Part shown: one piece after another, positions 1 to 64,000 of the stretch
How the letters are laid out: every line of letters begins with the position of its first letter
How positions within the stretch are numbered: position 1 is the first letter of the stretch
NCBI GenBank assembly: GCA_046563655.1
Contig: CM102283.1
Location: 1,364,001 to 1,428,000 of the forward strand
Length of the DNA: 64,000 nucleotides
Direction of reading: 5' to 3'
Origin: Yuukianura sp. NJ FZ-2021
Taxonomy: Eukaryota
Notes under the pieces: generated by a model
What the model was told of the DNA's origin: nothing
Seen by the model: the letters and a program-made list of their open reading frames with translations, nothing else
Databases searched by the model: none
Position numbers and translations under genes: made by a program

Positions 1-1053
1 TTTGCAAATGCATTGTTCACAGCCAAGGTTAAAGGTCAACAAAGCTTAAGCCAAAATGTGGCTGCGGATGGTAAAACCTGAAAAATTAAAAACATTTTGT
101 TTCAAACTTTCATATTTCGAAAAAACAACAAGTATTTCTAGAGTGTTAAGAATGAGATGTTTACAGTGGGGGCTTCACCATCTTGGATGGAACCATTATG
201 GAGCTCGGCGTTAATTTGCGTGAGTTCACTGATGTTGTACACAAGTGGTCCTGCGCATGCAATCGTTCTATTCACTGGACCGTGCAATCCAACATACATC
301 AGTTCAGTGATTCTCAATTGCTCGTCATATTTTGACAAGCCGCTGTCGACGCTGGAAGCAACTCCATACGTTTTTTACGAATATTACATAATTGGATTTG
401 TATTGGCCGTTTGGAGCTTCAATTGGACTTTCCTCTTCATGGGCTGGTGCTGGATCATACGCATTATGGAACGCACGCTTTCGCAACTCCTTTTGTATCA
501 GTCTCAAAAAATGAAGAAATTTTTAAAAAATTTAGTATTTTGGTATTTGTTCTTATAAATTCTACGTATACATAGGAATCAAAGCAGAATGTTCTTGGTG
601 GCAGCGGAATTGGAGTACAGACACTGTCAAGTTCTGTCGGTACTTTTGAATGACGGTTTTCGATTTTTCATACGGATGTTTCCATCTGTTTTGTTCACAA
701 TGGCTGGATTGATGCTGTTTGCTACAGTTCGCTACGCCTCGGTGCTACCGTTCCATCTATACGTTGTTTTCCCTTCGTGTGGTCTGCGATGTCTGTACGA
801 AGCGACAACAGCACTGGCTGCAGCGGGCATGATGCATCAGCAGAGTGTCGCGTATTTGGCGACATTTGGAAAACAAATTCAGCATAGCAACGGAGGGTTT
901 GAGCGGAAATGTCACAGGGCGTTTCACAAGTCGTGTCGACCATTGCTCTGCAAGGCAGGATCCATGTACACTTTTGAAAATTCAATTGTGTTGGTCTGTC
1001 TGTTCAACTGTACGCAGTTGACATTCAACATGTTGGTGACCTATAAAAAATAG
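1..1053 (+). CDS. GR/OR-like 7TM chemoreceptor, tandem copy 1 (5' part outside window)
   Basis: Exons <1-70, 167-494, 576-1053 with GT..AG introns in matching phase. Exon 2 (328 nt) and exon 3 (478 nt) are the same size as in the other copies. Multiple hydrophobic segments; the C-terminus RPLLCKAGSMYTFENSIVLVCLFNCTQLTFNMLVTY resembles the TM7 region of the arthropod GR/OR superfamily. Confidence 0.7.
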
Positions 1054-1794
1054 GACAAAGGTTATCCATCGCCTAAGTCAAAGGTCAAGTTGACCCCGTA
1101 GTCATAAGTCTACCTTGAATTTTCAAAAAAAAATGAAATCCTGAAAAAACAAGAAAAAAATAATTAGTGATTGTATAACTTGTGTATAAATAAAAGTATC
1201 AAAAATCCAAAACAGTTCTTACATTTGACGGTCACTTAAAGGTAACAACTTAATGAATTTACATGATTTGAGTTCATCATATTATACGTGCTCTTGTGTG
1301 TCTAAAATTCCTACGTCATAGGATCTGTCACGGCATGACATAGTACGTGTAATAAGTTGTTAACCAATTATTACATAAATTTATGTTCATGTACAGCAAA
1401 CGATGTGCTTTAAAATACAAAACAAAAATTATTTGCAAAATGAATAACACCATAGTTGACGAACGGAGCGCGTAACGTCAATGAGTTGAACATCGGATAG
1501 AGAGGTATCAAAAGTGATGTTGTTGACGTGCTTCATGTTAAAATTTACAAATTTTGATTTTTTTTGTTCGTAAGTTTCAAAAAAAAAGTTTCATTTTCCA
1601 AATCGATGTATTAAAAAAGAATTCATCACTCAATTTCGAAAATTCCAAAACTTTTTTTTTTCTTTTAAGATATAAATGTTTTAATTTGACCAAACTTGGA
1701 TTAAAAAGGAGGAGAAAGGGTGTCTAATACTTTCATAATTATTGTGAAAAATATTCGATTTGGACAATTATTTTTAATTAACCTTTCAACGTTA

Positions 1795-1840
1795 ATTGAC
1801 CTTTCCACACCCTTGCCATGTAGCTAACATTGAACTTGAC
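1795..1840 (+). promoter_or_regulatory. Conserved upstream block of the receptor copies
   Basis: CCTTTCCACACCCTTGCCATGTAGCTAACATTGAA-like block recurring ~340-360 nt upstream of the ATG of copies 2, 3, 4 and 5 (~1800, ~4370, ~6502, ~8887). A regulatory role is inferred only. Confidence 0.35.
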
Positions 1841-2142
1841 GTCAAACAAAAATTTACTAACATAAAAACATAATTTATTTTACGCTTCTACTTTCAGAAC
1901 CTGATTCTGCCATGCTGAAAAAACACAATTTTGTGATTGAAAGCTTGTTCTCAACCACTTAAATTACATTTTCTAAATTAAATTTTTCGAGAAATTGTCT
2001 GAGCTTGGAATTCCGAACCCTATAATTCAGTTATCAACAACAAATTATGACGAGATTATGTTATATGTGCAACAGATTTCAACTGTTTGCGTTCATTCAA
2101 GTTTGAGACGCTTTGAAACAACTTCATTTAAACAGAAACAAA

Positions 2143-3777
2143 ATGAGGTCAGAAAAGGCTACTCGGTTTGCCATCAACCTGTTCATGACCTATGGCTGCA
2201 CTTTGCAAATTTTCCCATATCGCTGGAACGCCGCGAAATTTCAACTCTACAAAGCATCTCGGCTCCAAAACTGGGCCTTCAATTTCAATTCTGCTTGCAT
2301 GTTTTTCTACTACTCATTCGTTACGTTTCGGCTCATTTCAACAATTGGGGACAAAATGCCGATCCTCGTCCGGCTCCTCATGGTCGTATTTGTTGTCGCT
2401 TTTGGACTCGCTAGCTCCTCAACGATCCAGTTCTACAAACGTCGGGAAGAAATCATGTTCTTCGCAAATGCTCTGTTCAAAGCCAAGGTTCAAGGTCAAC
2501 TGAGTTTGAATCAGAACGAGGTTGAAGATGGTGAGAACTAAAAACAAACCAAAAATACCAAGAATTTTAAAGATTGAGTTGAATATTGCTAATAAATTGT
2601 TGTAAACGCCAATAGCCAGTATTGAAAGTAGCCGAAGATTTGTAACAACTTTTGTGGAGGTCATTTTTGGATTTCCGGTAAAAATGTAGTTGACGTTGAC
2701 GTTTGACCTGGAAGTGGTCTACTTTCGGTCAAACCGGAAACCGATTGGTCAGCTCTGTACCATGTGACGCTCATCTGCAAAGATTGTCCAGTGGTTCCAG
2801 GGTTATGGTAACCAGCAGACGGACAGACAGACAGACTCGGGAAAAAATATAAAGTAACTCACACTTTCGCTACTTACTAGTAAAGGTTTTGTTGCAGTGG
2901 AGGCTTCACCACCTTGGATGGAACCGCTGTGGAGCGCAGTGCTAATTTGCGTCAGTTCGCTGATGTTGTACACGGGCGGACCTGCGCATGCGATCATTCT
3001 GTTCACAGGACCGTGCAATCCAGCGTACATCAGCTCCGTGACTCACAATTGCTCGTCATATTTTGACAAGCCACTGTCGACGCTGGAAGCGACGCCATAC
3101 TTCTTCTACGAATATTACATCATTGGATTTAAGTTAGCCGTCTGGAGCTTCAACTGGACTTTTCTCTTCATGGGCTGGCTTTGGATTAAACGCATTCTGC
3201 AACACGGGCTTTCGCAAAAGCTTTCGTACGTCAAGAAAAATGAAACTTTTAAGAATTTTGAATATTTTGGAATTTGTTATAAATTTTACGTCTACATAGG
3301 AATCGAAGCAGCATGTCATTGGTCAAAGCAGAATCGGAGTACCGGCATTGTCAGATTCTGTCGCTACTTGTGAATGACGGTTTTACATTTTACATACGGA
3401 TGTTTCCATCTGTTTTGTTCACAATGGCTGGATTGATGCTGTTTGCGACGATTCGCTACGCCTCGGTGCTACCGTTCCACCTCTACATCGTTTTCCCTTC
3501 GTGTGGTCTGCGATGTCTGTACGAAGGGACGACAGCACTGGCTGCAGCAGGAATGATGCATCAGCAGAGTGTCGCCTACTTGGCGACATTTGAAAAACAA
3601 ATTCAGCGTAGCAACGGATGGTTTGAGCGAAAATGTCACAGGGCGTTTCACAAGTCGTGTCGACCACTGCTTTGCAAGGCAGGATCTATGTACACTTTTG
3701 AAAATTCAATTGTGTTGGTCTGTCTGTTCAACTGTACGCTCTTGACGTTCAACATGCTACTGACCTACAACAAGTAG
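2143..3777 (+). CDS. GR/OR-like 7TM chemoreceptor, tandem copy 2 (397 aa)
   Basis: Exons 2143-2530, 2898-3225, 3300-3777 (388+328+478 = 1194 nt), with phase-consistent GT..AG splicing. N-terminal YGCTLQIFPYRWN and about 7 hydrophobic helices. Family assignment rests on length, topology and C-terminal motif resemblance. Confidence 0.75.
2610..2886 (-). mobile_element. Short non-autonomous insertion in intron 1 of copy 2, Helitron/DINE-like
   Basis: Intron 1 is 367 nt here versus 96-108 nt in paralogs. The extra sequence contains CAGACGGACAGACAGACAGAC and ends CACACTTTCGCTACTTACTAGTAAAGG, reminiscent of arthropod non-autonomous Helitron-type repeats. Boundaries and orientation are approximate. 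Confidence 0.45.
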
Positions 3778-4723
3778 GTCAAAGGTTATCCATCGCCCAA
3801 GTCAAAGGTCAAGATTACCTCGTAGTCATTGGTCTACCTTCCAGTGAAATCCAGAAAAAAAAGAAGAAAAAAAATTAGTCGATTGTACAACTTCACAAAT
3901 AAAAGCATCAAAAATCCAAAACAGTTGTTTTCTTACGTTTGACCTGCAACTGACTGAGTTAGACTAACTAGTAAAAGGTTTCATTGTTGCTCAAAATTTT
4001 GAAAGACGGGTGAAATTGGAAATGAAGATTCAAAATTTCGATTTGATTTTTGTTGATAAGGGAGTGGACAAGGTAGCAGAGCAGAACCATAGTAAAGGTC
4101 ATCCCCAATGAACCAGAACTAGAATTTGCAAACTTTGAATTTTTGTGTCCGAAAGTTTCAAAGATTTTCCATTTTCCAAATCGATGTATTAAAAAGAAAT
4201 TCATTCCTCAATTTTGAAATTTCCCATTTTTTTTAAAGATAAATGTTTTACTTTTAACCAAAGTTGTGTTAAAAAGGAGGGGAAAGGGTATCTAATAATT
4301 GTCATAGTTTTTCTGAGAAATGTTCGATTTGGACAATTATTTTAATAAACTTTTCAAAGTTAATTAATCCTTCCACACCCTTGCCATGTAGCTAACATTG
4401 AAATTGATGTTAAACAAAAATTTAATAGTTTATAAACATAATTTATTTTACGCTTTTGCATCTAGAAGTTTTATTGTGTAATGCTTAAAACGGAGACACA
4501 ATATTCTGAAATTGGACTCCAAAATTTTCTAAAGTTTCTTCGTAAACACTTCAATCTAAATTAAATTTCTTGAGAAATTTTCAGAAATTGGAATTCCGGA
4601 GCCTGTAATTTGAGCTTTCAAGAAAAAAATCTTGAGAAGTTATATGTGCTACAGCTTTTGACTGTTTGCTTCCATTCAAGTCTCCGAAAGGTTTTGCAAC
4701 AACTTCGTCTAAACAGAAAGAAA

Positions 4724-4923
4724 ATGAGCTCAGTAAAAGCTACTCGGTTTGTCATCAACATGTTCATGACCTTTGGCTGCACGTTGCAAATTTTTCCATA
4801 TCGCTTGAACGCCGTGAAATTTCAACGCCACAAAACATCCAGGCTCCAAAGCTGGGTGTTCAACTTCCATTCTGCTTTGCATGTTTTTCAACTACTCTTT
4901 CAATACTTTTCGGCTGATTTCAA
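4724..4923 (+). pseudogene. Truncated chemoreceptor copy 3 (half of exon 1 only)
   Basis: MSSVKATRFVINMFMTFGCTLQIFPYRLNAVKFQ is paralogous to exon 1. There is a +1 T frameshift near 4877 (tctgctttgcatg vs tctgcttgcatg), homology stops at ~4923, and exons 2-3 are absent. The upstream region (3960-4720) is still homologous to the other copies. Confidence 0.85.
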
Positions 4924-5460
4924 GACTGGATCAAGTTTTTTTTAACCTCGAACTCAATTCGTTAACTAATACTTTCTCTTTTTTAACTGAGCTGACGCAT
5001 TAATTCCTTACTCCAAGTTTTAAAACACGACCGAAAAATCTTTCTTCCTTTAGCGAACTGCCAAAAAAGTAGCATACAAAAAAATTGAAATTAGGATTCG
5101 ACGAGTATTAAGTATTTAATAACATTTGTAACATTTTTTTTAACTTTTACAATTTTCAATTTTGTGAGACCTTAAATTTTTCCACTCTTTTCCATCAGCA
5201 TCGGAGTGCAGAACACTATACCGGAATTGCCGGTGTTGGGAAATTGTATACAAGAAATAATCTTTGGTAGAACCCAACATCACTAATCCAATGTTGGGTT
5301 AATGATGATGATATAAAGCAATCGCGGTAACTTTAAAATTAATGGTCTCTTTGGCAATATGAGTTTGGTGAACTCATAAGGGACTGAAGGTTAATGAGAG
5401 ACTGATGATGTGTGTTCCGTTTCGTGTTGAAACTGACCACAGCGTCTTGAAGTTCATCGT

Positions 5461-5489
5461 TATAAAACTGACGGTTCGAAACATCAGTC
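5461..5489 (+). promoter_or_regulatory. TATA box plus initiator of the knottin gene
   Basis: TATAAAA at 5461-5467 and arthropod Inr-like TCAGTC at 5484-5489, about 70 nt upstream of the ATG at 5556. AATAAA at 5913-5918 lies downstream of the stop. Confidence 0.6.
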
Positions 5490-5555
5490 TGACTTCAAAT
5501 TCTGAAGAAAAGGCTACTGTAAAAGGTCAAAGGTCAAGAAAGTTTTAAGGTCACG

Positions 5556-5839
5556 ATGAAGACGATTTCTTTTCTCCTTCTCTGCACTGTCCTCGTTCTG
5601 GCCATGTACGCCACAACTGAAGTTACGGTAAGCCAAACGAATTTTTATTTTGCAAGGACAAAATTTGACTTTTCTACCGACATTGGCAGTTTAAGTTGCT
5701 AAGACTTTATGTTAATATTTAGGCGTGCCTTCCGTTCGACTCTCCTTGTTCTGGATTCGAGTGCTGCGACGGACTCATATGCTACAAGGCTGACCGCAAC
5801 TGGGCTCAGGGACGATGCTACTACCCCAAGCGGAAGTAA
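5556..5839 (+). CDS. Secreted inhibitor-cystine-knot (knottin) peptide, 62 aa
   Basis: Exon 1, 5556-5627: MKTISFLLLCTVLVLAMYATTEVT (signal peptide). Intron 5628-5722 (GTAAG...TTTAG, phase 0). Exon 2, 5723-5839: ACLPFDSPCSGFECCDGLICYKADRNWAQGRCYYPKRK*. Cys framework C-x6-C-x4-CC-x4-C-x11-C. Not in the supplied ORF track. Confidence 0.88.
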
Positions 5840-6852
5840 ACAATATATACTGAATATTTGAACATGAAAATTGGAGTGACCCTATATGGAGTAACTCCAG
5901 CTTCCACATTCAAATAAATATTCAAAATTTGATTTAAATTGGGAATTCAAAACCACTTTTTTGAACAAATGAAAAATAAAACTCACATTTAACACTTGCA
6001 AACAAGTTTTCAATTTTTTATATACAAAACAAGCTGTATTTGAATTACCCACCAATTTTAAAACCTTGAAAATTACTGTTCATAATTATAATTACATGAA
6101 AGTGTGTTAATCAAAAAGAAGCAAGCTTAGTATTAAAAGTTAATTCCTGTGCATTTAATCTGTTAAGTTAAAAAAATTAAACATCCATGTTACAACATTA
6201 CTGTCGTTCAACTAATCCACTCGTACCATTTGGATCAGTCGTTTGATACAAAAATTCCAAGTTATATTCCGACCCGACGACACTGACAATGTCTGACAGT
6301 AAAAACCTTATGCTAAATGCGTTCTCAAACTTGTTAAGATCTTACATTCATGGCGTATTTAGATATTTTGGCTCCATCAAGCATTGGAAACTTAATTTTT
6401 TAATAAAGTCGGCTAAACATTTCCACCCAATAATTTTCAGTTTTTCCGCGTAATTTTAGATTCGGGTAATTATTTTAATTAACTTCTGAACATTAATTAA
6501 ACCTTTCCACACCTTTATCATGTAGCGCACATTACAATTGGTGTTACCTAAACAAAAATTTAAAAGCATAGAAACGTAATTTTTTGAACACTTTCCCTTC
6601 AAAAGGCTGATTTTGTCATGTACAAAACCGGACACAAAATTTCTGAGACATGAAAATTTTCTAAAGTTTGTTCACAAACAATGTAACCTAAATTAACTTT
6701 TTTGAAAAGTTATCCGAACTCGCAATCCCAAACCGTTAATTTCAGTTTTCAAAAACAAAAAAATTATGAGAAGCTATATTTGCGAAGTTTTTGACTTTTT
6801 GACTTCATTCGAGTTTGAAGACTTTGCAACAACTTTGATAAGTAGAAACAGA

Positions 6853-8229
6853 ATGAATTCAGAAGAAACGACCCGTTTTGTCATTAACGTGCTCATGACC
6901 TATGGCTGCACGTTGCGAATTTTTCCATATCGCTGGAACGCCGCCAAATTTCAACTCTACAAAGCATCCACGCTCCAAAACTGGGCCTTCAATTTCAATT
7001 CTGCTTGTATGTTTTTCTACTACTCTTTCATTACGTTTCGGCTGATTTCAACAATTGGTGACAAAATGCCGATCCTCGTTCGGCTCATTATGGTCGTCTG
7101 GGTTGTCGCTTATGGACTTACGAGCTCCTCAACCATCCAATTCTACAAACGTCGCGAGGAAATCATGTTCTTTGCAAATGCTTTGTTCAAAGCCAAGGTC
7201 CAAGGTCAACTGATCCTGAATCAGAACGACGACGAGGATGGTAAAAACTAAAATCAAGGAAACATAAATTTTAAAAATTTTGAATATCGAACTTTCTTTT
7301 CATGTTGCCAATAAATGATGGTGCAAAAATTTACGATTTCTTACAGTGAAGACTTCACCATCTTGGATGGAACCACTGTGGAGCTCGGCGTTAGTTTGCG
7401 TCAGTTCACTAATGTTGTACACGAGCGGTCCCGCGCATGCAATCGTTCTATTCACTGGACCGTGCAATCCAACATACATCAGTTCAGTGATTCACAATTG
7501 CTCGTCATATTTTGACAAGCCACTGTCGACGCTGGAAGCGACGCCATACGTCTTCTACGAATATTACGTCATTGGATTTGTGTTGGCCGTCTGGAGCTTC
7601 AACTGGACTTTCCTCTTCATGGGCTGGCTTTGGATCAAACGCATTCTGCAACACGGGCTTTCGCAAAAGCTTTCGTACGTCAAGAAAAATGAAACTTTTA
7701 AAAATTTTGAATATTTTGGCATTTGTACTTATAAATTTTACGTCTACATAGAAATCGAAGCAGCTTGTCATTGGTCAAAGCAGAATCGGAGTACCGGTAT
7801 TGTCAAGTTCTGTCGGTACTTCTGAATGACGGTTTCGCATTTTACATACGAATGTTTCCATCTGTTTTGTTCACAATGGCTGGATTGATGCTGTTTGCGA
7901 CAATTCGCTACGCCTCGGTGCTACCGTTCCACCTCTACATTGTTTTCCCTTCATGTGGTCTGCGATGTCTGTACGAAGGGACGACAGCACTGGCTGCAGC
8001 GGGCATGATGCATCAGCAGAGTGTCGCCTACTTGGCGACATTTGAAAAACAAATTCAGCGTAGCAACGGAACATTTGAGCGGAAGTGTCACAGCGCATTT
8101 CACAAGTCGTGTCGACCGTTGCTCTGCAAGGCAGGATCCATGTACACTTTTGAAAATTCAATTGTGTTGGTCAGTCTGTTCAACTGTACACTCTTGACGT
8201 TCAACATGCTAGTGACCTACAACAAGTAG
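6853..8229 (+). CDS. GR/OR-like 7TM chemoreceptor, tandem copy 4 (397 aa)
   Basis: Exons 6853-7240, 7347-7674, 7752-8229; same exon sizes and phases as copy 2; open frame throughout. Confidence 0.75.
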
Positions 8230-9244
8230 GCCAAAGGTCATCTGTCGTCACAGTCAAAAGGTCTAGTTGGCCTCGTAGTCATAGGTCTAGTTTCATTTGA
8301 AATCCTGCAGGACAAACACACAAAAATTAGTCGATTGTAGGCTTACAAATAAAAGCTTTATAGATTCTAAACAGTTTTTTGTCCTTACGTTTGAGTCGCA
8401 GCTAAGCTAAGGTTTCATGGTTTCTCAAATTTTTAAAAAAAGGACGAAATTGGATATGATGTTTCAAAATTTGAACTGATTTTTGTTGCATTGGGAGTGA
8501 ATAAAGTTGCAAAACCAGGATAACTATAGATTTAGAAATACAAAAGATTAATTCTTTGCAAAATAAACACCATAGTTGACGTAAGCGCTTAACGTCAATA
8601 ATAAGTTGGACATCTGATGGATTGGTATCACATACGATGTGTTTGGCGTAGTTAATCGTAAAATTTCAAAATTTTGAATTTTTGTGTTTGGAAGTTTCAA
8701 AATCGGACCCATTTTCAAAATCGGTGCATTTCACCATTTCTAAAACTCCACTTTTTTCCGTTTTGAGCAAAAGTTGATAAAACGATAAAAGCCGTCAAGA
8801 GGAATGATTTTGAACAATTTTCGTAATTTTTATGAGAAATTTTCGATTTGGGCAATTATTTTAAATAACTTTGCAACGTTAATTAACCTTTCCACGCCCT
8901 TGCCACAGGTATCCAACATTGACATTGGTGTTAAACAAAAATTTACTAGAATAGAAACGTAACTTATATTAGCTTTTGTTTCCAGAACCTGATTCTATCA
9001 TGCTCAAAACGCGACACAGTTTCCTGAAATTGGACGACTAAATTTTTCAAAGTGTGTTCTCAAACACTTCAATCTAGATTAAATTTTTTGAGAAATTATC
9101 AGAACTTGGAATTCCGGAAACTATAATTTGAGTTTTAAAAAAATAAGAAGATAATATTAGAGAGGTTATATTTGCAACATCTTTTGCCTATTTGCCTTCA
9201 TTCGAGTTTGTAAAGCTTTGAAACAATTTCGTGTGTGAAACAGA

Positions 9245-10627
9245 ATGAGTTCAGAAAAAGCTACTTGTTTTGCCATCAACGTGCTCATGACCTATGGCTG
9301 TACTTTGCAAATTTTTCCATATCGCTGGAACGCCGCCAAATTTCAACTCACAGAATCATCTCAGCTACAAAACTGGGTGTTCAATTTCCACTCCGCCTGC
9401 TTGTTTTTCTACTACTCATTCGTTACGTTTCGGCTCATCTCAACGATTGGCGACGAAATGCCGATCCTCGTGCGGCTCATTATGGTCGTCTGGGTGGTCG
9501 CTTATGGACTCACGAGCTCCTCCACGATCCAATTCTACAAACGTCGCGAGGAAATCATGTTCTTTGCAAATGCTTTGTTAAAAGCCAAAGTCCAAGGTCA
9601 ACTGATCCTGAATCAGAACGATGTGGAAGATGGTAGGAACTAAAAACAAACCAAAATTTCAAAAATTTTAAAAATTGAGTTTTCATATTGCCAATAGACG
9701 AAAGTGAAATAAAAGAAAAAAAATTTTTCTTCTGCCGTAGGGAAGGCTTCACCGGCTTGGATGGAACCGCTGTGGAGCTCTATGCTAATTTGCATTAGTT
9801 CACTGATGATGTATACTAGCGGTCCTGCGCATGCAATTGTTCTGTTCACCGGACCGTGCAACCCATCATACATCAGTTCAGTGATTCACAATTGCTCGTC
9901 ATATTTTGACAAGCCACTGTCGACGCTGGAAGCAACGCCATACGTTTTCTATGAATATTACATCATTGGATTTGTTGTGGCCCTCTGGAGCTTCAACTGG
10001 ACTTTCATCTTCATGGGCTGGTGCTGGATCATACGCATTATGGAACAGGGTCTTACTCGAAAACTTCTGTATTCGTCTAAGAAATGTCAAAATGTTAAAA
10101 ATTTCAAATTAAAAAAAAATTTCATGAATTTTACATGTTCGTTAGGTAGAACTCGCAGTGGCTCATCTTGGGTAGCAGCGGAGCTGGAGTATCGACATTG
10201 TCAAGTTCTGTCTCTACTTTTGAATGACGGTTTTGCATTTTACATACGTATGTTTCCATCTGTTTTGTTCACAATGGCTGGATTGATGCTGTTTGCGACA
10301 ATTCGCTACGCCTCGGTGCTACCGTTCCACCTCTACATTGTTTTCCCTTCATGTGGGCTACGATGCCTGTACGAAGGGACGACAGCACTGGCTGCAGCAG
10401 GAATGATGCATCAGCAGAGTGTCGCCTACTTGGCGACATTTGAAAAACAAATTCAGCGTAGCAACGGAACATTTGAGCGGAAGTGTCACCGAGCGTTTCA
10501 TAGATCGTGTCGACCGCTGCTCTGCAAGGCAGGATCCATGTACACTTTTGAAAATTCAATTGTGTTGGTCAGTCTGTTCAACTGTACGCAGTTGACATTC
10601 AACATGCTGCTGACCTACAACAAGTAG
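9245..10627 (+). CDS. GR/OR-like 7TM chemoreceptor, tandem copy 5 (397 aa)
   Basis: Exons 9245-9632, 9741-10068, 10150-10627; same exon sizes and phases as the paralogs. Confidence 0.75.
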
Positions 10628-12077
10628 GTCAAAGGTCACGTTGACGTCTGAGCTGACGTTGACGTCTGACGATCTGAGCTCGTAGTCAGAGAAGGTTCCG
10701 TCCACCTTCAGTTGAAATCCTGCAAAAACACAAAAACAAAGAATTAGTCGACTTCAGAAATAAAAGTTTACTTTTGAGCTAAACTGGCCAAAGAGTTTCA
10801 TTATTGTTTCTAAAAATTTTGAAAAACTAGCAAACCAAGAAATGGAAAATTTCGAAACAAGTGTAGTATTAGATCTCTTTCTTTTATTTTTCCACTTAGC
10901 ACTAAATAATATTATATCCTGTTCATCACAACTTTTTTCATGGACAAAATCACAAAGCAAAAAGCAACCAGTCGACTTGACCAAGTTTTCATTGCCAAAT
11001 TTTTTAGCCTGGAAATTCCCTTAACTGCCTTCACTTTAACCAAGTTTACATCAAGAGCTTACGAATTAATTCTTCACTTCAACTATTAAAACACGAGACA
11101 AAAAGTTTCTTTGTTGGTAAAATACCAAAAAAAAGGTACATTGAAAAAAGAATTGAGCTATAAATTCGAAAGAGTATTTAAGTACTTTTGCATAGTTTCA
11201 AAGAAGATTCAAGTTCACCAAAATATCATTTGCAGCATTTTTTTTAAGTTTTACAATTTCCAATGTACAAACTGAAAATTCTTATACAAAAATAGCAAGT
11301 TAGTCGTCTCAAACAATTTTTCAAAAATGTGAACCCATTCTTGAAAAATACAAAAACCGTTCATGGAAAGTGAAAAAAAAAACGTTTTTGGAAATCAAGA
11401 TTCGAGACGCAAAGAGCTACCAATTGTAAACAGACCTTATTGAAAACTATTCAGCATGAAAACATACTAAAAAAGTAAACAAAGCTCGCTCTTAATGTTA
11501 GGCTAACGATTTGCAGTTTAAGCGTTTTCTTGACTTTTCACCATTATTTTAAACTTGGTAATCCTCAACTTTGTTAACTTTGACTAAATCCTACAATTAA
11601 CCTAATTAACTAACATTACTTAACTATAACTTCCATTCACTCTGTTCCTTTGTCACTAAAATTTAAATAGTTACACAAACACTAAAAGTTAAGTGTTTGG
11701 CGTCTATAAAAACAAAAGTTACAAAGGTCTCAGTCACTCCAAATCTTACTAAACATGCAGCGTAAATAAATAAACCTCAACTTCTACACTTTATATCTTG
11801 TATAACAAATTCTTAATAATTAAATTATTAATTCGTATAAAAATTAAATACTAAACAATTTCATATCGTGCGTCGACCAAAACACAAAAAATCAAAAATA
11901 AATTAATTTGGCCACGCACAGTCGGAGTTTAATTTTGTAGTTTTTAGTTTCTGGACTGGCTTGCTTAGGAGCTGCTCTTGTTTGCATTTCGTCCTTGACC
12001 TCTTAACCCGCCTGTCTTGTTGTCGTGACCTTTGACTCGGTGGTTGTCGTGACCTGTTGACCTGTCCATGAGTCTCA

Positions 12078-15000
12078 TCATGCCCCAGTGGCCAGAGCCG
12101 GATACTTGAGAACTGTTTTGAGTTGTGGATTGAACTCTTCGAGTGAGTGAGCGGAGTAGTAGAGGATAAGGGCTTTGGGTGTGGGGAAGTGTGTGGTTTG
12201 TCTGTTGAATCCATAGCCCACAGTTCCCTGGTAGATGATACAGTGACCCACTTGACCTCCACCCAGCATCAGCGATAGAGCCAACTCACCAGAACTGGAT
12301 TTCCTGCAAGATTAAACCAATCAAAATTCAAAAACTGCTCAATAACAAGTCAACTCAGCTGGCAGTGATTAACCCATGCACGATTTGGCAATAAACCTTG
12401 TTCTTAACTGTGCTCAAATGTGACCTCTGGCTCTTGTGCCATTTGACAAAAAGTGATAAACTCTAACGTTTTAAAAATAGAACTTGGCTCACCGGACGAG
12501 GAATGTCCCTTCTGGTTTTCCGTTGAGCAGCATCGCTGCATCTTGGCGTGAAGCGTTGCACTGAAACTGTTTTTATAAAAATAAATATAAAGTACATAAA
12601 ACGTTTCATTTTATTTATGAGGTGCATCTGTCTAAAACTAAACGCATTAATATCGTTTAAGTACTTACCCAGAACTGCTCCTCCCAAAAGTCAATTGTAC
12701 CAGGAGAGCACAGAGACTCACAGTCAGCCATGTTGTAGCCCAACTGCTCACAGCGTCTGTAAAATCCAATATAAATTAATAATAAAACACAAAAACTAAT
12801 ACTTTTTATATAATATATTATAAACATACTTGAAAATTCGAGATCGTTGTTTCCGTAGTTGACTGAGAAGGGGTTTGAGGGTAATGAGTTCCGTCTCCAG
12901 CAGTCGGTAGTACGTGGACTGGAATGTCAGGCTATCAGTCAGTTGTCGCCTACTTGTTTCCATGGAGTTCAACCGCGTCTTCAGGTACAGGTAGTTGTCG
13001 TCCATTCTAAAATTTTAAAAAAATTCAAAAATTTTACATGTTCATCAACTCATACTCAAAACCTTGTCTTTGTTTTTAATTTCCAAATTGAAACTCCTTT
13101 TTTTTAGGTAACGCGGCGTGAAAAAGCAACTTACTCTTTGATTCTCTTGGGATCTGAACCTGTCTCAGTCTGTTGCGTCTGCTTGTTCACCGCCATTTGG
13201 TCTCTGAAGAAGGAAATTGCATAGTCAAAGGCTTCAATTGCCTGTTTCTTCAAGTGAATTTCATCTGCCGTTTGAGACTGGAGGTTCGTCTGGAGCTCAA
13301 AGTAGCGAGCACGCATCAAGTAGTCACGACTCACTTCACTCAACGTTGTCATCAGCTTCTCCTTGTCATCGTCCTCATCTCCCTGTGAAATCCAGTGACA
13401 ACTTGTTAGACTTTTGAACATTTTCATTCAAAAACTGCCAACTCATGACTAGATTCACTCTATTTTAAAAGATTACCTTTTCATATTTGGAAACTGGATA
13501 AAGTAGTTTGACATCCAGAGAGTTGTTGTACTCTGCGAGTGACACTTCCTTGTAGTGATTGATGAGACTGACCACACTGGAGAAAGTGTAAGGTTCGATG
13601 AGACCGTACATGCCGTCACGATGAGAAATCCGAAGGAGTTTGGAGTTTTGACCATGACGGACGGTAAGTGTGTACTCCCCGTTCTTTGTACTGGCGTCTC
13701 TCACTAAATAGGAACCATCCGGACAATCCCACAACTTCTCCACAACGTCTTCCCTAAAAATGAAATCAAAATTTTAAAACCAAATTCAATTTATTTATGA
13801 ATTCAATATTTTTTTTTGAAAACTCACTTGGAAATGTCTCCCCAGTACCACTCAGCCTGTTGGAGCTCAATTTCTGGATTGTGATTGAGACGGAAGTCAG
13901 TCGAGGAAACTTTCTTGCCATGAATAACATATTCTCCTACTGCGGGATTTCGTGAGATCATAGGATTAGTGTAGTTGAGCTTAATAGTTGGACCTCTTGA
14001 CAGTTCCTGTCCACGGTTTCCACCGTGAAGCTGAATCAACAGGCAGACGATCCTCAGATGCAGTTGTCTATTGTCCAGAATTTGGCTGAAATTTCCAAAC
14101 AAAACATTTTAAACTCAAAATTTTCTGAAACTCCTTTTCAAAACCGCATTTTTCTAAACTTTCTGCATGACTCACATAGTGTGCTCCCATTGTGGACGGA
14201 GAAGTACCATTCCGTAGAATTGGCTCAGAACTTTCTCTGCATCAACTTCACGGACAGGAGAGGACAGACTGGCACTCTTGACTTTGTCAACTAGGCGACA
14301 GATACGGGCTAAGTGCGATCCAAAGTATTTGAGACATCTGAAAACAAAAATCCACAAATTACATCTTAATTACTTCCACTTTTTAAAATTTTGAAACACT
14401 TTTTTTCAAAAATTGTCTCTTACGTAGCATGTTGTGGATTGAGGTCATCGAGAATCAGTTTGTCCATGAGCAGAAGTGCGTCGGCGTCAATCTGACACTT
14501 TGCAATGTTCATAAAGTCTTCGTAAAAAGTCGTTGGAATAAGCGGTTCCGGAAGTTCTCTGAGGAAGCGTCTAATGCCACTCACGATCTCCCGAATTTCA
14601 AATTCCGTCTCCATCGTTCTGTCCAGGAACTCGGCTCCATTCTGTCGAATGACTCTGTCCACTTCCTCCAACTTATCCCCAAGACGTTTCTTAGCCAGGG
14701 AGGTCAAGGGGTCAAATATTTGTGGTAGATTTGGAACAATAATGTTTCCTTCAGCCTCAATCCTCCGTTCCAGTTCTGCACAAAGTGCAACAAGCACTCT
14801 TGGTCCAGGCACCATTGACGGATCAAACGCCACCGACAAGCTCTGACCGAGAACTGAAAAGAAAAAAAAAGAAATTCTGAATTTTTCTGAAATTTCAATT
14901 CTGAAAATTTCCAGTTTCTAATTCTGCGAAAATAGAACTCGTGTGAATGATTGTAGATAAACTCAATTTTTGTCCAGAAAAGCTCTACTCAACTCATCAA

Positions 15001-18000
15001 TCAACTCGTTCAACCTGTTAAATAATTCAAATTGGAAACTCCGAAACTAAAAACCGGTTACCGGTTGACCTTGGAACTTGAGGAAAGTTGGTCAAAGGAA
15101 TTAATTGAGTCCCACAAAATAATTGAGTGAGCTGTATAGCTTATAGCATGTCCTATTCTCGTCCCACGACATTTCGTAGTATCAGCACAGCATTATACGT
15201 TTGTTTTTCAGAACACGAAAGAGATTGAACTGTTTAAGTCCACACGAGCTTCCAATATCGATTGAAATAATTTCCAGTTTGGAAGCAAGTTCCCATTATC
15301 CTCTGCCTTCATGCCGCAACATGTTGCGCTCCCGTTTCAAACTTTGGCGTTCCGCCGAATTCCCACGCCCCATCAATTATAATCTCCCTTGACGCCTCCA
15401 TACACTTCAAAACGCTGTTTTCCAGACTTTGCAACCAGCGCTGCTGTAGAAGCGACATTTATTATGCACCCAACCCACTTAAATCCCAATACTAAAATCA
15501 ATGTTCCTCTTCCCACGGTTAACATTTAAAAACGCAATATCCCTAACACTTGCAAACATAAGCTTAACATTTAAAAACATAACCTTATCATTTCAAAACA
15601 TAACAACAGTCGTTTCAGTTTTTCGCTTATCTCCAAAATTAAACTATAAACTGACCCACTGACCCTGGCATTCTATTCACACCAAAACGAAAACTAGAGC
15701 AATGCAATTTAGATTACAAATTGAACATGTTGCAACTTTTGCAAAATTACATTTTTCAAATTCGCTTGCCATTAAATTACTTGCAAATTCAAAACACTTG
15801 GGGTTTGTCACGCTCAACATTTCTAAAAAAATCGTAACTCCAGCACAAATTTTAAGCCATGATTAGCTGCAAATCAAAGGCGCAAATGATTTTTGTTGTA
15901 AAGCGCGATGTTTTTAAGCAAACTCAGAAAAAAAACAACATATTTTTGCAAACATTTGCCAAATGTTTCAAATATAAAAAAGTTACGTGTGAAAAGTAAA
16001 ATTTAATTTTCAACATTTCCTAATACTAATCCGTTTGTTCTGCGCCGCCCACATGCAGATTTTTTTTTTGTTTGAATAACGAACAGAAGCACATATGGTT
16101 CAAATGGCAAGAATTTTCGTCGCATAAATCACGTCATCCAATGAAATTAAATTTCAAAATCGATTTTCTCAAAAGGCTAAGTCCTGCTACACCGCAAAAG
16201 AAAATCCAAAGTGAATTTATGAGGTCATCGTCATCCTTGAGAAGTAATGTAAGAAAAGTGCTTTTCAAATTTCAATTTCGGAACAGAAAATGAATGATTG
16301 GAAATCGCACAGCGATTACATGGAAGGTTGTTGCAAGGACGGAAATTGAACTGAAACTTATGTGTAGCATTTGATAGTTGCAGAACCAGATAAGAATCAA
16401 TGTCATTACTAATTCAACATTCGCTCTACTTGTCCAAAGTGCAAAAAATTTTCAAAAAAAAAAATGGAACAGCGAACCAAACGTAAGTTTCAAGTGCTCA
16501 TTGAGAGGACTTACGTGGAGGATATATGATTAACTTCGAAAATCAAAAAAATGCAAAGTTTCAATGGACTTGCCAAATTCAAAGTACTTTTTATAGAAAG
16601 CACGTTTGTGTAAAACTTTCATTAAAAAACACTTACTTCCTACACTTTTTAGAACAAAAAGAATAGAATTTATGAGTTAAATGAATTAATTCGATGATTG
16701 ACGTACCTTTGTTTCGCATGGAGTCCAGTCGTTGTGCTTTGTCCTTGTCTGCACCTACAGTTTCAGTGAGGTCACACTGCGGCAGTCCCAGAACAGCACA
16801 ACCTCGATGAACAATCAATCCACATTCTGCAACAAATTCACAAATTACTTATAATTTTACTAAAAAGTAGTTTCAAAAAATTATACATTTAACATCAACT
16901 TTTAGTAATTAGGTGACCACTTCACTTTTAGCAAAAGGAAACAAATAAGACAGGAAATTTTTCTAAAAACGTCGCTTGATCGTCATCCGACAATCGTCCA
17001 AAAACCGAAATTTTACCACAAGTGACCAAACCTCAAATTTTTATTGTGCGGTTACGGGTAGTATGACGTTGAATTGCGTATTAACATTTTAGCACCTTGA
17101 CAAAAACGAAATTAATCTGCCGTCATTAAATTCATTTTGTTTTTAAGATTTAGCGCTGATTTTAGAGGAAAAGTTTAAAAAAACTTATTCCTTCGAAAAC
17201 GACAGCGCTAACCATATTACTCGTCACTTAATCCTGTGATTGTGACCGTATGAATGTATCCGGTTCAATACATCTCAAGGCCTGCACTTATCACTCCAAT
17301 TCAGACTTGATAAGTTGTACGATTAGAACGAACGTTTCCACTTCTCCTTTTTAAATCACGTACTCCAAGTGCAAAAAATTTGCGAATCGACTTAAACTTT
17401 GCACTCGTTTCCAAGTCAAAGCCGCCTTGAACTTAAATTCAAGCTGGCAGGAAGAAGCTCAAGCTACCGCGAAATTCGAAACTTTGAACTCCGCAAAGTT
17501 TTGAAACTCGTAAAGCGCAGGGCAGTTTTCCAAGTTTTAGAAAATTGAGGCTCCGAAAATTAACATTTTGGATAAGTTTTAAATGAAAAGTGACTTACTC
17601 TGACACATTAGTCCCTGCTGAAAGATGCCGTTTAGTTGGAGATGACACTGATCACAGGACGTGAGGACGTCGAACGTTCTGACCACCAAGCGATGGTCGA
17701 GGTGTGACGCTTTCTGGTGCAGCTCCAGGCAGCGAATGGAGCTGGAGCTGGAAGAAGTGACTGATTGATGCCGAGAATGTTCCAGATGACCTTTGACCCA
17801 CGTCACTCCTCCTCCTCCTTCCCTCTGCTTCTCTTCATCTCGCTGTCGAAGTTGGGCTACAGCAGCCAACACAGATTCCATCGACTGGAAGTCATCTTCC
17901 AGCGATCCTGATCCACCCCCGATCCCCATACTCTGCAACAAAATTAAATCAAAGTTGGACAAGATGTCAAGGAACCAATAACAATCAAGTCAAGATTCAA

Positions 18001-21000
18001 CACAAAATACAATGTCACTGGAACAGTCACATGACACAAATCAAAACAAAAGTGTCCAAGAGAGTGGATGTCCAAAATAAGACTGGGGACACTTGTGGAT
18101 GTCACACTGGAAATGAAGGACTGTCACCTGAGGACTGAGGGCGATGGACACAATGATACAAAGGTCAGAGATTGAAATGAGTACAGGTTCACGGACTCTC
18201 TGCTTTTCTCGGATGGAGTGGCCGGACACCCTCATTCATTTCTATTCATTCATTACCACATTCCACAACAGTCCCCCCTCGCTATATCCCCGCATAGTTT
18301 GCTAATCCCATCCATGCTAAAAAACATATCCTGTCTATTCCATTCATCTTCCAGGACAGCCTCTTATAACGGGACTTTGAGAGACCAAACGGAACAAACC
18401 GTTAAAATGGCGGCTGACAGGTATGGTACCGGACGCGGTACTGCAGGTATGCAGTGTGCTGGATATCCGTTTTTTTAGCATTTCATCCAGTTTATATCCA
18501 CTGGATAAATGGATAACTCCGGATAAAGCCCAGTTTCCAATGGACGAAATTGAATTTCGTCCGGAAGAAACCAATAAAATCTGGATATATCCAATCCACC
18601 ACTATCGAGGAGAGTGGGACAAATATTTTATCCATCCAGCAACATTGCAGGTATGGTATCTAACCGATACAAGATGGCGGTTGACAATTTCTTACCGTTA
18701 CAACATGCAGCTTGACGTGCCAAGTATAGTGCCTTAAAAAGATGGCGCAAAACGGAACTGACCTGGCTCTGATCGGTAAAAAATGGCGGGAAATAGTTAA
18801 AGCTTTATTGCATGTTGCAAATTGGAGACGGCAGAGACGGTTTCTGTCCGTCCGGTAAAAGATGCGCGACGACAGGTCGGATTCCTGTCGTTACAAAGTT
18901 ACGGCTGAAAGTTTATTATGTAACGAGATAATGGATTATGGATTAGGGTTGTGACAAGATGAAAGATGATGGGAGATTGCGTCATTCGGTGTCCAGTCAT
19001 CTTTTCGGTGAAAGTAAACAACTCCCTCCTGTCCCCCCTCCGTAACTAAAACCAGGACGGGGGCGGTGAAGGATGTTTAAAAATTGCACTAATTCAGTTC
19101 ATGTGCAATTATATAAACAATTTTAGCCATTTGAAAATGAGAGTACATTAGTTAATTTCGCAATTTGGAAGTCAGTAAAATGTTTATAAACTCGTTATCT
19201 GTAACTGCTTAGTTTTCGGACCACTTTGTTTACTTTAAACTGCCCATTCCAGTTGTTGCACAATGACACACTTAAATTAACTCGCTAATCACTTTTTAAC
19301 AATTCCAGGAAATCCTGGCGCCATTTTGAATTTCGCAATTTTGATGCACCACCTCCATAACCTAACTCAACTCTTCACTTCAACCAATCGAAAGTAATAA
19401 AAATTTAACACCTAAAGTTTCCACTTTTCTCAAAAACTTTTCAAAAATTCAAATTCCGCTTTTGTTCCAGTCGGATCAACGACCCTTTGGAAAATCAAAA
19501 CACACTAAAAAGTTTATAATCAGAACAGTTTAAACGTCACACTGAATAAGGTCACCTGTCTCTCACATCACATCATCCACACAACATTAACATTAATCGA
19601 CAACTAATCGACTGATTGACTGAACTTGGTCAATTACACCATAAACTGATGACAGATTAACACTAGTAGTCAATGACCCCTGACCTCAACCATGACAATT
19701 CAATACCAAATCAGAAGGTAATCCCGATTAAAGAGACGCAAAGTTCACACAACATTGAAAAATGATATTTTTATTATGGGAAATTCTGAAATTAAAAACC
19801 TTGAAGTCAATGGCCCTCCATAAACTCTAATTGAGTTCTCAATGTCAAATTCCTAACTTCAACAAAATTTAGCCTTGACTTTGGTAAATTAAAAATTCAA
19901 TGGACTCATCATCATTGTATCAAAGGTAAGTTTTATGGACACTGTTTAGCATACGGTGCACAGTAGTCTATGCCATATCATTCATCATCATCCCTCATTT
20001 CTAATTTAAGAGTCATAGCCTTTCAATGTCACATCTCGTCACAATGTCAATAACCTCTTCAAAAACATTCAAACCATAAAAAAGAAACAGAAAAAGTCTG
20101 GAACTCTACTCGGAAATTGCAAGTCTAAACTTAGACGCGGGAATTTCAAATCTAAAATTAAACTCGAAAATTCCAGACACGAAAACTCCAGACACAAATC
20201 ATCAAAAAGTGCAAATCTAATGAAGAAAAAAGTATAAAAAAAACAGCCCCCTGAACTTCTCAATTTACTTTGTACAGAGGTTGAAAAATTTGTAGAAAAG
20301 GAAATGTTTAGAAATTCAGAAAACGTATTTTTTTAGAAGATGTTTAGAAACTAAATTTTGAACATAATGAAACACGTCGTTTCTTTTCCGGTTGACGGAG
20401 GCGAGAGTTTCACATGGAGCACGGAGCGGATTCAGAAAAGTGAAAGTACGGAAATTGAGTTTTGAATTTCCCCGCCTTCATCCGCTTTCACTTTCTAAAG
20501 TAAACGGGAAGTGTGAAAAGCCGTGATGAACTACACTTACTATTCCAGGAAAGGTCACGAGGTCACTCCCTCGTTAACTTTTTTTCAAAAACTCTTGTTT
20601 GGCTTGTTTCGAACAAAATCCAATTTAGAATTTAGTTAATTTGAACAAGACTTCACTTTCTCAAAATCAATCTCAAGCCTCTCGTTCTGGGAAGTCTTAA
20701 GTCAACCCCCCCCTTTTAACCCGGATTCCTGAACACCCCCACCCCCTTTACCACCCCACCACTTCAACCCCCCCCCTTATGAAAAATTATGAAAAAAGTA
20801 AATCCATGTCTTACCTTGAGGCCTTTCATATCCAAATTCAGTAACTTCCGCCCATCAATTCCTTTTTCAAGAAACAGCGGAGCAAAATCCCATAGATTCA
20901 CTGCCACAAGCCATTCTGCTACAGTTCGACAATCCCAGTCTCCCACTCTCTGTTTTAAATAAAAGAAAATTGAAAAAAATTCAGATCTTGCCAAAAAGAA

Positions 21001-24000
21001 AAATTTCCAATTTGTTTCTTTTTTTAAAAAGTATTACCGTATTTTTGGATGTAGTGCCGGCTGGTTTCATGGTGTAAGTGGAAGAGCACGTTTCGATTGC
21101 ACTAAAATCCAATGCAGGACTGCCGTGTCCTTCAGTCGCTTCGTCACAAAATGCTTCGTATGCCTCCACACATTCAACATGAAAACAGTTTCCACAGTCT
21201 ACAAAAAAAACAAAAAACAAAAACAAAGTCAATAATATTACACACTTCATAAAAAAGTAAGCACATCACAATTATTTTTCATTTTCATTTTAAGAACCAT
21301 GCAAAACTGGAGCCTAACCTAACGTCATTCCGTTTTTTTCAAAAACGCGCCTAGTACATGGAAAATGAAATTTCAAACTTGCACGTAGCCAAATTAAATA
21401 AAAGGAGTTTTGTATACTCCAAATGATCAATCATAAAAATCTAATCAATGACGTTAGCTGTCGCTGTCATGCAAGTCACCGTTAACGCTCACTGCCAAAC
21501 TTAATTTTTGAATTTCAAGCGCCAACCTTATTTTCGAAATTTGAAGCGCCAAACTTTTTCAAAAAAAATTGAAAATTTGTAACGCACCTTCACATTTCAG
21601 TCCCACAAGTCCACTACCCCAGATGAAATCATGGCCTGAATCAAACAAACAAAGAAGTTTAATTTTCAAAATATTCAAATTCAAATAAAAATTTCAAAAA
21701 TCATGTTTTAAAAAATCATTTCTTACAAAAAGAACAGATGATTGGCGTTGTGAAGAATGTGTTAAGTAGGGAATGTTCTTTGGCTACGTCCATTGTGAAG
21801 GGAACCTGGTGACTGTTAAGATGAAACTGGTTGGTCAGAAAGTGTTGCGCATGGGCACTGCTGCTGCGTAGTCTCCCTTGAATCTGGAACTGACTGAAGG
21901 GCCCTCCTGATTGAATCAAGTACTCCCCTGGTGACCCTGCATAGCCCGAATCATCTCCTCTTGGTCGTCGCATAGAATCTGCACGCACAAACAAAAAAAA
22001 AAGAAAAAAACCTTGTTAGAAAAAAATGCTTTTTAAAAATTTATCACTTTTCAACACAAACTTTTCAAAAGCACTTTTTTTTAAAAGTTCGTACGGGATG
22101 TGAATATCAATTTTTATGTTGCGCGAGTTTTTTTTTCCTTGTAGTACAGAAACCACAAAAACCAAAATGTAAAAGTAGAACTTGAGCGTCCAATGACTTC
22201 TGTAAGTGCTGAAGTGACTCTTTAATTAATTGCGATCTAAAATCTAGTATCTTTACACTTCTACTTCAACCGCCCAACTGAACGAGCTTTTGCTTCTTCA
22301 CTTGCAAAATTTTTTGTGTGTGCCGTTTTTCGCTATATGCACTGAATCACTTCAAAATAAACACTGAACCCGTTCCCTCTCAGAGTGCCTCCCTTCCAGC
22401 TCCCACTTTTGCACTAAGCACCAGATTCGACAAAAATTGAAACAGCGCAACGCTGCAACACTTTTATGATTGCACTAAATCAAAAACTGCACTTTTTGTT
22501 AACTTGCACTTTTCTATGGAACGATTTTGGAAAAAAAATCTGATATTTGTTGAGTACTTGAGAGCGTAGGTGTTGGAATTCATAAAAAAAAAAACTTTAT
22601 GCAATGCACGTCTATCTGTCTGTATCTGTCAGTTGTAAATTCAGCAATTCAAAATAAACAGAAAAATTCACACCGTCATGCATAATCATCTTGGAGTCTA
22701 AATTTAACACTGCACTTAACCAATTAACACCTTCATGAAATCCTACGCCTTAAGTTAAGCTAATATGTCTAACAACTTTGAAACGACCTCAACATGTTCA
22801 AAGTACAAAAATGCTAGTAGATACATAGTGCATGTTGGAGAGCTATGCAGGGCATTACCAAGTAATCATCATCTTCAGTTTGATTATTGGCGCCACTTCA
22901 AAATGTCTAAAAACTCTTCACCAGAAACTAAATTTGTGAGTTTGAGGCAAATGGAATAGTTTTACACAGCCACGAACTCGTCGCATGACGTTTTCACCAC
23001 AACCTTAGTTAAATAATACCAATTACTAACTAAGATTAATTAATAATCTAGTTTTCAAGTGTTAACACATGCTTAGATTTTTAGAAATGGGTCATTGATT
23101 GGCAATGGTGTCCGGGTCAAGAGTTAATTTGTATCACGCGCGGTAGACGTCAAGGGAATTTCAAAATTTTGTAAATTTTGAAAACCTGATTCCACGAATC
23201 GATTTTTTGAATTGCCCGGACTCACTTTCACCCGTGTGGTTGACGTAAATGTTGACCGATCCATTAACGTGAGGTGGCAGGGGGTGGAGGGTAGGTGGTC
23301 CAAAATGCAATTTTTCATGGATGACGTTGACGTTATTCAAAGTTTGTGTTTAGCAGTCAAACATGTTCACGGTAGAATTTTTTGTACATATACAGTCATG
23401 TTTTTCAAAAAAAATTGAAAAGGAATAAAACATTTGAATATTTCGGCCCGTAAAGTAAAGTGGCCCTTTGAAATGTTTGTACGGGGGGAGAGCATTTGCT
23501 CTTTTCTTGAAATTCCTTTTCTTGAGCAAATTGAATAGTACCAAGTTCTCAAACATAAAAACTCTTTTAGGTTGATCTAAAAACTTTATTCAAATAAAAC
23601 CATGGAAAAATGAAATTTCGAACTTTCACACACAAAAAATGAACTGAGTTCAGCATCATATAGAAATGATTTCCAAAAGATGAAACGCTTTGGCTCCTCA
23701 TAGAAACATTTGTACCCAGTAGGAGTGCCTTTTCACCTAAAATGAAAAAGTTTTCTGGCTAAACGGAAACTTTCTCTTCCAACTTTCCTCGACTCATTTC
23801 GATTTGAATCTCTTTCAAACAAAAGTTTTTATGTTTTCAAAAAAAGTTTTCGCGCACTTTTTCACATGTCGTCGCCAGTCAGCCGTAGGAACAAAGCTAC
23901 GCTTGGATATATGACACTAACAAGAACAGATCATTTCCAACACTTTACTTTTCAATTCAAACTTTCTCTCTTCAAAAATATTTTTTCCTGAAATAGTTTT

Positions 24001-27000
24001 TCAAATGTAAACTTCTTATAAATTCAAAACACCTAACGCGGAAATCTTCAAATTTCCTTACCGTACCGGTGTAGCGTTTCACCTGTTGAGGAAAATGGGA
24101 CTTGCAATGTGCAAAATCACGAAAAAAAATTTGCAAAGTTGTTAGTGATGTTGGTGCCAGTGGTTTCTACTCTGGTTTGGTGTAAGACAGTCTGAATTAG
24201 TAATTTGGCAAAAATCATTAATTTCCTCCAAAAGCCAATCCAATCTGCATATGAAATCTGGTTTGGCAACTTTTTTGAATTTCCACTTCTCCTCATCAGC
24301 CCCAAATGCCCACGACATATCAGTACTAGGAATTAGAAGTAGTTACTACAACAAAAAATACAAACATACAAAACCCCAAAGCCTCTTAACCTTTTGTTTT
24401 TGCTGCTATGCAAAGTTCTGTGTAGCTTGCTGTCGATTGCAGTAATCATTTCTCAAGTACAGTACAGAACCGCACACACGACACAACTGCCAATGCCAAA
24501 TCCCAATTGGAGCTAATAATAATTTTATCACTACCCCCCCCCCCCTCTCAAGGGGGTTCAGCTTCGCATCATTGCAGCTTCTGCAAACATCCACTGGAGC
24601 TGAGGGCAAATCGAAAAAATTTGCAAGTTCACTTACTACGGAGAAGACGTGATAAATTGCTCGTGTGAAACAGGGTTAACCAAATACTGTCAGTCCACAA
24701 CCCACTGATTTAGCGAATTAGGCAAAAACCCACCAACATACTAAATGCCCACCACCCTCAACTCATCTCTTACTGCACATGAAAGGAAACTTGAAAAATA
24801 TAAAACATCAATTAAAAGAAACAATTTCTCGATAAAACTTGCTGCACTACTTTTCCTTTTTCGATTTTTTTTTTTTTTGCAAAATGTACGTCATACAAAA
24901 AATATATTTTCACACAAGGCATATTGGTGTGAAAGAAAATATTCCTACTATGAATGTATATTTATGAACGAAAATATTTCTAAGAAATATGTATGTACAC
25001 ACAAAAATAATTTAGTGTGCAGATTTTTTTTCCATTCACAAGAATGTGTGATGCTACGGTTGCCTTGCCTTGCCCCCTCATAAACCTTTGTACTACCCAG
25101 TACCTAACCATGGAGACTTGGGTGTTAGGTAGCAGTACTGGCTAACCCTGGTAATAAAATATTCAAAGAGGAAGATAGTCTGCAACTTATAAACCACGTC
25201 CCACCAAGCCCCACCGCGTGGGGTTCAGCAACTCATAATGCCAATTGTGCAAGGTCAAACAGAATCTACATGGCAACTCCGTTTTTGACTCTTCTGGAAG
25301 AGCCAAACCAGATGTGAAGATGTGCCTATGAAAATGAAGATGTGTTTGGAATAAAGATTAATTAAGCTGAATCTTTTAAACAGAGAAACACTATACCCAT
25401 CGCATCTTAATCCCCACAACCACTCGCCACCCTTAAGTAAACCCCTAGAATTCTCAATCCGGAGTTCAGGGCTCATCAGCTTCAGTAGTTTGAAGAGCGG
25501 AAAGCAAAGAGGCCCTTAAGGGCCCTCAAAGTGCCCGCCAGGGAAAGAACTTAATGATGGCTTGGAGTAGACAAGAGTAGTGAAAGCTTAGGTTAGTTTA
25601 GTGAAAGTAGGTTGCGCCGAGAGCGGTGGAGTTGACACGTTTAATTTAGACGAAATGAGAATACCCGCCTCAAATAAACAGACCGCCAGCCATATGCCCT
25701 GCATCTGACATCAAAGAACACACGGAAACTGGATAACCATCAAAACAAAGGCGTCTGTTCCAGTCACAATTAAATTCTAAGCATAATGTTTATAATATAT
25801 TATAAGTAATATATTCTCAATAACTCATTTTACATACATTAATAGTACAAGACGAAGCACGGGTTGTTTTTGGTAAAGAAGCGTGAGAATTCCGAGGATT
25901 TTAGTGAACGTCATAAAAACAAAGACAGCGGATTAAACTTTAAAATTTCACTTTTCAGATGTGTGGCAGATTTTCTCATGCATCTTGTCTGAAATCTGAA
26001 CTGTAACATTAAAATTGTATAAAGACAAAATCTTAATTAATGCTCAAACGTATTTACATACTTAGATATACACATGTGTAAAGAAATGTTCAAATGTTAC
26101 GAAATAAATTAGTAACAACATTGCATTACATGTTAAAAAGTTCCCAGACAATGGAAGAAGAAAAACAAGATTTCGTGGTAAAAGTTTTACCGTACAATGT
26201 TAAATGTTTTACCGTAAAACATGCATTCACAAAAACCTCAAAAACGTAAACAAAACGCACCATTTTCACCCCTCTTACTTTTAAAAATAAAAATGCATTG
26301 TGTACATTCCATTTTTACCGCAAAAAAAAATAGGAATTTACAATCTAATGTACGAAAACAAACTCAAACCCATGCATTTAATCTCTCTAAATTTTTTCTA
26401 AAAATTATTCACCCAAAATTTTGAAACTCAAAGGCTTTCACGTATTTCTAAAACACTACTGCTACTACTTACCATGACGTAACTACCAAATTCATCATCC
26501 GAAAATTGCATTTGTGTCATTTTGAAAATGCTAAAAAGTGTGTCAGCGGGTACTTCATCTCTGATGTAATAAGACCCACAACCAACACGTCAATTAACGT
26601 TAAGTGCCGTGCCACAGGTGGGTTTAGATCCCACGTCAAACCCCGCCAAACTCAAAATCACTTTAACACTTTACTATGCACGAAATTTGCTCAACTTTCA
26701 AATTCGCACAATTGGAAAAGTGAACGCCCGCTTCCTTACTTTCACTTCACATGCAGTTATTTTTTTCTCTCGAACGCTGTTGTTCCAGATAGACATGAAA
26801 TTTGAGTCATGTTGCTCATTCATCATTTCCCGGAGCTACGCCTAATTTAAATTGATTGTCAACAGAGGAGCATGAGCATGGCTGCTCAAATTCAAATTCA
26901 AACATTCCCTCCCAACTCAATTACTGCAAACACATCTTTGTCATGAGATCCGGCGATCGGATTAATCCCTTCCACAAACACTTCATCTTCAGTGTTGACA

Positions 27001-29222
27001 CTTCCAGATGAATGACAAACACCAACAGACATCAATCTCAACAGCTCTCGTCTCAATGTGAAAATGAACTTTTTGAAAAAAATTAGAAAGTTTTAAATTT
27101 CAAAGTTAACAAACAACCTGTTACTAGACAAAGTTTCCAAAAACCGGAAAACCGCGAATCCTCCTTGGCCAGTTCGTACCTCAAGTTTCTGAGCAAACTT
27201 TTCAACGAACTTCTCAAGTATGTTTTCATGAAAAACTTTTGTTTCAGTAATAATTAACTTCAAGACTTTGTGTTCCGTTCCATAGTTTTGTACAAAGAAA
27301 ACTTTTTCATAGCAAACAAGGTATAAATGCCAGAGAAAGTTTGAAATTCTGAGAAACAACGAAGAAGAAAGCAAGCGGAAAGTGAAAAACGAGAACCGTT
27401 TGTATTTTATACAAACGTAAAGTAAATTTTTAAAATTTTAAAAAGTAAAATTCCACGGGAAGTTGGGTTCTATTCATTCAAATGTTTGAGAGACTAAAGA
27501 CTGAGCCTAATGCCTCCTCAGCGTAACTGTTATTTCAAATTTCCGCTCGAGTAACCCGGGAAGCAGAAAGTGAACAAATTCAATCCGCTTCCTTTCACCC
27601 GCCTTTTCTCCAAGTTAGTTACTGAAATCATTCCAATCTTATTCCCTTTCTATTTCTACTTATGTACTCCCGTGTCCTTCATTTCCATAGACACAACGTT
27701 AGCAACCACAGCGTCATGATTTTAATCACGATTAAAATCACCAACTTTTCATCATTCCGTAGTCGCTTGAATTTCATCGATTACGACCAGTCGTTATTTA
27801 TTTTTTTTTAAAAAAAAGTGTTTTCGGATTTCCAGAAAACTCCTTATACGCATCGAGGGTGGGTTAAATGAAATCTTGGTATTTTTCTTTAATTTAAAAT
27901 TTTGATTATGTTAGAAAATGTTATTTAAGTTAGCTAAGCATAAACATTACGCTAACATTAATAACACCTTAGTGCATTTGTATAAATGGCCGCTATATAA
28001 ATCTTGCCTGTAGTGATTTAATCGACTTTTATCGATTAGAACACTTTTTTTTGTTGGAAATCGACTAAAAGTTAGAAATGAGAAAAACACAACCTAGCCT
28101 AACCTTATCCGGCTCTATTTCCTGGTATCGCAGGTTGTTGTCTGAAGTTTGATATGTCGAAACCTGATGTCAGAGAACTCAAACAATTCTGCAAATCCGC
28201 CATTCATCTCGTCCTTGACTTTCTACGCTCGCAGCGCTCTTCCAGACTCCGTGACCTACTTCATCATGGTTCAAAATCCAAACTCCCACGTAAAATTCGA
28301 GACATGAACAGGAGCCGGATTGACCTCCTGTGATGAGATCCAATCTCAGCACTTTCTCTCTTAAGAATGAAAGCCTTCCACTTTCTAATTACTTTTCTAC
28401 TTTTACTTTTCATGTTACTAAAAGAGTAACCCCGCTAAGATGAATCAATTTTAGTCACCATGAGCAACACCTACGCACTCCACGGTTTCCTTCCAGACTG
28501 TCCAGTTCAACCACAAAGACCATGCATACTGCATGTGCCGTTTTCTTTTCAGGTTAGGTTTATGTTAAGCTAAACCTGACATTTTCATCTAAATTGCACC
28601 AATTTTCTAATCAATCATCACCGCTACACTTTTCCAATTTATAAATTAACGGAAATCAATTTATCAAAAGTTCACTTGACTCTCAGCAACTAGCAACTCG
28701 CTACTCCGTGACCTTTTGACCTGAGACTTTCCAAATTGCAAAAAAAAAAATGATAAATCCTTTAGGTTATATGCAAAATGCATGGAAAAGTTGTGTTTCA
28801 AAAACTAGGAAATTACTGTTTTAATTGTAAACACTAGACTTAAAAGATTAAAATTCTGAGCGGAGTAATTAGAATGTACACGAGCAAAAAGCGAACAGTT
28901 AAGAACGAATTTAAAGAATTAAAATCTAATTAATCTTCCTCAAGATTACTCCAATTCGTATCTGAGAAGATCAAAAGACAAACGAGAAACGAGGACTAAA
29001 GAACTCTAAAAATACGCTGCAAAAAAGTCTACAGCTTAAAAAAAAAGTCTGAGTTGTAACGTCTTTAGAAAAAATTCGAATTACAAAACTTTTCCTATTA
29101 AAATTTCCACGAATAGCACAATCGTTTTTTTTCTAAAACTTTTGGTTCTTAATTTTTAAAATCTAACCTAGTTTTCGCTTACCTTTGCTCTCTCCTTGAT
29201 CTGGCGAAGACAAGCTATCCAT
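12078..29222 (-). CDS. PIK3R (p85/Pi3K21B-like): Class IA phosphatidylinositol 3-kinase regulatory subunit (p85-like), C1-SAM-C1-RhoGAP-SH2-iSH2-SH2, ~1007 aa
   Basis: Phase-consistent exons: 29183-29222, 21727-21978, 21588-21635, 21038-21198, 20815-20949, 17599-17932, 16707-16826, 14424-14853, 14176-14337, 13828-14085, 13477-13753, 13135-13382, 12830-13006, 12669-12756, 12493-12560, 12078-12303 (total 3024 nt). Motifs: two C1 fingers (H-x12-C-x2-C...C-x2-C-x4-H-x2-C-x7-C), SAM ([10 protein letters not shown]...IDGRKLL), RhoGAP ([11 protein letters not shown]), nSH2 ([30 protein letters not shown]), cSH2 ([10 protein letters not shown]). The first 40-nt exon is the least certain. Confidence 0.9.
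18452..18647. mobile_element. Non-autonomous hAT-type MITE (196 bp)
   Basis: Imperfect terminal inverted repeats (TIRs) CAGTGTGCTGGAT / ATCCAGCAACATTG. Perfect 8-bp TSD CAGGTATG at 18444-18451 and 18648-18655. Many internal GGATA/TATCC motifs. Confidence 0.85.
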
Positions 29223-32200
29223 GTTTTCCTATGTTTTTTTTTGAAATTCACGTTTTTTGAAACTTGTTAAATTTCGAAGAATTGGTCACTCGCCACTCGG
29301 TTCTCCATTGGTCGAAAAACTGGTCGCTTGTGTTCAAAACTGCAACTTTACTTGAAGTCTGAACTGTCAAGAGTCCACATTAACGTCTGCTTTTGTACCT
29401 CCAGCGTCTTCCTGTTGTTGTCCTCAATACTGCCAAAGTTTAATCGTTCTGCTGCTCTCCCTCTTCCATCTTTTGTGGATTCCCTTCAAGAAAAACAAAA
29501 TTCACTTTTTTAATTTCTTTGTTTGTCAAGTTTTCAAATTCTGAAATAGAATTTTCTTTGTTCTAAAAACTGGTTCACAGGTACAATGACACCACAAAAG
29601 TTACACTAAAGCCATTTGTTTTACCAGGTACGTGTCTCATTCAGAGAAGCTCAACTGCAACTGAAACTCCGAATTCTGCCACTACAAACACCGAGAACAC
29701 TCCAAGTTGAAGCAAAAAAAGCATAACGGGAAAATCTAAACAAATCCTGAGTCAGCCTAAACCTTGGAATTGGACGAAAGCGCAGACGCTGCATATCCTG
29801 GTGGCACAGTTACAAAAAAAATCACAAAGAAACTAAACTGAAAACTAAAATCTCGTAAGCATATAAAGCTTTCGAGGTCATTCAGACACAAAAAAAAAAA
29901 CTAAAGCCAAACACTATTGGTTTTGCTTGATGTTTGGGGTAACGCTAAACATTTAACTTCAATTTTTACTACTCACTTTGGGTGGGTTTTAGCCAGTTGA
30001 AATCGCTTTTTAATCATCACGCGTCTGCGTCCTACGCAACACATTTCATTTACGTTTACGCAAAACACTGTTTTGAATGGGCTAATGATAATAACAATTT
30101 TGCAATTATTGACATACGTTGGACGGGTTTAGCAGGTTGGGTTGGTTTTTATTTAGTTTGGTTATAGTATACTCATTGACGCAAAGCAAGGCAAACTGTG
30201 CGCATGTACAGTAAAACAGACTTTCCATGTTTTTGTTGTATCCGGGTATCGTAATACCCGGGTAGATTTGGAATGTTTTTGTTATCCCTCCACGTGTCCG
30301 TCATCAAGGACTTATGCATTCTACGTTTTTGTACAAACTTTGGTAGTTCGCTGGGTTAGGTTTTAGGTTAAGCTAAACCTAAACTTTTGTTACGCTGTTG
30401 GTGGCGTAATAAAAGTTTCTCATTAGCCGTTATTGGTGAACGGCCGTGAGACAACCGAAAGTAAACTTAATCAGAGCTGAGGATCAGCAGAATGACAAAC
30501 GGTCACGTTGTGACCAAATTTGGCAAAACACACCGAATTTGGAGTGACAGCCTCTGGGCCGTGTCCAGATTTTGCAGCTTTGGTTAGGCCATAAACCCAT
30601 TCACTATTGCCTTTTCCGTAAAACTTTTTCTGGATTCAACCGGTTTTTCCATTTCGGAAATTCCATTACTCTCGGATTCATCTAATCAAATAGTGTGCGA
30701 ATCTGATTCCTCTGAGAGTTTCATCAGAGTCACACGAACTCAAGTCAGAGTTCAAATGGAAAATGCGGGATCCCCCTCTGACTACAAATCAATTCCACGA
30801 GTGTAGTCAGACAAGAGAGAGTCTGTGGGGTCAGAGGTCACGAGACAGTTTAGTTGACAGTCTGACACCTCATCTCAAGAAAAAGTTATGCACAAACACA
30901 TAAATTCCTGTAGTTCTCAAAATAACATACCCATGAACCTACTGTTTTCGTCTGTCTTAGTCCTAGTCCAGTCCAAAGACCAAAGGTGTCATAAAATCGT
31001 GGTAATTTCTGAGATTGAATGAAATCGCGGATGTTTTATTGCTTCTTTGCTCTTGCTACAAAACAAGCGAACGATTGGCAACCACCTTCCTCCGGTTAAT
31101 TCGACTAGAATGTAAAACGAAAAAAACAAAAACAGTTTTACCACGCAGCGTATAAATCAAGTTCATTGACTGTAAAGAAAAGATGTCGAACGGACGGCAT
31201 ACCGGAAATCTGAACGAATTCAGTACGAACAGAGTCGCGGGAATGATATTTTTATCCAAAGATAACTTCCATGAAGCATGAAGTTATCTTTGTTAACTGG
31301 ATATGTTCGGCTTTCCATAAACTAAAAGCTTACATAACCAAAAAATTATTCAAACATACCATCGTAGGCACGCGTGTACGTTGAGTTGCGTAAACACTTT
31401 ATCAAAGTGGCAGTATTTTATGAGGTAGAGGTAGTCAGTGTGAAACCAGTAGTCGTAATCGCTGTCGACTAGCAGTCGACAGTCGGCTTATCTTTGTTAG
31501 TCATGCAGTTCAATGCCAACTTACTGTATTGAACCAATCAACTAAACTAGTTAAACCCTTACATATGCAGCATAGTTAGTGCGTTTCCGACAACGGGATT
31601 TCCGGTATCCCCATTGAAAGATGTTCTTATGACATTTTCACAAAGCGAAACTAACGTTCTTCCCACTTGGTTAAAACCGAGGAGACACTGTTAGTCAAGA
31701 GTAATTAAAAATTAACTTGTAAACACACATGTTTTTACGAGTCTCTTTAACTTTTACGGCACGGATACAGAGCACTTTATTGTTGTTTTTTTTTCTTCTA
31801 TTGTCGACTTGAATTTCGCGGTTTTGAGAATAAATCCATTGCAAAAATGAGTTGCAGTAACGGTTGACAACACTCATTGTAGCCGTCAATTGACAGTCTA
31901 GCATACTGTTACGTCCATCTTCGGTGGCTACACCTACATGGCAACTCGAGTAGACTCCTTAGCCTGACCTAACTTGAAGTGCCAACATTTGTTGTCACAC
32001 ATTAGTAGCCACCGATTGACCACTGTAGAAATGGCTACATTACGCAGGTGCAAGGTGGTGCTCAAGCCTTATTCCAACCACGCAAAGCAAAAACTTGTTT
32101 TTAAATTCACTTTGCGGTTTTCCCGCCATCTAGCCCCAGAAATTGTTCTCTTTTTCAGACTTATCTTGTATTGATTTGCGAAGCATAAAATCACGAGATG

Positions 32201-33079
32201 TCCCAAGCGACGACGCTCAAACATCGTTATGTACGCTTCATTTGAAACTTTTAGCACAATATTTCAGACTTTTGTGTATTTAAAAATTCACACTTGTATT
32301 GAAATTTCAGAAGTACAAAATAGATAAGGAAATTTTACATGTGGCAGAAAATTGGCAAAACATGGTTAATTGTTGTGATGGGTATTCATGTATTGAAAAA
32401 TGTATTTATGTTATTTAACACCTAACAAAAAATTCTAAAATTTCTACTAACAACACGGTGACAGAAATATTTTAAACAATTCTGCAATAACTGAAATGTT
32501 TCGTCGTTTCGTCTACTGTGCTCAGATTCTAAATGCCCGGGCTTTTAACGTTGACGTCCACTGGAACTGAAGTTGTTAACGTAACTTAACATTAACTTAA
32601 GCACCAACTTTGTAAAAGTTTTTTTTTTAAACTGAATTTGAGAAAGGAGAATTTGAACTTGTACCTTACAAGATTTATTTGGGCTTAATGGGCCCACAAC
32701 AGATTCATTTATTCCTCAAATTTCCTCCATTTATAAACCCATTTCCCATTCTAAAGTACTTTTTTTAAAAACAGAACACAGGACTCTGTTTTTAATGGAC
32801 TGGAGCTTTGGTGCTGGAAATTTTTCGTTTTCGAATGGAGTAGTACGCTTAATGCCTGTGCCTCGTCAGCTGTAGAATGCATAATGGAATTAATTCTGGG
32901 CGTTTTCCCACTGTGATCTTCCTTTTAAAACTTCAATATAAATTCCACACTGGGGGATTAGCACCACTCAAACCAAGTGGCCTAAGTGCGCCTCAGCCTC
33001 GTTAAGGCCTCACATAGTCACATTGGTTCGAACTTAAGTCAGGATAAACACGTACGGATGTTGCCGGACTGAATGTTGA

Positions 33080-33376
33080 TCAAGGTTTCTTGACAACCGA
33101 ATTGTCTTTCCTACAACAGGTTGTTTAATAACTCGTTGTTTTCAAAAATCTTGCTTCAAACAACTTTTTCCTCCAATTTTGACCCAATTTTTTTTTTCAA
33201 ACTAAATCACCTATGAATATAAAAAAAAAGTTGACAAAAGTGAAAAATTGTCATGCAAATGGAACACTTAAACCGTTTTCACTTTTCAAAAATTTCGCAC
33301 AAACTTGAAAAAAAAAACCGAGTTATTCGAAAACCTGTTGTAGCAAAAAAAACATTTTATTGTTTATGAACCTTGA
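33080..33376. mobile_element. Degenerate MITE with long imperfect TIRs
   Basis: Left arm TCAAGGTTTC...CTACAACAGGTTGTTTAATAACTCG pairs with right arm CGAGTTATTCGAAAACCTGTTGTAG...GAACCTTGA. The right flank is TA, consistent with Tc1/mariner; the left flank is GA. Confidence 0.65.
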
Positions 33377-36300
33377 TATTTATAGACTGAATAGTTGGGT
33401 GTAATTACATTGGTATGAGCTATTTGTACGGCCTCTCATGCTTTTAGTTTCAAATTAGGTTGAGTTAAGTCCGTCCATAAATGCCCGGTGCGATTTAAAA
33501 TGTTTCTAGCACATCCAGTGTTCCGTCCATAAGCGTCCGACAATTCTGAAACACACTTTCACTTTCGAATTCACCCACTTTCCCTTTATATTCCACTAAT
33601 CCATCCTCCATTCCACTTTTTAATTTTGAAACATACACGAACAACAGCCTCAAAAACCTTACAGTATGTAGTGTTGAACGACGCAAACTGAATTTTTAAA
33701 CATGAAAACTTAAATTCAATCTCACCGAAAAACCACCCGTATGCCATTCTCAAGCAGCTCAAACTGATTCCCAATTCAATACAAACCGTTTAATCCCGCT
33801 TTTACTTTTCAAATTTCCCGTAATCTTTTTGAAATTTCCACTTTTTTACGAACCTTATACATCCAAATTTATCAATTCAAAAGTATCACACAAAAATGGC
33901 GGGAAACAGATTTTAAAAAGCCTCGTGATATTCCGGGTTTAGTAAAGGCATTAGATAAGTGCTTAGAGTTAAAACGGGGGAGAAGTGAATTTCCAGATTT
34001 AAAAAATGGCTGGACGTAATTTATGATAATGCGTTTTAGAATTTTTGAAATTACAAGGTGCGGCATGACTCTTGTAACTCTTCGTACGAAACGATATGAT
34101 TTTTGAAATTTTAAAAAAAAAACGCTATATATTTTTTGAGTTTTGAAAAGGTGCGTAGTAATTTTTGAAATTTTGAAAACCAAGGTTTTTATTCAAATTT
34201 GGCCAGATCCGGACGATAACTTACAATCACTGGAGGAAGCAAGGTTCCTTGACAACAAAAAACAAAAGATTTTCTTTAAGAGTTTGAGTACTACCTCATT
34301 TGTTGACAAAACCATGAAAAAACAAAACAAAAATTGGTACCAATACGTTTGTAAAATTTAAAAAATTCGGCTGTTTTGTTATGACTAAACGATACTCTGA
34401 AGTGAAAGACACTCTTTTGCAAAATTCGGAAAAACATGAGGTATTACTCAACCTGTTAAAGAAATCAAAGTCAACAAACCTTGGGAGGAAGGGCGTTGGT
34501 AAGTTCATTACCGCCAAAATTCAAATAATATTTCACTCCATAATCCTATGGAAAAGAAAGTGCGCTATGAAAGCGAACCTGAAGTGGGCGCGCGGGAACT
34601 TTTGAAATTTTGAGATGATAGTGGAAGGCTAATCTTGAGAAATAGGAGGCGAACCAAGTGAGAATGGCGGCAAGGTTTAAATCAGATTTCGCTCCTTTTA
34701 TAACGAAGAATGGAATAATGGAAATTCCAAAGTGCAGTTCCTTACTTTACGAGTCCTTTTGACTCAAATTTCTCCATAACGGAAAATTGATTTCGGACGA
34801 TTCAAAAAACCAGCCACATGAAAATGTGCCATTTCGAGTCATTTCGAAAGCAATGCACGATTTGGAACCATATACAGAAAAAAAGTTGTTCCGCTGAAAA
34901 CGAAGAAAAAACTTGCAAAACGCAGCAACATCAAAATCCGTAACGCATAATCATTCCTTTTTATTTTCAAAATTGTACAAATATTTTCAAAATTGAAATT
35001 TTGGATTACCATAATGTTCCAATTTGTTTTCAATCAAACCGCGTGTTCAAAATTTCAAACATTTCAGCCTTTTTTAACTTCTTCCCAGATTTTTTTTTAA
35101 TTTTCAAATTCAAAAGGAAAGCAAATTCTCCAATTTTGTTTTCAAAATTCAACCGATATTGGTGCTGTTATTTGGGAGAACAATAAAATAATTTGCTCCG
35201 CCCCTTTTAAATTTTCAATAAACTTTAGTGCTGTGAAGAAAATTTTTGAAATTAAATTCCAATATTGAGTAGATTAACTTTTGTTTGATTTAGTGCATCA
35301 TTTTATAGGTTTCCTGTTCAGATTTTTGGAAACATGTTCATCAAAAACAGTCTATTTGGAAAAAGTTGCAACAATAATTGTTTCAAATTAAGTCCAATTG
35401 CTCAACTTAACGAAAAACCCACAAAAACTGTCAATGTTTGAAGAGAGTAGCTATGGATGTTTGGAGAAGAAGTAACTATCTTTCCTAATAATTTATCCTC
35501 ATTGGATCCACTTAACTATTTCTAACCAGTCCAAACTATCAGTCGTTTCTTCTTAATTTCCGACTTTTGTGTGTCAGACGTTTCAGTGGAATCGATCCAT
35601 CACTTTTTCCGGGGATTAGCCATCCCCCTCCCCCAATTATGCCTGCTGTTGGAATCAATTTAATTCAAATTATCCCGCCAATTTCTAACATCCTTTCTTT
35701 CTTTCCCAACTTTCACTCCTTTCAAACTTTTCCTTTTGTCAAACATAACGTATCCACCCAAGGTTGCTACGAAGGTACATATGATATGAATTTGTACAAG
35801 TGCATGGCCTAACATCTTCATTACTGACGATTACGACCTACCAAACATGTTTTGCTAACCTTTCATATTTGAAACGTCATTGGCCTTTTTTTGCAAGAGA
35901 TCATTGACCCCTAATACTAAAAGTCGTTCACTTTAGAAATATTGAGCCTAAATACCTAAATATTGAACAAATCAAATTGAAAAATTTGGATCTCATCTAG
36001 ATGCTTTTAGGGTCGGGAGTGGAGAAAAAGGACGGTTTTTGGTTTTTCTTTTCAGTTTTTCAAAATTTGGGGACAATTGTCACGGCGGCCGGCACAAAAA
36101 AATTGAGGTTTTGAAAGTCTTGACATTTGGACATGGAACAAAAAATGAAAAAAATGAGGTGGATTGAGAGATTGAGGCTGGACAGTACGCCGTACCACGG
36201 GTGAGGGGGGAGGGGGTGGGTTGAAATGGGTGAGGATTTTGAAAAAAGGGCGGGAAAAGCAGGGGAAGAGTGATTTGAAGAGGAAGAGAAAGCAGGAGGG

Positions 36301-38713
36301 GATTAATCTCTGTCAGACTTAAAACGGAGGTCATCCATTCCATTTTTCTTGACCCGAAGAGGGAAAGCAGAAGTGAAAGGAAAAGTGAAGTCAAGATGAA
36401 ACAAAGTCTGGAACAAAATATGAGAATTGTTAGTTCTTTTATTTATTATTTTTTTGTTTTTTGGCGGGAAAAGACAAAAGTCCAATTATGAAGAGAAACA
36501 AAAGTTAAGAAAAGAGAAAGTAATAAAGGGAGTGTCTGTTGGTTGTGATTGCAGGGGCAAAGTGAGACAACTGAGACTTCTTAGGAACAGCCTAACTCAA
36601 CGGTTAGCCCGTTAGGTTTAAGGGAAGAAGGTGAGGCTATGACCTATTCCTCAGAAAGAGCGGAAACCTCACGCCGTGCAGATATATCAAAGAACACAAG
36701 TCAGCTGCCTGATTATTGTAAAATCCCAACCTCAAAATGAGGGTTTGGAAGAGATACTTCGTGATCAGACTGCCAGAAAAACCAAAAAGTGAAAGCGGGA
36801 ACAAAAGGCTCAAATACTTTCTCTTTTCTTAAAACACAAGGACGTTCCTCATCTTTATTTCGCCAGTGTTAAAGTGTTCATCCTCCAGTGAAGCTGCCGG
36901 GGATCGCATCTTCGTGGGTTCCAGATTTTTTTTGTTCAGTTTTATAACAAAGTTGAACTAAATTTCAAGAAAAATTTGAATTTCGGTGATCGATGTTTAG
37001 AAATTGTAAATTCAACCATTTTATACTTCCCAAGGCTAGGAGTTGGCGGGGTTTATAAAATTTACCAAAAGTTAAAAAAAAAATTTTGGTTGATCAAGCG
37101 AAAGGGTTCACTAAATAGCTGATTTAGAGAATTCTGAACCCGTTTTATCTAAAATTTTGAAATTTTGAAATTTGGGCTGGGGAAATCATGACGATGGTGC
37201 CCACGAACCCTGCCGCCCAATTTCTTAACTTTGTTCGTGCTGTCGTCCCTGCCGTGCCTCCACAAATACTTTGAACATCACCTATCTTTTTCCTCGCAAA
37301 AAGACTTTGGAAGAAGAAGTTTAAGTTTCTTCGGCGGTAGAAGATGAGTTAGGAGGAACATGGGGAGAGATTAGTGGCTTTCGGGAAATCATGTCACCGA
37401 AAAACCTTCATCCCCCAACACACATTAACTATTTCACTAACGTTGTAAACCAACGTTTCAAAAAAAATAAAACAATTGATGTTAAAAAATTTAATGTAAA
37501 ACAAAGTTTCCAGAAGTACAAAATCTACACATTAGAAGACCTGAAATGAGGAAAAAACGTTTTGGCGCGAAGAAAACTTTACAATTTTTTAAATTGAAGC
37601 TATTAATATTCCTTTACTTTTATTGGACATGGATTTGTGGCACCCCCCCCCCCCTCGCGTGCGTAAGGTTTTGTTAGGGGGGGGGTCTTGAGAAGGTGGG
37701 GGGTGAGGTGAAAGCGGCTAAACAAATTATAAAGTTGTGACATTTGTTTGATTTATGGAGAGACTGGAGAAAGTTGTTTAGAAAATAAATAGAAACGGAA
37801 GCGAATGAAGGGGATGAAACTTTCTCTTTTTAAAAAACAGTTTTCTTCCCACCTTTTCTTGAGGCAGGAGGACCAAATAAAAGTAACTCTTCCACTTTCA
37901 AAATTTTGTCTTGTTTCAAATTTTGTTCCGTTTCGAATTGTAGTCTTGCCGCTCTCTCTGTCTCTTTTGCATGATTAGATGTCAGGTTGTGTTTGGAAGA
38001 CAACTCAATTCTGTCTGCACTGAAGCGAAAAGAAAAGAAAAAAAGGAACAGAAAGACAACTTTCACCTTTCAAATCACTTTCTTTCTGCTCCAGAACTCT
38101 GGAACGCAATAAAATGGTTCCAGTGAAAGCGATTCAGCGTTAGGACAAAGCGAATCAGCGATCCACTTCGACTTCATGTCAGACCAGCACAATTGTAGCC
38201 CATCATCATCGTCTGAAGCTCTTGAGGAAGCAGCAGGACGGAAAAGACAAGTACAATATGAGAAATGATTAATCAACTTTTATTTCACTTTTGGTTGGAA
38301 AATTTTCCCGCGTTTTTTTATTTCAAGTAAAAGCTAAGTGAAATTTGGGGGTCGGAGGGCAGGAGGAGGGGTTGAGAGAGGAATTTAATTTGCGGGAAAA
38401 AGAAGAGGCTTCTCGAAATTTGAATAGTTGAGGATAACTTTTTGCGGGAAAACAGGGAAAGTCATTCCATTTGAACCAAATGGTCCGAAAAATGAGGTTC
38501 GTTGGAGCACGATTTGTCGTGATCACACGGACGGTGAGAGCGTGTTTCACAGAACATAAACGATGAAGCCTGAAGTCTTTAAAGTCTTAACAAGGTATGT
38601 TAGCAAGTTTTCAAAATTTGAAATTTTGAGCCAAATTGTACTTTATTTTAGGCGTTGAGAGACTTGTTTTTACGTGCCAACTGAATAAGTTTTTGGAGAA
38701 AGTCGATGAAAGT

Positions 38714-39077
38714 GGTACTCAAAACATGTTTGGATGCACAAGGGAAATGTGCTAATTGGAAATGACAAGAGTCAAAGACGTGATTTTAGATCGCGCGGTG
38801 CTGGAAATGTCATTGACCGCTTCCAATACCGGTCAGATACCGTTTCGCGTACCGCTGGAATGCCGTCTCGCGTACCGTTGCAGCACGGCTTCAACGACTT
38901 CGCACGTACGTTTTGGGTATCTTCAAATATCATTCGCATATATCACACACCGTTGATATATTTTGTAAATTAAGTAAATTGTCCAATGACTGATTTGTCC
39001 ATAATTTGAGTACCGTTTTGGTACCGTTCCGGTACCGTTTCAAATACGGAATAATCATGAACGGTTTTTACGTAGTG
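38714..39077. mobile_element. Probable DNA-transposon remnant
   Basis: Inverted GGTACTCAAA (38714) / TTTGAGTACC (~39005-39014), repeated TACCGTT motifs, and a right end ...TTTTTACGTAGTG whose reverse complement begins CACTAC (CACTA-like). No matching left CACTA terminus found. Confidence 0.35.
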
Positions 39078-41943
39078 AGTACTATACTACGAGAAGATGA
39101 AAAATGTTTTTTCATAGTTTTTATATATGAATTTTTAATGATTTTTAGGCTCTACATGAACAAACAAAAAGAGGAGCTGAAGTAACAAATTTTGTGCTGG
39201 GGCTACTGTGATTTCATTTTCAAATTTTCCGCTTCCTGCTCATGCCGTTGAGTAGCAGTTAATCAATTGCCTCCGACTATTCATTTGGATGCTTTGAAGT
39301 GAAAGTTATGTGGAATCTGGTGGGGCTGGTGGGACCATGGAATTCTTTTGAAGCAGAAGCTGGTGCTGGGTGGTCCTAATTATTCCCTCGTCCCTCTAAA
39401 CGCTACTCACCGCTACATTTTAGGTGCTCCACACTTTTTTAAAATAGTTTCCTAGAAAAACACTTCTTTCAAAAAATAATGGCTTTGTATAATTTTCCTT
39501 TTCATCTTTTGCTGCTCTGCCAAACCCATTACCCCCTTCAGCTCCATAACCACTTTCCCTTTGCTCAGCAAGAGAAAACATTAGTCTCCATTTTATTCTC
39601 TGGAATGCCGTTTCAAACAACCAGCTAAAGAGGCTCTATGAGGTGAAAAACGAGCTCAAACAAGAGGTGAGCTAACCCAGAGATGAGTTCTTGACAAGGT
39701 GAGGATCTACTTACTGTTAGCCCTCCTTTCTCAGAGTCAATATTCAAATATTCACACTCAAAAATTTTCAAATAACCTACTAAAATTATTTAAACCCTTC
39801 TAATTCGGATTTATCAAAATAATTGGATTTTAAAAAAAGGCAAACTAATACGAACAAAGCAACATAACAAAAAAATAGGAATAAAAACCTGACAGGATAT
39901 TTTGACTCAGTCTTCAAAATTTGACAAGAAAATTATACAAACTGGTTAGAAAAAGACAATCTAGGAGAGAATGTTCACGAAACTCAAATTTTCAAAGTTT
40001 GGGCATTATGGATATGTTGTGGATATCTTCAACTGACAAGTCGTTAACAATGAAAATGCCAATTCCAAAAATAACCAAAAAGTTAGCCTTTATTTTTGAG
40101 GTTTCGCCTTTTTGAGGAAATCCTCAATTGTGAAGCCACGAACATTGAAACCGCGGGGGTAATAAAAATTAGAAAAATAAACTTGAGGTGAAATGCCGTG
40201 AGTTTTGTATTTGACTTAGCTTGGTTGAATTTTGAGAAAATCCTCAAGCGGAAACTTTCAACAGTCTTTTGAAGAGTGCACTAGTTTTTGAGAAATGGAA
40301 GCGCCAATCTCGAATCCATCTGTTTTTTATTCATTCCGTATGAAATCCACGTTTAAGTCGTTTATACACCTTTGGCTTTAGCATTTGGTATTCATGGGCT
40401 TTCCAGGAAAGGTTCGAAGACGAGAGAAAGTCATGACCTGCAGTGGTGAATTTTGTGAAGAGAAAGCGCGGGAAGTCACTAAAGTTCCCGCCAAACCTAA
40501 CCAATCCATCCATTTCTCCTTCCGCCCCACGAATATTCCCACTCAACTTTCGTATTTCAAAGTTACCTATTTCCCATTAGACACATTTTGAACAAACCCG
40601 CTTCCAAACTTTGAAATTTGAAATTGGACGACGTGAAAGCCTTCGTGAAGGATTTTCAAAAAACGAAAGAAAAAGTGACGAAGAAGCACCCAATTCCAGT
40701 TTCCAATTTCGTTTTCTCTCTGGCCTCCCCCTCGTACTTGGAGCGAATCGATTGATTCAAATTGTGCCGGGTTTTTGCCGTCGTCGTCATTACTTCATTT
40801 CACGACATTTTTACAGAGACTTCGAAACTATCACTTTTATTACACCCAGAATCTGTAACAGGACACATAAAATTCCTATTTCCTCTTTTTTTTTTTAGTT
40901 TTTTTTTTGAAACACAAGTTTTTCCAAAACTTTTCCTTCCTCTTACTGTATTTCAAAAACGAAAATATTTCTGGGAGACACAAACCAGAAAATTATGCCC
41001 ACGCCTATTTCTCGTTCTGCAGAAGAAACAAAACAGAAAATGAAAAATAAGCACAACTTCCAGCGGTTTTGCTCGATTGTTTTCCTGCTGCTGCCTTCCT
41101 CTTCGTGCGAAAAAGGAATTGAAGAAGTATCATTCAAAATTGTTTCTGTTTTTGTTTGATGTTTGAGAACATGATTTGAAATTAGGTGGCAAGGTGGAAT
41201 AAGGGCGTTTGAACTTCCCGCCCATTCCCTCCGCCCAAGAGGAAATGAAAATGAAACTTTGCGTGATTTGACATCACAAGAACTTTTGACACGGAGTGAA
41301 TAATTTAATTGAAGGTTTGACCTGACAAATAGCAACCAGTTTAAGTTAATCTCGCTTCATTCGGTTTATTTTCAAAATTTCGCGGGCTCCAATAACTTAA
41401 ATTTCTCATGTAACTTTAAGTTTACTAAGTTTATTTGTTAATTGAGTTAGTTAATTACAGGGTTTTGTGGTTTATGTTTATATGATTCTAGATTTATTAA
41501 CTTTTAGTAAGGTGAAACAGGACGAAGGAGGGAGTAACTAAAAACCGCCGCAAAGTCTAAAATTATACACAGTAAATTTATTTTGTCTTGGCGTATATTT
41601 ATTACGTTCACGTACGTAGTAGCTAGCAGAATTTTAAGCAGTGGGCATGTAACTTTTTTCAAAAACTGGTTTTCAAAAACCACGCAAAAAATTATTTTTC
41701 CTTTTGAATCAATATTTGAGCACCACAATTTTCCCATTGTCCAATTTACACTCACAGTCACACACGCACTTTTGTTGACGCCAAGAGGCGGCTTTCGACA
41801 GGTTTCGTTGATTGAGTTTCAAAACGTTGCGGCCATTTTTGTCCTAACTAAACCCGAAATGGCATTTTGTTCTGAACAGCAATGAATTTTTGGTGTTTTA
41901 AAAAATGATGAGCGTCGTGAGAATTGTTGCTGCAAGGAGAAAT

Positions 41944-42043
41944 NNNNNNNNNNNNNNNNNNNNNNNNNNNNNNNNNNNNNNNNNNNNNNNNNNNNNNNNN
42001 NNNNNNNNNNNNNNNNNNNNNNNNNNNNNNNNNNNNNNNNNNN
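41944..42043. other. Assembly gap (100 N) with duplicated flanks
   Basis: About 46 bp (TTAAAAAATGATGAGCGTCGT..GCTGCAAGGAGAAAT) occurs on both sides of the gap with 2 substitutions. Confidence 0.95.
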
Positions 42044-45000
42044 TTAAAAAATGATGAGCGTCGTAAGAATTGCTGCTGCAAGGAGAAATGGAAAACTAGA
42101 CACTGGAAGTATCGTCGGAGCTTGTCCGTCTGCTTGCATGGCCGCCGGAGTTTCACCTACAACAAACAAAAACTATTAAAACTACTGCATTTCTGTGAAA
42201 ATACATATAACACTAACGATTTAAAACACTTTCAAACCGTTGTCGAAAGTACTAAAAAAAACTTTCAAAAGTAAAAGAAAAGTCAGAAACTTTTTTGAAA
42301 ACTGGGAAGAAGTTTTGCAAAAAAAAGAAATATGTTTCGCAACATCCGAATACAAAAGAAACGTTTTGAAATATAGGAAATACGTTTCGTGAAACAATAA
42401 AAGCTTTTTGCGGCGTAAATAAAATGTTTGCCAAAATTCCAGGTAGGTTTTGAGAAATACGAAAAGAAGGATTGCAAAATAAGGAAATCGTTTGGAAAAT
42501 AAGTGAAATTCTTTGAAAAATAGACGAAAGGTTATTAAAAAGTGAGGGAAACGTTTCGAGAAGATGTTAAAATCTTTTCAAAAATTGAACAAAAGTTTTG
42601 ATACATAAAAGAAACGTTTTGGGAAACTGTATAAACGTTTTTGAATGTGCGAAAAGAACTTGTGTTCCGATTCCTATCGACTTACCGTTGAGAACCGAGA
42701 CAAGGACCGTGGCTTTGCCGAATTGAGCCATTGCGCAAGTGTAGTAGCCAGAGTCGTTTCGGTTGACATTGGCGACATACAGTTTGGAAATTGCAAAGTC
42801 GTTTCTCCTCATCTCCGATTTTACACTGTTGGGCATCAAAAAAAGTAATTAAGAATGTTTCTTCTTCATTCAGCTTGCAATTCCTCCAGAGAGTTCATGA
42901 ATGAACGAAAGATAAAGTTAGGAAAATCTCAACTGAGGGAAGAAAGAAATTTGAAACTGGAAATAAATTGGAAGACTTGGAGGCTACTTTTTTTGAAAAT
43001 GGCGCTTGGGCGTTATAGCGTTCTAACGTTACAGTGCTTGCTACTTAGCATCTCATGTGAGTTGTCTCCTTATCAACTCCCATAAATATTCCTTTCGCTT
43101 TCTCTAAATCCAAGTCTCCCTCCCCAGTGCCCACTTTCTCATTTTCTCCCGCTCTCACAGTCCCTTTAATTCCGAAGTATTTGTGTCTGTAAAAAGACTA
43201 TGAATCATTCTCAACACTTATTCAAATCTGCCTAAGAACTTGGCACCAAATTTAAATTGGGCCAACTCAATGTCACACTAACCAGAAATAGGTCAACCGA
43301 ATGTCAACTACTTAAAAGTAAGTCAACCTGATGTCAAATTATACGAAATCCAGGTCAAATCAGGCCAACCAACTAAAGACATGGGATCAAATTAGGTCAG
43401 TCAAAGGTCAAAATGGGTCAAAACGGGTCAAAAGAGGTCAAAATAGTTGAACCTGATGCCACCGCGATAAGTGTCGTTGTTGAGTAGCCGTTTGTCGTGG
43501 AACCAGCTGACGTGCTGCGGCGGTTGCGCGGCTCCGCGTGCCTCTGGACTTCCATAAGGAGGGAAACAACAAAAGAAAATTCGACAACGCAGCTCCAGCG
43601 TCGAGTCAGTTTTGAAAATCTTCTCTGTCAAAGGCTTGTCACCATCATCCACTATTTCGATCGTGGGAGCTGAAATTTTGAAAAAAAAATGGTTTAATGT
43701 CTGTTGTTTTCAGGAGCTAGTTTTATTATCTTCCTGTTTTTTCTTTAACTTTGTTCAAGAAACTTTTCCTGCAGAATTTTGCTCATAATGACACCGGTAT
43801 GTAGTAATGGAAATTGTTTTGGAACTGACGGTGCTCGCGGTGTCAGGCAGCCACAGGTGAAAATATTTGAAAAAGTTGTGAAACACGACAGAAAAAAACT
43901 TTTTTTTGTTAAAAAACTTCGTTTTTTGCTGCTTTTTTTGAATTGTTAGGAAATGTGAGGTTATGTTCAAAGGGAGGATGGAATATCATCCACTTCAAAA
44001 ACTTTTCCCTCTCTTTTTGTCAACTTAACTTTTGTACAGTCAAGTAATTTGTAGTAATGAAAAGATTTTGTTGGAGCGGCATGTTTCACAAAACTTATTT
44101 CATTTTGTGGTGTGAGTTTCAGGGGGGGGGGGGGTTGGAGTGAGTTTTGAGAAGGTGGGAGGGGGGGGGTTGGAGTGAGTTTTGAGAAGGTGGGAGGGGG
44201 GGGGGGGTTGGAGTGAGTTTCAGGAGGTGGGGGACTTTGTTATGAAGGTGGGAAAAACCGCAGGAGAAAACACGGCATTCCTTATATAAAATGCCTCAAG
44301 GTGTCCGCCTTTATTTTACGACACAATGTGACCTCAGCCAAATTCCATTTTGAGTTTCAACTTCCCCCGGGACAAGTCAAAGGTCAAAGTGGGGCCATGG
44401 TGGAGCAGAAGATGGGGCGGTGGATCCTGTTTTTGCGGTGGCACAACTCTAACCTCAACTTTCTCCTGTGAAAATAACATATTTCGAGCGTAGTCTCCAG
44501 AGTCTCATCGTGTGGCCAAAAGGTTGATTTCGAGATCATTTCTAGGCGAACCTCAAGGTTTCCCCGAATGAGCCGTAAAATGCAATTGCAAAACCTGAGT
44601 TTTAACTGCATCCACAAAAGGTACAGTTGTACAGAATGAAATGTACAATTTTACACGCTCTAAATGTACACTTTTACAGCGTGTGCAGAATACCCAAGTA
44701 TGTGTTTACAACTTAATTCCTTAACATTTATTGTCAATTTTTGAATAATTTTGGCACAAATTTCCAGTTCCAAAAACTTCTCAAATTACGACTAAGTAAG
44801 CATTTCCTGGCCAAAAAGAAAACTGTCACGTCTTAAATACTGCCAAAAGTTTTTCAATAAATTGAAGCTCTACAGAAATAATAATTTCTCTTTGCAATTT
44901 TTTACTATTTTTTTTTGCAAAACTAAAACTATTTTTTGCAAACTAAAAGTTTGAAGTTGTTTTTTTTATATTTGTATTTGAACGATGAGAACGTTGCGAG

Positions 45001-48000
45001 TGTAGTTCATTTTTTCCCGCGCTTCAGCCAAATCCAGAGTTTAAAGAAGTGAAAATTTCACACTTTTACTCTTTCGTCACGAATTGGCGTCTGGCGTGTT
45101 TCCCAACCGTTTCTCCTTCTGTCAGCATGTTGCGAAAGGAAGTCAACGGAAATCAAATTCAAGTCTTGCAAAAGGAATTGATTGCAGCGCATTCAGAGCG
45201 AAACATAACCTAACCTAATCTGAAACTCAAAAGGCTAACAAAATCAGAAAAAATTGTGAAAAAAATAGGTCGTTGCTCAACAGTTCAGGAAGACAGTTTT
45301 CAGGAGACAGTAGACTATTTGGCATGTCGAGCACACGTCAATTGTAATTTAAATTACGTAATTACGTCCACCCAAGTTGGTATTAACCGAAGACGAGATG
45401 ACGGCATCATGAATTAGAAATGAACCAATTGAGTCTGATAGAATTACTTTAAGAATCATATGGTAATTCTAAATGGATCTTTTCGAGTTTTGGCAATAAG
45501 TGTGTTTTATTAAACTGAAATCCCGACTAAGAACAAATCGGTAGTACCCTTAGTTTTTAAACCAGGTCAACTCCGTAGTTCTAAAAGAATATTCTAGAAG
45601 GATTGAAATTGAATCATCCTTAGAAGATTCTGTGTCCTCCAAATCTTTCTGGAAGGAATCTTATCTTAATTGCGTTAACATAAATATTGTCACAAAAACA
45701 AAAGAAACGCTCCGAGTCACGTAGACTCTTTGAGCAAGGGCAGAAAAAATGTAAAGAGAATAAAGGTCAAAGATTGACCTCCTTCATTCCCTCCCTCAAT
45801 CTTATGACCTATGACCTAGTATTGGAAGTATTGCTAAGGGGCTGGATTTCCAAGGCATCCGAGACTTGTTCAGCCGTAATTTTGAATGTTGGCTTCATCT
45901 TCTTCAGCTGCATTACCCGAAATACCAAAAATCCAGAAGCGATGATCAGTCCGATCATAATTAATCCAATCAAAATTCCCATCCAGGCATTTTCTTTCCA
46001 GTACAAGCCGTGGGAAGAGATTTCGCGGTTATTGGTATCCTCTTTTGGGCGTTGTTTTTCCAATTCAGAAAGGCCACTCTCTTCCATAAGCTGAGTTATG
46101 TTGAGTGTGGGTTCCAAATGCCAATTTGCGTGAGTCGTAAAAATGGGATCCAGTTTTTCCTTTTCGGTTAGGTCCAACGTAGATGCCAAATACCGGAAGT
46201 CATTGATTTTGAATTCAGTCATCCTGGATAGCAGAAAAACTTCATCTGGACAGTCTCGCTTCTTTCCTGCAATTTCAATCTGATTGCCAGAACAATAAAT
46301 AAAATTGTTTCCTCCCATAGTTTTGACTTGAATAAAATCAATGGCATCATTTTTACGGTATGGAAGACATCGATCTACTGCGAAATATTTGGACGTTTGA
46401 GGCAGGTCATCAGACGCCAAACATTTGTGTTCCGGGGCAAGTATGAGGTCATCCTTGTCTGTATAACGAACGTTGATGTCATAGACGCAATCCTCTTTCA
46501 ATGAAATAATTGCATTTTCTGGTCCAGTGTAATGGATGGTGCAGGTGAGATTGTTGATCACCTTCCGGAGAAAGAACGGTTCCGCTTTCACCAAAACCAA
46601 ATCATGATCTATGACTGGAACGGTGAATTCCATGTACAAATTTTCTTTTTTTAAATCCATATGACATTGTTTCGGATATCCAAGGTCAATTGGACATTTC
46701 TTCTCACACGGAAGAGAATAATTCAGAAAATCGAAAAATGGCGAATGCATGGAATTAAAATCCCATTTTCGATGTGCTTCCTTCACGATGTGATTTCCAA
46801 TGACCAATCTTGATGAGATGTAGGAGACAATAAAATTTGTGTCAATGGATTTTGTTTTCAATTTGATAAGATCATTTTCAATTTTCTGAACATCCTCAGC
46901 AAGTCCAGTTGAAAATTTCATTAAGGCCTCGATCGCCTTATCATGAAACTCAGCAAGTTTTTGTTGGCGTTTGATTTCAAGGTCTTGTTGAGCCAAAATT
47001 TCTGAAACAGTTTGAATTTGACCTTGAGCTTGAACAGCAGTAACGACACCCGCCACGCCAAGTCCAAAGCTGGCTAAGATGGTGGCTGTAATTGCTCCCA
47101 AAATGAAAACAAAAATTCCTCTTTTTGATACCTGATGAAGGTCAGTCAGCAATTTTGGTGGACAAAATTTTTCCATCTCCGAAATAAAAAGTTTTTCGTA
47201 AATTTCTGTGCATCTTATTTTTGCCATTTGAAGTAAGTCCGGGTGAATCATCTCAGTCGTCAGCAAGTCACAAGGACGTGTGAACTGAAATAGAAGACGA
47301 ACCTCATTGACCCCTTGGATGACTGGGACATCCATTTTCGTCCAAAGAACGAACTGAGGTTTTTGCATTCCAATTGGATCGGTTTGAGGAATTCCAACGG
47401 CAACAAGCATCAGAAAAAGTAAAACTTTTGCAAAATTGCTTGAATTTCCAGAAGCATTTTTCGGTGTTTGCGACCGATTGGTTAGTCCACTCATTCTCTT
47501 CATGTCCTCAAATTTTGATTTTGAAAGAGGTTTTGTGAGAAAATCAGCTTTCTGATTGTCCGTAGAGACGTAGCTGATTTTAATTTTTCTGTTTTCAACC
47601 AATTCTCGAGTGTAATGATAACGCACATCAATGTGCTTGGTGCGGCTGTGGAACTCGGGATTATGTGCCAATTTAATGGCACTCTGATTGTCCAAATTCA
47701 ATTCAATTGGATCTTCTTGTGTAATTCCAATTTCTGTTGCCAATCCATTCAACCAGACGGCTTCTCTCGCAGCGCTGGACAGGGAAATGTACTCAGCTTC
47801 GCTGGAGGAGCAAGCGACAATGGGTTGTTTTTGGCTCATCCATGAGAGTGGAGAATTGTTAGCAAAAAATATGAATCCGGAAGTAGACTTTCGATCCGAA
47901 TGATCTCCGGCGTAGTCGGAATCGCAAAATCCAGAAATTGTTAAATTCCTTCCTGATTCATACGTAATGCTCGTGTCTTTCGTTCCACTGAGGTAGCGAA

Positions 48001-51000
48001 GAACATTTTTTGCTGCAATCCAATGTTTTTCGTTGAATCCAGACAAAAATTGTGATAATTTGCTCACAGCAAATGAAATGTCTGGGCGCGTACATTTCGC
48101 CAAAAATAACAACGAGCCAATTAATTGACGAAATGGAATCCCCTCTGCTTCTCCTTGGACTGACGGTAGTTCACATCCCGGTGACATTGGAACTGTCTTT
48201 GGTTTGCATTCCGTCATATTAAATTTCTCAAGGACGTCTGATAAGTAGCCGCTCTGATGAACGGTGATTGAACCCTCTTGACTTCTGCAAAGTTCCAAGC
48301 CAACAAATCTCTTCGGATCATTCTCAACTGTGATTTCAAATTGAGATTTCAGAAATTCCAGAAGTTCCAGAGTTTCTTTTTCACTGCTGCTGGCAATTAG
48401 TCCATCATCGACATAAATTGCCAAGAGTATGATTTCATTTCCGGACTGGCGAAAGTACAAGGAGGGATCATACTTGCTTTGAATCATGCTGACTTTCTCC
48501 AGAGCCTCTTTCACCTTCTCGCTCCAGCAGCGTGGAGCTTGTTTAAGTCCGTAAAGACTTTTATTCAGTTTGCAGACTTCGTCGGATCCATTTTCAAAAC
48601 CTTCTGGTTGTCTCATGAAGATGATCTCTTCCAAATCTCCATTTAGAAATGCAGTTTTGACATCAAATTGTGTCAATTTCAAATTTTGAGAACTCGCAAG
48701 CGCCAGAAGCAATCGAATGGTTTCGTATCGGCACACAGATGAAAAGGTCTCATTGTAGTCAATCCCATATTTCTGCCGGTAACCCTTAATTACCAACCTG
48801 GCCTTGAACTTGTCGATTTCTCCGTTAGGTTTTTTCTTTACTTTGTAAACCCAGCGATTTTCCAAAATCCTCATTTTCGGAATTTTTGGTACCAGTGTCC
48901 AAGTGCTATTTTTAGCATGACTTTCCATTTCATCAGTCATGGCCTTCATCCATTCGTCCTTCTCAGGGGAAGCCAAGGCTTCACTGTATGAATGTGGGTC
49001 CATGATGTTCATAGCAGCCTTTGCCTGGTAATATTCTGGCTTTGAAAGCGAGGAACGATCTCTCAAGGTCATGTGATGCAACTTCTCCACAACAGAATTT
49101 GGAAGATTGGCTACGTATTGTCCATCAACCTTCGAAATTGTCAATTTGACTCCTTGCTTTTCGACATCCGTTTTTGAATTCTGAATTTCAACTTCATCTT
49201 CGTCAGACACTTCAGTTATTATGGGCTCGGTGTCCTTGACCTCTTCCTTCGTGATGTCATTCATCGGCAATGGAATTAAAATTCCGTTGCTCTTAGGTTT
49301 CTTTTCAACGAAACTGACATTACGACCAAAGACAATCTGACGTGACTCAGCATCGTACAGTCTGTACTTTTTGACTGATAGTGAGTCATAGCCAACCAAG
49401 GTTAGTTTTTTCGACTTTGAGTCCCAAACTTTTCTCTGTTGTTTAGGAACATGGGAGAAAGCTTTACTCCCAAAAATCCGAACATGACCGAGGAACGGCT
49501 TTCTTCCAAAAATCCTTTCAAACGGTGTTTTCTCTGGACTCTGTTTGTTAATTAGTCGGTTTCTGATATAAACAGCATTAGCAATGGCTTCCCCCCAAAG
49601 ATATTCTGGAAGCTTGCTCTGCTGAAGCAGTGTCCTTGCAGTGTCCTTCAAAATTCGGACATGTCTCTCTGCCCTGCCATTTGATTCAGGACAGTAGGGA
49701 ACAGTCTTCTCATGTGCAATACCTTCCTTAGAAAAGAAATCTTCCAAGGTGGAATTCACATACTCTGTCCCGTTGTCACTGCGCATGACCTTCAACTTTT
49801 GTCCTGTTTGCCTTTCCATGAACTTAATGTGTTCAATGACCACGTTTGGAATTTGGTTTTTCGTGGATACAAAACTGACATTGACAAAGCCAGTACAGTC
49901 ATCCACAAAAACAATGAAGTAATTAGCACCTCCGATTGAGGTCACTGGCATTTTACCAGCAGTATCAACGTGCATCATTTCGCCCGGTTTTGTGTTTCTA
50001 CGGGCAACCGGCGGAAAAGGCTGACGGGCTTGTTTTCCCATTTCACATTTTGAGCAGTGAAAATCAGTCGAAATTTGATCAATTGGAATTCCAGAAATAG
50101 CTCCACTTGCAATCGAATTCTTGATGTAAATAGGATTCACATGAGCCAATCGTTTGTGCCAAATTTTTCCAATTGAAGATTTTGAGATGAGGGCATTGAC
50201 CTGTTGAACTGGTCGAAACCTCATGACGAACATGTTATTCTCAAGGGTGCTCACAGGACCGAGAACACCGTCTGAAGTCCAAAATTTTGTACCGTGTTTG
50301 TTTCTAGTGACCTTGAACCCTTTCTGAACCATAACAGATTCGGAGAAGAGATTTGTTGCTCCTGGTATGTATAAAACATTCTCCAAGGTAACTAGATCCC
50401 AATTGTTTCCAATCAAAGCTTCCAATTGTACTGTTCCATGACCAACTGCTTGAGCAGTACTAGAATCAGTCAAGTAAACTGACCTCGGCATCTCAAAAGC
50501 CATGTAGTCAATGAACCATTGCTTGACTCCGGTGATGTGCTGATTGGCACCCGAGTCGGCGTACCATACAGCCTTGGAATCTTTTTGAAGGTCAGTTTGT
50601 AATTCATCGTCCGAAAAATCTTCATATTTTTCATCCATAACCATAAAGGCATGAAGGGAGTCTTTTGAACCAGAAGCTCCCTTATCAGAATCTCGTTTTT
50701 CAGAATTTTCGGAAAAATTTCTGTTGGAGGGTGGACAACGACAATCAACCTTCCAATGACCAATTTTCCCGCAATTTCTGCATCTTGACTTCGCTTTCTT
50801 TTGATCCAAGTCACTGTAATTTTTTCGTTGACCTTTTCCTTTTTCCTTCGAAAAATCTTTCTTCTGATTTTTGGGATCATTTGTGGAGAAAGCAGTGCTT
50901 TTACCACTCTTCCCTGAAGATTCATCTGCGACCTTTTGATCCAAATCTTCTTTTTTGAACCTTGCAAGAAGCATAACCATGGTTTGTGAGTCAGCAGGAA

Positions 51001-54000
51001 CGCTATCCCATGATTTCTTCAAAATTCGATACTTAGGCTCAGGAAGTGCTGAGACCAATCTGGCAACAACAGTGGACTCATCCAGATTTGTTCCAATTTC
51101 TGTCAATGACATCCAAATTTGTTCCATTTCTCCAAAAGCCTCAACAAGCTTCTGATTAGGAGAAATCGAATAATTGAAGAATGAAGCCAACGTCTGATTT
51201 TTGTTGACAACACTAGCATCAGAATTCAAATCTCTGAGCTTAGTGTAAATTTCGCTTGAAGTGGAACATCCATAAATATGAGCAGTTTGACTGGCGGACA
51301 ATGTTGGAACAATAAGGGCTTGAGCCTGAATATCCTGCTCATCCCACTTTGTCTGAGCATCTCCGACAGCTTCCGGTCTTGGCTTAGTACCATTTACAAT
51401 ATCCCAAAGCTTCATAGCCTTTAGGATTAAGCCAATCTGAAGTTTCCATCGAATATAGTTGGAACCATCCAATTTCACGACATTCTTCATGTCGAAAATT
51501 GATTTTGAATCCATTTTCCAAGGAATCTTGAAAAGACTCAGAACTTACACAAAATTCCACACTATATGTTATAAGACAGTTGAACTTTTAACCATCAACA
51601 GCCCTCTTTAGTGTGCTTACTCTAGGAAGCAGAGCGTATGAGGTCAAGAGAAAGGACTTTCACCGTAAGGGTCACCTTCTTTCTCTCACCAATGTTCGAT
51701 GCCCGAACCAGAGACTGGGCACAGAGGCGCACAAATGTTAAGTTCCAACTACTTACAACAGTGATTTCAAAATGTAAATCTGAGTTTTTCGATTTTTGGG
51801 ACTTTCACCCAAAAATCACTGGATTCAAATATCGAACTTTCTCTCGCTTGATTCGACTGGGACTGAAACCCAGAATTGAGAACTAACGGGACTAAAACCC
51901 AAATTCTGCTTTCTTTGGGACTGAACCCAAGTGCAAATGTTTTGGGACTGAAACCCAAAATAAAATTGTTCTCAAAAAATCAAAGGTTTGTTTCGTACCT
52001 TCTGATCCAAAGTGAAAGTCCAAATTCACCTTCACTTCCAAAGTTCAAGGAGAAAAGTTCGTGAATTTTTTGTCACTTCAGTTTTTGAAGCACGATTTGT
52101 TCCAATACCTGGTGATTATAAACTCAGGAACTGTCTCATCATTCGTAACTTTCACCAGTTTCACTACCCTGATAGGGTTGACAGTCACTTTGCGTCCAGA
52201 AGAATCACTGGGACAAGTTACGATCAAAGTTTCAAAGTTAAGATTTAAAAGTCCTTTGGTCTCTTTGGACATGGAATCGAGATTCACTATTGAACCAAAA
52301 CTGAATTTTGACGAACCTCCCTCTGCTACCAATTGATAGAATTACTTTAAGAATCATATGGTAATTCTAAATGGATCTTTTCGAGTTTTGGCAATAAGTG
52401 TGTTTTATTAAACTGAAATCCCGACTAAGAACAAATCGGTAGTACCCTTAGTTTTTAAACCAGGTCAACTCCGTAGTTCTAAAAGAATATTCTAGAAGGA
52501 TTGAAATTGAATCATCCTTAGAAGATTCTGTGTCCTCCAAATCTTTCTGGAAGGAATCTTATCTTAATTGCGTTAACATAAATATTGTCACAAAAACAAA
52601 AGAAACGCTCCGAGTCACGTAGACTCTTTGAGCAAGGGCAGAAAAAATGTAAAGAGAATAAAGGTCAAAGATTGACCTCCTTCAGAGTCAATTGCAGTGA
52701 AAATTTAATTAATCTTTTATCAAAAGCTCTCCAGTGATGAGATGTCCAAATCCCACTTTTAATTCACACGCGTTTGTTTGTTCAGTTAACTAGAGTAGTG
52801 TTTTTGACGTTGTTAGTCGTTATTAGAGAATTAATAATTTATCACAGTTTTTATTAAAAAGTTATTAGTTAGAAGTAAATCGCAAGTAAATTCCGAGCAG
52901 TGAAGTTATGTTCCTGTGAGTTTGTGTGAAACCCTGGAACATTTATGGAAGTTTCCAGGAGTTAAAAATGTACATCGGAAGTTGGAAGAACTAGAGGTCA
53001 GGTTAGGCAGTGTTGTGTTGCAAAGTAGGTTGATGATGATAGTAAGATGAGTGGTCCCTTGGAGGTGCGAAAGTGTTGATGGGTTGTCACTTTCACTAAA
53101 GTGACGAACATCTTTTGACTCCCTAATGGCCCCAAATGTCACAACGCAAAACAGCTTCATCTACAGCCCAACAGATTTTAGCCTAAGAACCAGCCCTTTC
53201 ATTTTGAACTTTCAAAAAAGTTTCAAAATTTTAACTCCAAATTATTTCCAAATGAAGCCTCATTTCAGTTGGTTCTTTAAACTCATTTTTGTTGAGTATC
53301 TTTTCACCCCAAACTCTTATTTCCTCTCCCTCAGGACCAACAGCAGTTCAAGTCTACCTACTTTCACTTCATACAACATTCAAAAATTTCAAAAAACGAG
53401 CGGGAAAGATGAATTTTAAAGTTTCCGTGCTCCAATTTCCTCTGTGTCTCATTACGCCTCGTACACAACCCATAAATCCTTCTTCCCGCCACGGTGCACT
53501 CCCTGAAGATTCTTTTTCTTTGTGTTGGAGTGGTTAGGTTTAGAGTGGAGTGGGCCATAACTCCCCTAATGGGGGACCTAGAACCCCCCGGGGGACCCCC
53601 GACCCCCTTAACAACTCTTTTCATAACCCCCCCCCCCCTAGCAACCTCTTTTCATAACCCCCCCCCCCTCTGATCCACCCCCCTTGGCCCCACTCTGTGT
53701 AAATATGCCAAGGGAAGCTCAATTCATAATTCCCGGTTCAAGTGGTTAGAAAGCCGGAGGACTCCGCACACACTTTCCTAAATGAAACCAATTTGAAGAG
53801 TAGCGGGAAGTTTTGAACTAGGACGAAGATCAATACTGGAAACTGCACTAGGAGAAAGTTCAAAACCAACAAAAACTGAAAATTCAAACAAGGAATTGGC
53901 GCCAAAACAGACTTTTCAAAAAACGGGAGAAGGGTGATGTGGTGACAGCGGGTTTTCTTAAACGCGGTTTCTCGGTTTTCCTCGAAAAGTCCAAACATCT

Positions 54001-57000
54001 TCGACGTGAACTTTTTTTTGGTGAATAGCGAAAACGTGAACTTTTTGGTTGAAAGCCGAGGAGAAAGTTAATGAGGCTTCCAATAACGAGGAAAAGAGAA
54101 AGTTACGCAGTTTGAACTTACCACTACAAAAAGTTGAATTTTGAATTTCCCAACTCAAACTCATTTTCCCTAATCGCTTTCACCTCTTAACCAACTTTAA
54201 GGTGTGTTTAAGTTCAAAGTTTGAACTTTTAATTGTAAAACTCAATTGAAATTTGCCCTAACTTGATCCTCTCTGACGCACTTCTATTCAAAAAATACGT
54301 TTCGTCCACAAATGACTGTTTTGAAAAATTATTCCTTTTCAAGAAAACCAAGAAGAAAAAGTGGATCAGTTTGGAAATAAAGTTGTGGAAGTTGATCTTC
54401 CTCCTTTTTCAAAAGAACAATGCGAGGCTTACCATGTGGCAGAAGAATAATAGAAAGAGTTGAGTCTGTTTGTGTGTCTTATTTTGTTGTTTTGAGTTGA
54501 TGAGGGTTGACAATCACAAATCCCCTCTCTTGGCGCTTTACTTTCTTTTTGAACTTTCCCGCTCTTTTGTCCAACTTCAGAAATCCAGAGGAAGACACAA
54601 AGAAAACTGAGAGAGACTCTTTATCTCCCTCTCCAGCCATTGTTCCTTGGCCCAATTCTTGCTCAAGAAAGTTCCAAAAATACTAACGCACAAGAATAGA
54701 AGTTAACGCGTAATCGACGTGAACGTGTATAACATCAATGAGTATACTGACGTGAAACTGCTAAAGTTAAGGTAATGAGTACAGGGATTGTTGTGAACGT
54801 AGAAGCTTCTGAGTGTTTTGAACACTACAAACTTAAAAAACTTTAGAGACTATGAGCATTCAGGGCTGCCAAAAATATTTACCGGAAACTAGCGAAATAT
54901 TTAAATAAATACCTCATTTACTTGAAAAAGCTTGAAAGCTTGAAATATTTACTTTACTTTATACTTTTGAGTACTTTAACATTAAGCGCATGGGAAAATA
55001 AATCATAAATATTTGGCAACAAAAAGACCTGAAATACTGATTTTGCTGACGTTATAGGCATAGAAAGTAAATATTTTTGGCATGTCTGTGACCATTAACT
55101 TAAAGGTATCGCTGTTGTGAACATGGTACACATAAATGCTGGTACTTATAACTGGTTTGAACATCTTTAACTAATAGTGTCGATGTTCTGAACATGCTGT
55201 ACATCGCTGTTAGTACTATTACTAGACTTGCTAAAAACATTTTTTTTAAATATTAAATATTTTTTTATTTTTTAAAGCGTCCAGTAGCTTAGTTGCCACT
55301 TTCACTCGATATTTCCCATGGAAGAAATTTCGCTGGCAAAGCTCCGCCCTTTTTCATTCATCCATTTTGTCCATTTCTTCCACTGATATCCAGCCGTGGA
55401 TGAAATGTCGAAAAAGTGGATATATCCACCAATACTGATCTAACGTGAACGTGGTGGCCGTGAACGTGTATCTGTTGTGAACATTGTAGCTGTGACAGCA
55501 TATCTGAGGTAAACGTGAAAGTATAGCTGTCGTGAACATGGATAGAGTGAAAGAAGTGAAAGCGAAAGGACGAACCCGTCCAGCAAAGACTTTCTCTCTA
55601 TTTTGTATTTATCTCAAGGAAATGACAATGGCAGAAATCCATTCAGCTGAATTAAGTTCTTGGAGTTCCAGCAACCCACTTTTACTTGTCCAGTCTTCCT
55701 CATCCCACATCCACATCCGACGGGATTACGACATAGCAGTACCACCATCGCCCCACCCAAATGCCCCACCAACCACTTCCACCGACCATCATGTCTCTTC
55801 CAAAGTACACAAAGGGTCCATTGTTTACACAAAATCTATTACATTTCATTTCTCAATTCAACTAGAGTGAAGAGGACAAACAACTTGGCGGCGATGGACA
55901 TTTTCATTCCAGCTATTCCTAAAGGTAACTAAGTATTTTCAAGCTCCACAACACGCTTTGTAATCATGTCATTTGGGTACAAAATTTAATGTTTTTGGAA
56001 AATGAAAAGTAAAAACTTAGAAATTCTCGTTTCGGGCTTGTTAAAAGTGACTACCTTGAAAATTTTCATGAAAATTTTCATGTACAAAATTTCTCTTCAG
56101 AAAATTCGAAATCCAGAATTCTCATTTCTGCAAGAAGTGAAAACGCATATTTTCATTTTGGAAAATTGAAAATCAATCATTTTTATTTACAAGAAAATGG
56201 ACAATAGAAATCAAGAATTCTGGGAAAGGTGAAAATTGCGTTGTTTTCATTTTCGAAAAACGTTGTTAAATGTACGTAAACTGTTTTCATTTGACGCATT
56301 AAAGTTGATTAATACATGTTTGTCTCTTTTTTTTTGCTCAAACAGTGCCTAACGTTACAAAAATTGTGAGTCGTTCTTTTAAAAACGTTAAGCCTGACAC
56401 CATTGAAAAGGATTCCGGCGTAAAAAGGATATCCTTTTGCAGAAAAATCTAATAGAGGCCTTAGGAAATTAGAGGGCGAGAAGATGGAAAAGTAGAGTTG
56501 TAATTAAATTTAGGCTAAAGGAAATAATTGATCCCTTAATTATCACGGCTTTCTCCAACAGAAGGGAGAAAACACAAATCCTAACTAACTTACTCCAAAA
56601 CAACATAGCTAGAACATATACTGTCCTTTAGGTTACGTTATTCCCATTGTTTTCACCCCACAAACTCCAAAACACAAAATCCAACCTTAAAACGTATTCA
56701 ACACTTGACAATGCCTATGTTACAAGTACCTTACCACTCTGGCTCATTTTCAAATTTCAAATTATCTCAACCCAAAACACGTCCACTTCCTTTACGTTTG
56801 TACTCACCACCAAAATCAAGTGCAACTCAAACATTTCAAATCAAACAACGTTTCTCCTCATGTTTCAAAGTCAAGTGTTCAGCACAATCTACATTATCAA
56901 ACACTGTATTCCCTTAACATCTCTGCATACTCATGTCTCGACTTGCCCCAACTGCGTTCCACGCCGACGCTAACCTAATTGTTGGCATCAAACGAATCAT

Positions 57001-60000
57001 CGACTATGTTTCTTGAGCAAAGCTTTGCCTGGTGCTAAAACTTAGACTAACCGAGGTCAAAGGTCAAACAAATATGACTTACACTAAGGGTAATTTGAAG
57101 TAACACAGAACTAAATCTGGCAAACTGAAAATATGTTTTGTGTTAATAAGATTAAAGGTTACATACATATATGAACTTCATAGAAGAAAGAAGACGCATA
57201 AGTTGCGTAATCATGAAATTAGTCGGACGAAACAAAAACTAAATTGAGTCTATTCGCAAACCCTAGTTTTGTTGTCGTACCGCAGTATTACACAATAATC
57301 TTTATACAATCCAGCTTACCACACACAAAAACCTAACTTACCTAGCAACCTAACGCAGTAGAAGATATGGGTAATCACCTGTATTGAACCTAATAACCTA
57401 ACCTATTAGTGTCTCTCAACAAAATTGAAATCTCCCTCCAGTGCCTCCTTGGAGCCTAATCATGGTTTATCGATATGTTTGGAATTGGTGTGCTAAAGAC
57501 AGAGGAACCTCTTGTTATACTAAGCTGAGAGGTTCCTCTATGCGTTGCACAAAGGGTTCCTTGACCCAATTATAGTTTGGCCATGTATCTTTATGCCTTT
57601 GGCACTCGGTGAAAGTGGGAGATCTGGTGAAAGGAGAGGCAGTTAGCAGCATCGGATTTTGGGGAGTGGAGGGAACTAGGAATACGGTTATATTTATTTC
57701 AAAGTTTCCCGCCCTGTCTTCCAAATGGAGACTAATATACCTCCGCTCCTTCCAGAAAACGTCTATTATTCCAAATGGTCTCCTCTACACACTAGAGTAG
57801 GATCCACTACAATGTATAATATATCGTATTATTCCAAATTCCAAAAGCCCTTTTTTTCTTTCCCGCCAAGACTTTTTTGAAAATGAGGTCGCTGAGCAGA
57901 GAGCGGGAAAAGGAGGTAGAATTTGAATAAAAGAAAACGGAACATGACAAGTGATTGGATTCTGGCAAGAACACGTAGCTCTCAGTGGCAGCGGCTTGTC
58001 AACATACAGTCAGCCGTCCTCCATGTTTAGCCTGACAATGTGTCAGGAGGGGGGTACTTGAGGGTCCATTGGATTTTGGCCCAAAACAAACAGTCGACGT
58101 CAAATCCCTTGGTACATGTCACCACTGACTGACTGGAAGGGCCCCCTTTCAGTTTTTCACATGATTCAAATTTCTTTTTTGAAGTTTGCGTAACCGAGCA
58201 TTATGGTGTCATCACATGTCAGACTAAAAGTTATTACATTTGACTGCCCGCTTGCGTCATCACTACTCTGGACTGACGGACAGAAACAACTAAGTTATTC
58301 ATTATCCATGATGAACAATTTTCGAAATTTAGGAAATTGAAAAACAGTGCATGTTGCAAATGAGGTTTCGATTTTCCATCGAACCGATTAAAAATCGTTA
58401 GGCCGTGTGACTTCCTCTCCTGTGGATCAATTTTCATGACTTTTTTTCTTAAAAAATTTTCTAATTCTGTTTTTGTTTTTTGGAAAATATACGGAAGCTA
58501 ACTTGTGACTGTTATTGTTTCCGCGCTTCAATTGGAATTCGATTTGAAAAAAAAAGTTGTACCCGATCCGCCATACTTCAACCGAGGAAACGGAGTGTCA
58601 CTTTGACTTACCGACGACGTTGAGATGGTATCTGAGTATTTTGGGGGGATGAGACGAGATCTGACACTGATACTCCCCGCTGCTATTCAAACTGACTTTG
58701 CCTAGTTTGAGTTGGAAGTTGTTTGGCGGCACAAAATGGAGACTAATCCGTTTGGCATCTGACGAGTAAACGACTTGGTCCACCGTCAACAACTGCAGGT
58801 TACCACTCTCGTCTCCCTTCATCCACGAAACCTAAAACAAAAAAAAATAATTACATTTAAAAAAAAACAACATTAAATGTTGTTGAAATACTAAACTTGA
58901 AACAAATTTTGCTTCAAGTTTAGTATTTCCAGAAAAAATAAGAAAAAACGAATAATCCTGTGATTCAACTTTTATGCTGATGTTAATTTTGTGCAAAAGC
59001 ATAAAGCACTCAATCATCTTTGATATTTTTGTAACCGCGATGCGCATGATACTAGTGCATGTGTATCATATACTAGGCTGTCAGCAGGAACAAAAAGTAA
59101 AGTCTTCCCAAGTCTTACCCCATAAAAGTGTTCCAGTATATGAAAGAAAATTACAGTAAAATTTTCAGAATTTTTTTTCAACTCTAAAGGGTGCCGCAGA
59201 CATGTTACAGATTAGCAATGGACGCCCTATTAGAATGTACGCATCTAAGCCCGTTTATTCTTATTTATTGTTATTCGCTGTAGAGTAGCTTTTTTCGTTT
59301 CAGTGAAAGAAACTGAAATAAATGAAATAAACTGAAAATTGAAAGAAACTACAGCTGTTTTGTTTCAGTCCATAAATTTAGGTTGGGAAAGCAAAACTTC
59401 GTTTCACCCTAAAGAAATGAAGAAAATTGAAATTAACTGAAACTCAAATACCCACAACATACCCGCAACATACCCACAACATACCCACAACATACCCGCA
59501 ACATACCCACAACATACCAACAACATACCAACAACATACCAACAACATACCAACAACATACCCACAACATACCAACAACATACCAACAACATACCAACAA
59601 CATGCCAACAACATACCCGCAACATACCCACAACATACCCACAACATACCAACAACATACCCGCAACATACCAACAATATACCAACAACATACCAACAAC
59701 ATACCCGCAACATACCAACAACATACCCGCAACATACCAACAACATACCCGCAACATACCCGCAACATACCCGCAACATACCCACAACATACCAACAACA
59801 TACCCGCAACATACCCGCAACATACCCACAACATACCAACAACATACCCGCAACATACCAACAATATACCAACAACATACCAACAACATACCAACAACAT
59901 ACCAACAACATACCAACAACATACCCGCAACATACCAACAATATACCAACAACATACCAACAACATACCCGCAACATACCAACAACATACCAACAACATA

Positions 60001-63000
60001 CCCGCAACATACTGTGATGAAACGAAGTCAGCGACCTCATAGTTCACGTCAACTTGCATATTAGTTTTGTAGTTAGAAATCTTTTGTCTTTTTGTAAAAT
60101 GTAAACTAGAAACCGGATTGTACTAGTTTGGTCATTGACCTAGGGTGCAAAATTAGACTTATGTTTGCCAACATGTTAATTTGGAGTAGGATTCCCTCTT
60201 GTTTTACTCCTCGTAGTTTCCGGCTGGGGCCCTATAAAAGGACCCAGCCCTGCCTGTACAAATAATCATTCTCTACTGTGACTCTGCTCCGCTTGGACAG
60301 AGTTCACCTTTACTACTCGCCAGTTGACCTCTGCGAGGTCAAACTGGACTTTTCAATTTCATTTAAACTTTGAATAAAAAAGTTCATTTCTACCTTCCAC
60401 CACGGAAGGCAAAACAAACTTTGTAGTGTTGTTTCTTTTTCTTTTAGGCCTAAAAGGCCTTATTTCACTACAATACCAACAACATACCAACAACATACCC
60501 GCAACATACCCGCAACATACCAACAATATACCAACAACATACCCGCAACATACCAACAATATACCAACAACATACCCGCAACATACCCGCAACATACCAA
60601 CAACATACCAACAACATACCCGCAACATACCCACAACATACCCGCAACATACCCGCAACATACCCACAACATACCAACAACATACCCACAACATACCAAC
60701 AACATATTCACAACATACCAACAACAAACCCACAACATACCAACAACATACCCGCAACATACCAACAACATACCCGCAACATACCCACAACATATCCGTA
60801 AGTAGGTTATCCCTATATAAATCGTTGATCCCGTTGCGGCACTCCCTAGCGTTGGAATAAAAATCTGAAAATTTTACCAATTTTTGTTGCGGCACTCCCT
60901 AGCGTTGGAATAAAAATCTGAAAATTTTACCAATTTTTCTTCTCATATAATGTAACGATTATGTGGGGTAAGGCTTAAAGTAGAAGTAGTTTGAAAAACC
61001 CAATGTATTCTGTTGACAGTCTAATCATATACTCATGAACAGGGTGGGCCTTCAATCTCCGTACCCTCTTTCTTTTCCTCTCACTCTGCTCATAAGAAAC
61101 TCATGTGAGAGTTTCTCTTTCTTTCACTTGGGTACGCACTTCTGGGGCGCACCCTGTATGAAATTGATTTAGTGATGATATTTTTTCATGAGCATGAGAA
61201 ATTGATGAAACTCGTATGTGAGCATGAAAAACTGATGAAACTCGTGTGTGAGCATGAAAAACTGATGAAACTCGTGGGGGAGTATGAGAAACTGATGAAA
61301 CTCGGGTGTGAGTATGAGAAACTGATGAGTATGAAAATCACAAAGTGTACGATTAATACTGGTTCATCACAACAATATCAATCCACGAGTATGAAACAGT
61401 ACATTTGATATAAAAATCATAATTGCTTATGAGATTTGTGCATGACTATGGCAGACAACCATGCATGATTCGTGTTGATGATGCTCACGCAGGCGAAAAG
61501 TTTATATGCATTACATTACAAGTCTGCAAAAACAGAGGTGCGGGTGTGGGGAAAGCATGTGGCGAAATTCCCGGGGATTGATTCTCAACATTCAATTAGC
61601 TCCCGTGGGAGGTAGGGAGACGGGGGAAGGTGGGGCGGTGGCTTCATTTAATTTTGGTGGAATGCCCTCATGTCTCTGTCTGAAGAGCCTTTCAAGTCCT
61701 TCACTCTTCATTTCCCAATTGAAACTAATCACAAATGCTCTTTCACTTTTCACTTATAAAAGGGAAAGCTTAAATCAACCGAGGTTTCACCCATTTCAAC
61801 AACTCAAGGAAATTTCAACAAACGGAATTTCCAATCTGTAGGTCAAAAGGTCAACTTTTTTTTTGTAAAAACTTTTCGCAAAGGTGAACTTTTTTGAAAA
61901 GTCATAAGCTTTTTCGGAGGCAACTTTTTTTTTTTTTGTAAAAACTTAACTTTTTAACAAACCTGTTAAAGCCACACTAGTTTATTTAGTTTCAATTTTC
62001 AACTCTTTGAAAAAAAAATGTAATGTGCTGTCATTCAACATCCAGTTGGAGAAAAACTTTTTGAACTTTATGTTTATTACTTGACAGAATTCAATTTCGG
62101 TTGTTGTTTTTTCTGTTAAAAAAAGTTTAAAATAAAAAAGTTTTTTCCACAAAGTTTTCACCAAACAGCTTCTTTCAATTCAAAATAAAAACATAAAAGT
62201 TGGAGTAGGAAATTGGACAAAACAATTTCCGTTAGCATTTTATGTTTTTAAATTTTGAAATTTTGTTGGCGTGTTTTTTAGATGTATTTGAGCAGTAGTA
62301 AACACTGAATTAAAATTTCAAAGGGAATGCGGATAGCCTCTAGCAGTTTCGGCTTGTCGCAAAGACTTCACATTTTATTTCTGTTTGTCCCCCTTGTAAA
62401 GCCATTTTTTTTCGGAATCCTAGTTTCAATTTTTTTCAAAATGAGGATTTTGAACACCCAGAAATCCGGCGTTTTTCAAGTTTTATTCTCCGTTGTTCCA
62501 TCAAGTCATAAATCATTTTGCTGTTGTTACCCCAGCAGCAGAGAAAGTAAGGCGAATTGCTGTACTTGGAAATTGAACCCCCGCGGCGTTTTCCTTCTAC
62601 TACTCTCGAGACTTGAATTGAGTTCTCATCGCTGTACTTGGTGTGCTCCCCATGTGCATAAATGTACAATGTGTTTCAAAAGTCTGGCATAGCCTAACTT
62701 AACCTAACCTAAATTTGAGCTCCTCAGTTCAGCAGGGGATTAATCTGGAGTGTTTATGGTTGAAGAACTAAACCGTTAGCGTTTTGTCTTCATTTTTGGA
62801 ACACCTTGTACATTTCCAAATAAAGACGCAGGAAGCACAGTAAACGAAGTGCTGATGATGAGGTAAACGCTTTCTCCGTTCCCGCCTTTTCTCCTGGGTC
62901 CCCACTTTGTGATTCTGCTCTCGTTCTAATGAAAGTTCTTGATATCTGAAGGCTTTACGTTGTTAGGTTAGGCATTGGGTTAGCCCTAGTGACCTCCCGA

Positions 63001-63335
63001 CCCTATGCCGCCAAATTGAAATTCTGAACACCACAAACGCCCACTTGAGAAGTTGTACTGTCTTTGGATCTTATTTACTACGAGGGCTTTGTGGATTGGG
63101 GAAAAGATGGGAATTAAATTGCGGAAGAAGTGGAGCAGAAAGTGAAAATCAGGAAGACCATAAATGTAGGGAGGGTTCAATTGACTTATGGGGGAGTATT
63201 GACTTACGGAGTATTTGGCAAGGCGATTCACTGGACAGTTGAAAACTACAGATTCTGCTCCGGAATGAACGGTAATGTTGGTTGACGTGAAAAGCGAGTC
63301 GAAGAAAGGACTGTCTTCGGCACTTTCTCCATCAT
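42044..63335 (-). CDS. dpr: Dpr-family (defective proboscis extension response) two-Ig-domain cell-surface protein, GPI-anchored; 5' exon(s) outside window
   Basis: Phase-consistent exons 63208-63335, 58612-58831, 43453-43669, 42686-42825, 42044-42156. Ig1: NITVHSG..FNCPV..VSWMK..LLTVDQVVYSSD..SGEYQCQISSHPP. Ig2: STLELRC..VSWFHDKRLLN..RGGISVKSE..DSGYYTC. The Dpr-typical VLNGETPAAMQ is followed by a hydrophobic tail FPFLLAAAILTTLIIF* (GPI-signal-like). The exact paralog is not determined. Confidence 0.88.
44122..44235 (+). repeat. G-rich ~40-bp tandem repeat (3 copies)
   Basis: G(10-13)TTGGAGTGAGTTTTGAGAAGGTGGGA repeated about three times. Confidence 0.85.
45436..45786 (-). repeat. 3' LTR
   Basis: Identical to 52334-52684. 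On the minus strand it begins TGAAGG and ends TATCA, and contains TCAGTT (Inr-like) followed at once by AATAAA. Confidence 0.97.
45787..45797 (-). other. Polypurine tract (PPT)
   Basis: Minus-strand GAGGGAGGGAA directly abuts the 3' LTR. Confidence 0.9.
45809..51514 (-). CDS. Gag-Pol-Env polyprotein, 1901 aa
   Basis: Copia Gag N-terminus KLDGSNYIRWK; CCHC knuckle CRNCGKIGHWKVDC; protease WYADSGANQH; HHCC WHKRLAH..CSKC; integrase HVD..SDNGTEY..NGRAER; RT LYGLKQAPRCW..YVDD; RNase H CDSDYAG..EAEY..DNQSAI..ADFLTK. Then ~550 aa with a hydrophobic signal, KR|fusion peptide, heptad repeat, Cys-rich ectodomain and TM helix. Confidence 0.95.
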   Translation of the reverse strand: MDSKSIFDMKNVVKLDGSNYIRWKLQIGLILKAMKLWDIVNGTKPRPEAVGDAQTKWDEQDIQAQALIVPTLSASQTAHIYGCSTSSEIYTKLRDLNSDASVVNKNQTLASFFNYSISPNQKLVEAFGEMEQIWMSLTEIGTNLDESTVVARLVSALPEPKYRILKKSWDSVPADSQTMVMLLARFKKEDLDQKVADESSGKSGKSTAFSTNDPKNQKKDFSKEKGKGQRKNYSDLDQKKAKSRCRNCGKIGHWKVDCRCPPSNRNFSENSEKRDSDKGASGSKDSLHAFMVMDEKYEDFSDDELQTDLQKDSKAVWYADSGANQHITGVKQWFIDYMAFEMPRSVYLTDSSTAQAVGHGTVQLEALIGNNWDLVTLENVLYIPGATNLFSESVMVQKGFKVTRNKHGTKFWTSDGVLGPVSTLENNMFVMRFRPVQQVNALISKSSIGKIWHKRLAHVNPIYIKNSIASGAISGIPIDQISTDFHCSKCEMGKQARQPFPPVARRNTKPGEMMHVDTAGKMPVTSIGGANYFIVFVDDCTGFVNVSFVSTKNQIPNVVIEHIKFMERQTGQKLKVMRSDNGTEYVNSTLEDFFSKEGIAHEKTVPYCPESNGRAERHVRILKDTARTLLQQSKLPEYLWGEAIANAVYIRNRLINKQSPEKTPFERIFGRKPFLGHVRIFGSKAFSHVPKQQRKVWDSKSKKLTLVGYDSLSVKKYRLYDAESRQIVFGRNVSFVEKKPKSNGILIPLPMNDITKEEVKDTEPIITEVSDEDEVEIQNSKTDVEKQGVKLTISKVDGQYVANLPNSVVEKLHHMTLRDRSSLSKPEYYQAKAAMNIMDPHSYSEALASPEKDEWMKAMTDEMESHAKNSTWTLVPKIPKMRILENRWVYKVKKKPNGEIDKFKARLVIKGYRQKYGIDYNETFSSVCRYETIRLLLALASSQNLKLTQFDVKTAFLNGDLEEIIFMRQPEGFENGSDEVCKLNKSLYGLKQAPRCWSEKVKEALEKVSMIQSKYDPSLYFRQSGNEIILLAIYVDDGLIASSSEKETLELLEFLKSQFEITVENDPKRFVGLELCRSQEGSITVHQSGYLSDVLEKFNMTECKPKTVPMSPGCELPSVQGEAEGIPFRQLIGSLLFLAKCTRPDISFAVSKLSQFLSGFNEKHWIAAKNVLRYLSGTKDTSITYESGRNLTISGFCDSDYAGDHSDRKSTSGFIFFANNSPLSWMSQKQPIVACSSSEAEYISLSSAAREAVWLNGLATEIGITQEDPIELNLDNQSAIKLAHNPEFHSRTKHIDVRYHYTRELVENRKIKISYVSTDNQKADFLTKPLSKSKFEDMKRMSGLTNRSQTPKNASGNSSNFAKVLLFLMLVAVGIPQTDPIGMQKPQFVLWTKMDVPVIQGVNEVRLLFQFTRPCDLLTTEMIHPDLLQMAKIRCTEIYEKLFISEMEKFCPPKLLTDLHQVSKRGIFVFILGAITATILASFGLGVAGVVTAVQAQGQIQTVSEILAQQDLEIKRQQKLAEFHDKAIEALMKFSTGLAEDVQKIENDLIKLKTKSIDTNFIVSYISSRLVIGNHIVKEAHRKWDFNSMHSPFFDFLNYSLPCEKKCPIDLGYPKQCHMDLKKENLYMEFTVPVIDHDLVLVKAEPFFLRKVINNLTCTIHYTGPENAIISLKEDCVYDINVRYTDKDDLILAPEHKCLASDDLPQTSKYFAVDRCLPYRKNDAIDFIQVKTMGGNNFIYCSGNQIEIAGKKRDCPDEVFLLSRMTEFKINDFRYLASTLDLTEKEKLDPIFTTHANWHLEPTLNITQLMEESGLSELEKQRPKEDTNNREISSHGLYWKENAWMGILIGLIMIGLIIASGFLVFRVMQLKKMKPTFKITAEQVSDALEIQPLSNTSNTRS
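52320..52331 (-). other. Primer binding site (tRNA-iMet 3' end)
   Basis: Minus-strand TGGTAGCAGAGG, 2 nt inside the 5' LTR, is complementary to the 3' end (...CCUCUGCUACCA) of animal initiator tRNA-Met. Confidence 0.9.
52334..52684 (-). repeat. 5' LTR
   Basis: 351 bp, identical to 45436-45786; flanked by the PBS and the GAGTC TSD. Confidence 0.97.
54861..55088. mobile_element. Non-autonomous hAT-type MITE (228 bp)
   Basis: 22-bp TIRs CAGGGCTGCCAAAAATATTTAC / GTAAATATTTTTGGCATGTCTG (3 mismatches); 8-bp TSD TGAGCATT / TGACCATT (7/8). Confidence 0.85.
59448..60012. repeat. 11-bp minisatellite, left part
   Basis: About 51 units of CAACATACC(AA/CG/CA). Confidence 0.97.
60013..60472 (+). mobile_element. 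Solo LTR (460 bp), probably Ty3/gypsy-type
   Basis: Termini TGTGATGAAA...TTTCACTACA (imperfect inverted repeat), 4-bp TSD ATAC (60009-60012 and 60473-60476), internal TATAAAAG (~60233) and AATAAA (~60373). Confidence 0.85.
60473..60793. repeat. 11-bp minisatellite, right part
   Basis: About 29 units of the same CAACATACC(AA/CG/CA) repeat. Confidence 0.97.
60833..60938. repeat. Perfect 53-bp tandem duplication
   Basis: GTTGCGGCACTCCCTAGCGTTGGAATAAAAATCTGAAAATTTTACCAATTTTT x2. Confidence 0.95.
61040..61156. mobile_element. Tiny Tc1/mariner-type MITE (117 bp)
   Basis: TIRs CAGGGTGGGCC / GGCGCACCCTG plus inner CGTACCC / GGGTACG. Right flank TA, left flank AA. Confidence 0.7.
61190..61328. repeat. 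30-bp minisatellite (~4.6 copies)
   Basis: GAG(C/T)ATGA(G/A)AAACTGATGAAACTCGTGTGT units. Confidence 0.95.
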
Positions 63336-63544
63336 CTGAAAACAATTAATTAAAGTCAATTTGTAATTAAGTTTAATAGCAACTAAAATCAACTAAGAAT
63401 TAAAGTTGATCTGGAATTAAAAACTAAGCCTAATATTGACATTAGAAAGAGAAACCTGTGTGAATAAAAAGGAATATGTAGAAACATTGTCGTTTGACAT
63501 TCTTTTTGCATAAGGAAAGGTTAACGTTTGTTCCAAATTTTGCA

Positions 63545-63960
63545 ATTTATGTAATCGATAAAAAATAGGCTATTGTATGAAAAACCGTTTGTATAAATCA
63601 TATACATTATATAATCAAACAATAACTCTGTTATGTAAATGATGTAACTATGCACAAGTTTTATACGAATTTGTCTTTTGTATCGGGTAAAGCTATATGG
63701 AGTGAATTTCGTTATGGAACAAGACGTTTTTATGTAAATGATGTAATGCCGATGATGTAAATTAAATGTAGATGTGAATTCTGTAAATTGTGTGAGGAGA
63801 GGAAAGGTGTGTTATGTAAATAAAAGTAAATTACGCATGAAAAGACAAACTTTTATGTAGATGACGCAAAGTTATGTAATGAAAGGAAATGTTTTATGTA
63901 AGAATTTTGTGTGAACATTCGAAAAAACGAGTTTTTATTTGCAAAAAGTTGAGTTATGTG
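63545..63960. repeat. Degenerate TTATGTAAATGATGTAA-rich repeat region
   Basis: The motif (G/T)TTATGTAA(A)/GATGTAA recurs many times; possibly subterminal repeats of a transposon remnant. Confidence 0.5.
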
Positions 63961-64000
63961 GATCCTTGACTGATAATTTTTATGACGGTGAGATTTTGAA

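Follow-up and report, generated by a model that had tools for sequence, protein, structure and literature searches.

A copia-type LTR element of Yuukianura sp. with Env in frame behind Pol, and a candidate polyprotein route to the envelope protein

Envelope genes in LTR retrotransposons

LTR elements that carry an env gene are a model for how retrotransposons turn infectious. In the literature consulted, the animal cases belong either to Ty3/gypsy (the errantiviruses and the vertebrate retroviruses) or to BEL/Pao, and for Ty1/copia nothing is cited but env-like ORFs of plants, whose function is unproven. One of these is in SIRE1, in which, according to the available text of PMC2829016 (citing Havecker and Voytas, 2003), pol and the env-like region lie in the same frame and one stop codon is suppressed to reach Env. 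Plant env-like proteins as a group are credited with no proven fusogen features in the available text of two papers (PMC5408684, PMC2829016). A single frame for Gag, Pol and Env is itself already known from nematode BEL/Pao elements: the accessible sections of PMC9094657 present Atlas virus and eight other BEL/Pao elements of one hookworm genome as single Gag-Pol-Env polyproteins. The 'ancient errantiviruses' of Ty3/gypsy type are described, again in the accessible part of the source, as having an F-type Env with a signal, a furin site, a fusion peptide, an anchor and a likeness to paramyxovirus F (PMC13524379). The words fused, in-frame, splic and frameshift are absent from the main text of that paper.

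The element considered here lies in a window of 64,000 nucleotides from Yuukianura sp. NJ FZ-2021 (assembly GCA_046563655.1, contig CM102283.1, positions 1,364,001 to 1,428,000). In common with SIRE1 and the Sireviruses it has a copia-type Pol followed by an envelope-like frame. The stop codon that must be suppressed in SIRE1, where ribosomes pass from Pol into Env, is missing here, and, unlike the plant env-like proteins, its Env combines a signal and a basic cleavage site with a fusion peptide, a heptad repeat and an anchor. With Atlas virus and the Belpaoviridae, as far as the available text describes them, it shares one Gag-Pol-Env frame, the lack of stops and introns and a pair of identical LTRs; how Env is released is, in that text, unsettled for the Atlas-type elements too. 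Those elements, however, pair a BEL/Pao Pol with a phlebovirus-like class II Gn-Gc, whereas the present element pairs a copia Pol with class I Env features. The same set of Env features is found in the errantiviruses, and relatives of this Env are fused to gypsy Pol, but the errantivirus study, by the available text, was restricted to elements classed as Ty3/gypsy (PMC13524379), whereas the Pol here is of copia type, with integrase before RT and an RVT_2 domain. Copia elements of Drosophila and plants likewise have one long Gag-Pol frame, from which an excess of Gag is obtained by splicing (PMC5580714, available text), but they have no Env, and their Pol ends a few residues past the motif at which Env starts in this element. 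The original prediction had called a fusion of this kind unusual. It is indeed uncommon, but the hookworm polyproteins and the read-through in SIRE1 are precedents. A search of mostly open-access literature, including the main text of PMC13524379, found neither a copia element of animals whose Env resembles a fusogen nor a copia element with Gag, Pol and Env in a single frame.

The element and its open reading frame

The element is an intact Ty1/copia LTR element that occupies window positions 45436-52684 on the minus strand, to which all features below belong except the unstranded target duplications. Its LTRs, each of 351 bp with TG...CA ends (5' LTR 52334..52684, 3' LTR 45436..45786), are identical at 351/351 bases, and the same 5-bp target-site duplication, GAGTC, flanks both, at 52685..52689 upstream in the sense of the element and at 45431..45435 downstream. 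It is a very recent insertion, and no second copy was found in the window. Two bases past the 5' LTR stands a sequence like a primer-binding site, TGGTAGCAGAGG (52320..52331), which may resemble the 3' end of initiator tRNA-Met; no tRNA gene was found within the window. The polypurine tract GAGGGAGGGAA (45787..45797) adjoins the 3' LTR. The leader between LTR and gag ATG is 819 nt long (51515..52333) and contains several donor-like GT sites, among them the two that had been proposed as candidate donors, at 51998 (AAG/GTACGA) and 51620 (AGA/GTAAGC). In it a TGGGTTTCAGTCCCA-like motif recurs five times (51797..51957), which leaves one further match in the whole window; the window total of six is reached in 0 of 100 shuffles, and the region with these copies has a folding z of -4.39. 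Rfam gave no match to the element at E<=1.

The claim of the original prediction that Gag, Pol and Env form one ORF of 1901 aa was borne out by the ORF and its Pfam domains: a single Gag-PR-IN-RT-RNaseH-Env frame runs from 51514 to a stop codon ending at 45809. It begins with a copia-type Gag (50615..51514) in which Retrotran_gag_2 covers aa 13-189 (6.5e-20, 71.7 bits against a cut-off of 27) and zf-CCHC marks a knuckle at aa 244-259. The aspartic protease (50315..50566), with DSG at aa 320-322, falls in a barrel at aa 317-400 matched by Pol_BBD (6.6e-19). The integrase (49295..50233, aa 428-740) has a zinc region, a core and an SH3-like part matched by gag_pre-integrs, rve (aa 508-607) and SH3_retrovirus. 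The reverse transcriptase (48182..48910) is of RVT_2 type (aa 869-1111, 4.4e-68, 230 bits against a cut-off of 31.6) and has YVDD at aa 1034-1037, and RNase H with the C-terminal tail of Pol (47483..48067) ends in ADFLTKPLSKSKFEDMKRMSGL. All catalytic motifs are present. The domain order PR-IN-RT-RNase H, with integrase preceding RT, the RVT_2 domain, the copia Gag and the LTRs, target duplication and polypurine tract place the element in Ty1/copia (Pseudoviridae).

Neither a stop nor a frameshift separates RNase H from Env, as had been proposed, and the details given for the junction hold as well. The Pol tail KFEDMKRMSGL (aa 1334-1344, 47483-47515) includes two in-frame methionines, Met1338 and Met1341, and leads into a linker of 19 aa rich in Ser, Asn and Lys, TNRSQTPKNASGNSSNFAK (aa 1345-1363, 47426-47482), which is unalignable among relatives and in which inspection by eye revealed no 2A-like skipping motif. 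There follows a signal-like hydrophobic run of 12 aa, VLLFLMLVAVGI (aa 1364-1375, 47390-47425), with Lys before it and PQTDPIG after it. The whole polyprotein has just three hydrophobic segments, namely this signal, the fusion peptide and the C-terminal anchor.

Env proper (45812..47389) has a conserved N-terminus (PQFVLW), 12 cysteines, three ectodomain sequons and a cytoplasmic tail. Its basic cleavage site, VSKR (47120..47131), corresponds to R-x-K-R in relatives, where the Arg is invariant in 30/30, and is directly followed by the hydrophobic fusion peptide (47027..47119), which starts GIFVFILG and has a heptad-repeat region behind it; in henipavirus F0 the counterpart of this stretch by alignment is the fusion peptide with HRA. 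The membrane anchor (45914..45988) is the strongest hydrophobic segment of the protein, and all 12 invariant Env positions are retained. Pfam gave no match to the envelope-like tail of about 560 aa. When a profile of the Env family was run against the PDB the top five matches were F0 chains, the best being 5ejb_B at E 2.7e-4, with only the fusion peptide and HRA covered and coiled coils close behind. Fusion_gly (PF00523) matched 7 of 80 family members at E<0.01, the best at 27.7 bits and thus below the cut-off of 29.8, and did not match this element's own Env; Baculo_F, the family of Drosophila gypsy Env, matched 0/80. The tail has the features of a class I fusion glycoprotein, and its likeness to paramyxovirus F is weak.

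Conservation of the Pol-Env junction

A word-indexed search of long proteins with the Env region found nothing, but an exhaustive search with Env returned 504 relatives at E<=1e-3 and 118 at E<=1e-30. Among the best 150 of these, Env is joined to a copia RNase H tail in 32 and to a gypsy Pol in 21, and each of the long fused relatives consists of one unbroken ORF (1741-2005 aa) on a metagenome contig of 5.4-8.7 kb. The same architecture is found on independent contigs from several sources. Loci for comparison at the DNA level were picked by an Env motif, with fusion not a criterion, so that the sample is unbiased in this respect. Where a metagenome locus had both the end of RNase H and the start of Env, the two were in the same frame in 12 of 13 cases. 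Of the 14 junctions read as DNA, which are those of this element and of 13 metagenome loci, 12 are open and keep the frame, the exceptions being locus L002, where one TAG interrupts the signal, and locus L009, which is frameshifted here and has several further frameshifts. The 589 codons of 12 junctions contain one in-frame stop, whereas the two alternative frames contain 38 and 18. A programmed read-through of the L002 codon (TAG, then TTA) was considered and rejected; a nonsense mutation is likelier, because the stop lies in the hydrophobic core of the signal. Locus L003 was likewise rejected as a retrotransposed copy of a spliced env, having no LTR repeat and upstream no likeness to Pol or leader.

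The linkers between Pol and Env range from about 0 to 87 aa and are unalignable between relatives, so many insertions and deletions must have preserved the frame. In close env-less relatives Pol ends 0-12 aa past the ADFLTKPLSKSKFEDMKRMSGL motif; here Env takes the place of the Pol stop codon, and it is for this reason that Gag, Pol and Env share one frame. By simple rules, with a loose -3/-1 criterion, small residues occupy -3 and -1 after the uncharged run in 51/51 fused sequences; this run has a median length of 16 aa, and the eight residues before it are net positive in 47/51. In an RT tree all 38 env-carrying copia rows form one clade with no env-less row within it (FastTree support 98). 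Identity over RT-RNaseH is about 45-55% among its members, and the fusion must therefore have persisted through deep divergence. The element falls among arthropod and metagenome sequences, and plant rows lie outside the env-carrying clade, in a tree without a labelled Sirevirus reference. The junctions, as read from sequence, show that in-frame Pol-Env continuity is a conserved trait of the lineage, evidently kept by selection, and the element looks like a member of a retrovirus-like lineage derived from copia elements.

Routes to an Env protein

In the polyproteins of flaviviruses and alphaviruses a short hydrophobic signal behind a cytosolic protein starts translocation of the next glycoprotein and is cut by signal peptidase. 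The likeness to the present element is one of proposed mechanism only, with no homology. Since the fusion is an open, kept family trait, translation must reach env from upstream coding sequence, and the explanation favoured here, to which we give about an even chance, is that Env is made as the C-terminal part of the polyprotein and released when signal peptidase cuts at an internal signal. The short hydrophobic run, on emerging after the linker, would act as an internal signal sequence and bring the ribosome to the ER, where the Env ectodomain would be translocated. Simple rules place the predicted cut after the signal, probably following AVG (aa 1372-1374), and a furin-like protease would then cleave at VSKR and so expose the fusion peptide. 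Gag-Pol would stay on the cytosolic face, temporarily tethered by the signal peptide, in an arrangement that would resemble flavivirus capsid-prM and might let capsids assemble at membranes that carry Env; any excess of Gag might come from splicing around protease, as is usual in copia elements.

The original prediction offered this route and a spliced env RNA side by side. The polyprotein is favoured by the selected continuity of the frame, which it predicts and which would be unnecessary for a spliced env mRNA that had a start of its own close by, while the spliced route remains a rival. Specifically, a leader donor could be joined to an acceptor in RNase H, in the manner of retroviruses and Drosophila gypsy, and translation could start at Met1338 or Met1341, which would make the fusion a by-product of a start codon within pol and the linker a long n-region of the signal peptide. 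This appears possible but less probable. Copia elements are known to splice (PMC5580714, available text), the two in-frame methionines stand 23-26 codons ahead of the hydrophobic run, and an open linker is needed equally by a spliced mRNA whose start codon is a Met of the Pol tail, a point that counts against the polyprotein, as does the odd stoichiometry of equimolar Gag, Pol and Env. Met at +8 after TKPL is found in 27/56 env-carrying but 1/39 env-less tails (Fisher 4.8e-7) and in 0/14 close env-less relatives, although common descent may account for this excess, since all env-carrying elements fall in one clade, and Met counted over the whole of +1..+14 shows no enrichment (42/56 against 23/39, p 0.12). 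No Met at all occurs between the Pol motif and mature Env in P0055 or in P0063, which has an intact frame of 1896 aa, and most of the 12 gypsy-linked relatives examined lack one near the signal. The splice sites, scored with crude matrices built from consensus frequencies, point both ways. The leader holds four of the six best donor-like sites of the element, and the first ATG after the weak acceptor CAATCAG/AAAGCT (element position 5134) is Met1338, but no acceptor within 150 nt of the Pol tail ranks higher than 23 of 436, so none just before env is strong, and after the stronger acceptors upstream (element 4884 and 4911) the next ATG is out of frame. Strong local acceptors exist in three of eight relatives (L001, rank 4; L008, rank 1; L013, rank 6), whereas L005, L006, L007 and L012 likewise lack one, so that none recurs consistently ahead of env across eight elements.

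A different use of splicing, quite improbable in our estimation, would be an intron spanning Pol, as in Drosophila copia, whose removal would splice the Gag and protease region, with the frame kept, onto the last part of RNase H. A short, abundant Gag-Env mRNA would then accompany the full-length Gag-Pol-Env RNA, with the internal signal still freeing Env, which would explain both the requirement for a continuous frame and an excess of structural proteins. The Drosophila copia intron spans the whole of POL, and plant copia elements splice around protease (PMC5580714, available text). The best donor-like site of the present element, GAG/GTCAGT (element 2202, aa 344, in protease), is in phase with the second-best acceptor (element 4884, aa 1238, in RNase H), but the score of that acceptor stems from conserved Cys/Ser codons, and the top donor and top acceptor match in phase in 3/6 elements against 2/6 by chance. 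In two gene models from springtails, P0023 and P0060, Gag-PR-IN runs straight into Env, RT and RNase H being absent; they may, however, be deletion copies or gene-finder artefacts, and P0071 and P0064 show unrelated deletions. A fusion devoid of function, with Env a dead passenger or the open frame an artefact of assembly or chance, has nothing positive to recommend it beyond the single copy in the window, and is extremely improbable. The identical LTRs, intact target duplication and complete catalytic motifs speak against it, and the conservation of Env, the in-frame loci on independent contigs and the stop counts at the junctions bring it close to refutation.

Strict Pol-Env continuity in copia and in the related gypsy elements, together with that described in published work for BEL/Pao, suggests a means of making Env that differs from retroviral splicing. 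Beyond the polyprotein reading itself, a much wider and rather unlikely proposal is that springtails and other soil arthropods harbour old, still active 'copia retroviruses', Pseudoviridae with a paramyxovirus-F-like fusogen, captured or shared with a gypsy lineage, that is never made except as the tail end of a Gag-(Pol)-Env polyprotein. Left uncleaved, the internal signal would tie Gag-Pol to the ER membrane and so substitute for the matrix domain that is absent from copia Gag, and a Pol-spanning intron of copia style may add a Gag-Env messenger. Such viruses would represent a third independent path from LTR retrotransposon to enveloped virus, with a polyprotein strategy that is otherwise familiar from plus-strand RNA viruses. 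A real class I fusogen in a copia lineage that has diversified deeply, and in which at least one copy has identical LTRs, would mean that each of the three LTR superfamilies made this step. The named members of the env-carrying copia clade are of springtail origin, Folsomia candida is one carrier of the family, and public springtail annotations label members of the family merely 'Copia protein', which makes it easy to overlook.

A copia element with a fusogen-like tail

The sole LTR element found in the window spans 45436-52684 (7249 bp, minus strand), and the 64 kb hold no further copy of it. Its two LTRs (351 bp each) are identical at 351/351 positions and have TG...CA termini, and the five bases GAGTC are present on both outer sides of the element. 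The 5' LTR is followed after 2 nt by a primer-binding-like sequence, TGGTAGCAGAGG, and the 3' LTR is directly preceded by the purine tract GAGGGAGGGAA. Downstream of an 819-nt leader, a single frame of 1901 codons (51514..45809, minus strand) carries Pfam domains in the order copia Gag, CCHC knuckle, protease barrel, integrase (zinc region, core and SH3-like) and RVT_2 reverse transcriptase; the translation also contains DSG in the protease, YVDD in RT and the acidic motifs of integrase and RNase H. Integrase precedes RT, which is the Ty1/copia order, and the element belongs to Ty1/copia on every feature tested; it falls outside the BEL/Pao Atlas group and is given no Sirevirus assignment. It works like an errantivirus or retrovirus, yet its backbone is that of copia. 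A recent survey of env-carrying animal elements retained Ty3/gypsy elements alone, and the terms fused, in-frame, splic and frameshift do not occur in its main text (PMC13524379); a survey of animal copia diversity never mentions envelope or env (PMC11889832). Full-text searches found no published animal copia element with a fusogen-like Env, although subscription journals and supplements may contain one.

Across the entire polyprotein, just three segments are hydrophobic. Besides the signal, these are a fusion peptide of 31 residues that starts immediately after VSKR (aa 1462-1465) and an anchor at the C-terminus (aa 1843-1867). Twelve cysteines and three sequons are found in the Env ectodomain. 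An exhaustive protein search with the Env tail returned 504 relatives at E<=1e-3 (118 at E<=1e-30), and in an alignment of 30 sequences the invariant positions are the R-x-K-R Arg, several cysteines and a few others. When the profile of this alignment was compared with solved structures, the top five matches were all paramyxovirus F0 chains, the best being henipavirus F (E 2.7e-4), in a match that spans the fusion peptide and first heptad repeat only. Pfam Fusion_gly is touched by 7/80 family members, each below the cut-off, and Baculo_F by 0/80; the window's own Env matches neither. We therefore call Env a class I fusogen with F-like features, below family thresholds, and do not claim membership of the F family as proven.

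In the leader, five TGGGTTTCAGTCCCA-like motif copies, each a small GGG...CCC hairpin, are spaced at 27-61 nt (window 51797-51957, minus strand). The 196-nt stretch with these motifs has a folding z of -4.39, with 0/200 shuffles folding as well, and no match in Rfam; the array could be a packaging or dimerisation signal.

Continuity of Pol and Env

The original prediction described Pol and Env as fused in frame, and all of its junction strings were recovered from the element translation. On the minus strand, the last Pol residues are ADFLTKPLSKSKFEDMKRMSGL (to aa 1344, window 47483), followed by a 19-aa linker, TNRSQTPKNASGNSSNFAK (47426-47482), a hydrophobic run of 12 residues, VLLFLMLVAVGI (47390-47425), PQTDPIG and then PQFVLW, the conserved start of the mature protein. 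Copia relatives that are close but env-less (~1250-1353 aa; contigs of 4.1-4.8 kb) end 0-12 residues past the same K-F-x-x-L-R-x-x-L-G motif, and Env therefore begins at the exact usual place of the Pol stop codon. Three N-x-S sequons lie in the linker (window 47441-47479; aa 1346, 1353 and 1357), which puts them on what should be the cytosolic side of the signal; they are not common to relatives' linkers and are thus probably a by-product of Ser/Asn-rich composition.

Fusion is widespread in the family. By manual table count, the best 150 Env matches include 32 in which a copia RNase H tail is joined to Env and 21 with Ty3/gypsy Pol in that position, while a Pfam scan of 24 long matches gave 12 full copia Gag-Pol-Env proteins (1741-2005 aa) and 12 of gypsy type. 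The long fused proteins that were looked up lie on metagenome contigs of 6-8.7 kb. Gene calls on such contigs are plain ORFs, and the frames are therefore truly uninterrupted. Relatives with a species name are springtail proteins (Folsomia candida and Orchesella dallaii) that carry no annotation beyond 'Copia protein' or the like; one gypsy-type relative comes from a mite. To avoid selecting fused forms only, 21 metagenome DNA loci were fetched through an Env motif. The end of RNase H and the start of Env are both contained in 13/21, and share a frame in 12/13. The frameshifted junction (L009) belongs to a copy with several further frameshifts, and locus L002 has one TAG within the hydrophobic core of the signal. 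Three loci have open frames of 1888 (L005), 1902 (L006) and 1837 codons (L007), and the LTRs of L006 match perfectly for at least 300 bases. Across 12 junctions, the 589 codons that lead from the Pol motif to the start of mature Env contain one in-frame stop, versus 38 and 18 in the other two frames. Relatives' linkers are unalignable and range from ~0 to 87 residues, and must therefore have undergone many indels, each frame-preserving. The continuity of Pol and Env is thus a product of selection to keep translation continuous and not of inertia.

Loci L013 (1-6575) and L016 show the contig order Env end, LTR, Gag, Pol, Env start, and the first and last 123 bases of L013 are identical; the contigs may represent circles or tandem copies, or result from the assembly of a multi-copy element wrapping around.

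Routes to Env

The hydrophobic run resembles a cleavable signal more than an anchor. In the 51 fused sequences compared, the uncharged run has a median of 16 residues (range 9-26; 12 in the window's copy), the eight residues ahead of it are net positive in 47/51, and small residues at -3/-1 follow it in 51/51, by a loose criterion. Ribosomes must reach the env signal from upstream coding sequence, and both routes originally proposed, an ER-threaded polyprotein and a spliced env RNA, fit. We give roughly an even chance to the former, in which Env would be part of the polyprotein and its internal signal would then be cut by signal peptidase. This route is favoured because Pol-Env continuity is kept, because the intact relatives P0063 and P0055 lack any Met from the Pol motif to mature Env, and because gypsy-linked relatives mostly lack a Met close to the signal. 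Precedents are hookworm BEL/Pao elements, which encode Gag, Pol and Env as single polyproteins (PMC9094657), and SIRE1, in which a stop is read through into an env-like frame (PMC2829016).

A spliced mRNA translated from a Met in the Pol tail is a possible but distinctly less probable source of Env. The window's copy has two such Met residues, and a Met at +8 after TKPL occurs in 27/56 env-carrying tails versus 1/39 env-less ones (0/14 close env-less); however, env-carrying elements form one clade, so this Met may be inherited, and Met anywhere within the 14-residue tail is not enriched (p 0.12). Four of the six best donor-like sites of the element fall in the leader, both originally proposed donors among them, but no strong acceptor precedes env in the window's copy or in 4/7 relatives examined. 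Modelled on Drosophila copia, where an intron spans Pol (PMC5580714), a splice that joins the protease region in frame to the RNase H end could instead yield a Gag-Env messenger, which we consider improbable: the best donor-like site and second-best acceptor of the window's copy are in matching phase and two springtail gene models lack exactly RT-RNase H, but the phase match holds in 3/6 elements, hardly more than chance. In those models, P0023 (F. candida) and P0060 (O. dallaii), Gag-PR-IN, or the IN end plus the first ~30 RT residues, is joined directly to the Env linker/signal; the missing RT and RNase H reflect either a predicted intron or a deletion derivative.

Relatives and surroundings

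A FastTree-only phylogeny of RT-RNase H (117 rows) places all 38 Env-carrying rows in one clade (support 98), with zero env-less rows within it and env-less elements as its neighbours; the 'envfused' label in this tree derives solely from tail length and cannot be relied on for plant gene models outside the clade. The Env tree (115 rows, unrooted) requires at least two switches between copia and gypsy, in one direction or the other. A homologous Env is fused after integrase in Ty3/gypsy polyproteins 2200-2700 aa long (P0077, P0093, P0097, P0103, P0119, P0142 and others). Their linker is long and acidic/Ser-rich and leads into the basic motif RRSxRxxK(P), which is conserved and immediately precedes the hydrophobic signal. 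In P0119, Gag, Pol and Env make up one whole frame on a contig of 9.5 kb. An Env gene of the window element's Env family, 518 aa long and 35% identical, stands alone at locus L003 (2063-3619), with its own ATG directly ahead of the signal. Neither an LTR repeat nor a Pol remnant was found upstream, where ~2 kb of DNA is AT-rich and non-coding, and this may be a host-captured env.

Elsewhere in the window, an assembly gap of 100 N (41944-42043) lies 3.4 kb away from the element. Positions 1-10630 (plus strand) hold at least four paralogous genes in tandem, which encode a multi-pass membrane protein (e.g., the 304-aa frame at 9713-10627) with no Pfam match and a single database relative (58% identity). 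Two long arrays of the 11-nt repeat ATACCAACAAC, at 59448-60012 (51 copies) and 60473-60794 (29 copies), yield spurious long open frames on both strands. A host chimaerin-like gene is suggested at 14420-17989 (minus strand) by exon-like frames that include a RhoGAP domain (6e-9) and, weakly, a C1 domain.
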